NCBI GenBank assembly: GCA_018819225.1
Contig: JAHJQN010000008.1
Location: 177,421 to 241,420, forward strand
Length of the DNA: 64,000 nucleotides
Direction of reading: 5' to 3'
DNA from: Candidatus Micrarchaeota archaeon
GTDB lineage: Archaea > Micrarchaeota > Micrarchaeia > Norongarragalinales > SBBD01
The notes beneath the pieces are model-generated. The model did no database searches. It was not told where the DNA came from and saw only the letters and a list, made by a program, of their open reading frames with translations. Position numbers and translations under genes: made by a program. Shown here in pieces: positions 1 through 64,000 of this stretch (positions are counted from its first letter, which is position 1; each line of letters opens with the position of its first letter).

Positions 1-398
1 TTGACGGGCTTGCCGGAAAAAGAACGCATTTCCTTGCGAACCGCTGAACGAAGCGTCGTGCGCACCACGACTTCAAAGTGATCGAGTCGCCGGGAAAACG
101 CATTCAATGACGCTCCCACGACCTCGGACTCCATAAAGTGAGTCGTGGCCAATTTCAAATGCGCAAACTCCTTCCGAAGAGCGCGCAACTGATCATGCAA
201 CGCACCCGTGTTCGTGGCGTGCGCGTCATCCAAATTCGAAATCTGTTTTTCCAGCGTCGAAGACGAAGTGGCTAAGCGATCCAAGGCCTCCGCTAATTCG
301 CGTTGATGAGCCGGTGACGCGCCATGAACGTTTTGGCGCATATGCGCCAGTTCATCTTCCATGGCCCGAAGCGCCCGACGAACCGTCTTTTCTTCCAT
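1..398 (-). CDS. hypothetical protein, 3' end outside the window
   Basis: ATG at 398-396 opens a frame (MEEKTVRRALRAMEDELAHMRQ...) that appears to run to the window edge; divergent from the MtaB-like gene. Confidence 0.5.
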   Translation of the reverse strand, partial: MEEKTVRRALRAMEDELAHMRQNVHGASPAHQRELAEALDRLATSSSTLEKQISNLDDAHATNTGALHDQLRALRKEFAHLKLATTHFMESEVVGASLNAFSRRLDHFEVVVRTTLRSAVRKEMRSFSGKPV

Positions 399-512
399 GA
401 ATTAAACCTGAAAGCGGGGGAATGACCAAGTAACGCCCCGAACCATTTAAAGGTTTGGTTCCAACCGCCGGAAAATTCAGGTATTTATTCATTCCCTTTA
501 CCAATAACTCCC

Positions 513-1781
513 ATGAACGTCTTCTTCAAAACGTACGGCTGCACATTGAACCAAGCCGACGCGGAGCTGGCCCAACAACTCGTGCAATCCCATGGACATT
601 GCATCGTCGAAAACGAAAAGAATGCCGATCTCGTTATCGCGACCACGTGCGGCGTCAAGGAAACCACGGAAAATAAGATCCTGCATTATTTACAAACACT
701 GGAAACCCGTAAAAAACCGTACATTGTAGCGGGCTGCCTTCCCGCCATGAACATAAAAAAAGTGAAACGCTTCGCGCCTTCCGCCAACGGATTCATCGGA
801 CCCAACCACCTGAAAAAAATTCCGGAAATAATGGAATCATTAAATGGAAAAGCGGTGGAAGCACTGAATGCGCCATTCTCCGAAAAATTTGAAATCAGTC
901 CACGCGGCCTTACCCCCATTACTCGCATCCAAATTTCATCCGGATGCTTGAGCGCCTGCAGTTTTTGCGGTACGAAACTCGCACGCGGCATGTTTCAAAG
1001 CAAGCCGGAAGAACGCATTATTCAAGAGGCCGAACGCGCCGTGTCCGCAGGCGCCAAGGAATTGCAGTTGTGCTCGCAAGACACCGGATGCTACGGATTC
1101 GATCAACAAACGAATCTGGCGCGAGTCGTCAAACAATTAAACGCATTGGAGGGAAGGTTCCGCATACGCATCGGGATGGGTTCGCCTCACCACATGATGC
1201 GCTTTGAGGATGAACTCGTGGAAGCGCTCCGAATGCCTCACACCTACCAATTCTTACATATTCCGTTACAGTCCGGAAATAATGAAATACTTCAAGCCAT
1301 GCGACGGAATTACGCGGTGGAAGACGTGCAAGGGTTTATATCTCGTTCAAGGAAAGCCATTCCGGGGATAACGCTTGCTACGGATATGATTGTCGGGTTT
1401 CCGGGGGAAAGCGAAGTTCAGCACCGCGATTCAATGACGCTTTTGAAAGAACTGCGTTTTGATGTGGTGAATGTGAGCAAGTACTCCGTACGAGAAGGAA
1501 CCAAGGCAGCTGAAATGGAGCAAGTGCCATCCCAAATAAAAAAACGGCGAGCGAAAGGAATGGCCGTCCAGGAACGGAATACGGCTTGGGAAAAAAATCA
1601 GGCGTTTATCGGAAGAACGTATCCCGTGCTGCTCACGGAGAACGGCACCCGGGGATTTCTGGCGGGAAGAAATGATTTCTATAAAACGGTGCTCGTTCCG
1701 AAGGAAGGAAAAGAAATAGGGCAATTCGTGGAAGCGGAAATCGAATCCGCCACTCCCTCGTACTTGAAAGCCAGAAAATGA
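513..1781 (+). CDS. tRNA methylthiotransferase, MiaB/MtaB-like (archaeal e-MtaB type), radical SAM plus TRAM domain
   Basis: N-terminal TYGCTLN/TCGVK/AGCLP UPF0004 motifs, CxxxCxxC (GCLSACSFC), HIPLQSG, IVGFPGE, C-terminal TRAM domain. Confidence 0.92.
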   Translation: MNVFFKTYGCTLNQADAELAQQLVQSHGHCIVENEKNADLVIATTCGVKETTENKILHYLQTLETRKKPYIVAGCLPAMNIKKVKRFAPSANGFIGPNHLKKIPEIMESLNGKAVEALNAPFSEKFEISPRGLTPITRIQISSGCLSACSFCGTKLARGMFQSKPEERIIQEAERAVSAGAKELQLCSQDTGCYGFDQQTNLARVVKQLNALEGRFRIRIGMGSPHHMMRFEDELVEALRMPHTYQFLHIPLQSGNNEILQAMRRNYAVEDVQGFISRSRKAIPGITLATDMIVGFPGESEVQHRDSMTLLKELRFDVVNVSKYSVREGTKAAEMEQVPSQIKKRRAKGMAVQERNTAWEKNQAFIGRTYPVLLTENGTRGFLAGRNDFYKTVLVPKEGKEIGQFVEAEIESATPSYLKARK

Positions 1782-1885
1782 AAAAAGAGGCGTAAAAAGG
1801 CGCTTATAAAGCAAATAACGATTTTAAACCCCCTTAGCGTACATCCGTCCTATCAATTAATGAATTCAACCGAAAAGGTGATTAG

Positions 1886-2470
1886 ATGCAGTTTGTAGAC
1901 CAGTGGGTTGCCGTATTAACCAAACCCAAGGAAACCTATGCGTCCGAAAAAGGAAAATCGAGCCTCGCGGAAGGAGCCAAACATCTGGCCGTTGCGTACG
2001 GCATCATGGGACTCATCTATGGACTGGGCATCGCCTTGTTCTCGGCATCCCTGACCGTGATTCCCGGAGCAGGAGCCATCGCCGGACTGGGAATGGCCAT
2101 GATCGTCGTGGCGCCCATTATGATGGCTGTCTTCGGCATCGTCGCAAGCCTGATCGGTAACGGAATCATCTGGATCATCGCGAAAGTATTGGGAGGAAAC
2201 GGGCCGTTCGAACAACAGTTTTACTTGAGTTCATTGTACTTGGCACCCATCGCCTTGCTAGGACTCATTCCGCTCGTGGGCATGTTGGCTGGGCTCTATG
2301 GATTGTACCTCTTGACGCTCATGCTCAAGGAAGTGCATGCATTCGACACCCTGAAAGCCGTGGCCGTATGGATCATCCCCGGAATCATTGGATTCATCAT
2401 CATGGGAGCAGCGGTCATGACGCTGATTGCCGCGGGTGCAGCGGGCGCAGGCAACGTTCCAGTCCGATAA
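1886..2470 (+). CDS. Yip1-family membrane protein
   Basis: W..VL.KP start, about 5 TM helices, KVLGGNGPF and LKEVH motifs typical of prokaryotic Yip1 proteins. Confidence 0.75.
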   Translation: MQFVDQWVAVLTKPKETYASEKGKSSLAEGAKHLAVAYGIMGLIYGLGIALFSASLTVIPGAGAIAGLGMAMIVVAPIMMAVFGIVASLIGNGIIWIIAKVLGGNGPFEQQFYLSSLYLAPIALLGLIPLVGMLAGLYGLYLLTLMLKEVHAFDTLKAVAVWIIPGIIGFIIMGAAVMTLIAAGAAGAGNVPVR

Positions 2471-2480
2471 AATGGCCGGA

Positions 2481-2512
2481 ATTTTTTCTTTTTTCCTTTT
2501 CTTTTTTTTATT
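2481..2512 (+). terminator. oligo-T archaeal terminator of the Yip1 gene
   Basis: ATTTTTTCTTTTTTCCTTTTCTTTTTTTTA directly after the stop codon. Confidence 0.6.
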
Positions 2513-2561
2513 CTCAAGCTCCATCTGGCGCTGAGCGCGAGAAATCAGTTAATGAAATCCA

Positions 2562-4583
2562 TTAGCAGCCGTGCTTGCCTTCGCTGAACAGCTTGATCAT
2601 CTCGGGAAGCAGCTTATGCTCCTCTATCAATACGCGCTCCGCGAGCTTCTCAGCCGTATCACGAGGTTTCACGGGCACGCGACGCTGTCCCAAAACGATC
2701 CCCCCATCCACATCGGAGGTCACCAAGTGAACGCTGCAGCCGCTTTCCTGATCCCCGGAGGCGAGGACCTGCTCATGGCAGTGAATGCCCATGCAACCCT
2801 TAAACTTGGGCAATAACGTCGGATGAATATTGATGATTCGTCCAGTAAATGGCTTGAGAAGCGTCTCGCCTACAATGCGCATGTAACCGGCGAGTACCAC
2901 GAGACGCACGTCCCGCTTCTGCAATTCCTTCAGAATCGCTTTCTCGTGCCCGATTCGATCGGAATACGCTTTCGAATCAATGCACACCGCGTCAATACCG
3001 TGTTGTTCCGCCCGTTTCAATGCGTGCGCATCCGGACGGTTCGAGATGACGACGCTGATGTTCACGTGCAACGATTTGTTATCCACCGCATCAATAATGG
3101 ATTGCAGGTTACTGCCGCGACCCGAAACCAGTACCGCTATATTGAACGAGCGCTCCAACTTCTTGCGACCACGGGCATACGCGTTAATCTTTTCCGTGGG
3201 GTAGACATCCGTCAAACAACTTAAACAAATGTCCTCGCGAGGCAACCCGATGGAATTCACTAAACCGTCCAGCGACATGTACTGCACGCTATCCGCACCC
3301 AATTCCGCGCGTATTTGCTCCGTATTCCGAGCCGAAGCAATCAATTCCTTGTACGTCGGAAAGTCAATACCCATGTAACACGGTGCAATAATGGGAGGGC
3401 AGGAAATCAGGAGGTGTATTTCCTTCGCGCCCACCGAGCGCAGCATTTTAACGAGTTTACGCGTCGTGTGGCCTCGCACGATACTGTCATCCACGATGGC
3501 GACGCGCTTCCCTTCAATCAAGGGTTTCACGGGAGACAGCTTCAATCGAATGGAGGACTTGCGTTTGGAATCCGCGGGCATGATAAACGTCCGATGAATA
3601 TAGCGGTTCTTGATCAAACCTTCAGCAAACGGAACGCCGCTCTCCCGGGAAAACCCCAAGGCAGCGGAACGCCCGGAATCCGGAACCGGAATCACGACAT
3701 CCACTTCATTATGAAACGGTCGGGCCAACTCGATACCCAAGTTTTCGCGCACTTGATAGACATGACGGCCATTAATAATGGAATCCGGACGCGCGAAATA
3801 AACGTATTCGAACATGCAGTGCGCGCGCGGCCGAGCTTTCATGACTTTAGATTCCACGGACGTGCCTTGAATGACCACGATTTCGCCGGGAAGGATCTCG
3901 CGATCGTATTGCGCGTCCAACGCATCCAGAGCGACGGTTTCCGATGCCACGTAAACGAGTTCGTTAACCAACGTGCGCTTGCGGCCTAAACACAAGGGCT
4001 TGTAACCCTGCGGATCGCGCGCCGCAATCAAGACGCCGTTGGACAACAATAAAATCAGGGAGTATGCGCCCTCCAATTGCGTCATCACGGATTGCATGGC
4101 CGTAATATAATCGGCCGACGACGGGACACGCGTATGAAGTCGTTTGAGATGATCCGCAAACAGTTGCAAAATGAGTTCGGTGTCCGCCGTGCACGAAAAC
4201 TTGAGGGAGCCCCCCAAGCGTTGTTTCAGTTCTTCATAATTGACGATGTTGCCATTAAAGGAAATGGCGATCTGCAAGCCATTCGCATGGCGCATCAACG
4301 GCTGCGCGTTATCTACGGTAGAGGTGCCGGTCGTAGAATACCGGACGTGACCCGCCCCCACTGAACCGGTGAGCCAATCCAAGTCCTCGTAATCGAATAC
4401 CTCGGACACCAGACCCATCGCTTTAATGGTACGCAACTTCTTGTTCCGAACCACCGTAATCCCCGCAGACTCTTGCCCGCGGTGTTGCAACGCCGTTAAG
4501 CCATGGAAAAGACTCAGCGGCACTTCAACGGAAGGCGTCTTTCCGGATACGCCGATGACGCCGCATTTTTCTTTCACGGCCAT
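2562..4583 (-). CDS. purF: fused amidophosphoribosyltransferase / phosphoribosylglycinamide formyltransferase (PurF-PurN)
   Basis: KEKCG propeptide-Cys, QHRGQESAG, GHVRYST, VDDSIVRG, Fe-S Cys (CLSC), followed in frame by IAVLVSGRGSNLQ, LAGYMRI, INIHPTLLP, GCSVH (PurN). Confidence 0.95.
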   Translation of the reverse strand: MAVKEKCGVIGVSGKTPSVEVPLSLFHGLTALQHRGQESAGITVVRNKKLRTIKAMGLVSEVFDYEDLDWLTGSVGAGHVRYSTTGTSTVDNAQPLMRHANGLQIAISFNGNIVNYEELKQRLGGSLKFSCTADTELILQLFADHLKRLHTRVPSSADYITAMQSVMTQLEGAYSLILLLSNGVLIAARDPQGYKPLCLGRKRTLVNELVYVASETVALDALDAQYDREILPGEIVVIQGTSVESKVMKARPRAHCMFEYVYFARPDSIINGRHVYQVRENLGIELARPFHNEVDVVIPVPDSGRSAALGFSRESGVPFAEGLIKNRYIHRTFIMPADSKRKSSIRLKLSPVKPLIEGKRVAIVDDSIVRGHTTRKLVKMLRSVGAKEIHLLISCPPIIAPCYMGIDFPTYKELIASARNTEQIRAELGADSVQYMSLDGLVNSIGLPREDICLSCLTDVYPTEKINAYARGRKKLERSFNIAVLVSGRGSNLQSIIDAVDNKSLHVNISVVISNRPDAHALKRAEQHGIDAVCIDSKAYSDRIGHEKAILKELQKRDVRLVVLAGYMRIVGETLLKPFTGRIINIHPTLLPKFKGCMGIHCHEQVLASGDQESGCSVHLVTSDVDGGIVLGQRRVPVKPRDTAEKLAERVLIEEHKLLPEMIKLFSEGKHGC

Positions 4584-4668
4584 TCTGAAGGCCTCGTATA
4601 CCCAATCGGTGCGTTCAATTGAATCATGCCCGCGTACCTATTAAAACGCATCAGACCGTCTTTCCACG

Positions 4669-6882
4669 CTATTTCATGCAACCGGGAATCCGGCGCTCGA
4701 ACTCATCCCGCATCGCAGTCACCGCGCAATCCACGACGCGCTTGCGTGAAGATTCCGAATCAAATAGGACAAAACGTTTTTCAAGAACCGGCTTTCCGAT
4801 AATCTCCGCCTTGACGTTCCGGCTCTTCGCCAAGTTCAAGAGCTTCTGAGGCTCGCGCGACGCGACTAAAAACCGGCCAGGGGTCTCCGCAAACATGATT
4901 TCATCCGCCTGCAGTTTTCCCTTGGAAGGCAACCGATCCAGTTGCACCTCCGCGCCCATATTGCTGCGAATGCACATTTCCGCCAACGCCAAACCAAAAC
5001 CGCCAGACGACACGTCGTGACAGGAGGAAATCAAGCGCAGCTTGTTCGCTTCCAAAATAATTGAAAGGGTTCGTTTTTCCCGGTCGAGATCAACGGAAGG
5101 CGCCTTGCCGCCCTCCCATTTCAGGATCGAGTGCGCGTATTCACTTCCCCCGAGCTCGGGAGCCGTTTCTCCAATAATGACGATCGAATCCTCCGTGTTC
5201 CGGAAACGCATCTCCGTAATGCGCGCCATGTCCTCCACCACGCCTACCAAAAGAATGACGGGAGCCGGCTTGATGGCTTCCTTGGTACGGTCGTCCTCAT
5301 TGTAAAAAGAAACATTGCCACCGACGCACGGAATCTGCAACATCTTGCAGGCATCCGCAATACCCCGAACGGATTCAGAAAACTGCCAGAAAACAGCGGG
5401 ATCGTTCGGATTACCGAAATTCAAATTGTCGACCATGCCAACGGGCACCGCGCCCACGGCCGCCAGATTGCGCGCGCACTCCAGCACGCTTTCCGCGCCC
5501 CCCGAATACGGGTCCAAATAAGATAAACGGTACACGCAATCCGTTTTCAATGCCAGACCCTTCTTTTCCGTCAAACGCAGCACCGCCGCATCCGTGTCCC
5601 CTGCTTTTAACACGGTACGGGCCTGCACCTCATGATCGTATTGTTGATACACCCAACGCTTACTCGCCAAATTATCCGAACGCAGCATATTCATGAACAC
5701 GTGATTCAAGTTTTCGGGAACCGGCGGGCGTTTTTGTTTGGCAAGCGTTTTCACGTACTCCGGAACTTTTACTGGCATCGAAATCGTGGGAACATCCGTT
5801 AACAAATCCACCGGAATCTCGGCCACGACGCGGCCCTCGAACTCAATCACAAACTGAGGTTCATCCGTAAACGAGCCAATCACCGCATGAGTCAGGCCGT
5901 ACTTATCAAAAACGTTCGTGAGATGCTTCAAATCCTTCGGAGCACACGAATAGAGCATGCGTTCCTGCGATTCGGACAACATGATTTCCATGGCCGTCAT
6001 ATCCTTCTCGCGAAGCGGTACCGCCGACGCATTGATCTTCGCTCCCTTGCCGCCCTTGAACGCCATTTCCGACGCGCAACACGTCAGCCCTCCGCCTCCA
6101 AAATCCTTCAACGCCTTCACTTTACCGGAGGGAAGCAATTCAAGCGTCGCATCCACGATCAACTTCTTCGTGAACGGGTCCGGAATCTGAACGGCCGGAC
6201 GCTCGCCCTCACTCTTCTCACTCAAATTCTTGGAAGCGAACGTCACGCCGTGAATGCCGTCGCGGCCCGTGAGACTTCCTACTAACACGAGCAAGTCTCC
6301 CGCATCCCTTGCTTTTCCGAGAATCAATTGATCCTTGGCCACGAGACCCACGCAAGCCGCGTTCACGATGCAATTCGTTTCAAAACCGCGATCGAAATTC
6401 GTATCGCCCGCCACCGTAGGAATCCCCACGCAATTCCCGTAATCCGCAATGCCTTTCACCACGTAATTCATGAGCCACTGCGAATGCTCGCTATCCAAGC
6501 GACCGAAACACAACGAATCTAAAACGGCGATCGGCGTCGCACCCACCGCAAGAACATCCCGAATAATGCCTCCCACGCCGGTGGCCGCACCGCTATACGG
6601 TTCAATGGCGGACGGATGATTATGCGACTCGATCTTGAACGCAATGCATTGATTGTCTCCCACATCCACCACGCCGGCATCAAAACCGGGTCCCAATACC
6701 ACGCGCTTTCCCTCGGTAGGCAATTGCTTCAACACGGGTCGAGACGTTTTATAACTGCAGTGTTCGCTCCACATGATGTCAATCATGCCGGCTTCCACGG
6801 GAGAGGGATCGCGGGACAAGCGCTTCTTGACGAGCGCCAGTTCTTTTTTCGTCAAATCGACTTCGATGCCCGAAACCATCAT
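4669..6882 (-). CDS. purL: phosphoribosylformylglycinamidine synthase subunit PurL
   Basis: WSEHCSYK, KIESHNHPS, GAATGVGGIIRD, SESQERM, GGNVSFYN. Confidence 0.97.
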   Translation of the reverse strand: MMVSGIEVDLTKKELALVKKRLSRDPSPVEAGMIDIMWSEHCSYKTSRPVLKQLPTEGKRVVLGPGFDAGVVDVGDNQCIAFKIESHNHPSAIEPYSGAATGVGGIIRDVLAVGATPIAVLDSLCFGRLDSEHSQWLMNYVVKGIADYGNCVGIPTVAGDTNFDRGFETNCIVNAACVGLVAKDQLILGKARDAGDLLVLVGSLTGRDGIHGVTFASKNLSEKSEGERPAVQIPDPFTKKLIVDATLELLPSGKVKALKDFGGGGLTCCASEMAFKGGKGAKINASAVPLREKDMTAMEIMLSESQERMLYSCAPKDLKHLTNVFDKYGLTHAVIGSFTDEPQFVIEFEGRVVAEIPVDLLTDVPTISMPVKVPEYVKTLAKQKRPPVPENLNHVFMNMLRSDNLASKRWVYQQYDHEVQARTVLKAGDTDAAVLRLTEKKGLALKTDCVYRLSYLDPYSGGAESVLECARNLAAVGAVPVGMVDNLNFGNPNDPAVFWQFSESVRGIADACKMLQIPCVGGNVSFYNEDDRTKEAIKPAPVILLVGVVEDMARITEMRFRNTEDSIVIIGETAPELGGSEYAHSILKWEGGKAPSVDLDREKRTLSIILEANKLRLISSCHDVSSGGFGLALAEMCIRSNMGAEVQLDRLPSKGKLQADEIMFAETPGRFLVASREPQKLLNLAKSRNVKAEIIGKPVLEKRFVLFDSESSRKRVVDCAVTAMRDEFERRIPGCMK

Positions 6883-7580
6883 CGCACGAGCACCTCTTTC
6901 ATGCTTTCAAATACTAGCCGCGCCTTCTCGTTATTGAATGGATTCAAGATACGCTCGGACGCCCGCTCCGGATGCGGCATCAAGCCCACCACGTTGCCTT
7001 CCGGACTACAAACCCCTGCAATGTTATCAAACGAGCCGTTCGGATTCGACTCCGGCGTTTCATTGCCCTTGAAATCCGAATACTTGAATACGATCTGTTC
7101 GTTATCCTCCAACTCCTTCAACTGCTCCGGCGGAATAAAGTAATTGCCTTCCCCATGCGCAATCGGCACTTGAAACACGTCGCCGCGAACGAACTTGCGC
7201 GTAAACGATGTGCGAATCGTCGTCACCTTCAATTGCACCCACTTGCACACGAATTTCAGCGACTGGTTTCTCAGAAGCGCGCCAGGAAGCAACCCCGCCT
7301 CCGTCAGCGTCTGAAAACCGTTGCAGATGCCCAGAACCGGACGGCCATCCTTCGCCATGCGCTTCACTTCCTTCAACGCAGGAGAAAACGCGGAAATAAC
7401 GCCTCCCCGAAGATGATCCCCGTACGAAAAACCGCCCGGAAGAACCGCGGCATCAAAACGAGATTCCTTGAAATCACGGTGCCAAACCAGCTCGGCGTTC
7501 ATGTGAATGACGTCCCGCAGAACGTGCAACGCATCCAAATCACAGTTGGCTGCCGGAAAACGAAGGACCGCTATCTTCAT
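6879..7580 (-). CDS. purQ: FGAM synthase glutaminase subunit PurQ
   Basis: PGGFSYGD, GICNGFQ, AHGEG, NPNGS, MPHPER; ATG 7580 preferred (alternative TTG 7616). Confidence 0.96.
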   Translation of the reverse strand: MKIAVLRFPAANCDLDALHVLRDVIHMNAELVWHRDFKESRFDAAVLPGGFSYGDHLRGGVISAFSPALKEVKRMAKDGRPVLGICNGFQTLTEAGLLPGALLRNQSLKFVCKWVQLKVTTIRTSFTRKFVRGDVFQVPIAHGEGNYFIPPEQLKELEDNEQIVFKYSDFKGNETPESNPNGSFDNIAGVCSPEGNVVGLMPHPERASERILNPFNNEKARLVFESMKEVLVR

Positions 7581-7608
7581 GTTAAAACCATTAAAATCGG
7601 AGGAGACA

Positions 7609-7869
7609 TCACGCAATCGAAACAGAATAATCTTGGGAAACCGGATTCGCGAGACGCAACTCGCGACACATCTTGTCCACCATGGATTTGGCTTTGTCCT
7701 TGTTAGCGGCCTTCAGATGAATCCGCAATAGCTTGGCGGTACGCACCCGATCCACGTGCTCAAACCCGTTCCGCTTCATCAAATCATTGGCGATGGTTGC
7801 CCCCTCGGGATCGCTAAGCGATGGCTTGTATTCGATGGTAACCTCGGCCACAAACTCTTTTTCCGTCAT
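7609..7869 (-). CDS. purS: FGAM synthase subunit PurS
   Basis: KPSLSDPEG, VRTAK, LANPV motifs; upstream of purQ/purL. Confidence 0.93.
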   Translation of the reverse strand: MTEKEFVAEVTIEYKPSLSDPEGATIANDLMKRNGFEHVDRVRTAKLLRIHLKAANKDKAKSMVDKMCRELRLANPVSQDYSVSIA

Positions 7870-7990
7870 GAGACAAACCCCCCTCGAAATCGATGAGACC
7901 AACAGTTTACACTGGTTTTCTTAATAATGTTTGCGGCCGTACGAAAAGCATATATATCCGGAATGCATTACGCATCGGCTGATTCTTCCG

Positions 7991-8872
7991 TCAGGCTTCA
8001 AACAATAGCGATAAGTCGATGGGCTTCGCGCGCAAGGTCAATGCACTGGAGGAAACGAAATCCGCTCCGGCTTTCAAGTACGACGACGCGTTTTTTTCCG
8101 TAATGCCTCCGCTCGCCTCCAAAATCAACGAGGGATATTTCCGGCGCAGAACGCGAGCGATCCTCCGCACGTGGTAAGGAGAGAGATTGTCTAACAAGAG
8201 CGCATCCGGCCGTTCCTCCGCAGCCGCCAATGCCTCGCGCATCGAACGAACCTCCACTTCAACTACAGGAGAGCGCTTGCCGCGATGCCCTCGAACTTTT
8301 TGAACCGCTATACGCAGCGCATTCAAGTAAGAAACGCGTTGTTCCCTCGCAAGCGCCGCCACATGATTCTCCTTGATCAGATACCCGTCAGCGAGGGACA
8401 AGCGATGCGTCAGGCCTCCGCCTACTTTCACCGCACGCTTCTCGGAATCGGAAAGCAAGGGATGCGTTTTGCGCAAGCTCGCGATCCGCGGTCCAAAACG
8501 ATCCGCCAACGCTCGAGTCGCAGTCGCAATCCCGCTCAACACCATCAAATAATTCAATGCGGTACGCTCCCCGGCCAGAATGCGGCGAACGTCGCCGCGC
8601 ACTTCCAATAACACGCGGCCTTTGCGAAAGCGTTGGCCTTCCCGAACCCGGGCTCGCACCTTCAAACCACGAAATACGGACTGCGCTTCCGGTAACCCGC
8701 AAAAGACTCCGCTTTCCTTCGCGATCACGCGGCCGGTAACCGATGACTTCAGATTCATGGCGACCGTGGTCACGTCCGCTGAAGCATCTTCACGCAATGC
8801 GAGCAACGCCTTCCTTTGAGCCCTTGCAGTAAACGTTTCCGGACGTTTGGAAAACCCATTAAGAGAACGCAT
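7991..8872 (-). CDS. nadC: quinolinate phosphoribosyltransferase (nicotinate-nucleotide diphosphorylase)
   Basis: ERTALN, SGIAT, RKT, HRLSL.D..LIKENH, EVEV, LLDN, EASGGIT. Confidence 0.9.
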   Translation of the reverse strand: MRSLNGFSKRPETFTARAQRKALLALREDASADVTTVAMNLKSSVTGRVIAKESGVFCGLPEAQSVFRGLKVRARVREGQRFRKGRVLLEVRGDVRRILAGERTALNYLMVLSGIATATRALADRFGPRIASLRKTHPLLSDSEKRAVKVGGGLTHRLSLADGYLIKENHVAALAREQRVSYLNALRIAVQKVRGHRGKRSPVVEVEVRSMREALAAAEERPDALLLDNLSPYHVRRIARVLRRKYPSLILEASGGITEKNASSYLKAGADFVSSSALTLRAKPIDLSLLFEA

Positions 8873-8928
8873 GAAAGGGGTTGAGGAGACCTTCCTCTTA
8901 AAAGCCTTTTCCGGTAAAAGAAAAGGGT

Positions 8929-9228
8929 ATGGACGAAAACGAACAGGAAGAATACGGAAAGCGGGCGGAAGAAGCGCAGCACCGGGCCCAACAGGACGCG
9001 GCGCTGAAGAACCTGCTTAGGAAAATGCTGGAGCCGGAAGCCTACGAGCGCATTCAGAACATCAAGCTATCCAACCCCGAGCTGTACGCGCAACTCATCA
9101 AAATGATCGCGTACTTGCAGCAAAGCGGGCAGTTGAAAAGCAAAGTATCGGAAGTCCAGTTGAAACAAATCGTGTCCCGGATTCTGAGCCAGAGAAAGGA
9201 AACGAGCATCCGGTTCGCGAGAAAGTAA
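8929..9228 (+). CDS. PDCD5-like dsDNA-binding protein
   Basis: LRKMLEPEAYERIQNIKL..PE motif, C-terminal IRFARK. Confidence 0.88.
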   Translation: MDENEQEEYGKRAEEAQHRAQQDAALKNLLRKMLEPEAYERIQNIKLSNPELYAQLIKMIAYLQQSGQLKSKVSEVQLKQIVSRILSQRKETSIRFARK

Positions 9229-9275
9229 AACGGATCCTGCGGGCATCGATTCAGGCGAGTCATTAGGGGGCGCGA

Positions 9276-9322
9276 GAAAAACAAGAAAAAAAGAATGGAA
9301 AAAGAAAAAAGAAAGAAAAAAG
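9276..9322 (-). terminator. T-rich terminator of the pilin gene
   Basis: long A-rich run on + (T-rich on -) just after the pilin stop codon. Confidence 0.5.
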
Positions 9323-9330
9323 CCGGAAAC

Positions 9331-9795
9331 TTATTCCAGCTTTCCGCGGATGAATCCGCCCGTGTCCGTGTGCGTCAATAGACTCTGCGAGTCATTGTAC
9401 GTGATCGACACCGTGTAGTCGTACGCGTCTCCCGGATTTCCATTAATGCCGTCACAGTTTATGGTAAGCAAACCGTTGGCTGGCACAATTGCAGGATTCG
9501 GGCTCGGAACGCAGTTGTTGAGAGCGTTTGGAGCAGTACCGATCGTGGCAGTACTAACCGTAATGACGCGGCCTACTGCGTTACCGAGAACGAGCGTAGC
9601 CGTACTCGTAGCGTTCGCTGGAACCGTGAAGTCCGAACATGTGAACGCGGTAAAACCTCCACATTCTTTGCCTCCACGGAATTTGGCGGGGTTGAAGACT
9701 CCGGTATACCACAAAACGGCCGCAATAATGACGATTGCCAGAATGGCCCAGCCGTAGGTCACCAGATACTCCAACGCGGATTGACCTCTTTTCAT
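9331..9795 (-). CDS. archaeal type IV pilin-like protein with class III signal peptide
   Basis: MKRG/QSALEYLVTYGWAILAI cleavage motif and hydrophobic helix; paired Cys; AGGTGA SD. Confidence 0.85.
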   Translation of the reverse strand: MKRGQSALEYLVTYGWAILAIVIIAAVLWYTGVFNPAKFRGGKECGGFTAFTCSDFTVPANATSTATLVLGNAVGRVITVSTATIGTAPNALNNCVPSPNPAIVPANGLLTINCDGINGNPGDAYDYTVSITYNDSQSLLTHTDTGGFIRGKLE

Positions 9796-9910
9796 TAAAT
9801 CACCTGCTTAGGCGGGTATTAATAGTACCCAACAAACCTGAAACCAATAATATTAGCCTCTTTAAAAGGATTTCCATTCGTACGAGCCAAACCCGACGGA
9901 AAAAAACGCG

Positions 9911-10111
9911 TTAAGACTTCATGAAAATTTCAAAAACAGCGGGCAAGTGCAAGGCGATACCGGCGATCAGTAACGGAATAGCGAAATCAAAAACGAGTCC
10001 GGAAAAATAGGCGCCCAATGCGAGTCCGGCCAGGAAATCGCCTATGGCCACAAAAATGTGGCCCCAGACGCTGATGCGCTTCAAACGCTCGCGGAATTTC
10101 TTTTTTTTCAT
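9911..10111 (-). CDS. small hypothetical membrane protein
   Basis: basic N-terminus then two hydrophobic helices; divergent from purM. Confidence 0.55.
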   Translation of the reverse strand: MKKKKFRERLKRISVWGHIFVAIGDFLAGLALGAYFSGLVFDFAIPLLIAGIALHLPAVFEIFMKS

Positions 10112-10178
10112 GCACGCTACCCAAAGCCATATTAAACAGGCGTTATTAACCTTTTCCATTCGAGGGGAAAAACGGGTT

Positions 10179-11192
10179 ATGCCTTACACTTACGCTCGCG
10201 CGGGGGTAAACGTCCAGCGAGTCAAAGGCATTCAACGGGACACGCAAAGACAATTGGCCTCGACGCTGAACCGAGACGTCATACTATCAGCGGGGCATTA
10301 CTCGGCGCTCGTCAACATCCAAGGAAAAAAAATTGCCGTGCACACGGATGGCGTGGGCACGAAAGTGCTCGTGGCGCAACAACTCGGAACGTACGATACC
10401 GTAGGGATTGACGCGATTGCCATGAACGTCAACGACTTGGCGTGCATTGGCGCCAAACCGATTACCGTCGTCGATTATCTAGCGCTGCAAAAACCGGATC
10501 CTGCACTCATTCGCGAGATCATGAAAGGACTCGTGAAAGGCGCGAAAAAGGCGAACGTGAGCATCGTCGGCGGGGAAACCGCGATCACCCCGGATTTGAT
10601 CAAAGGAATCAACGGCAACGGATTCGACTTGTCCGCAACGTGCGTGGGCATCGTGGAAAAAAAGCTTATTACGGGAAAAGACATTCGGGAAAACGACGTG
10701 CTCGTGGGAATGGCGAGCACGGGATTGCATTCCAACGGATACACGCTCGCCCGAAAAGTACTCCTCAAGGGAAAAAACCGTTCCAATAAAAAACTCATGA
10801 AAGAGATGTTGAAGCCTACGCGTATCTATTCACCCGCAGCCCTGGAAATGGCGGAAAAAGTCCGCGTGCACGGTTTCGCCCACATTACGGGAGGGGCGTT
10901 CTCGAAATTGACGCGCGTGCTCCCCAAGAAGCTCGGGGTCGTCCTGGATCGCATGCCGACGCCCCCGCGCCTGTTCAACACCATTCAACGGAACGCCCAT
11001 CTCGGAAAACGGGAAATGTACCGCACGTTCAACATGGGTATCGGGTTCTGCGTGTGGGTGGCGTCCAAACAAGTGAAGCGCACGCTCGCCATCAGCCGAA
11101 AACACGGTATTCCCGCGCAGGTCATTGGAAGGGTCATCAAAGGCCATCGCATTCTATTGCACGACAAAGGATACGTGTACGATTTAACGTGA
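10179..11192 (+). CDS. purM: phosphoribosylformylglycinamidine cyclo-ligase (AIR synthetase)
   Basis: TYARAGV, TDGVGTK, AMNVND, GGETA, GLHSNGY, HITGG, TFNMGIG; true start ATG 10179. Confidence 0.96.
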   Translation: MPYTYARAGVNVQRVKGIQRDTQRQLASTLNRDVILSAGHYSALVNIQGKKIAVHTDGVGTKVLVAQQLGTYDTVGIDAIAMNVNDLACIGAKPITVVDYLALQKPDPALIREIMKGLVKGAKKANVSIVGGETAITPDLIKGINGNGFDLSATCVGIVEKKLITGKDIRENDVLVGMASTGLHSNGYTLARKVLLKGKNRSNKKLMKEMLKPTRIYSPAALEMAEKVRVHGFAHITGGAFSKLTRVLPKKLGVVLDRMPTPPRLFNTIQRNAHLGKREMYRTFNMGIGFCVWVASKQVKRTLAISRKHGIPAQVIGRVIKGHRILLHDKGYVYDLT

Positions 11193-11196
11193 GTCC

Positions 11197-12141
11197 ATGG
11201 ATGCATTAAACTTCGAACTGGCGCGCGTGCTGATCGCCGTCATTGGAACCGCTTTCGCCGCGTACCAAGATTTCCGAACCTCGTTCATTGATGACAAAAT
11301 CCTGTTTTCCATGATCGGAGCGGGAGCACTCATTACGCTTGCGTCCCTCAACGAAACCATTATCGTGTACACATTCGTGGTCGCCGCATTCATTTTCCTT
11401 ATGGGATACGTGTTGTACCGGCAAGGACAACTCGGAATGGGCGATGTCCTTCTGTTCGTGGGTCTCCAGTTGTTGTTGCCGTTCCACCCGCAGATCTTCT
11501 CGGATTATGTGATCCGGCCGTTCCCGTTCGAATTACTATCGACGATGGTTCCGCTGGTGGGAAGCTCGTTCTTGATAACGCTCAATATCCTCAAGCACCT
11601 GCTGTTCTTCCTCACGATTTTCTTGGTGAGCTCGTACGTGGCCACGCTGGTGAGTGGAATCACGTACGCACGGGAATTGTTTAAAACCCGCAAACCCTTG
11701 AAACCGAGCTGGACCGGAGCCGGCGTCTCCTTATTCGTTCTCGTGATCGCGGGATTCGTGTTATGGACCACGCTCGCGTTCTCGTACGGAACCGTTCTCT
11801 TTCTGTTGCTGTTGTTATCCACGGCATTCTTCTTGACGTTCCGGGAACAATTATTGGAGGAAGTCGTCACCAAGCGCATGACGCTGAAAGAAATCGAGGA
11901 CGAGGATATTCTGGCACTCGAAAGCATGCCCAAGCGCATCGTTCAAAAATACCATCTCGGAAAAGTGCTGACTAAAAGCGAAGTGAAAAAGCTGAAACTC
12001 ATTTCGCGCAAGGAAAGAATGACTCGGTTCCCCGTCTACAAAATATTGCCGCGGTTTGGCCCGTATATTCTGATTGGTCTGCTCGTGGCGCTGGCATTCG
12101 GAGACTTGTTCTCCCTCTTGTTCCGCCTCTCCGGAGGATGA
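11197..12141 (+). CDS. prepilin/preflagellin peptidase (A24, PibD/FlaK-like)
   Basis: AYQD...IDD first Asp region, GMGD GxGD motif, C-terminal RFGPYI; polytopic membrane protein. Confidence 0.85.
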   Translation: MDALNFELARVLIAVIGTAFAAYQDFRTSFIDDKILFSMIGAGALITLASLNETIIVYTFVVAAFIFLMGYVLYRQGQLGMGDVLLFVGLQLLLPFHPQIFSDYVIRPFPFELLSTMVPLVGSSFLITLNILKHLLFFLTIFLVSSYVATLVSGITYARELFKTRKPLKPSWTGAGVSLFVLVIAGFVLWTTLAFSYGTVLFLLLLLSTAFFLTFREQLLEEVVTKRMTLKEIEDEDILALESMPKRIVQKYHLGKVLTKSEVKKLKLISRKERMTRFPVYKILPRFGPYILIGLLVALAFGDLFSLLFRLSGG

Positions 12142-12146
12142 TTCGG

Positions 12147-12407
12147 TTATTCGGAGATATCGATTTGCTGTCCCAGCGCTTGACCGGGAAGACCTTTCAT
12201 CATGATCGCTCGAACCGCACCTTGTTTTCCGTGCGCTTCGACGACCTGTCCCTTGATCAGTTTTCCAGAAGGACTCTTCCACACGACCGCTTTCCCTTTA
12301 AGCTTCTCGGCGTCCGAACGCTTCTTCGACCCCTGGGGAACGAGAACGTAATGGCGCTTGTACTGCGAGTGCCTTCCTCCACGATAATTTCGAATCCGTG
12401 CTTTCAT
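12147..12407 (-). CDS. rpl35ae: 50S ribosomal protein L35Ae (eL33)
   Basis: NYRGGRH, GK.VVW, HGKQGAVRA, GLPGQALG. Confidence 0.93.
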   Translation of the reverse strand: MKARIRNYRGGRHSQYKRHYVLVPQGSKKRSDAEKLKGKAVVWKSPSGKLIKGQVVEAHGKQGAVRAIMMKGLPGQALGQQIDISE

Positions 12408-12533
12408 ATCTATCCACCAAAACCGCGAATACTTAAAACTTATTAAGTGCTACACGCTAAGAGCGTTAACGTAAGTACCCATGCGGATAAGGATTAAAAA
12501 ACGTATCCTTACCCTCCCTTGTTGGAGAGAACG

Positions 12534-13631
12534 ATGAACGAGCTACTGATCAACGATCGCGTCATGCGCAAGCTCTTGCCGCGCATTCAAGCCACGGCGG
12601 AATTTCTTAAAAAAGCCGCCGAACGGAACCAGCACATTCTCATCAAATTTGATGGAGACGGGGACGGAATTTGTTCCGGACTCAATATGCTGAAAGCCCT
12701 CAGGCGCGTGAGCCATAACAAGCGCATCAGCAATTATCCGGGTCCCTCCGCCGTCTATCGCATCGAGGAAGCGCTGAACGACTTGAATCGCGCGGAAAGC
12801 ACGAAGGAAACCGTTTTTCTATTCCTAGATCATGCCGCCAATGAGGAAAGCGTGGACGCACTGCATTTATTAAAAAGTTATGGCGCGCGCATCGTCATCA
12901 TAGACCATCACCCATTTTCAACGAAAACGAAGGCGCTCGCCGAACGCATGGTGTCGCCCATGCTGGTTTCCAAGGATGGGGCGTCGTATGTCACCGGATT
13001 ACTGGCATATGAAGTCGCTAAACGGATTGCACCCGAAGAAGCGGATGATGCGCTGGCATGGTATGCATTGCAAGCGGACAAGAGTCGTTTCGCGTCCAAA
13101 AAAGAATTCATGGAACCCATTGCCATCGAGTATCTCGAGTTCTTCCGACGGAACAATTCACTCGAATTCTATGAAAAAACGCTGGCCGATTCCGAAACCG
13201 TGAAAGAAAGCTGCCATCAAGCCAAGGAAAAAATCGGGCAAGCGCTGACCCTGGCCAAGCGAAACGCGGAATACAAGAAAAGCAGGCGCTTTACTTCTGC
13301 CGTTGTCCGCGTCGCTAAATGCGTTCCGGAGGGCGATTATCCTTCCAAAAGTAGACTGATCAGCGAATTTCAGCAGCTCATGGAAAAAAAGCACGAGAAC
13401 CTCGTGAGTTTAGGGGTGGACAGCGACTCCATGAGTTTCCGTGCCAGCAAGAAGGCGCTGAAAAACGGTTTTCGGGCCTCTCAGATCATTCGCCAACTCA
13501 AAGACATGTTCGGAACCGAAATTATTTCGGGAGGAGGACATGATGTGGCGGCGAGCTTGAAAGCCAATCCCTCGGCGATCCATGCCATCGTGCATGAAGC
13601 GCTCGCGCTCGTCGAAAAACCTAAGAAATAA
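12534..13631 (+). CDS. DHH-family phosphoesterase (RecJ-like)
   Basis: DGDGDG motif I, LDH, IDHH, GGGH..AA DHHA1 motif; GGAG SD before ATG 12534. Confidence 0.8.
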   Translation: MNELLINDRVMRKLLPRIQATAEFLKKAAERNQHILIKFDGDGDGICSGLNMLKALRRVSHNKRISNYPGPSAVYRIEEALNDLNRAESTKETVFLFLDHAANEESVDALHLLKSYGARIVIIDHHPFSTKTKALAERMVSPMLVSKDGASYVTGLLAYEVAKRIAPEEADDALAWYALQADKSRFASKKEFMEPIAIEYLEFFRRNNSLEFYEKTLADSETVKESCHQAKEKIGQALTLAKRNAEYKKSRRFTSAVVRVAKCVPEGDYPSKSRLISEFQQLMEKKHENLVSLGVDSDSMSFRASKKALKNGFRASQIIRQLKDMFGTEIISGGGHDVAASLKANPSAIHAIVHEALALVEKPKK

Positions 13632-13641
13632 ATTGAAACGA

Positions 13642-13959
13642 CTAAGGTAATGGAGGGAGGCCGTCACCATTGTCTTCGGGTAACGGAGGCAGCTCATCAT
13701 TTGGACCTCGAGTATCCTCAGGCACAACCTCGCCAGTGGAATCATCGTCTGGAGGCAAAGGAGGCAATTCTTCTCCAATCGTGGGATTCGCCGTAGGGCA
13801 AGGAGCAAACTCGCATGAAGGAGGAACGCGTCCCACGTTACTTCCGTCCGCGCATACTTTGGCTTCCTGCGTACATCCCGTCGAAGGCGGTTGTTGAACG
13901 CAACCCATCAGTAAACCAAAAGCGAAAACACCCAGAAAAGCAATGAAAGCGAGTTTCAT
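13642..13959 (-). CDS. small lipoprotein with Cys-rich module and three LPPLP repeats
   Basis: LLMGC lipobox, CTQEAKVCADGSNVGRVPPSCEFAPCP module, acidic tail with LPPLP x3. Confidence 0.75.
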   Translation of the reverse strand: MKLAFIAFLGVFAFGLLMGCVQQPPSTGCTQEAKVCADGSNVGRVPPSCEFAPCPTANPTIGEELPPLPPDDDSTGEVVPEDTRGPNDELPPLPEDNGDGLPPLP

Positions 13960-13985
13960 GATAACCAATCACCAAATCGATGAAC

Positions 13986-14021
13986 AAGAAAAAAGAAAGA
14001 AGGGAGGGTTAAAAACCCTCC
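13986..14021 (-). terminator. hairpin plus T-tract terminator
   Basis: GGAGGGTT-AAA-AACCCTCC stem (14003-14021) followed on the - strand by CTTCTTTCTTTTTTCTT. Confidence 0.6.
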
Positions 14022-14035
14022 TGTTGCGGGAGGCA

Positions 14036-15919
14036 TTAACCGTAATAGCCGTCCTCTTCCCCAGCGGCTTGTGCATCTTCCGTTTCGTGGGACTTGGTCT
14101 CTTCCGGTAACGGAGGAATGTCTTCGAAGGCGCCTAACGTGCACGCACTCGAGACCTTCACGAAATACCCTTCACCGGGAACCAACGTGCTCACGCGCTC
14201 GTATTGTTTGGAGAACGCGTTCCACTTCCACGGCCCGCTCTGGACATTGCAGCCCTGCGAAATCGAACTGAACGAAACCGCGTCCGCCGGACCCCCGATT
14301 TGGTTCCAACCTTGGAACAAGCGCTCGCCCTCCAGCGTTTCCTTCCGGTTACCCGCAATGGTCACGCTGCAGGAATCGCTGACTTTTACCCAGTACCCAC
14401 TTCCGCTGGGCACAGACGCGCCTTCCTTGAGAACCCCATATTTCACGTATCGGCGCTGTTGCGTGTTGTAATGCCACAACGTCGCCTGCGAGCAAGTGCT
14501 CTCCGTGATAATTCCGCCCTTGAACTGAACCGGCAAAGGCTGAATTAAGGTCGGCATATTGGTCTGCACGATCGCGGCACCGTAACCGCCACCTCCCGAA
14601 GAACCCGGCGCAATTTTGGCTTGCGTCGTGTCAGCTTGATCGCTCGTTACTTTCATTGCCGTTTCCGATTGGGGAACTTGCACGACGTTTAAAGGCAACG
14701 GATTTTCAACCGCGCACGCCTTGCCTGCCGGACAATAGTACGGGCTCTGCGAATACGGACTTGAAATCATGTTCCAGCCTTTCGCGAGACGCAAACTCAT
14801 CTCGTATGTTTGCGGAGGCAACGGGGGCGTATTCGTTCGAATCACGAACGAAGCCTTGTCGGACGAGCTCTGACCGTTATATTTCACGCTGGCTTCCGCC
14901 GTATAAAATCCGTCGTCCAAGCGGTACGCCGTATGTTCATAATACGCGCCGTTGAATCGCATGGGAATCAATACTGATGAGGACTGGCCCTCGCGCGCAT
15001 ACGACAAATAGACGTTATATGCGGGGTGAGGCATCGCGATGTCTTCTTGGCCGGAATTCGAAGTGATTCGGTTAACCGTCAAGCGATTCAACACGGCCTT
15101 GAATGTCGCGGTAGAGCCATCCGTGCTAACATCCAAATCCACTTTTAATCGGTAATCCGGAGGCACGAGCGTCGGTTTAGGGACGGACTTCACCGTCGTA
15201 ATGGCGTACGCCTCCTGTCCAAATGCGCCCGGAGATACGTAAGGCACGTGAATACTGACGGCTTTGCCGTTATCGAACCTTAACGTCTGAGACTCGCCTT
15301 GCTCGAGTTGAATGCTTTGACCCACCCCGTTTAATTCAACACCATAAGTGACACGCGGATAGTTTCGCTGGCTGCCATCTTCATAATAGCCATAACCCGA
15401 AATATCGAGCACTTTGACTTGGATGCCGTTGTTCGCGGTAATGGAATAACCGACACATAACGCGTGGGTCCCGTCGTTATTGAAATTCTTGCAGTGCAAG
15501 TCACCGACCGGCGTCACCGTAGGTACAATAGAGACAATTGATGTGGCTGTCGGCAAGGAAATAATGCTTACAATAAGCTTTGTGGGGCCATCATCGTTTA
15601 CCGCGATATCCGAAATCTCCAAGCGAACGTATTCGTTAAAGAACGTCGTGCCGGGTCCGAAGACTCCGCCTAACGTGTCAACGAGTTCGTTGCTCGGGTT
15701 ATATATTTCGAATGTGACGTGAAACTGCATGGGATCGTTGCTGTATGAAGACAGCTCCGTTAGTTTCACGACAAATTGCGTATTCGTCTGAATGGCATCG
15801 CCGACTTCCATGGCGTACGTGCCATCACCATACGCGTAATATGATTCCGTTGAATCAGCGCTCACCAAAGGAATCAAAAGCAACGCAACGATTCCCAGCA
15901 AGCTAATTGCATTTTTCAT
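14036..15919 (-). CDS. secreted beta-rich surface (S-layer-like) protein
   Basis: signal peptide (LVSA), beta-rich domains, duplicated C-terminal L..GWN.I...GYWVK/GYFVK module. Confidence 0.7.
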   Translation of the reverse strand: MKNAISLLGIVALLLIPLVSADSTESYYAYGDGTYAMEVGDAIQTNTQFVVKLTELSSYSNDPMQFHVTFEIYNPSNELVDTLGGVFGPGTTFFNEYVRLEISDIAVNDDGPTKLIVSIISLPTATSIVSIVPTVTPVGDLHCKNFNNDGTHALCVGYSITANNGIQVKVLDISGYGYYEDGSQRNYPRVTYGVELNGVGQSIQLEQGESQTLRFDNGKAVSIHVPYVSPGAFGQEAYAITTVKSVPKPTLVPPDYRLKVDLDVSTDGSTATFKAVLNRLTVNRITSNSGQEDIAMPHPAYNVYLSYAREGQSSSVLIPMRFNGAYYEHTAYRLDDGFYTAEASVKYNGQSSSDKASFVIRTNTPPLPPQTYEMSLRLAKGWNMISSPYSQSPYYCPAGKACAVENPLPLNVVQVPQSETAMKVTSDQADTTQAKIAPGSSGGGGYGAAIVQTNMPTLIQPLPVQFKGGIITESTCSQATLWHYNTQQRRYVKYGVLKEGASVPSGSGYWVKVSDSCSVTIAGNRKETLEGERLFQGWNQIGGPADAVSFSSISQGCNVQSGPWKWNAFSKQYERVSTLVPGEGYFVKVSSACTLGAFEDIPPLPEETKSHETEDAQAAGEEDGYYG

Positions 15920-16079
15920 GTATCAAACACCTCTACTAAACAATATTCTATTTTTTTCAGCCTCGATCATCGGCTGCGGAATGATTACTCGAAATCGTGA
16001 TATATATAATTTGAGCGGAACAAAAGAAGAGAAAACGGTTCCAACAAGCAGGAAATTGAAAAAGAACGGTTCAAAAGAC

Positions 16080-17129
16080 CTATTTTTCGGAAAGGAACCA
16101 TTCGGTAAGCTTCAATTCGCGAACCTTGCCGAATTTACGCGTTTCGATGATTTTTTTGCTTTCGAGGGCGAAAATGACTCGGGAAAGGGTGGTCTTTGGA
16201 ATCAAGAGCTTGTAGAACACTTTACTAAAGCGTGCGCGACCCCTTTCCTCCAACAGGAATTCGACCGTGCGGCGCTCGTTATCTTGAAGCGTGTTCAGAA
16301 TGGCGCGCATCTTCGGGGTTAGAGAAATTGTTTTGGAGTCGGTTTTTTGAGGGGAGTGCTTGGAACTACGAGACACCTTATGCGTCACGTGATGCACCTT
16401 CGGAGGCTCTCTGTTCTTCCGAGCCAAGAAATAATACCCCCCGCCCAATACAAGGAAAAGGAGTGCAATGAGTCCGAGCGGAGTATAATCCATCACCGGT
16501 TCGGGTGGATCAACGGGTGCTTTTTGCTCATTGAGAGACAGGCGCGCGTTCAGATATTCGCCGGGTTCCAATCGCAACTCCAGGAATCCGACTTCCGCGG
16601 TCTTCGAGCCCAATAAACGACACGAACGCGTCGGAACCAAGGGAATAATGAACGATCCGAACTCGTCCGTTATCAAGTCTCCTGCCTCGGCTTCAAAACT
16701 TCGAAGCACTTCGTTGGAACCTAAGCATTGCATGCGCACCAACGCACCTTCCACTACTTTTCCCTGAGAATCCACCACGACTCCGGAAACGCTTCCGACG
16801 CTCAACAAACCGATTTGATGATCTTTGGCTCCAGTAACTTCTAGAGTTCGAAACGAGGCGTAATCATCCGCGTTCGTGTCCCGGTCATTCACCGTAACCA
16901 TGAGGTGCCACGAGCCCGTTGGAAGCGCAAACGAAACACGGGATTCGTTACCCAACAAATACTCGCTCGTAATTCGCCCTCCTTGTTCATCCACAAACAA
17001 AAGAGATGCAATTCCGGTCACCGGTTGCAGAGTATCCGGATTCAAGAAAATGAAGGTTTGCTGAAACGATTCTTGGGCGTAGCCCAGCGGTAACGACAAT
17101 AATAGCGCCAACAGGATCGCGAGTCGCAT
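16080..17129 (-). CDS. membrane-anchored transcriptional regulator (extracellular beta domain, TM helix, C-terminal winged HTH; COG2512-like)
   Basis: signal peptide, carboxypeptidase-regulatory-like domain (VSGVVVDSQG...TDEFGSF), TM helix, L...ERRTVEFL...IPKTTLSR...LE.K.II...KFGK HTH. Confidence 0.75.
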   Translation of the reverse strand: MRLAILLALLLSLPLGYAQESFQQTFIFLNPDTLQPVTGIASLLFVDEQGGRITSEYLLGNESRVSFALPTGSWHLMVTVNDRDTNADDYASFRTLEVTGAKDHQIGLLSVGSVSGVVVDSQGKVVEGALVRMQCLGSNEVLRSFEAEAGDLITDEFGSFIIPLVPTRSCRLLGSKTAEVGFLELRLEPGEYLNARLSLNEQKAPVDPPEPVMDYTPLGLIALLFLVLGGGYYFLARKNREPPKVHHVTHKVSRSSKHSPQKTDSKTISLTPKMRAILNTLQDNERRTVEFLLEERGRARFSKVFYKLLIPKTTLSRVIFALESKKIIETRKFGKVRELKLTEWFLSEK

Positions 17130-17176
17130 GAACTAAGTAGACGAACCACCGGTTTTATTCCTTTGGATTTGCTGAA

Positions 17177-19759
17177 TCATCTCTTTTTCGCGTCCAGTTT
17201 CGCCTGCCATTCAATGATTTCTTTATCAATACCCGCCATTAATTGGGCGTATTGTCCGTAATCGATTTCCCGTTTCATGAATTTTTTAATGAGTTGCACC
17301 CGTTGTTCCTCGAGGCCCAGTATGCGATTCGAAACCTCGCGTTCCAACTGCTTGACAGACGGTGGAACCGGCGCCCGTTGTCTAAACGCAAAAAAGGCCA
17401 TGACCGCCAGCAAGGCAAGAGCGGCCAATGCGGCGAGAATAAACGTATACATTCGGGTCGTTTCCTGCTGGCGCTCTAATAAGTTGCTTAAACGCGATCC
17501 CACTTCCTGCCATAACAAACGCGCCTCATCCGTTCGCCCCTTTCGCTCGAGCTCATCCGCAATCAACATCATTCGCCGCAATTCATCGGCCTCATCACTG
17601 TCTCCGAGTTGCGCAATATATTTCTGGAGTTCTCGCAAGCGTTCTGGAGACAGTACGGGAGATGAAACATTCGTTTCAGATCCGTTTGAAATATTCGGTT
17701 TACCGGTTGGAGATTGACAGTTTGGAATCGAAATGGGATAACACATGCCTTCCACGCACGTATCCTGCGTGCAATCGTTCGCATCATCACAAATAACATG
17801 ACAACACAAATCCCGTTTCACGCAGTCCCTCCAGTATCCGTTGATACACGAGCGCAACCCATCACATTCATTGACGACGCAGGTCGTCAATGCGCCTTCC
17901 GGACTGCAGGGTTCAAGAGTAGGCGTTGGCGTAAAGGTCGCATTTCCAGGAGGCGTTGGCGAGGCATTGGCTTCGCATTCATCGGCGCAACAACGCCCAG
18001 AATCCGATGCATTGAGCCATTCGTCTCCGGGACACGTCTCTTCCTGGCCGCAAATATGGCCGTCCTGATCCGCGCACGTGGGAAACGGGGTAGGCGTTGG
18101 CGAGACGCCCGAACACGGCCCAACAGAAACAAAATCATCACAGCAATATTGTCCTTCCTCGGCAATGTCTCCTCCGCACGCGCAATTTTCGGAAATGATT
18201 CCTTCACGGCACGCATTCATCAACAAAACCGCTTCATTCGTTGCCAGCATAACGCTTTGAACCGGTTCCGGAGATAGCGTTCCGTCAATATTGACGATAT
18301 GAAACGCTTCCCCATACGTCTTACTTTGATCGTTTAAGAAAATCTCTTCTTCCAAACTAAATGATTGGCATTCGGGAGTCGGGTCACCGCACTGCAAGGG
18401 TTTCCAGCGCGCCAGCACCAACCCGTAATCAAAATTGCGCGCCATGACAATAAACGCATGCTGACCAACGACTCCTCCGCAAACGGGTGCTGCGCCGGAA
18501 GTCAACCAATCAAAAAAGTTGTTGGTGCCCGTATTTCCTTGAAAATCACGAACGCCTCCGCGATTGATTTTGGGAGCCCCCAGATTCACCTCCACCATGG
18601 GATTCCATTGGTACGCTTGAGCGGAATCGCCACCCATTCGCTCGTTATATCCATAAAACAAATTCGGGTTCTGCACCAAATAATACTTCGCAATGGAAAA
18701 CGCGCGGGTTTTATCCCAGCCCGGAGAGGTCACATCATTAAATGAGAACACGCTCATTTCATGTCCTCGATTCGTCGTGATGTCCCACGTTTCGTGCAAA
18801 TCAAAACAATCCTTAATCCAAGAAGGCGTATTCATCTCTCCGTCATTCTTGGGGTTGACCCAGCTTAACGGAGTGATGTGATCCAATTCGTCTATCGCCT
18901 CGTTTCCATAATATTCTTCAGGATCAATGGTGTCCATGGAGGTTACATCGTTGATGAAGAACAGGTTGGGGTGAGATGAACGGAAATTAAAAGCGATACT
19001 CGAATAATGTGAAAAGTAAGAATCAGCATAATGGGTTTGCGGATTTATAAAATCCGAATACTCCCTTGTTTTTTCAACGTATGGAACCGCTCCATTATAC
19101 TCGTCTTCCGGTAAATACACGTTGTCTTCCCAGAAGAATCCGTCCGGAGTATTGGCTCCGGAATACGTTTCAGATAGTAATCTTTCTAAATACCACAACG
19201 AGAAAACATGAGGAATGGGCCCGATATAGTTACGATGCCGCCATCCTTCAGTATACAACATAGAATCAGCCGGGGGGGCTTGAGACTGTTGCAGCTCTTC
19301 CGCATCACTACGATCACATTCCGACGGGGGATTCGTCGGATCGCACGTCATCTCCTCCTCGTTGACCAGATTACAACCTGGAACTGGATTCTGTCCGCTA
19401 AGTTTAACGTTGCATTTATGATGGAGAAATACTTTTTCAACCTGGTAATCTAATAATCCATTATCTAACTGGAAATCACTAAGCAACTGAGCGTAATCCG
19501 CTAAGATATAATTCATTCTGGCTATTGGCACCAAACGAACGCGTAAATTACGAGACCGAATAGCTCCCAAATTGTTTTCGAAATTTCCAATAGCCGTATC
19601 GTAGTGAGTGGCAATAAACAGTCTACTGTTCTGAAAATCGTCAGGACCCGAATCAGGCGCGTAAAAAACCGTGTTGATCCAGGGAAAGTAATCAATGGAT
19701 TCCGTCGCACTCGCGAAAGGGGCGAATAAAAGGATGACCATAACGTAAGCGATGCGCAT
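17177..19759 (-). CDS. large surface protein: putative glycoside-hydrolase-like domain, Cys-rich repeats, PT linkers, C-terminal TM anchor
   Basis: signal peptide; DGFFWEDN motif reminiscent of TIM-barrel glycosidases; CDDANDCTQDTC-type repeats; PTPTP linkers; TM helix and cytoplasmic coiled coil. Confidence 0.6.
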   Translation of the reverse strand: MRIAYVMVILLFAPFASATESIDYFPWINTVFYAPDSGPDDFQNSRLFIATHYDTAIGNFENNLGAIRSRNLRVRLVPIARMNYILADYAQLLSDFQLDNGLLDYQVEKVFLHHKCNVKLSGQNPVPGCNLVNEEEMTCDPTNPPSECDRSDAEELQQSQAPPADSMLYTEGWRHRNYIGPIPHVFSLWYLERLLSETYSGANTPDGFFWEDNVYLPEDEYNGAVPYVEKTREYSDFINPQTHYADSYFSHYSSIAFNFRSSHPNLFFINDVTSMDTIDPEEYYGNEAIDELDHITPLSWVNPKNDGEMNTPSWIKDCFDLHETWDITTNRGHEMSVFSFNDVTSPGWDKTRAFSIAKYYLVQNPNLFYGYNERMGGDSAQAYQWNPMVEVNLGAPKINRGGVRDFQGNTGTNNFFDWLTSGAAPVCGGVVGQHAFIVMARNFDYGLVLARWKPLQCGDPTPECQSFSLEEEIFLNDQSKTYGEAFHIVNIDGTLSPEPVQSVMLATNEAVLLMNACREGIISENCACGGDIAEEGQYCCDDFVSVGPCSGVSPTPTPFPTCADQDGHICGQEETCPGDEWLNASDSGRCCADECEANASPTPPGNATFTPTPTLEPCSPEGALTTCVVNECDGLRSCINGYWRDCVKRDLCCHVICDDANDCTQDTCVEGMCYPISIPNCQSPTGKPNISNGSETNVSSPVLSPERLRELQKYIAQLGDSDEADELRRMMLIADELERKGRTDEARLLWQEVGSRLSNLLERQQETTRMYTFILAALAALALLAVMAFFAFRQRAPVPPSVKQLEREVSNRILGLEEQRVQLIKKFMKREIDYGQYAQLMAGIDKEIIEWQAKLDAKKR

Positions 19760-19803
19760 AAACGCCCTTAACCCATCTCGGAATAAAAAGATGCTGGAAA
19801 AGA

Positions 19804-20118
19804 CTATTTCTCCAGGGAAACGCCAATAGCGCGCTTAATGAGTGCCTGAATGTTTTCCTTCGCCGCTTCTCCGGTTGCGCTCACTTGGACGACCACGGGC
19901 TTAGAAATGAGTTCCAAACGGCGCTTGGTTTTCAACGCGAGACCCTCGAAATACGCGTCTTCCAGAATAATGATGCCCACATCCGCGCGGTCAAAAAGCT
20001 GGTTTAATTGGGCATCGGCTTCCTCGGGCGTAATCTCGTAGTTTTCTTGAACGCCGACGAGTTGGAAGCCCAACACCAAATCCTTCCCCCCAACCACCAC
20101 GATCTTATCCATATTCAT
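19804..20118 (-). CDS. atpF: A/V-type ATP synthase subunit F
   Basis: KIVVVG.KD.VLGFQLVGV, VGIII, IKRAIGV. Confidence 0.93.
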   Translation of the reverse strand: MNMDKIVVVGGKDLVLGFQLVGVQENYEITPEEADAQLNQLFDRADVGIIILEDAYFEGLALKTKRRLELISKPVVVQVSATGEAAKENIQALIKRAIGVSLEK

Positions 20119-21149
20119 CACGCGGAAAACCGGAACAGCATACTTTTCAGCTCTTCCGTAAACTTAAACTGCTTGGCGTACGCGATTTTTCGAATCGCGC
20201 CAATCTCCAATTGTTTCAAATACAAATAACTCATAATCGTGCTGAAATCCAGCACGCTCAAACGCAATTTGCGCATCACGTAACCGTAAAATCGGCGTTC
20301 CAACGCGATTTCCAAAGGAACCAGCGAACCGTTACTGCGCACCTCCGCAACAGCATCCACTGCTTTCGGATACTCCTTGGCCACCCGATCCAATATCTTG
20401 TCGAAATCCTGCAGCTTATTGAGATCATTGATCAGCAAATGATGCTTACGCACGAAGAACTCAGAACAATCGCGTTTAGGATCCATGCGTTTGACGCGCA
20501 AGAGAATCATTAAGTCCATTAACGCAATACGCATGCGCACCAAATCCGCGACAAACGGCGCTTTTTGTTTCTCCGCCAAATTCAGCAATTGATGGAAACG
20601 GTACGCATTTAACGCGCGAATGTACAAGCGGAAATCCCTTGTTTTATCGTAAGCCAACGCCTGTTGCTGAAGCGATTTTCCGAATTCCGAATTCTGCAGG
20701 GCGCGAATCACCGCTCCCACCGACTCCTTTTCCATCAAGGAATCCAAATTACGTTTGCTTTCCGCATTCAAAATGACCAAATCGGTTTCTTGAATCGAGG
20801 CCCCCGTGTCCTTGACCGCCAAAACCGTTGCCAAATTCTGCACTTCATATTCTTGCAGCATCACGTCCAGCATACGCTCTCCTTTTTTCGGAGTGAATTT
20901 CATGATCTTGGCCAGGGTATGCTCCAAATCCGTTTTCAATGCATGCGCGATCAGTTCCATGCCCTCGAACTTCGTGCTTGAAGCCACAAAGGCATCGCGG
21001 TACTCGGTTTCCTCCAACAACTCAATTAATTCGGCAATACTAGGCACCTCCAACAGCTCCCGGAACTTGCTTTCAGTGAACAGCTTGCTCTTCATGCCTT
21101 TTATTCGCGCATTCGCGTACGCGTAGGTGAGATCCAATAGTCCATTCAC
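20118..21149 (-). CDS. atpC: A/V-type ATP synthase subunit C
   Basis: YAYANARIKGMKSKL, YLYLKQLEI..IR. Confidence 0.9.
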   Translation of the reverse strand: MNGLLDLTYAYANARIKGMKSKLFTESKFRELLEVPSIAELIELLEETEYRDAFVASSTKFEGMELIAHALKTDLEHTLAKIMKFTPKKGERMLDVMLQEYEVQNLATVLAVKDTGASIQETDLVILNAESKRNLDSLMEKESVGAVIRALQNSEFGKSLQQQALAYDKTRDFRLYIRALNAYRFHQLLNLAEKQKAPFVADLVRMRIALMDLMILLRVKRMDPKRDCSEFFVRKHHLLINDLNKLQDFDKILDRVAKEYPKAVDAVAEVRSNGSLVPLEIALERRFYGYVMRKLRLSVLDFSTIMSYLYLKQLEIGAIRKIAYAKQFKFTEELKSMLFRFSA

Positions 21150-21703
21150 TTGAATAACTGTTCGAACGCTTTCTGCTTGACGACTTCATCGTTTTGTTCG
21201 AGCAATGCTTCGAACGTGTTATTGATTTTCACGCGACCATCCGCCGACACGACGATCACGCCACCCGCTGTTTCAATGGGCGGGCCCAATGAACCGAATC
21301 GACGGGCAAACACCGCGTCTTCCTTTCGCACCAGCAGCTTGCTCTTGCTGCCCACTTCACTCGTGCCTTGACGAATCAGTTTCTCCAGCAGAACGTAATA
21401 CTCCTTCTTGTTCTTCGTTTGCTTCGCGAGCAGTACGCGTACACGCCCAACAACCTCTTCCACGAGATCGAACCGGGCGTCCTGTACAATGCGTGTCGCC
21501 TTAAGTTTAGCCGCAGAGACTTGCGTACGCTCCTTTTCAGCGAATTCCAAAGCGTTTTTGCGTGCCTTCTCAATGATATATTGTCCGTTGGCTTGCGCTG
21601 CTTCACGGATTTGCTTACACTCCATATCCGCTTCCTTCTCGAGGCGATGGACTTCCGTAGACGTCTTTCGCCGGAGCTCCTCCTTCAAATTAGTGAGGGT
21701 CAT
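21146..21703 (-). CDS. atpE: A/V-type ATP synthase subunit E
   Basis: N-terminal coiled coil, GGVIV.SADGRVKINNTFE. Confidence 0.9.
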   Translation of the reverse strand: MTLTNLKEELRRKTSTEVHRLEKEADMECKQIREAAQANGQYIIEKARKNALEFAEKERTQVSAAKLKATRIVQDARFDLVEEVVGRVRVLLAKQTKNKKEYYVLLEKLIRQGTSEVGSKSKLLVRKEDAVFARRFGSLGPPIETAGGVIVVSADGRVKINNTFEALLEQNDEVVKQKAFEQLFK

Positions 21704-21737
21704 GTCGCTTCATCCAAACCGGAATGGGTTTCGAACG

Positions 21738-21974
21738 CTAACCAATACCCGGAATCTTTCCGATCAAGAAGAACGCGACCAAGAAACCAAGAATAACCAT
21801 GGTTTCGGGAATGGCCATAAGAATCAACACATTCGTGAACGTGCCGTCCTTTTCGGCCATGAGGCCCATACCTGCCGAACCTATTGTGGACTGCGCCCAC
21901 GCCGTAGCGAGTGCCGCAGCACCAACGGATAAACCGGCTCCCAATCCAATGAGCCCTGCCGTCAAATCTACCAT
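21738..21974 (-). CDS. atpK: A/V-type ATP synthase proteolipid subunit K (c), single hairpin
   Basis: AWAQ..IG..G, PET ion-binding Glu; GAGGTG SD before ATG 21974. Confidence 0.93.
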   Translation of the reverse strand: MVDLTAGLIGLGAGLSVGAAALATAWAQSTIGSAGMGLMAEKDGTFTNVLILMAIPETMVILGFLVAFFLIGKIPGIG

Positions 21975-22060
21975 ATCATCCAACACCTCTATTTCGTTAT
22001 CTTTGAAAGAAAAAAATATAAACCCCCGCTCGGATTCACGAGGTACTTAAAGCGTATATT

Positions 22061-23959
22061 TCAAGGTTCGCCTTTCTCCCGTAACGGCTTAAACGCCACC
22101 CCTCCCCCTTCATAAAACTTTGAAAAGAACTCCACGTAATGCAGTCGCAACGTCTGAATCGAGGATTCGAACAATCCTAACGTCATGGCCCCTATTTGTC
22201 CGAACACGAAAATAAGGAGGAACGCCACGAAACCAAGGAACGCGCCGATATCAAATGGTTTCTGCAGGGTTAGCATGGCCCATGTGCCGGCAAAATCAAC
22301 AGGAACCTGGTTGATGATGATCGCGAGAACGACTCCGGAAATGCCGAGTGCCGCAATACGCAAATATGAAAGCACGTTACTGATGAGCCCCGGAAGCTCC
22401 AGCAAATGCGTGGGCGACTCCAGCTTCGCGATCCCGCCCAATCCCAAGACCAACAAGCCAACGGAATACGGGTAGGGCATCCAGAACTTTAACGGCACCA
22501 GAAACTCGAGCAAGGAAATGTCGGCGTTCTGAATCACGATGGCAATCAACGAAAGCTCGACGACAAGCCACGACAGCTTCGCGATCGCATGCTTCATATG
22601 CCTTTCCTTGAACTGCGTAAAGAATCCCAGTAAAAAGCCCATGGCGACGTGAATGGCCCCCACTAAAATCGACAAATTGATGAGGGTTTCGGGATGCTCC
22701 AACCGGTGCAGCAAGGGATGCAGTTCAATGCCGAACAAGTCCTCTCGACCAAATGCCTCCCCGTAAATGAAACCAAATACGATCGTGCTAAAGGCAGCCA
22801 ATGCGAGCATGCCCGCAATGCGTTTCACCAACGCGTTTTTGGACTTGAGTTTCAAGAACAACGCCAAAAAGAAGCTGATGAGTCCATACCCGATATCTCC
22901 CAAGATCATGCCGAAGAACAACGGAAACGTCAAGAAAATGAAAAGCGTCGGATCCAAACTGTAACTCTTCGGAAGCGAAAAGAATTCCACTAAAAACTCG
23001 TACGGTCGAACGAGCTTCGCATTCGAGAGCTTGCTGGGCGGTAAATCGTTCGTTTCAGGGTATTCGTAAAATACGTTGGGAATGCGCGCTAAACGCTTCT
23101 CGAAATCCAGAACGTCATTATCCGTAATCCATCCCTCCACCACGGAAAAGTGAGCGGTTTTGCCGAACTTGAATGGCAGCTCCGCTTTCACGGCCAGTAC
23201 CTTCAAACCCGCCTTCACTTCCTGAAGCTTCGGACCGTACTGCTCGCGATACGTCTTCAGCCGTTCCTTCGCGTTTTGTAACTGCGATTCCGTCACGGCG
23301 AGCTCGCCCTCCACTTTGCTGAGTGCTTCCCCGAAACCCTCTTGCACGTCCGGAATCGCGTGCACAATCACACCGTATTTTAACACCAGCACGTTCACGT
23401 CCGTTTCCATGCGCACGTCAAAAGCTAACAACGCGTACCGCTTGCCATCATCGTTAACATACAATAATTCATGCGGAATAGTCTTCAGCTCGGCTTTCAA
23501 CTTCTTTTCCGTGCCCGGCTTCAATTCAAAGTAAACGAATTGCACGGAAGCCCCTTCCAAATGAGTCGAATCCACATATAACTTGCGGAACGGCAACAAG
23601 TCTTCTTTCCGCTCCACTAAGTGCTCCTTCTTCGCCTGCAATTCCTGAATGTCTTTTTGAATGCGTTCCGCATCATGCAAGCGCAGTTTCCCGTACTGCT
23701 TCTTCGCTTCTTCCAATGAATAAATCGGGGCCTCCGGCGCTTCCGGCTTAATGTGCAGCTGATGCTCCATCGCCCGCAACTTAATCAACATCTCGGAAAT
23801 GGGTTCGAACGAGGACAAGGGACGATCCAAATCCGATACTTGGCAGTCACGGACATCAATATCCCCGAAATCGTACAACGAACCGATCACGGACTCGACG
23901 CGATCCTTTAACGTAATGACGCGAACCTTCCGCATCTTCTGCAAATCCAGCATGGCCAT
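22061..23959 (-). CDS. atpI: A/V-type ATP synthase subunit I (a)
   Basis: FFGMILGDIGYG, SYLRIAAL, LRLHYVEFFSKFY.GGG..FKP. Confidence 0.96.
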   Translation of the reverse strand: MAMLDLQKMRKVRVITLKDRVESVIGSLYDFGDIDVRDCQVSDLDRPLSSFEPISEMLIKLRAMEHQLHIKPEAPEAPIYSLEEAKKQYGKLRLHDAERIQKDIQELQAKKEHLVERKEDLLPFRKLYVDSTHLEGASVQFVYFELKPGTEKKLKAELKTIPHELLYVNDDGKRYALLAFDVRMETDVNVLVLKYGVIVHAIPDVQEGFGEALSKVEGELAVTESQLQNAKERLKTYREQYGPKLQEVKAGLKVLAVKAELPFKFGKTAHFSVVEGWITDNDVLDFEKRLARIPNVFYEYPETNDLPPSKLSNAKLVRPYEFLVEFFSLPKSYSLDPTLFIFLTFPLFFGMILGDIGYGLISFFLALFLKLKSKNALVKRIAGMLALAAFSTIVFGFIYGEAFGREDLFGIELHPLLHRLEHPETLINLSILVGAIHVAMGFLLGFFTQFKERHMKHAIAKLSWLVVELSLIAIVIQNADISLLEFLVPLKFWMPYPYSVGLLVLGLGGIAKLESPTHLLELPGLISNVLSYLRIAALGISGVVLAIIINQVPVDFAGTWAMLTLQKPFDIGAFLGFVAFLLIFVFGQIGAMTLGLFESSIQTLRLHYVEFFSKFYEGGGVAFKPLREKGEP

Positions 23960-23987
23960 AAAAGGTTCCTTAAATAGCTGTATTCCA

Positions 23988-24332
23988 TCACGAAGCCTTA
24001 AGCACGAGAGGCAATAATTTCTCCGCCACGCGCTCCACGTCCTTTCCGCGCTTCAAGCGCTCCGCTTCCTTCTCCGCATCCTCAATAATCGCATCGCACT
24101 CGCTTTGGATGCGCTTGAGCTCGGCATCCAACACTTTCTTCCGCTCCTTTGCCGCTTGTATGCGCGAATTCTCCACGATTTTCTGTCCGTCCTCCTTGGC
24201 GGCTCGAATGGTTTCCGCCTTCTTTTCCTCCGCCTCTTCCATCGTCTTCGAAGCCCGCGTTTCCTCTCGCTTCAATTCTTCGAGGTTTTCAGAAAATTCT
24301 TTTTCCGTGTTCGCTTGAAGTGGTTTCGCCAA
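23988..24332 (-). CDS. atpH: A/V-type ATP synthase subunit H (G)
   Basis: charged coiled coil directly upstream of atpI; GGGAGGTG SD before TTG 24332. Confidence 0.75.
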   Translation of the reverse strand: MAKPLQANTEKEFSENLEELKREETRASKTMEEAEEKKAETIRAAKEDGQKIVENSRIQAAKERKKVLDAELKRIQSECDAIIEDAEKEAERLKRGKDVERVAEKLLPLVLKAS

Positions 24333-24452
24333 CTGGCAGCACCTCCCACTAGTTCGTTTGGAATCATTCCAGAAATACGGTCGGGGGTTTCCCAATGGAT
24401 TACTGGCAAACCATATTTAAAAGCCTTGGGAATCCGAGGACTTTGCGAGGGA

Positions 24453-25706
24453 TTACGTGCCTTCCGTCCACGAATTCAAGTACTTTTCCTGCGCGGACGT
24501 CAACGAATCGATTTTCACGCGATATGCTTCGAGCGTTAAACGCGCGATCCCCGCATCAATATCGCGAGGAATCTCATGAACGCCGGGCGCGAGCTTCCCC
24601 TTGTTCTTGAGAAGATACTCGGATGCCAACGCCTGCGCAGCAAACGACATCTGCATCACTTCCGAAGGATGACCTTCTGCTGCCGCGAGATTGGCCAAGC
24701 GCCCTTCCCCAATCAAATACAAGTGCTTGCCGTCATCGAAATCGAATTTTTCGAGGTGCGGACGAATGGTTTCCACGTGTTTCGCCATCTGGCGCAACGC
24801 CTCCACTTGAATCTCGCAATCGAAATGCCCGGAATTCGCTAGCACCGCACCACTCTTCATCAATGCGAAATGGTCTTTCGTTAACACGTCCTTGTCACCC
24901 GTTACCGTAACAAAAATATCTCCGATTCGCGCCGCTTCCTTCATGGGCATGACTTCAAAACCATGCATCACCGCATCCAGCGCCTTAACGGGATCCGTTT
25001 CCGTGACAATAACGCGCGCGTTCATACCGCGAGCCTTCATCGCCAACCCTTTCCCGCAATACCCGAATCCCGCGACCACGAAAATGGATCCGGCAATCAA
25101 TAGATTCGTCGCGCGCAAAATACCGTCGAGCGTACTTTGAGAGGTTCCTTGAACGTTGTCAAACATGTGCTTCATCGGCGTGTCGTTAACGGCAATGACC
25201 GGGAACTTCAGCGCCTTATCCTTCGCCATGGCCCGCAATCGGATCACGCCCGTCGTCGTTTCCTCCTGCCCGCCCCATATGCCTGGAAGCAATTCCTTGC
25301 GTTTGGAGTGAAGCGTGCTAATCAAATCCGCGCCGTCATCGATCGTGATATGCGGTTGGGCATCCAATACGGCATTCAAGTGTTTGTAATACGATTCATG
25401 GTCTTCTCCGTTGACTGAAAAAATGCGAAATCCGTCTTCCGCTAAAGCCGCCGCCACGTCGTCCTGCGTGCTCAACGGATTCGAAGCGCACAACGATACT
25501 TCCGCACCGCCCGCGCGGAGCGTGCGCACTAAAACCGCGGTTTCCTTGGTGACATGAAGACACGCGGCAATACGAACGCCTTTGAACGTTTTTTCTTTCT
25601 GAAACCGTTCCCGAATCTTTAGCAAGACGGGCATATGGCGTTCCGCCCACTCAATCTTCTTCTGACCTTGAGGCGCTAGTTTTACGTCTTTCACATCATG
25701 ATCCAT
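24453..25706 (-). CDS. ahcY: adenosylhomocysteinase
   Basis: MPVL, CLHVTKETA, SNPLSTQD, EETTTG, GFGYCGKG, EGRLANL..AEGHP; GGGAG SD before ATG 25706. Confidence 0.97.
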   Translation of the reverse strand: MDHDVKDVKLAPQGQKKIEWAERHMPVLLKIRERFQKEKTFKGVRIAACLHVTKETAVLVRTLRAGGAEVSLCASNPLSTQDDVAAALAEDGFRIFSVNGEDHESYYKHLNAVLDAQPHITIDDGADLISTLHSKRKELLPGIWGGQEETTTGVIRLRAMAKDKALKFPVIAVNDTPMKHMFDNVQGTSQSTLDGILRATNLLIAGSIFVVAGFGYCGKGLAMKARGMNARVIVTETDPVKALDAVMHGFEVMPMKEAARIGDIFVTVTGDKDVLTKDHFALMKSGAVLANSGHFDCEIQVEALRQMAKHVETIRPHLEKFDFDDGKHLYLIGEGRLANLAAAEGHPSEVMQMSFAAQALASEYLLKNKGKLAPGVHEIPRDIDAGIARLTLEAYRVKIDSLTSAQEKYLNSWTEGT

Positions 25707-25850
25707 AGAATCCAACTCCCCATTAAAATGATGGAACGGCTCGTCGTCTTATTCGAATAACATCCACGAATCCCGCAATCTCTTGGAAGGCCAAGCTATA
25801 AAAAGCTATTTCGATATACAAACGATGTCAATACATCTAGAGGATTGTTC

Positions 25851-25964
25851 ATGGGTGCACGACCCCGAAAATGGAAAAAGGCCGGACGCATGCGCTGGAA
25901 GTGGATCCGAAAGCGCAGGCGCCGCTTGAAGCGAAAGATCAAACGCCGAGTTGGCGAGCTCTAA
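25851..25964 (+). CDS. rpl41e: ribosomal protein L41e (eL41/eS32), not in the ORF track
   Basis: manual translation [37 protein letters not shown] carries the MRWKW.KKR.RRLKR signature; GAGG SD upstream. Confidence 0.88.
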
Positions 25965-26002
25965 CGCGCTAGATTTAAATACGTACGCTGCCTGCTCTAC
26001 TC

Positions 26003-26452
26003 ATGAAGAGGGGAGTCGTTTTTGCGGTCCTAGTACTCTCATTGTGGACCTCGTTTGTGGCGGCGGACGTGATTTACTTGCATTGCCCAACCATTTTCAC
26101 GAAAAGTATTTCGAACATCACGGCCAACTATTTTCAGGATCCCGGAACCGGACCTGCACCGGCATGCAACGGCTTGAACGTCACCATTGACGGCCAAGAA
26201 GCGATCCGTATTTGGTGCGTGCAAAACGGGCTCATGAAATTCGAGCTATCGACTCCCGAAGCGAAAACGTATACCCTGGTGGCCACGTCAAACACGGATC
26301 CCGTGTTCGGAGGGGACGGCACGCAGGAAAGCTGCACCGTGCGAAGAAGCTCGTTCAACGTCAACATCACTGTTCCCGATATTCCGATATTAATGATCCC
26401 CCTCATCCTCGCCGGAGGACTGTTATTCATCCGAAGAAAAAAATCGGTTTAA
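26003..26452 (+). CDS. secreted protein with PEP/PEF-CTERM-like C-terminal sorting signal
   Basis: signal peptide, N-glycosylation sequons, C-terminal VPD motif + TM helix + RRKK. Confidence 0.65.
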   Translation: MKRGVVFAVLVLSLWTSFVAADVIYLHCPTIFTKSISNITANYFQDPGTGPAPACNGLNVTIDGQEAIRIWCVQNGLMKFELSTPEAKTYTLVATSNTDPVFGGDGTQESCTVRRSSFNVNITVPDIPILMIPLILAGGLLFIRRKKSV

Positions 26453-26465
26453 ACTCGTGAAGCGC

Positions 26466-27428
26466 ATGAATGAATTCATTCCCTGGATTGAAAAATACCG
26501 GCCCCGCTCCCTATCGGACGTGCGCGGAAACCCGGCAGCGATTAACCAGCTGAAAGCATTCGTCGCCAACCAAAACCCCCCGCACTTAATGTTCGCGGGT
26601 CCGGCAGGAAGTGGAAAAACGTCGAGCGCCCTCGCGCTGGCTCACGACTTGTTTAAAGATTGGGTTCACCAAGCGCTTCTCGAACTCAATGCCTCGGACG
26701 AACGCGGCATCGACGTCGTGCGCACTAAAATCAAGGACTTCGCGCGCACGCTCCCGTTGGCATCCGTTCCCTTCAAAATCATTTTCCTCGATGAAGCGGA
26801 TGCGTTAACCCAGGATGCGCAACAAGCCCTCCGGCGCACCATGGAAAAGTATTCCTCGAACACGCGCTTCATTCTCTCCTGCAACTACAGCTCGCGCATC
26901 ATCGAACCCCTTCAATCGCGCTGTGCCGTATTCCGTTTCAGCCGGTTGACGGACGAAGACCTCAAAATAATGGCGGGCCACATCATCCAGGAAGAAAACC
27001 TTAAAGTGGATGCCAAGGCGATGGAGGCATTGCTTTACATCGCGGAAGGCGATGCACGCAAGCTCATTAATACGATGCAAGGCGCCAGCAGCGTATCCGA
27101 TAAGATCACGTCGGAAGAAATCTACACGATCGCGAGCCGTGCCCGCCCCGAAGAAATCGAGAAAATGGTGAACCTCGCGATGAAAGGCGAATTCCTTCCT
27201 GCGCGCAAGCTTCTCAACGATGTCTTGTTGAAATACGGGATGAGCGGGGAAGAAGTCATGGTTCAAATCTTTCGCGAAGTCACGAGCATGAACATTCCCG
27301 ACAAGGAAAAAGTGCTTCTCGTGGATAAAATCGGGGAATACGATTTCCGGCTCGTGGAAGGCGCCAACGAACGAATTCAGCTGGAAGCGTTACTGGCGCA
27401 GTTCATGCTGCACGGAAAAGGAAAATAA
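26466..27428 (+). CDS. rfcS: replication factor C small subunit (no intein)
   Basis: PWIEKYRP, GPAGSGKT, LNASDERGIDVVR, DEAD, ALRRTME, QSRC. Confidence 0.97.
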   Translation: MNEFIPWIEKYRPRSLSDVRGNPAAINQLKAFVANQNPPHLMFAGPAGSGKTSSALALAHDLFKDWVHQALLELNASDERGIDVVRTKIKDFARTLPLASVPFKIIFLDEADALTQDAQQALRRTMEKYSSNTRFILSCNYSSRIIEPLQSRCAVFRFSRLTDEDLKIMAGHIIQEENLKVDAKAMEALLYIAEGDARKLINTMQGASSVSDKITSEEIYTIASRARPEEIEKMVNLAMKGEFLPARKLLNDVLLKYGMSGEEVMVQIFREVTSMNIPDKEKVLLVDKIGEYDFRLVEGANERIQLEALLAQFMLHGKGK

Positions 27429-27432
27429 GCGG

Positions 27433-27678
27433 TTACCGTCTCTTGCGACGGTCCAAAGAATCCAGTAGGTCGCGAAGAAAAGACTCGTTATCGAAAAGCT
27501 CCGCCATTTCCTCATCGATCTTCCGAAACGCCGTATCCACATCGTTTTTCAGAAGTTTCAACTGCGATTCCGCGTCCCCTTTTCCATACGGATGCGCCAC
27601 ATAGTATTTGTTGATCGCGCGCGTCAAGCGATCCTTCAATTTCCGGAGCTTGGGGCGCACGTGTTTCTGGAACGGCAT
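27433..27678 (-). CDS. hypothetical protein
   Basis: 81-aa helical ORF downstream of the Pop5 gene. Confidence 0.5.
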   Translation of the reverse strand: MPFQKHVRPKLRKLKDRLTRAINKYYVAHPYGKGDAESQLKLLKNDVDTAFRKIDEEMAELFDNESFLRDLLDSLDRRKRR

Positions 27679-27714
27679 ACCATGCGAAGCAAGCGCTGCG
27701 AGGAATAAAAGCGT

Positions 27715-28068
27715 TTAGGTTCCGCGAAGCCTTTTCAACATTCTTGGAGGCCGGGCATCCGGAAACAACGGCTTCGATTTTCTCAGCGTCCCGAAAATCT
27801 TCTTTAAATGCAGTGCGATATCGCGTTTTCGGAAAAAGCGCTTAAGCGTAAAGGCCGCGATCACCGACTCCGTCGAATCAAGGGCCGTTTGCACCAACAT
27901 CTGCTGCGTGGTCGCATTAAATGCCTTCACGCGCGCGCCGGATTCCGCTAACCCTTTCGTTCCCAACCCCTCGAGAACCGACTCCTTAACCAGATCCGAG
28001 GCGTCCCGCTCGGAAAGATTTTCAAAAAAACGAATACCGTATAACAAATAGCGACGTTTCGACTTCAT
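27715..28068 (-). CDS. RNase P protein component 2 (Pop5/Rpp14 family)
   Basis: K.RYLL, LG..G.A, I.GTL.K motifs. Confidence 0.75.
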   Translation of the reverse strand: MKSKRRYLLYGIRFFENLSERDASDLVKESVLEGLGTKGLAESGARVKAFNATTQQMLVQTALDSTESVIAAFTLKRFFRKRDIALHLKKIFGTLRKSKPLFPDARPPRMLKRLRGT

Positions 28069-28069
28069 G

Positions 28070-29512
28070 TTACTCCGCCATAATGTTTCGCACAATCCAC
28101 TCTTCATTAAAGGGCTTCAAATCGTCGTACGATTGCCCGACCCCCACAAAAAGAATGGGAAGCTGGCACTCAAACGAAATACTTAGACTGCCCCCTCCCT
28201 TCGCGTCACAGTCCAGTTTGGTCAGAATAATGCCGTCCACGCCCAATTTCTCATGAAATTTTTTCAATTGCTGCACCATCGAGGTGCCGGCAATGGCCTC
28301 GGCCACAAATACTTTCAAGTCCGGTTGGGATATGCGCACGATCTTCTCCATCTCCGCCAGCAGATTGCGGTTGGTTTCCTGCCGCCCAGCCGTATCAATC
28401 AGCACGACATCGATTCCCGTTGATTTCGCGTGAGCAATCGCGTCAAATGCCACCGCCGCCGGGTCCGCTCCATACCGGTGACGAATCACTTTCACGCCCA
28501 GCTTCTTTCCATGATATTCCGCTTGCTCGATGGCCGCCGCCCGAAAGGTGTCGCTCGCGGAGATTACGGAAGTAAAACCGGATTGTCTCAACTGATAAGC
28601 GATTTTCGCGATCGTCGTCGTTTTACCCGCTCCATTCGGTCCTAAAAAGAGAACCACGTACGGCGTCCTATTTTGTTTTTTTGCCTCGGAAATGCGTTCG
28701 ACAAAATCGGTTTTGTGCGCATGCATCACCGAAGATAACGCGAAGGCAATTTCTTTTTTTACTTCTTCCTCGACGTTTCCGCGTGCCACCCGTTTTCCAA
28801 CCAAACGCTTTCGCAAGTCCGCCACGAGGGCCTGCGCCGTATCCATGGACACATCGCTCTCCAACAACGCCATTTCCAAATCCTCGAATAACGGCTCCGT
28901 TTCCTTTTCCGAAATCGTGATCCCTCCGGTGATAACCCCCTTCAATTGCGTCAACAAGCCGACTCGAGGCTTCAATTCGCGTTCCTTCTCGTCCACGAGA
29001 AACGATTCCTTCTTCTTGTCTTGGAACACGTGTTTCGAAACGTCCTCGCGACGCTTGTGCTCCACGATCTTCTTCTCAATGCGCTGTTGCTCCTTCTTGA
29101 TGGAGCCTTCCACGGTTCCTCCGACGAGCTCCTCGATTTCTTCCTCGTCTTTTTCGAGTTGTTCGGAAAGCGGTTGCGATGTTGAACCCGTCATTTCCAA
29201 CGTTTCAACCGCCTGTTGAGTGATTTCACGCCGCTCTTCCTTTTCGACGGCTTCTTTCAGCTCCTCAACGTGAACCGCATGTTGAATCTCCTCCACTTCC
29301 GGAACCGGTTCGGGAAGGGGCGTTTCACTCGTTGGTTTCTCTTGTGAAATCGATGGGGGGGGGTTTAGCGGCTCTTGAAACACGTCGCGCGATGCCACCT
29401 CACGCACAACGTTTGCCGCAGATCCTTCTTCAATTTTCTCTTCCGACGCCTGGGATTGTCCGACGACTTGACCGACAAACGTCTTAATCTTCTTCTTCAG
29501 GAAATCGAACAT
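28070..29512 (-). CDS. ftsY: signal recognition particle receptor FtsY with long acidic N-terminal domain
   Basis: MFDFLKKK, GPNGAGKTTTIAK, DTFRAAAIEQ, DTAGR, TKLDCDAKGG. Confidence 0.97.
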   Translation of the reverse strand: MFDFLKKKIKTFVGQVVGQSQASEEKIEEGSAANVVREVASRDVFQEPLNPPPSISQEKPTSETPLPEPVPEVEEIQHAVHVEELKEAVEKEERREITQQAVETLEMTGSTSQPLSEQLEKDEEEIEELVGGTVEGSIKKEQQRIEKKIVEHKRREDVSKHVFQDKKKESFLVDEKERELKPRVGLLTQLKGVITGGITISEKETEPLFEDLEMALLESDVSMDTAQALVADLRKRLVGKRVARGNVEEEVKKEIAFALSSVMHAHKTDFVERISEAKKQNRTPYVVLFLGPNGAGKTTTIAKIAYQLRQSGFTSVISASDTFRAAAIEQAEYHGKKLGVKVIRHRYGADPAAVAFDAIAHAKSTGIDVVLIDTAGRQETNRNLLAEMEKIVRISQPDLKVFVAEAIAGTSMVQQLKKFHEKLGVDGIILTKLDCDAKGGGSLSISFECQLPILFVGVGQSYDDLKPFNEEWIVRNIMAE

Positions 29513-29523
29513 GGATTAACGCA

Positions 29524-29934
29524 TCACTGTTTCAAGTTAGCCGCCAGCGCACGACCCCGCATTTCCAGCTCGGAGAGCGTGGCAATCACCCCCTGCATGT
29601 CATTCTGGATGCGCTGGCTCGCCTCATCCAACTTGTTCTTTCGTTCCGCCAGAAGCGGCAACGCTTCCTCGCGCGTCTTTTCCACGATGACTCCTGCACC
29701 CACGTTCATAAGCACGCGTTCGCCATCCTCGACTTTAATGCGGGCATGCACTCCCGAACCCAGAGGCAGCAACGAAGAGGACGCGCCGTCCTGCAAATGG
29801 GTGACTGCTTCTTCCGTACGCTGCACTTCCATGAGGGCATTCGCCAACATTTCGGCCTGCTGTTGCATCTCATTCAATCGCGCTTGATGGGTCTGCAAAT
29901 CCAAATAGATTTGTTTCAATTCGTCTTCGGACAT
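29524..29934 (-). CDS. pfdA: prefoldin subunit alpha
   Basis: LLPLGSG, VGAGVIVEK beta hairpins between coiled coils; conserved position before ftsY. Confidence 0.92.
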   Translation of the reverse strand: MSEDELKQIYLDLQTHQARLNEMQQQAEMLANALMEVQRTEEAVTHLQDGASSSLLPLGSGVHARIKVEDGERVLMNVGAGVIVEKTREEALPLLAERKNKLDEASQRIQNDMQGVIATLSELEMRGRALAANLKQ

Positions 29935-30010
29935 ATGGAATCACCACGAAAAAAGAAGCGTAACTATGGATTGCGAGAACCCATTTTAATAAACATTGGT
30001 TTTTTCGGTT

Positions 30011-30667
30011 TCAGGCGAATAACGCCTCGTAAACCCGCTGGACTTCAAAACCCGACGTCAAGCTGCCCACCAATGCTCCCTTCGCATTCGCGACCACGCC
30101 CAAGGAAATAAACGGACTGCCCAAATTCGCGGTCCCGATTCCGGCAGGAACTTGAAAGAACCGTTCCAGCAGCTTCAATTCCTCCTCGGAGCTGTCGTTG
30201 TACGCCAGGATCCCGCGGTTCGTCACCACATGAATCGATCCCACGGTCGGCATGGGCGAGACTTGCTGTGAAAACACTTCTACATTTAATGCATCGGCAA
30301 TCGTCTTCTGATCTTCTTTCGGAAGTCGCGGATTCACCAATGCCGACTTATTGTTAACGAGCACGTTATTTCCGGGACAAAAACGTTCCGTGATCGTACA
30401 TACGTTCCACCCCGCCTGTTTCAATCGCTTCTTCTCTTCAGGCTCCGCGAACGAGGGCAGAACGCATCCCGTATCATTCAAACTCGCGAATATGCCGAGA
30501 ATGCTGGCTTGGTCCACGTACAACTCAAGCGTCTTCGTTCCCAGAACGCGTTCGACTTGCCGAACCAGTTTTTCAGGCGCGTTCTTCGGAACCAGCGTCA
30601 ACGTATCACACGAGCGCAAAAATAGTCCAATGAACGGATTCTTGTAAAAAGAGCCTTTCTCAATCAC
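30011..30667 (-). CDS. eif6: translation initiation factor 6 (aIF6)
   Basis: NPFIG, GNNVLVN, TVGS, GTANLGSPF, VANAKG...TSGFE; GTG start. Confidence 0.92.
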   Translation of the reverse strand: MIEKGSFYKNPFIGLFLRSCDTLTLVPKNAPEKLVRQVERVLGTKTLELYVDQASILGIFASLNDTGCVLPSFAEPEEKKRLKQAGWNVCTITERFCPGNNVLVNNKSALVNPRLPKEDQKTIADALNVEVFSQQVSPMPTVGSIHVVTNRGILAYNDSSEEELKLLERFFQVPAGIGTANLGSPFISLGVVANAKGALVGSLTSGFEVQRVYEALFA

Positions 30668-30684
30668 GCAAGACCGCCTCGAAT

Positions 30685-31143
30685 TCAGGCGGACTGCTCT
30701 GCGAGCACGACGCCTTCCTTGTCCTTAGTAGCGAGAATCTTGACTTTCTTCAACGGGCGTCCGCTTCCCCGAGCGCGGATTAAGTTGTTCAATGCCACGG
30801 CCACATGCACGTTCGGGCGATCGGCCTTCATGTGCCGAGACAAAAAATCTTTGAGCATTCGAATGGCCACGTTCGCGCGTTTCATTTGCGGCTTGGAATA
30901 CGCGTCTTTCAACGACACCGTGTAAATGCGCTCGAGAACCACTTCCCGCTTCTTTTCAGGCGGCTTGGCGTCCTTCTTTTCCTCTTTCTTCTCCGGTTTT
31001 TTGGCTTCCTTCCCATCCGTCTTTTTAGCGATTTCGGCGGATGGCGCGGCCGCGGGCTTGACCGCCTCTTCCTTTTCTTCGAACGCCTTCTTCTCCTGAA
31101 GCTCTATAAACTTCTCTTGTTTGGCACTCATTTCCTGCGGCAT
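30685..31143 (-). CDS. rpl31e: 50S ribosomal protein L31e with charged N-terminal extension
   Basis: ERIYTVSL...KRA..AI...FLSRHMK...LN..I.ARG. Confidence 0.9.
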   Translation of the reverse strand: MPQEMSAKQEKFIELQEKKAFEEKEEAVKPAAAPSAEIAKKTDGKEAKKPEKKEEKKDAKPPEKKREVVLERIYTVSLKDAYSKPQMKRANVAIRMLKDFLSRHMKADRPNVHVAVALNNLIRARGSGRPLKKVKILATKDKEGVVLAEQSA

Positions 31144-31145
31144 GA

Positions 31146-31310
31146 TTAGTCATCCTTCAACTTCAATTTTTTCGACAGCCAGTTACGCTGCAAACGGTTG
31201 AAACGCAATCGACGCTTGGTTTTCGCGACAACGAATAAAGGCATTCGCCGGTTTCTTCGCTGCGCCAACGCCAGTTGCTGTTTTCGCCGAGCCGTCTTGT
31301 TGGTTGCCAT
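31146..31310 (-). CDS. rpl39e: 50S ribosomal protein L39e, not in the ORF track
   Basis: manual translation MATNKTARRKQQLALAQRRNRRMPLFVVAKTKRRLRFNRLQRNWLSKKLKLKDD; conserved position before L31e. Confidence 0.92.
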   Translation of the reverse strand: MATNKTARRKQQLALAQRRNRRMPLFVVAKTKRRLRFNRLQRNWLSKKLKLKDD

Positions 31311-31316
31311 GAATCA

Positions 31317-31910
31317 TTACGCCTCGAATTCTTCGGGAGTCAGCGTAAACTCCTCGTCAGAAGCAATCTTCCCTTTCGCTTTCAAGAGTTCGCGCGTGAA
31401 AAGCCATAACAACAACGCAATCGCTTTACGTCCTTTGTTGTTCGTCGGAATAATCAAGTCCAAATATTTCGTCAAGTTGTTCGTATCGCACAAGGCGATG
31501 GCCGGCACATTAATCTCATACGCTTCTTTCACGGATTGCCGGTCCGATGCAGGGTCCACGACTAATACGATGGAGGGTTCAACAAAATCTTCGCGTGCCG
31601 GATTCGTGAACCGTCCCGGCGTGAAGCGTCCGATGAGAGGTTGAAAACCGACTTGCTCGCACATCTTGGTAATCGGTTTGCGCGCGTTATCCTTGTTGCT
31701 GATCACGTACACCTTGTCTTCAGGGTACTTCATCAACAAGTTGACGGCATGACGTAGGCGGGCATCCATTTTCTTTAGATCCAGCACATGCAAACCGTCT
31801 TCCCGCGCTTTGTAAATAAACTGGCGCATGCTCCCCGATTTATTCCGCGTTCCAATGTGCACTCCGGCTCCCAGATACTTTTCCTGGGGAACCAGCATCT
31901 CAAAGACCAT
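31317..31910 (-). CDS. rps2: 30S ribosomal protein S2
   Basis: YLGAGVHIGT, GRFTPG.FTNP, ALCDTNN, IPTNNKG. Confidence 0.96.
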   Translation of the reverse strand: MVFEMLVPQEKYLGAGVHIGTRNKSGSMRQFIYKAREDGLHVLDLKKMDARLRHAVNLLMKYPEDKVYVISNKDNARKPITKMCEQVGFQPLIGRFTPGRFTNPAREDFVEPSIVLVVDPASDRQSVKEAYEINVPAIALCDTNNLTKYLDLIIPTNNKGRKAIALLLWLFTRELLKAKGKIASDEEFTLTPEEFEA

Positions 31911-32047
31911 ACGGCCACCGTTTAAGCTTAAAGCGTCTAAGCCCTAAGAATGAGGAGCATCAGACCCTAGTTAGAACTCCTTTTTAAAACCTTAGGAGAA
32001 TATAGAGAATTACATTTAAAAAGCTCTGGTTGAGGAGGGGAACACCC

Positions 32048-32581
32048 ATGGAGCAAGCCGAAGCCCAAGTGGAAGCGCCCGAAACGCCGACACCGACTGC
32101 CACCGATTTACCAAAAAAACGGGTGCTGGAAGCCGCGTTATTTCTCGCGAACCGACCCATGCGCTTGGATGAATTATGCGCCGTAAGTCAGTGTACTCCC
32201 GATGAAGCCGAAGGACTGGTGGCGGAATTATCGGAAGAATTCGAACAACACGGCAGCGCACTGAAAATTACTAAAATGGAGGATCCCCAGCGTCTCGTCG
32301 GCACCGAGTTTCGCATGGAACTCCGGGAGGAATACGTGCCCGCCGTCTCCACGCTCTCCGAAAACGTGGAACTGCCGAAAAAAGCGGTTCGCATTCTAGG
32401 CTTGATTGCCAAGAAAAAGAAGATGCTGCAAAGCGAGTTGAAATATTATTTCAAGGGGGATGTGTACGATTACGTGGACGAGTTAGTGCGGCAAGGATTC
32501 ATCACGTCCAAGAAGTTCAAGACCACGAAGGAACTCAAACCCACGCCCAAGTTCTTCGAACACTTCCAGAGCTTCCAGTGA
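32048..32581 (+). CDS. scpB: SMC-Scp complex subunit ScpB
   Basis: LEAALF...PM...L winged helix, second wHTH ending TPKFFEHF. Confidence 0.85.
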   Translation: MEQAEAQVEAPETPTPTATDLPKKRVLEAALFLANRPMRLDELCAVSQCTPDEAEGLVAELSEEFEQHGSALKITKMEDPQRLVGTEFRMELREEYVPAVSTLSENVELPKKAVRILGLIAKKKKMLQSELKYYFKGDVYDYVDELVRQGFITSKKFKTTKELKPTPKFFEHFQSFQ

Positions 32582-32968
32582 GGGACGTGCCTAAGAACCA
32601 ACCGATGCGTCTCAACGAGAAGGAGAGCAACTCGGTCGGCTGATTCGAACGCATGGATGGGACTATATTCACCATGGATTTAACGTTCCTAAAGTGAGCG
32701 GAACGTTCGAAACACCGGAGATCGCGATACGAGTCTTTATGGATACCTAACCCCGTCACTCCGAAGCCGCTCGGCCAAAAAAACTCATCGAAAAAAATGG
32801 AACGCGTGCTGCGAAACGTGAAATGGAGAAACGGAAACCATCCGATCCAAATTCACATGCCGATTGAAAAGGAAATAGTTTTGAAGGCAACCACCCGCGA
32901 ATCGGATGCGACTTGCCGCCGTGAAAAAATGGCATCCGCGCAAAGAAAATAGGTTCGAAAAAACGGAT

Positions 32969-33829
32969 TCAGATCTCGATGCCCGAAGCCTGCAAGATCT
33001 GCAAATCCTCTAACGAAATCTTTCGACCGGCCCTGAACTCGTCGTAAATCTTTCGCGCCTGTTCATCCAACGTCAGCTTCTGCTCCGATTCCTGTTTCCG
33101 GCGAGTGGCTTCCGCGGTCCGACGACTCTCCTGAGTCTCCTCATCCAGTTCTTGCTTGGTGCTGCGAAGCTTCGCGAAAACTTCATCCGCCTCCTTGCTC
33201 TTCTCACCAATAATCGATAAGTAATCCGTTATTTGCGCTTTGACTTCATCGGATTTCGCGTAAATCGAAAGCATTTTCTTATGCATTTCGTCGCTTTCCT
33301 TGCGCGCCAAATCCAAGGTTTTATCCAAGGCCCGGAACTCCAGACTTAAATCATGACGTTCCTTGCGCAGCGTGCGAAGATCCTGATACAAGGGATCCCT
33401 CTTTTGAACCTTCTTCAATTCTTTCAAGAGCCGGTTGATTTCTTGAGAGAGGGCTTTCTCATCCCTCGGACTCAACGACTCGGTTTGAAGCTGCCACTCG
33501 AGTTGCTGAATCGTGCGTCTCAATTGGGAAGCGCTGTAACGGCTTTCTTGGGGGAGCGCCTGCAATTGCGCTTCCTTTTCCTTTAACCGCCTATCCACAT
33601 CGCGTGAAATCGCGACGAGCTGGCGGCGTTTATCCACCTGATCTTTAACTTGCCCGTTGAGCACGTCGCGCTGGTGCTTGGTTTCGTTTGCTCTCGCCAT
33701 GAGTTCACGGAACCGCACGATGTTCTGCTGGTTCGTATCCGCGAGTTTCCGGACTTCCTGATTCATTTGTGTGCCTTCCTGACGCAGATCCAAGGCCTGT
33801 TTTTGCAAGTCAGTCATAAGCCCATCCAA
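32969..33829 (-). CDS. archaeal coiled-coil protein (COG1340-like)
   Basis: long coiled coil, LEWQLQT..L...EK, C-terminal IYDEFRAGRKISLEDLQILQ. Confidence 0.8.
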   Translation of the reverse strand: MDGLMTDLQKQALDLRQEGTQMNQEVRKLADTNQQNIVRFRELMARANETKHQRDVLNGQVKDQVDKRRQLVAISRDVDRRLKEKEAQLQALPQESRYSASQLRRTIQQLEWQLQTESLSPRDEKALSQEINRLLKELKKVQKRDPLYQDLRTLRKERHDLSLEFRALDKTLDLARKESDEMHKKMLSIYAKSDEVKAQITDYLSIIGEKSKEADEVFAKLRSTKQELDEETQESRRTAEATRRKQESEQKLTLDEQARKIYDEFRAGRKISLEDLQILQASGIEI

Positions 33830-33841
33830 TTAATAAGACAT

Positions 33842-34279
33842 TTAAAGAGTCGAAGATGCCGAAGGCGTTTCCAGCTCGATCTCCGTGATGATTTCGTCCA
33901 ATTCCGCCCGCTGTTTCTCAAGCACTTTTTTAATGCGGTGAACCCGTTTCTGGCTCAACGCGATCTCGCGATATTTACGCGATGCTTTGTTGAAATGTTC
34001 AATCGAAAGCGTATTGTACGGTTCGGCATCCATCGTCTTCGATATGTCCCTGAGAATCTCGCCCATCAACTTGTTCGCCGTAATCTTGACGTCCTTCTTG
34101 ATCTGATGAGGATTTTTTAAATTTTCTCGAATGATTTTAACGACGCGCGCGTTCGGAAATGCCAGATGCAACGCCTCCTCTTCCGCCTCATCCACGTCTT
34201 CTTCTACCACGTTTTCAGCAGGCGGCGTTTCGTCTGAAACCTGCTCTTCAGAAACAGTAGGTTGTTCGGTTTCCACCAT
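33842..34279 (-). CDS. histone-fold protein with acidic N-tail and C-terminal coiled coil
   Basis: FPNARVVKIIR...DVKITANKLMGEILRDIS...TLSIEHF aligns by eye with HMf-type LP.AP..RII...DARI.LAK.LEE..RDIA...TI..ED. Confidence 0.65.
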   Translation of the reverse strand: MVETEQPTVSEEQVSDETPPAENVVEEDVDEAEEEALHLAFPNARVVKIIRENLKNPHQIKKDVKITANKLMGEILRDISKTMDAEPYNTLSIEHFNKASRKYREIALSQKRVHRIKKVLEKQRAELDEIITEIELETPSASSTL

Positions 34280-34367
34280 AAGATCACCTAGAAGATAAGA
34301 ATAATCAGGTGGAAGAATAGCTGTGTTTAAGTTTAAAAGCCTAGTCCCGGCCGGAAGAACCAGAAGG

Positions 34368-35654
34368 CTAGGCCACGATCCGCGCGATCACCCGCATTTT
34401 TCCGGATAATACTCCATGCGCATATTCCCGTTTTTTCTCGAACGCCGCTTGTTTCAACCACTCGAACACATTCCCCTGAAACATCGCGCCCTTGATGCCT
34501 TCCGTCGGTTCCCCGTTTCGAATCCGGAAGGCCACCAGCAAAGGAAATGCGAAATCCCCGGTAACCGTATTCGCGCCACTGGTCAAGAACGAGTTCACGT
34601 AGACTCCATCGCGTACATCGTCTAGGGCATTGGATAGATGCCCCCCTTCCACCGTCATATGAGTCCACGAGGGCTTCGGAGCCGCTTCAAAAGACGATCG
34701 ATAACCATTCCCCGCCGTTTCCCCGATTTTAGCCGCCGTCGCCCCGTCAAACAAAAACGATTGCACGCGCCCCTTTCTCACCAGCGTTTTCCGTTTGGCC
34801 ATCACGCCCTCATCATCATACACGCACGCATTCTCACCTTCCTTCAGCCGGGGGTCATCCACCAACGAAATGGACTCGCTAAACGCGCCATCTCCTTTCT
34901 TCCAATGACTCAGCCCCTTTCGAAACGATTCGCCGCTGAAATGAAACGGAAGAAACAACGAAAAAAGGGATTCGAGGGCCCGCACATCGAATACGAACGG
35001 CAAGGTTCCGCCCCTCATTTTTTTTGCCCCCGACATGCGCTCCGCGTGCGAAGCCGCGTTCGCGGCAACCCGATCCGTGGAAAAAGACAAGCGACTCGAA
35101 GAAAAACTGTCATCGGCTTCACTGCCCGCCTGACTGCAATGCGAAAACGCGTAGAACCGTGAAAATTTCTGTTGAATGGAAAGCCCGTCCGTATTCCACA
35201 AGGACTGTTGAATAACGCGGGTACCGAACGCGGTTTGAATGGGCGTGGCATGCATCGCGATCACGCGATCCCGCATGGATTCCACGCGTTGCATGTAATC
35301 CGCCTCGGACAACTGATTAACCCGCGCATCAAAAAACGCCTGCGACCGCGCGCGCGCCTTTCCCGCAAAATAGTAATCAGCGGGTTCTTGTTTCTCCGCC
35401 AGCCTGGAAGCCATTCGAACCGCGTCCTCCACATCCGACTCGCGTTCAAATGCCGCAAACCCCATGCGTCGACCCTTCAAAACTCGCACACCGTAACCCC
35501 GACTTCTCACATGCTCGCGATTCTCGACCGCGGTTCCATTCGCGGTGAACGCGGTGTGTTGACTCGATTCCTCGAAGACCTCCAACGAAGCCCTCATTTT
35601 TTTGGCTAATTTCACAAGCCATGATTCGGAAATCATAAGAGTCGCCGGCAGCAT
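34368..35654 (-). CDS. TldD/PmbA-family protein (PmbA/TldE-like)
   Basis: GYGVRV...RMGFA, DDP, DDEG, GNGYR, GAN.VTGDF. Confidence 0.88.
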   Translation of the reverse strand: MLPATLMISESWLVKLAKKMRASLEVFEESSQHTAFTANGTAVENREHVRSRGYGVRVLKGRRMGFAAFERESDVEDAVRMASRLAEKQEPADYYFAGKARARSQAFFDARVNQLSEADYMQRVESMRDRVIAMHATPIQTAFGTRVIQQSLWNTDGLSIQQKFSRFYAFSHCSQAGSEADDSFSSSRLSFSTDRVAANAASHAERMSGAKKMRGGTLPFVFDVRALESLFSLFLPFHFSGESFRKGLSHWKKGDGAFSESISLVDDPRLKEGENACVYDDEGVMAKRKTLVRKGRVQSFLFDGATAAKIGETAGNGYRSSFEAAPKPSWTHMTVEGGHLSNALDDVRDGVYVNSFLTSGANTVTGDFAFPLLVAFRIRNGEPTEGIKGAMFQGNVFEWLKQAAFEKKREYAHGVLSGKMRVIARIVA

Positions 35655-35708
35655 ATCAGCCCACTGCTTTTAAATCGTTCCGGACCCAAAAAGGAGTTTG
35701 CAATACTC

Positions 35709-36458
35709 ATGAGCTTTCTAGAAGTCAAAAATGTTTCGAAAACCTTTGAAGAAGAAGGTCGGAAGTATACCGTACTCGGTAACATCTCGTTCAGCGTGGA
35801 AAAAGACGAGTTTATCGCCATCGTCGGCCCATCCGGATGCGGTAAAAGTATTTTGCTGCGCATCCTTTCCGGTATCGACCTCCCATCCTCGGGACAAGTC
35901 TTGTTCGAAAACGAGCCCATTGAAACCAGCAATCCGCGTGTCGCCACCATTTTCCAGAACTTTGCCTTGCTGCCCTGGATGACCGTCGAAGAAAACGTGG
36001 AACTCGGATTATACGCGCAAAAAATGCCTTCGGATAAACGCAAGATCACGGTTGAAAAATTCATTAACATCGTGGGATTGGACGGCGTTGAAAACGCGTA
36101 TCCCCGCGAGCTTTCCGGAGGAATGAAACAGCGGGTCGGTATTGCGCGGGCACTGGCCGTTGATCCCGCGCTCATCGTGATGGACGAACCCTTCAGCAGC
36201 CTGGACAGTTTGACGGCCACCAACTTGCGTGAAGAATTATTGCTGCTCTTGCAAGACCAATCCCTTCCACCGGACTCACTCGTCATGGTCACGCACAACA
36301 TCGAGGAAGCCGTTTACATGGCGGATCGCATTATCGTATTGTCCAATCCGCCGGCACGTATCATTGCCCAACTGAAAATCTCGCTTCCCCGACCCCGCGA
36401 CATGAAAAGCGAGGCCTTCGTAAACGACGTGGACAAAGTCTATTCATTGATGACGTGA
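35709..36458 (+). CDS. NitT/TauT-family ABC transporter ATP-binding protein
   Basis: GPSGCGKS, FQNFALLPW, YPRELSGGMKQR, MDEPFS.LD, VTHNIEEA. Confidence 0.92.
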   Translation: MSFLEVKNVSKTFEEEGRKYTVLGNISFSVEKDEFIAIVGPSGCGKSILLRILSGIDLPSSGQVLFENEPIETSNPRVATIFQNFALLPWMTVEENVELGLYAQKMPSDKRKITVEKFINIVGLDGVENAYPRELSGGMKQRVGIARALAVDPALIVMDEPFSSLDSLTATNLREELLLLLQDQSLPPDSLVMVTHNIEEAVYMADRIIVLSNPPARIIAQLKISLPRPRDMKSEAFVNDVDKVYSLMT

Positions 36459-36564
36459 TTCGATTGAAACCGACATTAACCAAAGGATTAAAAATACGGT
36501 TTTTCTTAAAAGGGCGCACGGGAGGCGAAACCGACGCTCCACAGCGGGATGGGTCGAAGAAGAA

Positions 36565-37038
36565 ATGAGCTTACAATTACCTGGAGCCAACATGTCGAAA
36601 GTCATCGGATTACTCGAAGTCGTTAATGACGAAGGCGGCGAATGCGAAACCGTTGAGCTCGCCAACGACCTTCGACTCGACGCCGAAAGCCTGTTACCGG
36701 TAACGGATGCCGCCGAATTACTGGGGTTCATCACCATTTCCGGAGGACGCATGACGCTGACACCGGCCGGCAAGAAAGCCATAACGGGAACGATTCTCCA
36801 ACGCCGTGAGTCCGTCAAACAACGCTTGATGACGCTTCCCACGATCAAAAAAGTGCTAGATCTTATTCAAGCCAAAAAGAATAAACGGTTACCCAAGCGC
36901 GCGCTCGCGCGCGTCTTATCCGCGGAAATGCCGCGAAGTCAAGTGGAAAGTAACATCAAGCGACTCATCAACTGGGGCCGCCACTCCGGACTCATCGGTT
37001 TCAATGCGGACACCGACGAGTTATTCATCATATCCTGA
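36565..37038 (+). CDS. stand-alone AAA-associated C-terminal domain protein of NitT/TauT ATPases
   Basis: IGLLE, LLP..DAAELLGF, LT..G, INWGR..LI.F motifs. Confidence 0.75.
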   Translation: MSLQLPGANMSKVIGLLEVVNDEGGECETVELANDLRLDAESLLPVTDAAELLGFITISGGRMTLTPAGKKAITGTILQRRESVKQRLMTLPTIKKVLDLIQAKKNKRLPKRALARVLSAEMPRSQVESNIKRLINWGRHSGLIGFNADTDELFIIS

Positions 37039-37057
37039 TGGCGAGGTGTATGAAGGT

Positions 37058-37525
37058 ATGGAACGGACGTTAGTTATTCTCAAACCCGACGCGCTCCACC
37101 GCGGGGTGATTGGTGCGGTCATCCAGCGTTTCGAACAAAAAGGATTGAAGATCGTCGGCTTGAAAATGGAGAAACTCGACGAAAAAACGCTTTCCGAGCA
37201 TTACGGACACTTGAAGGACAAGCCGTTCTTCCCGCGCATCGTATCGTTCATGAAAAGCGCGCCCGTGGTCTTGGTCGCCATCGAAGGACTGGAAGCCGTA
37301 GGGATCGTGCGAAAAATGTGCGGAGTCACGAACGCGCGAAACGCCGCCATCGGAACGATTCGAGGCGACTTTGGAATGAGCGTTCAAGCGAACATCGTGC
37401 ACGCCAGTGACAGCCTCGAGACCGCTCAAAAAGAAGTCAAACGATTCTTCAAGAACTCCGAATTATTCGAATACAAAAAAATGGATTTCGGACACGTATA
37501 TGCGGAGGACGAGCAAACGAAATGA
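37058..37525 (+). CDS. ndk: nucleoside diphosphate kinase
   Basis: MERTLVILKPD, GTIRGDF, NIVHASDS; true start ATG 37058. Confidence 0.97.
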   Translation: MERTLVILKPDALHRGVIGAVIQRFEQKGLKIVGLKMEKLDEKTLSEHYGHLKDKPFFPRIVSFMKSAPVVLVAIEGLEAVGIVRKMCGVTNARNAAIGTIRGDFGMSVQANIVHASDSLETAQKEVKRFFKNSELFEYKKMDFGHVYAEDEQTK

Positions 37526-38964
37526 GTCTCGAACGCGTTTGGAAACAACGCCTAACCCAATCCGTAGATCCGTGTCTCAAACGCCTCAGGAAACGACACG
37601 CATTTGCCGGATTCGTTACCAACGTCGACAACGTCTGTTATTGCCAGCCCGAAAACCTGGAACCCCTTTTCTCCCAAGCCAACATGGAAAAGGTCAACCA
37701 GTTGAAACGACGAGCCGACCAACTCGAAATCCGCGGTCTCGAAGAATTTCTGGCCGGCTATTTGTTTTGCTTCGGGAACGGAAAAGCCCTCGAACTCCCT
37801 TTTTTCGATCCCGCTTTCGGCGAATGGCTCGATAAAACGTTTCAAGTAGAAGAAGCGCGCATGGGCGGACAAGCCGGAATCATCGCCAACCAAATCGCGG
37901 AACTTGGCGGACACGTCGTATGCTATTGCACATTACTATCGCCCGTTCAAGCCAAGCTCTTTCATCCGCAACGCGTGTCCTTTCCAATCGAACGCAACGG
38001 GAAACTCCAGTTGTTGCAGCCCATTCAAGCAGCGAATATATCGGACCGAACGAAAATCAACTGGATATTCGAGTTCCACAAAGGAGATGTCATCCACGTC
38101 AACGGAAAAAAGATTGCGGCGCCTCGCGACAATCGCTTCATCGTGCTCTCCAAACTCATCAAAACCCAGCCCTTGTTCCCGCCATCCCTGGATGCCCATC
38201 TTCCAGAACTGGCGCAGCACTTCGATCGCGCCATGATCGCCGGATTCCATCACTTGCACGCATCCGAAAAAGGAAAGGGGTACTCGTTCTACTTGGACGT
38301 GCTATGCAAACAATTGGAACGTATCAAAACGGCCAATCCGTCGTTGAAACTCCACGTGGAATACGTCATGATTCACGATCCCGGACTCGAAAAAGAGGTG
38401 TACGAACGCGTCGGGTATTACGCGGACAGCCTCGGAATCAACGAGGTCGAAACGCCCCACTTGCTGGAACGATTAGGGTACACGCATCTCGCGCGCAACA
38501 TTCGAACGCAAGATAATGCCATTCATTTATACGAAGGAGCCGTCAAACTCTGCGAAAAATATGAATTCGAACGCGTCCATATCCACTCACTCGGATTCTT
38601 TCTGTTGCTATTACACAAAAAAGCATGCGATGCCTCCCGCCTGAAAGACTACCGCCATTCGTTACTTTTTGCTTCCTTGACTGCCGAAGCGCGAGCGGCT
38701 CTGGGAAAACCCCCGACTCCCGCCGATATAAAGAAACGAAACCCCGGAGTATCCCCGATCGGAATGCAGCAAATGAGATTATTCGCAGCAGAAGCCAAGA
38801 AACGCTATCCGGATTTCAACGAAAACCAATTCTTGGAAGAAGGCACTGCGGAATTCGGTCAACACTTCCTAATCATGGTTCCCACCGCCGTGGCTCAGAA
38901 ACCGAAAAGCACGGTCGGGCTCGGGGATACGATCAGTAGCAGCGCGTTATTAAGTGAGCCGTGA
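37522..38964 (+). CDS. ADP-dependent glucokinase/phosphofructokinase
   Basis: NVD, RMGGQAGIIAN, INWIFEF, NRFI, SLGINEVE, STVGLGDTISS. Confidence 0.92.
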   Translation: MSLERVWKQRLTQSVDPCLKRLRKRHAFAGFVTNVDNVCYCQPENLEPLFSQANMEKVNQLKRRADQLEIRGLEEFLAGYLFCFGNGKALELPFFDPAFGEWLDKTFQVEEARMGGQAGIIANQIAELGGHVVCYCTLLSPVQAKLFHPQRVSFPIERNGKLQLLQPIQAANISDRTKINWIFEFHKGDVIHVNGKKIAAPRDNRFIVLSKLIKTQPLFPPSLDAHLPELAQHFDRAMIAGFHHLHASEKGKGYSFYLDVLCKQLERIKTANPSLKLHVEYVMIHDPGLEKEVYERVGYYADSLGINEVETPHLLERLGYTHLARNIRTQDNAIHLYEGAVKLCEKYEFERVHIHSLGFFLLLLHKKACDASRLKDYRHSLLFASLTAEARAALGKPPTPADIKKRNPGVSPIGMQQMRLFAAEAKKRYPDFNENQFLEEGTAEFGQHFLIMVPTAVAQKPKSTVGLGDTISSSALLSEP

Positions 38965-39066
38965 ACGCACGTATTTCATGCCCATGGGTTTACGATATCT
39001 TTCCGCACCCAACACGGAAATTGAAGTGAGCATAACGATTTCAAATCCAAGAAACCAGTGGAAAAG

Positions 39067-39408
39067 CTAAAGTAGTTTCAACGTGCCGGTAACCGCGTCC
39101 ACTTTCTTTTCTTCGGCCGGTCCGATCGCAAGCGCCGTAACGGTTCCCGCAGGAATCTGCGTATGACCCGCATCCCGAATTAACGAAACCGGCAGCTTCA
39201 GGCGCTTGGCCTGATTAACAAGACTCGTCAACGCGGATTCGCTGTTCACTTTTAACACGATTTTCTCTTCGCCAATTAATTCCCAAGCCCTGCGGGCGAC
39301 CGCGTTTGATTTTCGATAAGCCGATAGACTGGCATGAGCGGCCTGCGCGGCCAACTTGCCTTTCCCCATCCCCAAATCCGATCGCAACACAATGGCTTGT
39401 TTAAACAT
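39067..39408 (-). CDS. pth2: peptidyl-tRNA hydrolase Pth2
   Basis: KQAIV.R.DL.MGKGK.AAQAAHA, KIVLK, DAGHTQI..GT.T...GP. Confidence 0.95.
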   Translation of the reverse strand: MFKQAIVLRSDLGMGKGKLAAQAAHASLSAYRKSNAVARRAWELIGEEKIVLKVNSESALTSLVNQAKRLKLPVSLIRDAGHTQIPAGTVTALAIGPAEEKKVDAVTGTLKLL

Positions 39409-39409
39409 C

Positions 39410-40153
39410 TCAGGCCCCCCTCACGAAGTTTAACGCGTCCTCTTCCGTCATCTTCACTCCACGACGCTTGAAGAACTTCAGGATGTTTCGCACATCCTTC
39501 AAGAAAAAGCCTTCCGATCCTTCATGCGATAGCAAAACGGACTGCCCCACATCCAAAAGATACGGATGATTCTCGTGCACCACGATGTTGTACTCGCTCA
39601 AGTCCGCATGCACCAAACCGGCTTCCCTCATTTTTTTCACATCCTCAAGTAGTTCATTCAACATACGTTGAGGATCATCCATCCACACATCCTTCAACGA
39701 CGCGGAAGGAATCCCGCCGACACCCAACCACTCCATTATCACGACATTCTCTTTGAATGCAATGGGTCGCGGCGATCTCACGCCATGTCGAATGCACAAC
39801 GATAGATTCGCAAACTCTTTTCGAGCCCACGTGCGCACCGCCGACCGCAAACCTTTCGGAACCTTAAACCGCGGGTCCCCTTGAACGTATTGCATGCGCT
39901 TTCGAAACGAAGCCGTCTCGTACTTAAAAATCTTGACGGCCGCGTAACCAGTGGGCGTCGTGGCCCGGAACACCATGGCTTCCTTCCCCTGCGCGATCGG
40001 AAAATCAAGAGACGTGATGCGTTTATTGCTCAGAAAATAGTGGAGCACCGTCATCGTTTGGTCGTCAAACACCTTATTCGATATCTTCATGCGCGATCGA
40101 ATCGGCTTGAGCTCCCGGGCCGGTCGCTTGCGTGTCGACAACTTCCGAGCCAT
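39410..40153 (-). CDS. rio1: RIO1-family serine kinase
   Basis: GKEA.VF, AVKIFK, WARKEFANL, LVHADLSEYNI, DVGQSV; ATG 40153. Confidence 0.92.
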   Translation of the reverse strand: MARKLSTRKRPARELKPIRSRMKISNKVFDDQTMTVLHYFLSNKRITSLDFPIAQGKEAMVFRATTPTGYAAVKIFKYETASFRKRMQYVQGDPRFKVPKGLRSAVRTWARKEFANLSLCIRHGVRSPRPIAFKENVVIMEWLGVGGIPSASLKDVWMDDPQRMLNELLEDVKKMREAGLVHADLSEYNIVVHENHPYLLDVGQSVLLSHEGSEGFFLKDVRNILKFFKRRGVKMTEEDALNFVRGA

Positions 40154-40249
40154 GAAACCGTATGGGTTACCGGATATTAATACCCCGTTGCACGACGACC
40201 AAAGGTATTTAATGTTGCGGCCACCCCGAATGAATATAGGTGCACGAAG

Positions 40250-40927
40250 ATGGCGTTCGTCAAATACTTGGGTCACTCCTCATTCGAAATCCGAATGGGC
40301 GGCCGCATCCTGTACACGGATCCGTGGTGGGACCCCCGTCCATTGCACGGTGAGCGGCTCGTGCCTCCCGGAATCCAAGTGGAGCAGATCAAGAAAGCGG
40401 ACATGATTCTCATCAGCAACGAAGCCCCCGATCACTGCGATAACTTCGAGGTCAAGCGCCTGCAGGAAAAAACGTTCGCGCAAGTACTTGCCCCGGAACC
40501 CGCGCTCGCCAAACTCGAGGTGAACCCCCGTCAGCGCATGACCGCGTATCAAGACGACCGATTTCACGTCATGGGACTCGATATTCACGTGACGAAAGCC
40601 AAGCAACCGAAAAGCCAATACCCCGTCGGATACATTATTTCGGCGGGAGGCCAAAGCGTGTATTTCGCTGGAGCGACTTACGAGTTTTATGACATGCACC
40701 ACATCAACGTGGACTGCGCGATTCTGCCCATTGGCGGAAGACAAACCATGGATATTTTCGGGGCATTGAATGCCATTCGCATGATCAAATGCAAGTACGT
40801 GGTGCCCATGCGGTATAACACGTTTAAGCTCATTGAAGCGAACGCCCGCGAATTCGAATTAAAAGCCCAAAAAAGCGGGAAGGCCTCGCCCGTCATGCTC
40901 CGCGTGGGAGAAGGCTTCGACTTTTAA
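40250..40927 (+). CDS. metallo-beta-lactamase-fold protein (UPF0173-like) with degenerate metal ligands
   Basis: YLGHSSF, TDPW, LPIGG..TM scaffold; HxHxDH appears as NEAPDH. Confidence 0.8.
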   Translation: MAFVKYLGHSSFEIRMGGRILYTDPWWDPRPLHGERLVPPGIQVEQIKKADMILISNEAPDHCDNFEVKRLQEKTFAQVLAPEPALAKLEVNPRQRMTAYQDDRFHVMGLDIHVTKAKQPKSQYPVGYIISAGGQSVYFAGATYEFYDMHHINVDCAILPIGGRQTMDIFGALNAIRMIKCKYVVPMRYNTFKLIEANAREFELKAQKSGKASPVMLRVGEGFDF

Positions 40928-40986
40928 TAAAATAACGGTATTTCTGCTCACGACTAGAGCTCAGAATAAAAAAAATAATGAAAAAA

Positions 40987-41358
40987 TTAGTATTCCTGCG
41001 AGACGTTGTACAAGGCTTTCAACGCCACGACCGCCGCACCCGGACCCACGAACACCACGATGTTATTCAAAATCGCGGGAACGTACGGCCCCAGCGTCGG
41101 AACCACGGCAAAGACGCCCAGCAAGCTCGTTGAAGCGACCATGAACGTTAGCGCGGCCACGAGAAACTGGATGATTTCCCGGTCGCCAATGTTCAAAATA
41201 CCCACGAGAATTCCGAGAATCCCGAGAATAAACACGGTGCCCGAACTGGTTTCCGGATAGAGAATGCCGGCGCCCACGGCAATGACGAGACCCGCAAGAA
41301 ACGACCATGCGCCCACGCGGGCCCAAGAATCACGATTCTTTTTCGCCAAACAAACCAC
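40987..41358 (-). CDS. conserved hypothetical membrane protein (about 4 TM)
   Basis: hydrophobic; G.WSF..G, LGILVGILNI...E, FVGP.A.VVALK; start uncertain. Confidence 0.65.
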   Translation of the reverse strand: MVCLAKKNRDSWARVGAWSFLAGLVIAVGAGILYPETSSGTVFILGILGILVGILNIGDREIIQFLVAALTFMVASTSLLGVFAVVPTLGPYVPAILNNIVVFVGPGAAVVALKALYNVSQEY

Positions 41359-41494
41359 CTCTCAACAGCGTACTTTTGACCGACTTAAAAACATACCCGT
41401 CTACGGCAAACGACGAAAATTCGTAAAACGAAGCTTTTTATATTCGGATTCAGAAGTCTTAGTATTAATTCTTTGAATTCTCGAGGGGAGAGCA

Positions 41495-42916
41495 GTGGGA
41501 CTTCGTTCGAAAGGCATCAAACAGTTCCGACGCGTCAAAACCGCCGTCGGACCCATCGTCGGATCCCTCGTATTCATTCTCGCCGTCGTCCTCTTCCTGT
41601 CAGCGATACGCGCTTCGCTGTTTTCCGATATCGATGAAGAAACGCGCATCTGGTTTGAAATCACGTTCTTATTGCTCGCGGCCGTCCTGGCTGAACTGCT
41701 GGTCGTCTACTTGCGACAGCCCGTTGTGATGGTGCTGTTACTCGTCGGCGTCATCATATCCCCTAATGCCATCGACGTATTCTGGCCGACCATTGTCGAC
41801 ATTATCAACATCCTGCTGTTAACGATTACGAGCTTTCAATTGCCGCTGACCCCACCCCACATCGTTCCCCTCGAAGGAACCGTTCAAGTCTTTGCGCAAC
41901 TCGGCGCCATCATCCTCTTGTTTAAAATTGGTCTCCATTCTGAAATCAAGCAAATCTTCAATATTCGCAATTTCGTGGTCGGACTATTAGGCGTCGTGAT
42001 TCCGTTTGTGGCCGGCTATTATTACGCGGTGTGGACCGGAGCCTCATTCGCGTACGCGCTATTTCTGGGCGCGGCATTGACGGCAACGAGCGTCGGCGTC
42101 ACCGTAGCCGTATTGCAGGAACTGGGAGTGATGCAGAAAGAGTATGCGAAAATCATTCTCGGCGCCGCCGTCATCGATGACATTCTCGCCCTTCTCGCCC
42201 TCTCGTTTGTTCGCAACATACCCTCCTCATTCGATGCCGCTGCACTCCTTCCACTCATCACCACGCTCGCCATCGCCTTGCTGTTTCTCATCGGAGGCAT
42301 TCAAATCGGCTTGTTCGTGGTACGAAAATACTTCAATAAAATCACGGAAGAAAACTTCTCGAACCGAACCTTTCTCGTGGCGCTCGCCTTTCTCCTGATG
42401 TACGCGTATGTGGCCGAGGTGATCGGGCTTTCCGCGATCGTGGGCGCATTCATTGCCGGCGTCACCCTGAATTACAGTAAAATAGTGCATAAAATCAATG
42501 AGCTCATGGCCCCTCTCGAAATGCTGTTCACGCCCATATTCTTCATTTCATTAGGCATGTTCGTCGATATAACCGCCGTTGGCGAGTTTTGGCTCCCGAT
42601 ACTCATCATCTCGGTCATTGCAGTAGCCACAAAGTTTATTGGAGGCGGATTGGCTGCGAAATTCATGGGAGTGAGCACAAAGGATTCCATGATCGTGGGA
42701 GTTGGATTGGTGCCCCGAGGAGAAATCGCGTTGATTATTGGCTTATACGGATTGACCGCTACCACGGCTTCCGGAGAACCCGTGCTCACGGTCGCTCAAT
42801 ACACCGTGATTTCGGCCATGGCATTCATCACCACCATCATCGTCCCCGTCATGCTTCAGAAGATCATCGCATCGAAAAAGGAAGTGCGAGCAACGGCTTG
42901 GAATGCAGGCACCTGA
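41495..42916 (+). CDS. cation:proton antiporter (CPA2, NapA/KefB-like)
   Basis: LLF.IGL, ATSVG, AAVIDDI, GAFIAG, PIFF..G, PRGE; about 13 TM. Confidence 0.92.
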   Translation: MGLRSKGIKQFRRVKTAVGPIVGSLVFILAVVLFLSAIRASLFSDIDEETRIWFEITFLLLAAVLAELLVVYLRQPVVMVLLLVGVIISPNAIDVFWPTIVDIINILLLTITSFQLPLTPPHIVPLEGTVQVFAQLGAIILLFKIGLHSEIKQIFNIRNFVVGLLGVVIPFVAGYYYAVWTGASFAYALFLGAALTATSVGVTVAVLQELGVMQKEYAKIILGAAVIDDILALLALSFVRNIPSSFDAAALLPLITTLAIALLFLIGGIQIGLFVVRKYFNKITEENFSNRTFLVALAFLLMYAYVAEVIGLSAIVGAFIAGVTLNYSKIVHKINELMAPLEMLFTPIFFISLGMFVDITAVGEFWLPILIISVIAVATKFIGGGLAAKFMGVSTKDSMIVGVGLVPRGEIALIIGLYGLTATTASGEPVLTVAQYTVISAMAFITTIIVPVMLQKIIASKKEVRATAWNAGT

Positions 42917-42935
42917 ATCGGAAAAAGAATTTTTT

Positions 42936-44384
42936 TCAAGCCCCGCGTCTTTTTCTCCTTTCCATCAGCCGCTTCCTCGAATCCAGTCGTTCTTCCTCCC
43001 GATCGAAATGTCTTGACTGGACGATGCGGGTCCGCTCCATGGGATCCAATGCGCCTAATTTATAGCGATAAGCGAGATTGAATGGAAGCCGTCTCGCAGG
43101 GCGTTTGCCCCTCAACGAAACCGAGATCCGCGAAATACCTTCGAGGAACTCGCGCGCACGCTGCCTAGCCTCCGGGGATTCGGGATGCAGCACCTTCAGC
43201 GTGCGTCCTTTCATGAACCAACCCCTGCGCTCCCATTCCGAAAAACGAAGCGGGGCTTGGGACGGCGACACGTACGTCAGCCAATCCTGCCGGGACGGAT
43301 CCTCACCCTTTACCGCAAGCTCGAAACGTCGCCTAATTTCTTCGGAAATCCGGCCCGTTTTTCCGTCTCCGATGCGGATTTTAAATAACCCATTCTTGGG
43401 CATGCGTCTTCCGACTCGTCCGGCAATCCGCTCTTGTTCCCTCCGGGAAATCAAAAAGGGATCCCCGCGACGCGCTTCGTCCTTCACGAAGATGCGGCCG
43501 CCTTTCATACGAAGATGCAACTCGTGAATTGGAGTCACTTCCGCGGCAGTTCCCGTGTAAAAAAGTTCGTCGGCGGCAGCCACCTCCTCCAACGAAAGCT
43601 CCTTCTGATTCACTTTCAAACCGCTTTTCCTCGCGATGTCCAAGATGGCCTCGCGCGTGATTCCCGGAAGCACCTCGCCTTCGCGAACCGGAGGAGTGAA
43701 TAGGACGCCGTTCTTGACCACGAACATGTTTTCCCCACTTCCTTCCGCGGCCTTTCCCTTTGAATTCAACAACAACGCCTCGACGCTTCCGTGGGAAGTC
43801 GCTTGAAAGTGCGCGACCGTACCCGCATGGTACGCTCCGGAAATCTTCTGCCCGGGATACGCGGTCTTACGGGGTTCCGAGGTAACAAACGCCGTAATCT
43901 TCTTCGCCTCCAGGTATTTCCCCCAAGGCATAGTCTGCACGTGAAAATTAATGGAGCTACCTTGGGCTCCGACACCCAACGGTCCCGCTCCCCAGAACAC
44001 CAACGGTCGGATATACCCCTGCTTCAAGCCGCTCCTCCGAACGGCTTCCACGATGGATTGGCGAAGCATGCGAGGCGAATAAGGAAACCGCATGCCTTCC
44101 GGCAACAGGCGACTAAAACTCCGTTCCAAACGAGCGACATGCTCATCAAGCCTAAAGATGGCGGACCCGTTTCGCGTGTTATAGAACCGGATTCCTTCGA
44201 ACGCACCCGTACCGTAATGAAGCGCATGGATGTTAATCGGAATCCTTGGGACGTCCGGTGGATACAAACCTATTTCGATCGTTCCTTTCTTGAGCCATGG
44301 GTTGTGCGTCGCAAAGATTTCCACGTTCCCTTTTTTTGCTGTGAGAGCCAACCGGACCACCTGCACAAAAAAAAGCAGGTACAA
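42936..44384 (-). CDS. ilvE: branched-chain amino acid aminotransferase with basic insertions and C-terminal extension
   Basis: LHYG.GAFEGIR, IFRL..H..RL, YIRP, K.SG.Y PLP lysine, EGSGEN.F, LPGITR, GTAAEVTPI; start uncertain. Confidence 0.88.
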   Translation of the reverse strand: MYLLFFVQVVRLALTAKKGNVEIFATHNPWLKKGTIEIGLYPPDVPRIPINIHALHYGTGAFEGIRFYNTRNGSAIFRLDEHVARLERSFSRLLPEGMRFPYSPRMLRQSIVEAVRRSGLKQGYIRPLVFWGAGPLGVGAQGSSINFHVQTMPWGKYLEAKKITAFVTSEPRKTAYPGQKISGAYHAGTVAHFQATSHGSVEALLLNSKGKAAEGSGENMFVVKNGVLFTPPVREGEVLPGITREAILDIARKSGLKVNQKELSLEEVAAADELFYTGTAAEVTPIHELHLRMKGGRIFVKDEARRGDPFLISRREQERIAGRVGRRMPKNGLFKIRIGDGKTGRISEEIRRRFELAVKGEDPSRQDWLTYVSPSQAPLRFSEWERRGWFMKGRTLKVLHPESPEARQRAREFLEGISRISVSLRGKRPARRLPFNLAYRYKLGALDPMERTRIVQSRHFDREEERLDSRKRLMERRKRRGA

Positions 44385-44421
44385 CTATATTAATGAAGTA
44401 TCCTAACCAAGAAAATTCGAA

Positions 44422-44559
44422 TCACACCCTACGCTCCGCTCCTTTTCTCCAATGCGGCAATTTCCAATTACCGATCAGCCACGCGATGACGACGACAAGC
44501 AATGCAAAGTATACAATCGTCTGACCATCAAAACCGAATAAAGCGGCGAATGGAAGCAT
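44422..44559 (-). CDS. 45-aa single-TM small protein, not in the ORF track
   Basis: MLPFAALFGFDGQTIVYFALLVVVIAWLIGNWKLPHWRKGAERRV; TTATAAAT box about 25 nt upstream (leaderless). Confidence 0.55.
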   Translation of the reverse strand: MLPFAALFGFDGQTIVYFALLVVVIAWLIGNWKLPHWRKGAERRV

Positions 44560-44584
44560 GCATTTCAGAACGGGCAGGCGCTAT

Positions 44585-46111
44585 TTATAATTTCCGCACG
44601 ATGCCGTTCGTCGCATTCACTTCCACTTCATCCCCGTCCTTGAACGCCTTCGTCGCCTTCTTCGTTCCCACAATGCACGGAATCCCCATTTCCCGCGAAA
44701 CAATCGCCGCATGGCACGTCAAACCTCCTTCATCCGTGACAATGGCAGCGGCTTTCTTCATGGCAGGCACCAAATTCGGATTCGTGGCAACGGAAACGAG
44801 AATGTCCCCTTCATTCATCTTACCCATTTCATCCGCATGCACAATGATTTTCACGGTTCCCCGCGCTACTCCGGCGCACGCCGGCGTGCCTTTCAACTCC
44901 CGGACATCCACCTGCGCTTCTTCGGCAACAATCAAGGACCGGTATTTTTCAACATGGTTGCCAGTAAATATTGTCATACGTCCGTTATCCGCATAGAAAA
45001 CGCTTTTCTGAAGGCGCGTCTCCAATTCGGTTTCATCGGCTCGTTGATTTTTCTTCAGCAAGGCCTCCGCCTCATCCATCGTGAGATAGCGCACGTGCTT
45101 CAAGGAAACACCTAAACGTTTGCCTATTTCCGTCAAGAACCCCCGAACATTTCGAGAGGAACGGAAAATCACGTCCTTCCGCAACCCCTTGAGGTGCACG
45201 CACGCCCGAGCCACTTGAATCCATAACCGTTCCTCTCCTGAAAATTCCATCCGGTTTTCCATATCCCGTTGTTTCACGGCTAACTCCTTTTGCTTTTCCC
45301 GCATTTGCCTTAATTGCTCTTCCGCATTCGCGTTTTGATGAAGCTCCGCCTTCAGCAACCGAATGAAATACGCCCGATCCAGTATTTCCGGCCCGTCGTA
45401 ATGGTATTGCATCCAATCGAATTGCCGAACATGCGAGTCTAATGGCTTGTCCAAAACGGGAAACCGGTGCACGCCCGTTAAAATGGAGTTTTCATCCGTT
45501 TCGAAAAGAACCAAGAGACTCTTATCGGACTGAACGGCCTTGAGCATCTCAAGAAAGTGCTCGTCCTGCTTGATGAATAACGACCGCTCGGCCGGAGTGG
45601 TTAAGATGCTGAATAACTCCGCCGTGGATTCGGATACGTTGTTTTCCACGCGCTTCGCTTCGATGAAATCCATAATTTTATGCGAAAGGGCGTAATGCTC
45701 GAAATCCAGGACGTTGATGACGTGCCCCCACACGCACATGCGAATCCATTCATTCGACAGGGATCGGTACTCCTTCGCCAAATCCTCGTTGGAATAAACG
45801 GAAATATCTGCATCCCGCAAGCGAAACGCATGCAGTTCCAACGCATTGCAGGAAGCGCGTTGTTCTCGGTCCACGCGTTCGAAAAAGCCGGGTTCCTGCA
45901 GGCGTTTCATCGCGCGAACCCCTTGATCTTCCCACGTGTTTAAACCGGTCAAGTAATCCCACTTGCCGTTCTGCCATATGAAGAATCCCGCTTCATCGTT
46001 GGCTCCGAGAATGGGTTTCATGTGTCCGGTGGCCGCTTGCATATACGTGATACAGTGCGGCATCGGGCTCCCGAAATCCGTTGCGATACTCTTGTATTTC
46101 GACATGGACAT
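44585..46111 (-). CDS. PEP-utiliser mobile (phospho-His) domain protein, paralogue 6
   Basis: C-terminal GDILV...T.P..VPAMKKAAAIVTDEGGLTCHAAIVSRE.GIPC; helical N-terminal region of about 400 aa; no ATP-grasp domain. Confidence 0.88.
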   Translation of the reverse strand: MSMSKYKSIATDFGSPMPHCITYMQAATGHMKPILGANDEAGFFIWQNGKWDYLTGLNTWEDQGVRAMKRLQEPGFFERVDREQRASCNALELHAFRLRDADISVYSNEDLAKEYRSLSNEWIRMCVWGHVINVLDFEHYALSHKIMDFIEAKRVENNVSESTAELFSILTTPAERSLFIKQDEHFLEMLKAVQSDKSLLVLFETDENSILTGVHRFPVLDKPLDSHVRQFDWMQYHYDGPEILDRAYFIRLLKAELHQNANAEEQLRQMREKQKELAVKQRDMENRMEFSGEERLWIQVARACVHLKGLRKDVIFRSSRNVRGFLTEIGKRLGVSLKHVRYLTMDEAEALLKKNQRADETELETRLQKSVFYADNGRMTIFTGNHVEKYRSLIVAEEAQVDVRELKGTPACAGVARGTVKIIVHADEMGKMNEGDILVSVATNPNLVPAMKKAAAIVTDEGGLTCHAAIVSREMGIPCIVGTKKATKAFKDGDEVEVNATNGIVRKL

Positions 46112-46160
46112 CCATCACTAAATATTTCTCAAAAGAATTAGTGAAATCAAATGCAGCGAT

Positions 46161-46192
46161 AACTATAAAGTGATTGTGCCGCCATATGCCTG
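46161..46192 (-). promoter_or_regulatory. TATA box plus imperfect palindromic operator upstream of paralogue 6
   Basis: TTTATAGT (46169-46162) and CCGCCATATGCCTG (46179-46192). Confidence 0.5.
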
Positions 46193-46216
46193 GTCAGGAC
46201 AAAGGGCATGGAGGTA

Positions 46217-46885
46217 TCAGAACGCAATCAAGCCCAAATCCCCTTGCTTCGCCAGCTCGCAAAGGAGTTTGTTCTCCGCTTTCCGTAAGTGCTCGCGGTA
46301 CGTGTTGCGCGGAACCTTGATTTTTTCCGCAATGTCCTCGAGACTCATCTGCCGAGGCAATTCATAGTACCCATACCGATACGCATGCAGAAACGCCCAA
46401 CGCTGCTTCTCAGTTAACTTGGTAAACACGTTGGGAACGAACAAATTAAGGGGCTCTTCCTTCAAGCTGATGAGATCAATGGTAGCCGCTTGTTTTTGGC
46501 GCTTGACGGCTTTATACAAATCCAGCAACCGCTTCTTCTCCCAACTGGCTACCGTCCAATGCTCAAAGCCTCCGGTAATCACTTGCGGTTTAATGAAGAA
46601 AATCGACTTGTCCACAACCGTCGTATGAAACTGTTTGTTTCCCGGAAGGCGATAGAAGACTTGATTGCCTTCCACGCGATTGATGGTAATGCGTTTTTCT
46701 TGCGTTAACGCGCGAATATACCCGTCACGGTCTTTTCCTTCCACGATAACGACTTTGTTGACCCACAACTTACCCCGATCGACAAACGCGTTAAGATAGT
46801 ACGTTGCCGCCCGGACGTTGAAGCGCTTGCTGAGGTTAATGGCCACTGATTCTTCATGCCAGACCTTAAACTCCGCTATCCACAT
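46217..46885 (-). CDS. Bat-like (HTH_10) transcriptional regulator B
   Basis: LTEKQ..AF..AY..GYYE.PR..SLEDIA........YREHLRKAENK. Confidence 0.9.
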   Translation of the reverse strand: MWIAEFKVWHEESVAINLSKRFNVRAATYYLNAFVDRGKLWVNKVVIVEGKDRDGYIRALTQEKRITINRVEGNQVFYRLPGNKQFHTTVVDKSIFFIKPQVITGGFEHWTVASWEKKRLLDLYKAVKRQKQAATIDLISLKEEPLNLFVPNVFTKLTEKQRWAFLHAYRYGYYELPRQMSLEDIAEKIKVPRNTYREHLRKAENKLLCELAKQGDLGLIAF

Positions 46886-46903
46886 ACGAAAAAGACTCCT
46901 GGC

Positions 46904-47764
46904 TCAATCCAGCGAATCCGTAATAGTGAATATCTCCTTAAAAGGCTTGTTCAAACGGTACGCGGATTGCATGGAAGCGTATTCCTTCTCGAAGCCCGCC
47001 AGCCACGTCTGTCCCTCATACGTATCGCGTTCCCTTTTCCTGTCCACCCACACCACTTCAAACGGCACATCCGATAATTCAAGGGCATGCGACAAGGCGA
47101 TGCCCGCTGCCAGAAGCCCCTCCAGATTTCCGGGCTCGTCTTCATACGCACGCACCACCCACTTCCTTTCCTTCAATAAATCCAGGAGAAACAAGTAGTA
47201 ACACTGAGCGGTTTTTTCTCCGCCATACGGAATCGCGGAATACGTCTTGTCAATCACGCGATCCAGTTTCGAGGTCGCCATGACCACATTCAATAATCGC
47301 AAGAGTCCCCGCGACAGCGTAATGACTTCCAAACCCATTTTCTTGTCTCGCGCAATCGCTCCATCGGGTTTCCATACCTCCGGAAACACCGTTACGCCGG
47401 CCTCGCCTCTTCGAACCCACAATTCCAACAAATCATAATACACTTCCCGCGCTTTAGTGCCGCGAGGCGGTTCCTTCGCCAGTTCCCAGACGCTGTCCGC
47501 CACCTTTTTTCCAAGCAGTCCCCCCTTCAATTCCGCCTCATTTTTTTCGAACACCTTTTTCACGGTCTCGTCGGATAACGCTTCCACCCAAGCCAACTGG
47601 TGCTTTAACATTTCCCCATAACGCGCCATGCCAGGACCCTTCAAATCCGAAGCCAACGTTCCATTCAAGTCATACAACGCGACGCGCTTCAATTGATCCA
47701 TTGGAATAGGAGACGGTCGATCCAACGTTAAAAGTCCGGGAACATTTTGACTCAACATCCTCAT
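46904..47764 (-). CDS. HAD-superfamily hydrolase resembling enolase-phosphatase E1 (MtnC)
   Basis: motif I YDLNGT, VFPEV, motif II LSRG, motif III GEKT..CY, motif IV YEDE..NL. Confidence 0.65.
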   Translation of the reverse strand: MRMLSQNVPGLLTLDRPSPIPMDQLKRVALYDLNGTLASDLKGPGMARYGEMLKHQLAWVEALSDETVKKVFEKNEAELKGGLLGKKVADSVWELAKEPPRGTKAREVYYDLLELWVRRGEAGVTVFPEVWKPDGAIARDKKMGLEVITLSRGLLRLLNVVMATSKLDRVIDKTYSAIPYGGEKTAQCYYLFLLDLLKERKWVVRAYEDEPGNLEGLLAAGIALSHALELSDVPFEVVWVDRKRERDTYEGQTWLAGFEKEYASMQSAYRLNKPFKEIFTITDSLD

Positions 47765-49296
47765 CCCTCTAGTTTATTGATGACTCCGTGATTCGCCTTG
47801 ACTTCCAGCAAATCCCCGTCCTTGAATACGCGCGTCGCCACCTTCGTCGCAATCACGCACGGCACGCCCAGTTCACGAGAAACAATGGCGGCATGAGACG
47901 TAATACCCCCTTCATCGGTCACGATGGCGGCCGCACGTTTCATCGCAGGAACCATTTCCGGACGCGTCGACCGCGCGACCATCACATCCCCTGTTTTCAC
48001 TTTTTTTAATTCATCAGAAGACAATACGATTTTTGCTCTTCCCACCGCATAGCCCACGGAAGCACAGGTTCCCATGACATTCGTCATCGTGGCATCCCAT
48101 TCCTGTCGACGCTCGCCCAGTAACTCTTTTTCTTTTCGAACCGCCTCGTTTCCTCCGTAAATAGTCCAGTCATTAAAACCGTAAACAAGGAGATAACGTT
48201 TCATGCGTTGCTCTAAAACCGTTTTAAAACGCGGCTGGTGCAGTTGCCTTTCCGTTAATTCTCGCGGTAAAGCGAACAATAACATCGAATGGGCATACCC
48301 GAACCGTTTCGCAATCTCTTGCACTAAGCGATTCGATTCATAAACGGCCATCAGCATGCCGGTTTTTCGCACATCCTGATAGAACGCAATCTTTCCCACT
48401 AAATCCAACAATGCTTGGAGGCTCTTTGAAATAGTTAGTTCGTTCAACGCTTTTTCACGCACGATCACTCGCTGACGATCGTTTTGCATTAACTTCATTA
48501 ATTGGCGTTCTGCATCAACTCCAACAGACAATTTCTCTTTTAATTGAGACACAAAAAATGCTTCATCTAAATAAGGTGTTTTCGCGTAGCTGTTATTTAT
48601 CCAATAATACGTTCGAACGTGTTTTTGCAGAGCGGTCCAAATAGAAGGAATGGCATTCAATGCGTGCACCACTTGTTTTTCCGAATGCTTTTCAAACAGT
48701 GATTTCACTCGCGCATCCGATTGAATGCGCTTCAATATCTCGAGAAGCGATTTTTCTTCCACGATATGAAACGGTTCCCCCGCGATGGGCGTCATCTCCA
48801 CAAAATACTGCGAATACGATTTTTCCTTCCCTTTCTCCTTCAAAATCCGCATCAGCTGATCGCGTACCTCATGCTCTAAGTAGAAATAAGCGGGTTCAAT
48901 GCAATAACTCGGCACGTAACAATCCGTGTACGCGTCATTCAATTGCTTTTCCCAACGCAACAACTCATGGTCCGACAAAACAGAAAGATTCAGTTGCTGA
49001 ATAGAATGAATCACGCGTTTTAATTTATCCAATTCCGTGATAAAATCGGAAAACGATTTCTCGTAAAGACCTTTTTCGTTCAGTATGCGTTTGACGACGT
49101 GCTCGCCGGTTTTCAACGTCTCGTCTCGGCGGATATAATAACGCATTTGAGTGCGATGGGCCGGAGCGATTTGAAACGATACACACGCTCCCCAGTATTC
49201 CTTCATGCGCTTGCCCATGGGCTCGAGCGGCGGGGAGACCAGCGCGGGAACGCCTTCGGCGAAATACTCATAGTATTTCGGCTTATCGGCCATCAC
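47761..49296 (-). CDS. PEP-utiliser mobile domain protein, paralogue 5
   Basis: EGGITSHAAIVSRELGVPC; HVRTYYWINNSY; QDVRK. Confidence 0.88.
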   Translation of the reverse strand: MMADKPKYYEYFAEGVPALVSPPLEPMGKRMKEYWGACVSFQIAPAHRTQMRYYIRRDETLKTGEHVVKRILNEKGLYEKSFSDFITELDKLKRVIHSIQQLNLSVLSDHELLRWEKQLNDAYTDCYVPSYCIEPAYFYLEHEVRDQLMRILKEKGKEKSYSQYFVEMTPIAGEPFHIVEEKSLLEILKRIQSDARVKSLFEKHSEKQVVHALNAIPSIWTALQKHVRTYYWINNSYAKTPYLDEAFFVSQLKEKLSVGVDAERQLMKLMQNDRQRVIVREKALNELTISKSLQALLDLVGKIAFYQDVRKTGMLMAVYESNRLVQEIAKRFGYAHSMLLFALPRELTERQLHQPRFKTVLEQRMKRYLLVYGFNDWTIYGGNEAVRKEKELLGERRQEWDATMTNVMGTCASVGYAVGRAKIVLSSDELKKVKTGDVMVARSTRPEMVPAMKRAAAIVTDEGGITSHAAIVSRELGVPCVIATKVATRVFKDGDLLEVKANHGVINKLEG

Positions 49297-50822
49297 GTTT
49301 TCACCTTCCGGATGATGCCGTGGTTCGCATTGACTTCCACGAAATCACCGTCCTTGAAGACTTGAGTCGCAATTTTCGTGCCGATGACGCACGGAATACC
49401 TAATTCACGGCTGATGATGGCTGCATGAGACGTTATTCCGCCTTCATCCGTTACAATCGCTGCTGCTTTCTTCATCGCGGGAACGAGCTCGGGTCGCGTC
49501 ATACTGCTTACAAGAATATTGCCCTTCTCCATTTTGAACAGGTCTTTCGAAGCCAGAACGATCTTTACTATTCCTTCCGTGCGTCCAACGGAAGCGCAGG
49601 TTCCACGCACGTCATTAACATCATTGCGCAGTTTTCTCCGCACCTTCCGATACAATTCCCTTGCTTCCGATCCGGCGGCCACATCCACTTTTTCAGGAGT
49701 ATAAATGACAAGGGAAACTCGGGATCGCTCGGATACCTTTCCACTGTTTAGCTTGTGTTTGAGTGCGTCGGAAAATTCAGAACTAAGCATCCCATACCAT
49801 TCGTTCTTCTCAAGACCATTACGCCGACACAATTCATCAAAAAAAAGCATGGCATAATAACATCCGATCATCGAATTTTTCTTTCGTATATCTTGCCACA
49901 ATGCAAATGTCTCAATCAAACGAATGATGATCATAAAGTCTTTATCAACGCCAAATTCTCGGCAGACGCGCTCTTTTTCCTTTCGCGCATGATGGGCGAT
50001 TTGTTTCATTCGAGTGATTTCAGCATCCGCATCCGTCTTTTCAATGAGCGAATCCGCCAACCGTCCCGCAAAATAACTCTCGTCAAGATATCTTGTATGA
50101 AGATAGCTGTTATGAAACCAAAAATATTTTTTCGAATGACGATTGAGTCTACGGAAAAACGAAGGGTGCGATCGCAACGCATGCATGCGCTGGTTATCGG
50201 GAAGCCGAATGGCCGATGCAAGAGCAGGATTCTCATGAACTTGTTTTACCAATTCTAAAAGATCCACCGCTTCTTCAATTACAAAAGAAGGTGAAACAGG
50301 AGCCGTTAAAATGGCGAGATAGCGTGTAAACGCATTTTCTTCGGAGCGTTTTCTTAAAATGGGTTTAAGACGTTCAGTCACCAGATCCTCCGAACGCATA
50401 CTAAAGGCATCTGCGAGAAGGGGCAAACCCCACTGCTGAAGGAATGCTTTAGAAAAAAGTTCGTACTCATGAGACAATTCCGCATCTGACAGTTGAGTCA
50501 AATCGATTTCATCTAATGATCGACAATGAGACTGAAAATTGGCTTCATGTTTTCGCCATTGAGAAATGACGCCGTTAAGGTATCCCGGTTGGATCATCTC
50601 TTTCGATACGATATCATGAGCGATGCGCTTGAGATCGTCCGCCCAATACATACAATAAGCAAAGTTGTTTTCAATATAACATAGAATGACGTCATATGCG
50701 GTTCCGTGAATGGCCCGAAGAGTTTGAGTGGACGCAATTCCAGGAAACGACAATAAAAATTGGGTACCCTCCGTTCCTTGCACCATCCAGTCCTTTTGTA
50801 TCAAGTCTTGAAAACGATTCAT
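49293..50822 (-). CDS. PEP-utiliser mobile domain protein, paralogue 4
   Basis: EGGITSHAAIISRELGIPC; true start MNRFQD at 50822 (TGATG overlap with the upstream stop). Confidence 0.88.
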   Translation of the reverse strand: MNRFQDLIQKDWMVQGTEGTQFLLSFPGIASTQTLRAIHGTAYDVILCYIENNFAYCMYWADDLKRIAHDIVSKEMIQPGYLNGVISQWRKHEANFQSHCRSLDEIDLTQLSDAELSHEYELFSKAFLQQWGLPLLADAFSMRSEDLVTERLKPILRKRSEENAFTRYLAILTAPVSPSFVIEEAVDLLELVKQVHENPALASAIRLPDNQRMHALRSHPSFFRRLNRHSKKYFWFHNSYLHTRYLDESYFAGRLADSLIEKTDADAEITRMKQIAHHARKEKERVCREFGVDKDFMIIIRLIETFALWQDIRKKNSMIGCYYAMLFFDELCRRNGLEKNEWYGMLSSEFSDALKHKLNSGKVSERSRVSLVIYTPEKVDVAAGSEARELYRKVRRKLRNDVNDVRGTCASVGRTEGIVKIVLASKDLFKMEKGNILVSSMTRPELVPAMKKAAAIVTDEGGITSHAAIISRELGIPCVIGTKIATQVFKDGDFVEVNANHGIIRKVKT

Positions 50823-52351
50823 CAGCCCTTCACCTTGCGCACCACGCCCGCCGTCGCATCGACGTCGACACGATCCCCATCGTTCAGTATATCCGTTGCA
50901 TGCTTCGTTCCCACAACGCAAGGAATATCGAGCTCGCGGGAAACAATGGCGGCGTGACACGTGATCCCACCCGTATTCGTGATAATGGCCGCTGCTTTCT
51001 TCATCGCAGGAACCACATCCGGATTCGTGGCATTCGCCACCAGAATGTCGCCCACATTCATTTTGGAAAGATCGCGGGGGGATAAAATCAATTTCACGAC
51101 GCCTGTCGCACGACCCGGACACGCGCACGTGCCCTTCAATTCATTCGTTTCTTTTACGACCGGTTTCTCCGTAAACTGCTCAATGTATTGTCTCGCATCC
51201 GATCCCGATAGAACAACGGTGTCGTTGTTTTCACTGATCGCCGTGCATATTTTCATGCGTTCTTTGAGTTGTCCGCGATCAATGGATTCCTTTCGAAGCG
51301 CGTCCGACATTTCCTTCGGAAGCAGCATGCGCGTTTCTTCCACCGAAATCATCAACCGGCGAGCAATTTCCGCAACGAGCGGGCGCATCTCAAAATACGA
51401 GCGGAAAAACATGTCTTTTCGATTCGCTTTGAAAAATAATAGTTCCGCCGCCATATCAAACAGGCGCCGCTCCCCCGAAGATAATTGAAGTTCCTTTAAT
51501 GCCGCTGCACGCGTTTCTTCCGTGCTCACTTCCTTCTCCATAATCGCCGTCAAATCCGCCTTCACGTCTTTTTTCTTCGTCAACATACCCGCAACAACGG
51601 TTACAAAATACTCGAGGTTCCACGAATCGTTTTCGTACGTACACGGTAGCCAGGCAAACTGCTCCACATGATCCAAGAATGTTTTGTGAATCAAGGGGAA
51701 CGCCATCAATCCGTTTACGATTTCTGAGGGTTCCTTCGATGAAAATAATTGCAATGCATTCGAATTATCTTGAACATGGGAAGCCAATTCCAGCAACGCC
51801 ATGTCCTGCTGCTTTCCCAGCGTGCGTTTTCTGGGAGCCGTTAACGCAGCGAAATAAACAGGGGCATCATGCTCTTTCATCAAGGAAGCCAATTTGTCTT
51901 CGAGAATGCGGTTGAGCCGCAACGAAAAAGCGCCACTGGTATCCATCGCCGGAGCAATCCACGCCCAACCTCTCATGGCTTTGATGCGCTTTCCGTATTC
52001 CTCCAATAGGCTAACGAGCTCGCTATTGGTTTTTTCACTGAAATCCATTTCAAAAATTTCAGAGGTTAGAACAAGGAGAGATTCGCCTAGGCGATAGGTT
52101 TCGCGAATGGCTTGATCCACCAACTCAGGACTTTCGACTGCTTTTTTTGCCATCACGTCGCCCACGCGCTGAAAGTCTCCTTTCCGAACGTAATAGGACC
52201 AGAAATGGTTTTCAAAAACATGTAGCATGCCCTTGAACGAGATGCCCAACGCTTGATGCATGGGACTATTTTCCCCGCAACCGGATTCAAAGTAAACAAC
52301 GGGAAATAGGCTGGCGTCGTTTCGCGAGTCCTCTAGAATCCATTTCTCCAT
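50822..52351 (-). CDS. PEP-utiliser mobile domain protein, paralogue 3
   Basis: TGGITCHAAIVSRELDIPC; HVEQFAWLPCTY; KANRKD. Confidence 0.88.
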   Translation of the reverse strand: MEKWILEDSRNDASLFPVVYFESGCGENSPMHQALGISFKGMLHVFENHFWSYYVRKGDFQRVGDVMAKKAVESPELVDQAIRETYRLGESLLVLTSEIFEMDFSEKTNSELVSLLEEYGKRIKAMRGWAWIAPAMDTSGAFSLRLNRILEDKLASLMKEHDAPVYFAALTAPRKRTLGKQQDMALLELASHVQDNSNALQLFSSKEPSEIVNGLMAFPLIHKTFLDHVEQFAWLPCTYENDSWNLEYFVTVVAGMLTKKKDVKADLTAIMEKEVSTEETRAAALKELQLSSGERRLFDMAAELLFFKANRKDMFFRSYFEMRPLVAEIARRLMISVEETRMLLPKEMSDALRKESIDRGQLKERMKICTAISENNDTVVLSGSDARQYIEQFTEKPVVKETNELKGTCACPGRATGVVKLILSPRDLSKMNVGDILVANATNPDVVPAMKKAAAIITNTGGITCHAAIVSRELDIPCVVGTKHATDILNDGDRVDVDATAGVVRKVKG

Positions 52352-53839
52352 TTAAATGACCCCTTGAATCTTACGAACAATTCCATGCGAAGCCCTCACG
52401 TCTAATAGATCGCCATCCTTAAAGACGGACGTCGCGATTCTCGTTCCCACAATGCACGGAATATTGAATTCCCTGGAAACAATGGCCGCATGACAAGTAA
52501 TTCCGCCATCGTTCGTGATAATGGCCGCTGCTTTTTTCATGCCCCGGACAAAATCAGGCGTCGTCATAACGGTCACTAATACGTCGCCGTCCTCAAGTTG
52601 ATCCAAATCCTGCGCTTTCAATATCACTTTAGCGGTTCCTTTCACGGTTCCGCCACACGCACACGTTCCCTTCAGTTCAGAAACCTCGTCTTGAGTTTTT
52701 GAAACGATTCCCTGCTCGGCCATAAATTGGGATGCCGTTACGCCGTCCATCAACTGAGCCACACCACTATTAACATGCAAGATCCGGATTCCCGTTTTTT
52801 TCGTAATCCGTTTTCCATTCAATGCATCCACGACTTCTTTAGGGGTGTGGGCATAAACTTCTTTAGCGCTCCAACCCAACCGGCGTGCAACCTCGTACAC
52901 CAAATTCCGATACATAAAGTGACTTTTGGTAAAGCATTCCTTCTTGTAATCCATGAGAAATGAGGCAATGCGTATGGTTTTCAAAACCACGCGATCCGCT
53001 TCAGTGAGATTGAGTTCGTTTTCCATCATTGCTTGTCGCTCGGGTAATCGATCGTAATAGGCACGAATGTCTCTCAAACGCTTGTTCGCATCAAATGATG
53101 GCTTCAACATGCTGCGAACCGTTTCCTCGAAATGTTCGCGAGTCCATGTGTCGCCCGCATAATCAAACGGAATCCAGAAAAAGCGCTTTTCATGATCTTC
53201 CAACAACGAATTGACTGGATCGGAAACAACTCCGTTCAAAAAAGCCCGCACGTCATGATGATCCTTGACGGATTCAACCATGTTGAGAAGCGCTTCCTCC
53301 TCTTGGGTAGCAAACGGTTTTTTCGGCGAGCTCTCCAACAACGCGAATACCTGTCCGAACGCCAGGGTATTCCCGCGCTCGTTTAGTGCGTTTTTGATCG
53401 CGTCTTCCGCTTTTTGAGCCAGCACATCCTTTACGGCAAACGGAAACGGTTCTCCATACGGATACACCGCATCGTAGTGCTCCCAGTAGGATGCAATGAC
53501 TTTCGAAAACGAATGATTCGTTTCCTTCGAGTAGTCTTTCTGGGACAACTCGTGACTGAACGACAAAAAGCGCAGCATCTCATGAACAAAACGCGTCTCC
53601 AGCTTTTCCACAAAATAAGGATCTCTCTGAATGGTCTTAACACAGTGCTCTTCGACGCGCTGAATATCCTTTTGATCGAAGAATGCGGCAAACGGACCAT
53701 TTGGATCGAAGGAACAAATCAGTTTCTTATAGCTCGTTCCCACCGCCTTATCCATGGATTTCGTATACGATACGCAAAGATTGTGCAGCATATGCAAGGG
53801 AAAACCGTACGGCCGCTCTTGCACCAATACCCAATTCAT
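52352..53839 (-). CDS. PEP-utiliser mobile domain protein, paralogue 2
   Basis: DGGITCHAAIVSREFNIPC; HEKRFFWIPFDY; MDYKKE. Confidence 0.88.
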   Translation of the reverse strand: MNWVLVQERPYGFPLHMLHNLCVSYTKSMDKAVGTSYKKLICSFDPNGPFAAFFDQKDIQRVEEHCVKTIQRDPYFVEKLETRFVHEMLRFLSFSHELSQKDYSKETNHSFSKVIASYWEHYDAVYPYGEPFPFAVKDVLAQKAEDAIKNALNERGNTLAFGQVFALLESSPKKPFATQEEEALLNMVESVKDHHDVRAFLNGVVSDPVNSLLEDHEKRFFWIPFDYAGDTWTREHFEETVRSMLKPSFDANKRLRDIRAYYDRLPERQAMMENELNLTEADRVVLKTIRIASFLMDYKKECFTKSHFMYRNLVYEVARRLGWSAKEVYAHTPKEVVDALNGKRITKKTGIRILHVNSGVAQLMDGVTASQFMAEQGIVSKTQDEVSELKGTCACGGTVKGTAKVILKAQDLDQLEDGDVLVTVMTTPDFVRGMKKAAAIITNDGGITCHAAIVSREFNIPCIVGTRIATSVFKDGDLLDVRASHGIVRKIQGVI

Positions 53840-55297
53840 TCACTTCACCAGCTTCCTGACTTGACTATGATTCGCATCCACTTCAACCCAATCCCCTGTT
53901 TTCAATATTTTGGACGCCACACGCGTTCCGACCACACAAGGAATCCCGAACTCGCGAGACACGATGGCGGCATGACACGTGATTCCTCCTTCATTGGTCA
54001 CAACGGCTGCCGCTTTCTTCATCGCAGGAACAAAATCCGGCGAGGTCATGGACGTAACCAGGATGTCTCCTTTTTTTAAGGAACGGTTTGCTTCATCGGG
54101 ATTCATGGTCACGACCGCGCGCCCCTGTACTTTACCGGGACTCGCAGCAGTTCCAGAAAACTCCACCAATTCCGTTGTCGGACGTGATTTCGGAAACAGT
54201 TTTTCTTCTATTTGAGCCGCTTCAACGCGGGAGTACAGACGAAGAGCGTCTTCAAATTCCTTCCAGAGCACGAGGCATTCCGATCGCTTTTCCAGCTCCG
54301 ATTCCGTAAGTGCCTTGGAAAGAATAAGCGGCATTTCACTCGGCAAAGCGTTCTTGACGTGTTGCAGGGAATAACCGCTGCGCCGGGCGAATTCATTGAG
54401 AAGCACATCGAGATAGTGTGTCGCCTGAAGAATCACTTCCTTTCGGTAGTCCTGAAACCACGCAAAATAATCGATAATTTCAACGAGCTTTTTCTCCGAA
54501 TCAGTGAGTTTCAAAAACTCCATGAGCACATGCTTCTCTTTTTGTTGCATTTTGAGGGCGCCATTCAACGAACGAATGTAATCCCGAGCCTCCTTTTCTC
54601 TTAACAGCAGAACCATTTCGTTTTGGAAATAATTGGCGTCCAAGACACGGGTGCGCCAGTAGGAGTTCTGCATCCAGAAATATTGTTTTGCATGTGCTTC
54701 CAACTTCTTTTTTAGCGCAGGATGAGATGCAAAATCACTTTTCTTCGTCAGTTTTTCGTCCACCGCAATCTGCAATAAATCGATTTCTTGCCGGACGGAA
54801 AACGAGGGCTTCGAACCCGTTGAAAGAATGGAAATCGTGTGTTCGCGTTTTGGGGTGTTCTTCAATAACTGCTTGAGCAACTGCTCGCCTTGAAGGTATA
54901 CCGGTTCAACCGCTGCTCCGGTCACGCCCCAAGTAACATACTGCTCAAAATAATCGCGATGCAACTGAATCAATGCTTCATCCGAAAGGGATTCCAACTT
55001 TTTCGATTGAATGCGAGGGTAAAAACGCTCCAAATCCACCGTGTCTTTCTTTAAACGCGTTTCCAACCGCTTCATTTTCGCAGGATCGCGCAGTTGATCG
55101 ATAATCAATTGACCGAGCTCGCACAAGGGAGGCATTCGGTTCGCCCAAAGCACTACCCCATTCTTGAAAAACAAGTAGGTGTCCGGCCAGCTTTTTCCAT
55201 AGAACGAACGGGTGGGTGCGAGAATACACCGAAGAAACCAAAGCAGCGGCTGAATCGATGCCTCACGCTCCCACTTGAACCACTCCGGAAGTTCCAT
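53840..55297 (-). CDS. PEP-utiliser mobile domain protein, paralogue 1
   Basis: EGGITCHAAIVSREFGIPC; true start MELPEW at 55297 after an AGGGGA SD. Confidence 0.88.
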   Translation of the reverse strand: MELPEWFKWEREASIQPLLWFLRCILAPTRSFYGKSWPDTYLFFKNGVVLWANRMPPLCELGQLIIDQLRDPAKMKRLETRLKKDTVDLERFYPRIQSKKLESLSDEALIQLHRDYFEQYVTWGVTGAAVEPVYLQGEQLLKQLLKNTPKREHTISILSTGSKPSFSVRQEIDLLQIAVDEKLTKKSDFASHPALKKKLEAHAKQYFWMQNSYWRTRVLDANYFQNEMVLLLREKEARDYIRSLNGALKMQQKEKHVLMEFLKLTDSEKKLVEIIDYFAWFQDYRKEVILQATHYLDVLLNEFARRSGYSLQHVKNALPSEMPLILSKALTESELEKRSECLVLWKEFEDALRLYSRVEAAQIEEKLFPKSRPTTELVEFSGTAASPGKVQGRAVVTMNPDEANRSLKKGDILVTSMTSPDFVPAMKKAAAVVTNEGGITCHAAIVSREFGIPCVVGTRVASKILKTGDWVEVDANHSQVRKLVK

Positions 55298-55343
55298 AAT
55301 ATCCCCTGAAAAGAAACAGCGCAAGGAATAGGGATGCGAACCC

Positions 55344-55375
55344 ATAAATAAAAGGGTATACCCCGATATCGGGGT
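55344..55375 (-). promoter_or_regulatory. TATA box plus perfect 16-bp palindromic operator upstream of the paralogue operon
   Basis: ACCCCGATATCGGGGT (55360-55375) just upstream of TTTTATTTAT (55353-55344). Confidence 0.6.
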
Positions 55376-55376
55376 T

Positions 55377-56039
55377 TTACGGAGATAGGGGAACGATGGC
55401 TTGCTTGGAAGCCGAACGCAAAACCTTTCCCTCTGCTTTTCGCAACTGCTCGCGGAACGTGCTCTCGTGCACGTGCTTCTCTTCCGCCAATCGCTCCAAC
55501 GAAACCCGTCGCGGGAAATCATAATACCCTTTTTCAACGGCTTCCAGCAGCGCCGTACGTTCCTTGATGGAGAGCGCGGCAAACGTGTTCGGCAGGAAAA
55601 AGTCAATGGTATCCTGCCGGATGCCCAACAACTCGGACGCGATGCCTTTCAAGCGCTTCAGTTTAGTTAACAAGCGCCGGATATGCGCTTTTTTCCAGCT
55701 TCCGATCGTCCAATACTCCGCCCCGCCTTTCGCAATCAATGGGCCTACGGTAAAAACGGTTCCGTCGAGTACGTGCGCGTGAAACGTATCCACTGAAACG
55801 TGCTCGTAAAAAATCTGGTCGCCCTCGCGCGCCAGAACGCGCAACTTTTTCGATCCCTTTATCACGTCCGCCAATTTTTCCTTTTCGGACCCTCCAACGT
55901 AAAGGACTTTGGTGACGAAGCCTTTCTCGCCGCGCTTGAACGCATTCATGTAATAAGAAGCGGTAAACGCGTTTATCGTACTCGTCGCTTTTACGATGAC
56001 CGACTTCTCGCGCCGGATTCGAATGCGGGCCACCCACAT
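55377..56039 (-). CDS. Bat-like (HTH_10) transcriptional regulator A
   Basis: LS.KE..AL..AVEKGYYDFPRRVSLE.LA......STFREQLRKAEGK; paralogue of 46217-46885. Confidence 0.9.
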   Translation of the reverse strand: MWVARIRIRREKSVIVKATSTINAFTASYYMNAFKRGEKGFVTKVLYVGGSEKEKLADVIKGSKKLRVLAREGDQIFYEHVSVDTFHAHVLDGTVFTVGPLIAKGGAEYWTIGSWKKAHIRRLLTKLKRLKGIASELLGIRQDTIDFFLPNTFAALSIKERTALLEAVEKGYYDFPRRVSLERLAEEKHVHESTFREQLRKAEGKVLRSASKQAIVPLSP

Positions 56040-56062
56040 ACCTGACTCCCTTAACCCACGGA

Positions 56063-57496
56063 CTAGAAGTTGGCTTCCAAGCGCTTGCTGCTCACCGGGT
56101 GCTTGCTCAACACCTCATCCATGATTTTCGCATACTTCGCACACTTATGCACGGCTAACCCCACATGATCCTGAGCAAACAACTTCTTCAACTCCTTCAC
56201 CGGTATATGCCGCGTAATCTTCTTATCTTCGACTGCGAGCTGCTCCAACGGATTCGGTTTTCCATCTTGAACGGATTGCCACGCCTTGAGCGAAAGCGAA
56301 CGCAAGTGCTCGTGCATCTTCTGACGATCCTCTCCATGTTCCACCAAGCGCATCAAAAGCGCTTCCGTCAACGCAAACGGAGCATACGTCCGGAAATTCT
56401 TTTCAATCACTTTCCGATTGATCCGCAATCCCTCCGCTAAACCGATGGCAACCATCAACGCCTCATCCAACGCCATGAACGCCTCCGGCAATATAATGCG
56501 CCGATTCGCCGAATCATCCAGCGTCCGCTCGAGAATGGAATTCGCGGTATTCTCCCATGCCACCGGAGGCAACGCACCCACGTACCGCGCCAGAGAGCAC
56601 AACCGTTCCGCTTTCACGGGATTGCGCTTGAACGGCATGGCACTGCTGCCTACCTGCATTTCCGCGAACGGCTCCATGACCTCGAACACGTACGGGCTTT
56701 GCAACACCCGCAAATCCAACGCGAACTTATGCAAGCTCGCCGCCACCGATGCTAGCGCCGACAACACCAAATAATCGACTTTACGTGGATACACTTGCGT
56801 GCTGACCTCGAACGCCTTCAAACCCAAGTCATTCATGGCCTCGCGCTCCATCTCCTCCGCGTTCATGTTCTTGCCCTTCAAAAGTTCTTCGTAACTCGCC
56901 GAGGTTCCCACCGCTCCCTTGAACCCCTTGCCTCTCACGTCATTCTCAAGATTCTTCAAGTACCCGAGATCCATCACGATGTCCTGAGCGTAATTACAGA
57001 ACCGGTATCCAACCGTCGTCGGCTCGGCGGTTTGAAGGTGCGTCAACGCCATGCACCGCACGTCCTTGTGAAGCACAACGCGTTTCCGGTACGCTTGAAG
57101 CAACCGCGCCACTTTCTGCCGAATCATGCGCAACGCCTTCCTCGAACGCAACGCATCCGCATTATCCTCAATATCCATGGACGTAGCGCCCAAGTGCAGC
57201 CGTCCGCCCGCCGCACCCGCCTGCCCAGCAAACGTTTTCAACTCCGCCATCAAATCGTGCTTGATCCTCTTCTCGATCTCATGCGCCTTCCCCACATCAA
57301 CGTCCAGAGCATGCTTCTCCAGCTGAGCGAACTCCTTCGCGCTCACCAAACCCGCTTTATGCTGCGCTTTTGCAAGAGCCACCCACACCTTACGCCAGCG
57401 CAACCGATTCTCCCTCTCCGAAAACAATGCGCGCATCTCGGGGCTGGCATACCGCCAACTAAACACCGAAGCGTACCTGGAATAATCCGGTTCCAT
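56063..57496 (-). CDS. purB: adenylosuccinate lyase
   Basis: RYAS.EM, HDLMAE, LHLGATS, THLQ.AEPTT, GSSAMPFKRNP; ATG 57496 (alternative 57511). Confidence 0.96.
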   Translation of the reverse strand: MEPDYSRYASVFSWRYASPEMRALFSERENRLRWRKVWVALAKAQHKAGLVSAKEFAQLEKHALDVDVGKAHEIEKRIKHDLMAELKTFAGQAGAAGGRLHLGATSMDIEDNADALRSRKALRMIRQKVARLLQAYRKRVVLHKDVRCMALTHLQTAEPTTVGYRFCNYAQDIVMDLGYLKNLENDVRGKGFKGAVGTSASYEELLKGKNMNAEEMEREAMNDLGLKAFEVSTQVYPRKVDYLVLSALASVAASLHKFALDLRVLQSPYVFEVMEPFAEMQVGSSAMPFKRNPVKAERLCSLARYVGALPPVAWENTANSILERTLDDSANRRIILPEAFMALDEALMVAIGLAEGLRINRKVIEKNFRTYAPFALTEALLMRLVEHGEDRQKMHEHLRSLSLKAWQSVQDGKPNPLEQLAVEDKKITRHIPVKELKKLFAQDHVGLAVHKCAKYAKIMDEVLSKHPVSSKRLEANF

Positions 57497-57628
57497 TGTC
57501 CCCACCCACATGGAATCCTAGGAAATGGACCTTAATAAGTTTTTTTAATGGCAGTCAATGCGTTCACCCCCACACCCCCAAGCAAGAATTCAGGGTTTTT
57601 AATGATAGCCGTCCAATAAACTACATTC

Positions 57629-57729
57629 CTGCAGGGGTGCCGGAGTCTGGTCAGGGAGACCGACGACCTTTAATAAAGGTCGACCAAAATAAACGATAAC
57701 GATTCTGCAGGGGTGCCGGAGTCTGGTCA
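57629..57729 (+). repeat. 25-bp direct repeat duplicating the tRNA-Leu 5' end
   Basis: CTGCAGGGGTGCCGGAGTCTGGTCA at 57629-57653 and 57705-57729. Confidence 0.9.
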
Positions 57730-57901
57730 AACGGGATGGACTCAAGTGATTTTTTCTTTCTTGCAAGAAAGAAAACATCAAGTAAAAGAAAGAACCACAG
57801 GAAAGAAAACGTCGATTAAAAGAAAGACGTTTCAATGAAAGAACGTGGTCGGAGAGATCCATTGGCTTAGGCCTGCGTGGGTTCAAATCCCTCCCCCTGC
57901 A
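57707..57901 (+). tRNA. tRNA-Leu(CAA) with a 110-nt intron (57747-57856) at position 37/38
   Basis: acceptor stem GCAGGGG/CCCCTGC-A, anticodon stem ATGGA/TCCAT with CTCAAG loop, long variable arm, GGTTCAAATCC T-arm; CCA not encoded. Confidence 0.9.
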
Positions 57902-58184
57902 TTAAGACCACGTCTAGGTGCAGGCCGGTACGTTTTCATGCCCCATATCCGCAAAAAGCGTACCATTCCCGATTTAAATAGACTGCCCCATTCGGTGTAC
58001 AACGAAATACTCTTCACAGAAGGTCAATAGCGGTAAAACTGTATTTTACAATGGAACTCGTTCCCTTGTGTTTCATTTTGAGAGTGCTTTGGGTCCTCAC
58101 TAAACCCTCAAGTATTCGGATTCATTTGTTCGGAAGGAAATGGATAATCAAATTGCTGCAAACAATGTAACTATTAAAGAAATA

Positions 58185-60461
58185 CTATAGGTCTGTTCTG
58201 GGTGAGGCTGTTATCTGTCTATGCTTAAGAAGCTGTACTAAATCACGTGCGCATAGTTCCGATTCTGTTTTTCCAAAAATTAGTTTATCAATTTCTTCAC
58301 CAATCTCTATAAGTTCGTTATCGGACAGACTTTTACTTAGTTTTTGGGTAATGTTTACTACGTCGGATTTTTGAATCCCTTTCAACTTAGCAGGGATTGG
58401 AATTTTACTAATTAATGAAGCTTCAACCTTAAGAGCTCCGCCCCCCAGCGGTACACCATTTAATTCACAAATTAATCTAAAAGTGTTCGAGTTAAGCCAA
58501 ATCCATACCGTTTGGGGCTCTATTTTTGCCCGCGAAGGTAATAACGTAACAAAGTTCGCGTCGGTAACTAGATTACCACTGTCACAAACCAAATAACTTC
58601 GCAGGGGACCAGAAGTTACTCTCGACGTTATAAGTGCACCGAAGTGCCTACTTTGAAAAGATAGCTGATACCAAAATTTTGGAGCCTGCGGGATTGGCGA
58701 GTTATTGGCGGATTTTGGTACATAGCTATTTGTCCTTACAGCAGAAAGCTCTTTGATAGGTTTACCAGATGCACCATTTCCACCGTATTTCAATTTTCCA
58801 CAATCCCGTATATGTTTTGCAAGATTCGGCGAAAATATTTTTAATTGATTAACATTCCATCTCTCTTGCCATACTTTAGGAAATGATTTAACTAATTTCA
58901 TATCCTCCGGAAGAACGCCACTGTTAAAGTCAAGCACGTAGATATTAGTATCCTTTGGCCCAATTACTAACGGCCCATGGTAAGTTAACTTATGGATTGC
59001 AGGTCGCGTAAATTCGCGCGGAATTGTGAGATTATATTGAACGGTTTTTCCAACACGAGTCAGTTTTATTTCATATAAATCATCTAAACTAGTACTGGTT
59101 TTACGAACATAAAAAAATTCATTACAGCCTGTTCTTAGACCTTGGTGGATTTTCCACCCAATTTGTCTGAATGAATATATTGCTTCATCTTCTAGATAAC
59201 TTGGAAATCGTATTCCCCTACTCTCTTGTGGCAACTTTTCCGCAATATTATTTCGTCTCCTTGGTTTAACCCAATTTTTGAAAGTTACGCGTAAATTACC
59301 ATAATCGCCTGAATTATTTACCTCATCTAACCACTTCCAGAATTCCTTACCTACCACCGATTCAAGAAATTCAGTTAGATTGTCATTACTTGCGCCGGTG
59401 ATTTCAACGTAAGGTATTCCTAGCTCATCTTGTCTCTTCGATTTGGCTCCTTTCGAATATACGATTACACTTGTTGGTATCTGAGCGCCTGGAAACCAAT
59501 TGCCCCGCCTATGTGTAATTACCCCCCTTACAACTCCTTTTTTAGCTAAGAATTGCCTGAGAGGCTCACCATATTCTCGTTCCATCCAATGGTTAGTAGT
59601 TACAAAAGCAATTTCTCCAGTTTCATTTGAAATCAGGTAGGCTAAGATCATTGCATACACTGATAAATCACTGTACCCTGATAGCTTCTTTAGCAGAAGT
59701 ATAACCTCATTTTCCTTATTCTTAGCGAATGCAATTTGATTAAGACTATCAAGCAAAAAAGTTCGATAGTCAATAAACTCTTTAGTAAATTTTTCTTCAG
59801 TGAAGTTTGGAATTTTTTGAAGATTTTGATAGCTTATATAAGGTGGATTTCCTACAACCGCCCCATAAGTAAAATTGTCTTTGACATTGAATCTGGTTAC
59901 TGCCCATTTAAACACATCTGAATGGACTATACTCTTTTTATTATCCAGAATTAATCCAGCAGTCGTTATTAGCAAAGAATCAATTTCAATTCCAATAACT
60001 TTAGAAGTCGGAAAAAGTTGGCTTGCCGCTAATAAAAATGTACCATGACCCGCCATTGGATCAATGATATATTTTGATTCTTTTGATAATCCCGATAGTG
60101 CAAACTTTGCAACATATAGTGGAGTAAAAAATTGGCCTAAAGCTTTAGTTCTATCTCTACCAACAAACTCCGTATACCTCTCCCATAAAAATAAAGGGTT
60201 TTTTTCCGTTTCTATGCAGATGAATTGAATGAGTTCAATATAAGCGCGAGATTTTGTTGTATTCCATGTAACTTTATCATAAGCTGCAAACTTTTCCTTA
60301 AGTTTTACGATGGGTTGTTTATTCAATAATGAATTTATTGCATTAGTATAGATCAAAGTTCGTTCATATAACGAAAAAGGCATTAACAGAGTACGAATCT
60401 TCCGCGAAACCATATCATAATTAGGGGTTTGGTTACCTTTTTCGCATCTTATTAGAGTCAT
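58185..60461 (-). CDS. N6-adenine DNA methyltransferase (gamma class, N6_Mtase/Eco57I-like) with C-terminal target-recognition region
   Basis: GQFFTP, IDPMAGHGTFL, GIEID, VGNPPY, QGLRTGCNEFF, GGGALK. Confidence 0.88.
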   Translation of the reverse strand: MTLIRCEKGNQTPNYDMVSRKIRTLLMPFSLYERTLIYTNAINSLLNKQPIVKLKEKFAAYDKVTWNTTKSRAYIELIQFICIETEKNPLFLWERYTEFVGRDRTKALGQFFTPLYVAKFALSGLSKESKYIIDPMAGHGTFLLAASQLFPTSKVIGIEIDSLLITTAGLILDNKKSIVHSDVFKWAVTRFNVKDNFTYGAVVGNPPYISYQNLQKIPNFTEEKFTKEFIDYRTFLLDSLNQIAFAKNKENEVILLLKKLSGYSDLSVYAMILAYLISNETGEIAFVTTNHWMEREYGEPLRQFLAKKGVVRGVITHRRGNWFPGAQIPTSVIVYSKGAKSKRQDELGIPYVEITGASNDNLTEFLESVVGKEFWKWLDEVNNSGDYGNLRVTFKNWVKPRRRNNIAEKLPQESRGIRFPSYLEDEAIYSFRQIGWKIHQGLRTGCNEFFYVRKTSTSLDDLYEIKLTRVGKTVQYNLTIPREFTRPAIHKLTYHGPLVIGPKDTNIYVLDFNSGVLPEDMKLVKSFPKVWQERWNVNQLKIFSPNLAKHIRDCGKLKYGGNGASGKPIKELSAVRTNSYVPKSANNSPIPQAPKFWYQLSFQSRHFGALITSRVTSGPLRSYLVCDSGNLVTDANFVTLLPSRAKIEPQTVWIWLNSNTFRLICELNGVPLGGGALKVEASLISKIPIPAKLKGIQKSDVVNITQKLSKSLSDNELIEIGEEIDKLIFGKTESELCARDLVQLLKHRQITASPRTDL

Positions 60462-60462
60462 T

Positions 60463-62349
60463 TTATTCTCCTTTGAGGTACCACTTTCCTTTCTTCTGGT
60501 AGGCTAAAGACGCCAATAATTTTCGAAAATCATTCGCATTTACAGATATATCCTCCCCAGATGATAGTGTTTTTCCAAGATATCTGCTGAAAAGATAATC
60601 GAAAGTTCTCTCGTCGGGTGAATTTCTGTCAATTTGTGATAGCCAAGTGCGTAAATACGATACGGTGTTTGGCGCATTCCGGGGGATTGGGTTCTCCTGC
60701 GTATTTAATGGTTTTTGAGTTAAAATAATCGGGTCTTTTTTTACTGCACCGTTTGTTGTAGTTTGCTTAAAGCTGGTTTGTTTCTTGGAAAGTATTGAAC
60801 TATTTATAATTTCAAAACCAGCTTCGATTATTGCTTTCCGTAAGGCATTCCATACTTCTTTTCGAGTGTTATGAAACACTATAGTCATATATCGGCCGGG
60901 TTTTAATATTCGAAAATTTTCTTTGAATGCAGAACATAAAAGCTCACCATAAATTTCTATTCCTTTATTTTGAACACTACTAACAATAGTTTCGTAGGTA
61001 TTGTCGGTAAATTCATCTAGCCATGATTCAGAGAGAAAATTTAATTCCGAGTACTGAAGATTATTTCCAAAAGGAGGATCTGTAAATATGTAGTCGACAG
61101 TGTTTTCCATAAGGCCAGAATTTTGAGAAGGTTTAGTATAGACTTGCGCATCGGGTTTCCATTTACTTACTTCCTCCACAGCGTTCGTTAGCGTTATCAA
61201 TTTATTTCGCACACCTTTGAACACATTTTTTTCAACTGGACAGCTGCTTATGTAAAGTGCTCCAGGTTGTGCACTTGTATTAATTGGTTTTGGGTTCCCA
61301 TGCTTAAACACAAAACGCGTCATTAAGGTTGCGTGGGCCGCATTGTAACTGGATACTAAAAGAGCAAAGTAATCTCGGATTTCTTTATCTGAATTTTTAA
61401 CCGCGTCAAAGAGTACTGAAATGGCTAAAAGATTTCTAGGAGTATAGAAATGGTGGACGTGGGTAATATCTTGATGATATCCAGATCGGTACATTTCTCC
61501 CCATCGAACAGACCCAGATAGCATTGGAAATGGCTTCATCCACGTAGGTAGTTTTGTTTTTGATATTTTTTCGACGAGGATTAAATCATCTTTATTTACT
61601 CGTCTAGACCAGTTCCTACCTCCTTTAGAGCCGAATACCAAAATCGGTCTTCTCTTCACTCTTGTAACTTGTTTTTTTAGTAGTTGATCGTGCACTTGTT
61701 CGGTTGCTCTGTGAATCTTATCGCTAACAAGGATTGCTCCACACTTAGTGCATTCTCCTTTGTTTTGGAAGCCTCCATCCTTGAAATTAATAAAAGTATC
61801 AATAAAAGCAAATTCTTCTTCACACTTGGGGCATATTACGATATCACTCCAATAAGCGAATTGAAATTTCTCTGTTATTCCTTGTTCATTCTTAATATCG
61901 TAGATCCAATTCCATTTATTTTCAATGCGAGTTAATTGGTTTTCAAGTAAAGTTCTTAATCTCTGCGCGTTTGTATTACGCAGGATCGTTTTTCCAATAA
62001 ATGTTGGAAGTACGCCTAGATCTATTGATATGCTTCTTCGTTTACCCCATTTCACGGCTTCAGTCGAGCTTATTCCCATACCCCGAATTAACTCTGGTTT
62101 TGGATTAGCGCAAGCTGCAGCTGCAAGGCTTGTACTACAAGTTCCAGCAAACCCATCGTATACTAAATCTCCAGGTTTTGTGTGAGCTAAGATAAACGGA
62201 ATGATGCTTTCATAGTTTATTTTAGTAGGATATGGATGCACATTATAGAGTGCTCCGGTTCTGGAAGAGTATGCCGGTTTATAATAGGGGTTGAAAACTA
62301 GCCTACTTACGCCAACAGACCGCGAGTTAATGTTGTCATTCAAATACAT
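60463..62349 (-). CDS. amino-DNA methyltransferase with zinc-ribbon insertion (PglXI/DUF1156-like architecture)
   Basis: HPYPTK, VYDGFAGT, CPKC...CTKC, DYIFTDPPF..NLQYSELN, RILKPG. Confidence 0.85.
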   Translation of the reverse strand: MYLNDNINSRSVGVSRLVFNPYYKPAYSSRTGALYNVHPYPTKINYESIIPFILAHTKPGDLVYDGFAGTCSTSLAAAACANPKPELIRGMGISSTEAVKWGKRRSISIDLGVLPTFIGKTILRNTNAQRLRTLLENQLTRIENKWNWIYDIKNEQGITEKFQFAYWSDIVICPKCEEEFAFIDTFINFKDGGFQNKGECTKCGAILVSDKIHRATEQVHDQLLKKQVTRVKRRPILVFGSKGGRNWSRRVNKDDLILVEKISKTKLPTWMKPFPMLSGSVRWGEMYRSGYHQDITHVHHFYTPRNLLAISVLFDAVKNSDKEIRDYFALLVSSYNAAHATLMTRFVFKHGNPKPINTSAQPGALYISSCPVEKNVFKGVRNKLITLTNAVEEVSKWKPDAQVYTKPSQNSGLMENTVDYIFTDPPFGNNLQYSELNFLSESWLDEFTDNTYETIVSSVQNKGIEIYGELLCSAFKENFRILKPGRYMTIVFHNTRKEVWNALRKAIIEAGFEIINSSILSKKQTSFKQTTTNGAVKKDPIILTQKPLNTQENPIPRNAPNTVSYLRTWLSQIDRNSPDERTFDYLFSRYLGKTLSSGEDISVNANDFRKLLASLAYQKKGKWYLKGE

Positions 62350-62351
62350 TG

Positions 62352-64000
62352 TTAAACACTCAAAATTTGCTTAGCCATTTCATTCAAATTATTCATATCT
62401 TTTGCTAGCACTTTAGAGAAAGCTCGTCTGCGTGAAGCAAGTGACTTTGCAACATTGATGTAGTTAGGGTTAGCTGCACACAATCTAACCGCTTTAAGAG
62501 AAATCAGTTTAGCTTCTTGTGCTAATGAGCGGTGAAATGTATTATGAGGATTGAACTTTGGAATTAGACTTAATGGCAGTTTGTGAATGTGTTGTTCTCC
62601 GAACTGTCCTTTTGGTTGTTTATTTTTTATTGCGTCATTGATAACTAAACTATTTAACATTCCACAAACGTACCATGCTTCATTTTCATCAGAAGAATCC
62701 CATGCATATAAAGTCTGATCATTAACGAAAGGAAAATCAAACTTAGAGGTGTTAACTACCGCCGCTGCAACATTCGTTCCACCGGCACCGTAGAGAACAA
62801 GATATTTCGAGTGATTTAATACCTGATCAGTAAGCTTATTTTTTCGATTGAGCCAAGTGTTAAGGGTTTTATTTCCGAGTCTTTTAAGTTTTTGGTCAAT
62901 TTTATTGAACCATTCTCTTGCTTTTCTATGGTTACGAGAAATTAAGTCGCCATATTTTAAAATTCTCCATTTATTTTCATATGCTTCAATTGGAAGAGCG
63001 GCATAGGCGCATTTTCCTACAATAAAGGGGAGTAAGGAGTCTGATTTAAGTGTAGTAAAAATGTATTCGCATTCTATAGTTCCTTCAAATTCAATTTTAT
63101 CCCATGGTGACTTGTTTAAACGATTTGCTCTTTCTATACTCGAAGTTTCCACACTTAATATTTTAGCCTTTCTATTCCCAATTATGTTAACCATTACTGC
63201 CCTTCTTGGCATCAAGTCAGCGCCTTGGCGGAATAGATCTTGATAACCCTTTTTAGATGTACTTCGATAGATTGAATTTTCATCAAACCAAGTTTTTGAA
63301 TCTAAATTATTAAGGTGTAATGAGCGTTTCTTCTTCCAAATTAGTTTATTATATTCGTTGGGGTTACCACTTACCTCGATACGCGGTAGTTCGATAGGCA
63401 ACCCAGAACCAGTACCTTCATAAGAACCAAATATGACGCAAGCGGGTCTTCCAAAAAGAGGGCTAACCTTTTCCAAATCCCAAAGCAGATCAACTTTCAT
63501 AGGAGATATTTGTCTAAAGCTTGACAAACGAAATGGGCTATGTTGATCCCCATTTAATATCACCCGAGGAAGCACAAACGCAAATATTCCATTCTTACGT
63601 AAATAATGTGCAACAGAGTGGACTGAGAATACCGTAGCAATTTCCATATGGTGCTTTGACTGCGCTGACGGAGTAAGGTTATATTTGTCGATTAGTTTTT
63701 CAAGTTGAGATTTGTATCTAGCAGCAGGGAAAGAACTCATAGCAAGCCACGGCGGGTTTGACAGGATAATGTCAAACCTTGCTTTCAACAAAGACGGTCT
63801 ATAGGTATTTTTCAAAACGAACGCCCAGACATTATTGCGACGTTCGCGTATCCTAATTACTAAATCGTCAATTAATTTAAATGAAGAAGAAGTTAATACG
63901 GTTTTTTCTTGTTCATTTAATTGTACTTCATGGAATATTTTATTTAGGTTTTCGTTCATTCTAGCTTTTACGAATTTTTCGGCTAAATTTCCATATACAA
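62352..64000 (-). CDS. C-terminal part of a type IIG-like RM enzyme / N6-adenine methyltransferase (5' end outside the window)
   Basis: FDIILSNPPW, FAFVLP, QGA.L.PR, TaqI-C-like EAWYVCGMLNS; frame is open to the window edge. Confidence 0.82.
   Translation of the reverse strand, partial: VYGNLAEKFVKARMNENLNKIFHEVQLNEQEKTVLTSSSFKLIDDLVIRIRERRNNVWAFVLKNTYRPSLLKARFDIILSNPPWLAMSSFPAARYKSQLEKLIDKYNLTPSAQSKHHMEIATVFSVHSVAHYLRKNGIFAFVLPRVILNGDQHSPFRLSSFRQISPMKVDLLWDLEKVSPLFGRPACVIFGSYEGTGSGLPIELPRIEVSGNPNEYNKLIWKKKRSLHLNNLDSKTWFDENSIYRSTSKKGYQDLFRQGADLMPRRAVMVNIIGNRKAKILSVETSSIERANRLNKSPWDKIEFEGTIECEYIFTTLKSDSLLPFIVGKCAYAALPIEAYENKWRILKYGDLISRNHRKAREWFNKIDQKLKRLGNKTLNTWLNRKNKLTDQVLNHSKYLVLYGAGGTNVAAAVVNTSKFDFPFVNDQTLYAWDSSDENEAWYVCGMLNSLVINDAIKNKQPKGQFGEQHIHKLPLSLIPKFNPHNTFHRSLAQEAKLISLKAVRLCAANPNYINVAKSLASRRRAFSKVLAKDMNNLNEMAKQILSV

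Follow-up and report, generated by a model that had tools for sequence, protein, structure and literature searches.

A bank of six co-oriented H-type genes in a micrarchaeal genome, likely acceptor components of two-component small-molecule dikinases

Six co-oriented genes (A-F), encoding proteins of 485-511 aa, lie on the minus strand at positions 44585-55297 of the window, a 64,000-nucleotide stretch of Candidatus Micrarchaeota contig JAHJQN010000008.1, with two HTH_10 genes and one HAD-fold gene among the array. Their products are likely the H-type components of two-component small-molecule dikinases of the rifampin phosphotransferase (RPH) family, in which one I-type (stand-alone ATP-grasp) donor would serve the whole bank in this lineage. 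The 1.37-Mb genome (G000) contains 16 H-type genes, accounting for 1.7% of its length, and up to 29 PF00391 matches per genome are found among its relatives. The original prediction, of diversified substrate-plus-His subunits that receive phosphate from a common ATP-grasp partner, with local regulation and a paired HAD protein, is supported by the fold of these proteins, by synteny in relatives, by domain fusions and by the pattern of conservation.

Read in the direction of the genes, the array is preceded by HTH_10 regulator 2 (55377..56039, 220 aa; PF04967 E 2.3e-15) and a 79-nt intergenic region (55298..55376) that contains a perfect 14-bp palindrome, CCCCGATATCGGGG, and then a TATA-like element, TTTTATTTAT. 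Palindromes like it also occur after two further HTH_10 genes in the genome, and the region may serve as operator and promoter or, alternatively, as a terminator of the regulator gene. Paralogue F (53840..55297, 485 aa, PF00391 at residues 408-476), with its start at the ATG at 55297, is the leading gene of a coupled block, in which it is followed by E (52352..53839, 495 aa, PF00391 at 416-486), D (50822..52351, 509 aa), C (49293..50822, 509 aa, PF00391 at 432-502), B (47761..49296, 511 aa, PF00391 at 434-504) and the HAD-fold gene (46904..47764, 286 aa). The E/F and D/E junctions abut, C and D overlap by 1 nt (TGATG; the C start was set at the ATG overlapping the D stop), and there are 4-nt overlaps at B/C and HAD/B, so that the HAD-fold gene starts inside the 3' end of B. 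HTH_10 regulator 1 (46217..46885, 222 aa; PF04967 E 1.7e-17) comes next, and is separated from A (44585..46111, 508 aa, PF00391 at 433-503) by 105 nt (46112..46216) with a TATA-like CTTTATAG, a putative promoter as read from the sequence. All of these features are on the minus strand, and the coordinates confirm the predicted layout of six genes of about 490-510 aa, five of them coupled by overlap or abutment.

The array is real rather than an assembly artefact, a possibility raised in the original prediction, because a relative from another genus (G009) carries an orthologous array in which A-F each have one orthologue, and because the swivel-coding DNA of the six paralogues is only 64-73% identical, with no DNA-level homogenisation. 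Gene conversion, considered as a source of the constant C-termini, is ruled out by this same low DNA identity. In the G009 locus (L003), the orthologues of B (L003:3910-5439, 51% identity) and E (L003:8452-9945, 48% identity) each have 100% support in a quick tree, the source of all support values given here; those of C and F are at L003:5436-6944 and L003:2459-3907, the latter weakly supported, and the regulator 2 orthologue (L003:11490-12137) heads the array, which has one extra E-like copy. The A orthologues of five relatives (G005, G006, G009, G017 and G020) form one clade with 98% support, making A the most widely conserved lineage.

A C-terminal swivel-His domain (PF00391, PEP-utilizers) is the sole Pfam match in each of the six proteins (E 1e-23 to 1e-27), and the motif GG[IL]T[CS]HAAI[IV]SRE is intact, with its catalytic His present, in 6/6 paralogues. 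The N-terminal domains, of about 390 aa, have no Pfam match, and neither PPDK_N nor a PEP-binding barrel is detected in the six by Pfam or NCBIfam. As had been proposed, then, these are not PEP synthases or PPDKs: the swivel is detected alone, and the ATP-grasp, central swivel and TIM barrel are absent as one chain. Alignment of the six also bears out the claim that an intact phospho-His motif is joined to divergent N-terminal regions with shared motifs, namely H..W..Y, [QK]D.RK and E...R; identity among the six is 51-64% for the swivel domains and only 19-26% for the N-domains. NCBIfam PRK08296 models (about 570-630 positions) match mainly the swivel and extend at most over the C-terminal ~200 residues. 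The family is a large one, a profile of the N-domain matching 6,665 representative clusters.

The predicted model of D has a pLDDT of 89.8 and a helical N-terminal region. Residues 1-508 of this model match residues 327-867 of RPH-Lm, which comprise its rifampin-binding and His domains (Z 21.5, 447 residues aligned, rmsd 4.7), and the N-domain alone (1-398) matches RPH 326-752 with a Z of 12.3. The comparison with the RPH substrate domain suggested in the original prediction thus has a positive outcome at the level of the predicted model, in which this region is not an ATP-grasp. Against this, the N-domain profile alone retrieves only chance-level matches from PDB sequences and does not find RPH significantly, and homology of the N-domain to RPH therefore rests on the predicted fold together with an alignment anchored in the His domain. 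In the HMM alignment, the invariant Lys312 falls on K670 of RPH and the acidic residue of [QK]D.RK on E667; both belong to the catalytic R666-E667-x-x-K670 region (PMC4844700).

This division of domains has precedents, a correction to the original prediction, which was aware of no characterised system with such a layout. HpeHI (Rhodococcus), CreHI (Corynebacterium) and the phenylphosphate synthase PpsAB(C) (Thauera) are two-component small-molecule dikinases of the same kind (PMC12167813, PMC9618137), and HpeH has been modelled as swivel plus rifampin-binding domains, with HpeI as the ATP-grasp (PMC12167813). The split is the same as that seen here, with an RPH-like substrate domain and C-terminal swivel-His in one protein and, in relatives of G000, a separate ATP-grasp of ~320-360 aa. 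However, HpeH, at ~71 kDa, is larger than the 485-511-aa H-type proteins; the known systems are one-to-one pairs, whereas the array lineage has many H-type genes per I-type gene; and the swivel and I-type parts of the array lineage are, unlike theirs, close to the PEP synthase of the same organism. The array also differs from them in having HTH_10 regulators and HAD proteins that lack the Asp+2 residue, in the absence of nearby aromatic-catabolism genes, and in the lack of an I-type gene in G000. RPH-Lm itself (PDB 5FBT, 5FBS, 5HV1; PMC4844700) resembles the array proteins in the predicted fold of its residues 327-867, its C-terminal His domain and its R-E-x-x-K region, but it joins an N-terminal ATP-grasp to these parts in one chain, the array proteins are only 16-18% identical to it, and nothing points to rifamycins as their substrate. 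The PEP synthase of G000 (PpsA) has the GGxT[CS]H motif of the array swivels, with Thr two residues before His, but its swivel is central rather than C-terminal, and the array proteins have neither its ATP-grasp nor its PEP/pyruvate barrel.

Synteny in relatives argues for a shared donor with many acceptors, because the orthologous array in G009 sits behind a stand-alone ATP-grasp and a membrane HAD: the order there is an I-type PPDK_N gene (320 aa), the membrane HAD, the regulator 2 orthologue, the D, E, C, B and F orthologues, a HAD-like gene and A. G005 and G006 have, in order, an I-type gene, HAD197, regulator 1 and A, and the A lineage adjoins the I-type gene in relatives. I-type genes, which are 63% identical across families, adjoin H-type genes in at least 11 relatives. 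A partner of this type is seen in 15-16 of the 40 relatives searched, mostly beside arrays, and a stand-alone I-type occurs in 15/22 relatives with at least four PF00391 matches versus 1/19 with three or fewer. Several I-type matches were flagged as having internal stops; the sole case checked (L006 in G017) was a match that overran its own stop codon. Fusions join the same components: P0099 combines PPDK_N, the same N-domain family and a swivel domain, and P0006 an H-type protein and a HAD domain.

In the proposed mechanism, an ATP-grasp module would pyrophosphorylate the conserved swivel His, with loss of the gamma-phosphate, and the loaded swivel domain would return to its own helical substrate domain. 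There, the [QK]D.RK site, which aligns with the catalytic R666-E667-x-x-K670 of RPH, would be used to transfer the phosphate onto a small-molecule ligand, and expression would be set by the adjacent HTH_10 one-component regulators. Since the pockets are highly diverged, each paralogue probably has its own substrate. It counts against such a scheme that, in a survey of neighbours, the arrays show no consistent association with any substrate, downstream enzyme or transporter. Beside the arrays of four relatives, no recurring metabolic partner was seen, the extra genes there encoding a permease fragment, a Fic protein, a Kazal-domain protein and a purple-acid-phosphatase-like protein.

A further difficulty is that no I-type donor is found in the G000 assembly. 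The genome search called for in the original prediction turns up no stand-alone PPDK_N gene in the 90%-complete assembly: the PF01326 search and tblastn find PpsA only, which is the sole ATP-grasp, and tblastn for an I-type remnant, at E up to 10, matches PpsA alone. The ancestral I-type insertion site, which lay between an NFACT gene and the adjacent one, is closed up in G000. The donor gene is thus either within the missing ~10% of the genome or replaced by the ATP-grasp of PpsA. Other places for a donor were considered, and the two neighbours of a HAD197 homologue (on C5) and the two of a bare swivel gene (on C1) gave no Pfam match and no link to H-type loci. Both C5 neighbours resemble surface or membrane proteins by sequence.

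It may instead be that the bank runs without a dedicated ATP-grasp, either because PEP synthase charges the swivels in trans, with ATP at its ATP-grasp or PEP at its barrel as the source, or because H-type proteins act alone as transphosphorylases, exchanging phosphate among small molecules with and without it. Along with the missing I-type gene and its closed site, several observations suit this explanation, which we nevertheless consider unlikely. The six genes are still intact, with the catalytic His; PpsA (G000:C2:53610-56054) is complete, with all three domains; its ATP-grasp shares 43-45% identity with I-type proteins from relatives; and the H-type swivels are as close to its swivel (52-60% identical) as to one another. 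HpeH alone, moreover, moves phosphate from 4-phosphoacetophenone to acetovanillone, but this exchange is slow, at 2.7 nmol per min per mg (PMC12167813). The covalently linked swivel of PpsA would compete with free H-type proteins. A complex prediction of D with the PpsA ATP-grasp domain, run without controls, scored 0.26 against a mark of 0.32 and weighs on neither side of the question of binding. Incompleteness may also account for the absence of the donor, with ~10% of the genome unassembled and the six other H-rich relatives lacking an I-type gene represented by assemblies that are only 68-90% complete.

The HAD-fold protein has no match in Pfam (up to E = 1) or NCBIfam. Its predicted model (pLDDT 90) has a Rossmann-like HAD core and a cap domain, with a Z of 13.7 to 1yns (enolase-phosphatase E1), and the 50 matches listed are all HAD-superfamily structures or designs built on one. 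Motif I, however, is D32-L-N34-G-T36 (D-x-N-G-T) rather than the D-x-D-x-T of phosphatases, in which Asp+2 is the general acid/base. The label of HAD phosphatase in the original prediction therefore holds, on the model, for the fold; the activity is doubtful, since the motif lacks Asp+2. Across 8 orthologues, residues D32, N34, G35, T36, S151, R152 and G153 do not vary, and each orthologue with resolved neighbours adjoins an H-type gene. The other HADs of these arrays likewise lack Asp+2, with D-F-V and D-F-S in HAD197 and P0006. The HAD domain of P0006 matches the membrane HAD that adjoins the I-type gene in relatives; kinship between it and the HAD-fold protein of the array was rejected, as BLAST shows no significant similarity and the two belong to different HAD lineages. 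Among characterised systems, the Hpe pathway includes HpeD, a phosphatase for which NagD is the closest homologue to have been characterised (PMC12167813, PMC9618137).

Two bolder arrangements, taken together, seem quite unlikely: that the 16-subunit bank is charged by PEP synthase after loss of the ATP-grasp, or that phosphate is relayed from phospho-His to the Asp of HADs lacking Asp+2. Charging by PpsA would couple the phosphorylation of many small molecules directly to the PEP/ATP node of the cell, and a relay to the HAD Asp would be an undescribed His-to-Asp relay in DPANN archaea. Absence of Asp+2 in HAD proteins would lengthen the lifetime of the aspartyl-phosphate, judging from the HAD superfamily.

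The prediction of two dedicated local regulators is sustained by Pfam, which identifies both as HTH_10 proteins, and by the location of 5/5 regulator 1-like paralogues of the genome directly upstream of an H-type gene. The N-domain of regulator 1 resembles BAT/HVO_2525_N-type regulator domains. This tight linkage of HTH_10 regulators to H-type genes would also suit a model in which the six are ligand sensors or regulators rather than enzymes, with the helical domain binding a signal or DNA and the phospho-His controlling HTH_10 proteins or relaying to the HAD Asp, the nucleophile kept in the associated HAD proteins that lack Asp+2. A fusion of a MerR-HTH to the H-type family (P0068) exists, and the full-length RPH-like PspR of Haloferax mediterranei, an archaeal protein with a His domain and, by its description, a helical ligand-binding-type domain, is reported to be a DNA-binding repressor (PMC10948481). 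PspR, however, retains an ATP-binding domain, whereas the array proteins have no ATP-grasp and, by Pfam, no DNA-binding element. The nearest two-component relatives to have been characterised are enzymes, the region of the RPH catalytic motif is conserved, and 16 sensors alongside five ordinary one-component regulators would be redundant, so that a sensory role is very improbable. Finally, it is hardly credible that the H-type genes are a non-functional, drifting remnant of I-type loss: although no I-type gene is found in the assembly, truncated or frameshifted copies occur elsewhere in the genome (one of 381 aa at C6:111329-112474, its swivel divided between two frames, and one of 353 aa at C7:89668-90729) and the N-domains diverge quickly even in orthologous pairs (28-46% identity with G009), the six have full-length frames that retain the His motif and the invariant residues of the N-domain, their translational coupling is kept, and their swivels are 51-77% identical to those of the G009 orthologues.

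If the six are indeed H-type dikinase components with a common I-type donor, the arrangement departs from what is known of the family. Two-component RPH-type dikinases are known as one-to-one pairs for phenolics, and here there are 16 genes for the acceptor half, which are old and distinct, each apparently with its own pocket. In relatives the donor is one conserved gene. A literature search found no reports on the H-type family in Micrarchaeota or DPANN archaea, or on a one-to-many dikinase arrangement. Tiny symbiotic archaea shed most of their metabolism, and the retention of such an acceptor bank despite this reduction suggests that it is important for their way of life. Its possible roles include the trapping or activation of scavenged metabolites, or the neutralisation of toxic small molecules.

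The six paralogues A-F are encoded on the minus strand, in an order that begins with HTH_10 regulator 2 (55377-56039). Next, 79 nt downstream, come F (53840-55297), E (52352-53839), D (50822-52351), C (49293-50822) and B (47761-49296), then a gene for a 286-aa protein (46904-47764). From F to the 286-aa gene, neighbours either abut or share 1-4 nt, in line with the tight coupling of the original prediction. HTH_10 regulator 1 (46217-46885) lies 18 nt beyond, and a further 105 nt separate it from A (44585-46111), the last gene. An intact phospho-His ("swivel") domain had been claimed for each paralogue; PF00391 is indeed found at the C-terminus of all six, with GG[IL]T[CS]HAAI[IV]SRE intact, and is the sole Pfam domain in each. 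NCBIfam matches are sub-threshold, the best being PEP synthase across the swivel, and some alignments extend into the C-terminal half of the RPH (rifampin phosphotransferase), PigC and RedH models.

An AlphaFold model of D (alignment of 14 sequences as input, pLDDT 89.8) has only one full-length structural match, RPH-Lm (Foldseek E 6e-15). Residues 1-508 align with RPH 327-867, which comprises the rifampin-binding and His domains (PMC4844700), at VIA Z 21.5 over 447 residues (rmsd 4.7). The N-terminal domain alone (1-398) resembles the RPH substrate domain (326-752, Z 12.3), and the first 400 residues are predicted to be helical; the ATP-grasp fold that would have refuted the earlier reading is not seen. 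The sequence profile of this N-domain alone does not reach RPH. An HMM alignment anchored on the His domain places the invariant Lys312 of D opposite RPH K670 and the [QK]D of the motif shared by the family opposite R666-E667, which are required for the second phosphotransfer (Stogios et al., PMC4844700); this correspondence of aligned residues with the RPH catalytic residues is suggestive only.

An orthologous array is present in a related genome, G009. An NFACT gene is followed there by a stand-alone gene for an ATP-grasp donor of 320 aa (I-type; PF01326 at E 4e-99), a membrane HAD of 197 aa with two helices and the regulator 2 orthologue. Then come orthologues of D and E, a further E-like copy, and orthologues of C, B, F, the 286-aa gene and A. 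In a quick maximum likelihood tree, B, C, D and E each pair with the G009 orthologue (98-100% support), as does F (80%), and A is placed in a clade covering three families. Synteny and orthologue pairing thus indicate that the array is old, real and maintained. In the genome under study (G000; the window is C7:177421-241420), nothing separates the NFACT gene from its neighbour on the other side, and the ancestral site therefore does not hold the module.

Proteins combining the substrate domain with a C-terminal swivel (H-type) form a large family: in a set of 1.84 billion proteins, the N-domain profile matches 6,665 representative clusters at E up to 1e-3, mostly of about 500 aa. Fusions join H-type units to ATP-grasp (P0099), HAD (P0006) and MerR-HTH (P0068) domains. 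Tandem polyproteins with three or four units per chain (P0010 and P0011, 1500-2309 aa) could be gene-calling artefacts. Within the phylum, multi-copy genomes fall mostly in the order to which G000 belongs. Its assembly (1.37 Mb, eight contigs, 90% complete) has 16 H-type genes totalling 22,965 bp, or 1.7%. Two copies are shortened (C6:111329-112474, 381 aa; C7:89668-90729, 353 aa); the swivel of the former is split across two overlapping matches, which suggests frameshift or decay. A bare swivel protein of 106 aa (C1:155102-155422; PF00391 E 1e-27) has no substrate domain and might either serve as a free phosphocarrier or be a remnant. Four relatives (G007, G008, G010 and G025) have comparable open frames of 107-129 aa.

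The proposed shared ATP-grasp or PEP donor was to be sought as a stand-alone PPDK_N gene or a PEP synthase. The latter is present as one complete PpsA, which carries the only PPDK_N domain in the G000 assembly; neither a stand-alone PPDK_N nor any I-type remnant was found there, which may reflect gene loss or unassembled DNA. The six other H-rich relatives that lack the I-type gene are 68-90% complete. Of 22 genomes with at least four PF00391 matches, 15 have a stand-alone PPDK_N open frame (about 320-420 aa), as does 1 of the 19 that have three or fewer, a pattern rather than a statistical test because kin are not independent. At least 11 genomes have the I-type gene beside H-type genes. In four relatives, open frames of 830-913 aa in which a divergent PPDK_N is matched piecewise (G012:C21, G032:C13, G028:C8 and G011:C11), at least the first also carrying a PEP-utilizers domain, look like single-chain RPH-like proteins that exist alongside the split form; G000 yielded no such frame.

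The HAD fold predicted for the 286-aa protein is supported by its model (pLDDT 90), but its description as a phosphatase is not. It has no family match. Seven orthologues occur in relatives (six in the same family, the seventh in a different family of that order), and all copies with resolved neighbours adjoin an H-type gene. Motif I is D-x-N-G-T in every copy, lacking Asp+2, the general acid/base of HAD phosphatases. The 197-aa HAD with two N-terminal membrane helices (L003:12147-12740 in G009) directly follows the I-type gene in G005, G006 and G009; its G000 homologue (C5:52347-52946) is away from any dikinase gene. It is homologous to the HAD domain of P0006, and their motifs I are D-F-V-G-V and D-F-S-G-V, respectively. 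Given these deviations, the phosphatase label is unsafe for all three.

Both regulators combine a BAT/HVO_2525_N-like N-domain with HTH_10 and are ordinary archaeal one-component regulators. All five paralogous regulators in G000 have an H-type gene directly downstream, which would suit the proposed local regulation. GC-rich palindromes of 14 bp, perfect or nearly so (CCCCGATATCGGGG, CCGGAATATTCCGG, CCGCGCATACGCGG), lie directly 3' of three HTH_10 gene stops (window 55359-55372, minus strand; C1, about 134576-134589; C6, about 109596-109610), ahead of a TATA-like box belonging to the H-type gene that follows, and could be operators or terminators. Beyond regulator 2, at the end of the contig, positions 58000-64000 have a GC content of 0.36-0.37, versus about 0.51 elsewhere, and are probably of foreign origin; two large minus-strand ORFs there (58185-60461 and 60463-62349) resemble genes for a DNA methyltransferase or for restriction-modification.

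Swivels are 51-64% identical among A-F, 52-60% to the PpsA swivel and 51-77% to G009 orthologues, while N-domains share 19-26% among themselves and 28-46% with those orthologues. I-type proteins are 63% identical between families and 43-45% identical to the PpsA ATP-grasp. Gene conversion as the source of the constant C-terminus is ruled out because the swivel-coding DNA of A-F is only 64-73% identical, and selection must instead hold it constant. A shared donor predicts this pattern, with a constant carrier docking on one donor and diverged acceptor pockets.

The original prediction knew of no characterised system with this layout, but two-protein RPH-type dikinases with the same split have been described: HpeHI, CreHI and phenylphosphate synthase PpsAB (PMC12167813). 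HpeH, modelled as swivel plus rifampin-binding domains, has the architecture of A-F; HpeI is an ATP-grasp protein of known crystal structure, the catalytic His is indispensable, and HpeH without its partner slowly exchanges phosphate between substrates (PMC12167813). The Hpe pathway includes a phosphatase, HpeD, whose nearest characterised homologue is NagD (PMC9618137). Together with the RPH-like fold, these precedents identify A-F as H-type components of a known kind. The proposed bank of substrate-specific phosphotransferases with a donor shared in trans is supported, with corrections, by that fold, by I-type genes beside arrays in relatives and by the conservation pattern; one donor with many acceptors, in archaea, would be a new form of a known kind of enzyme.
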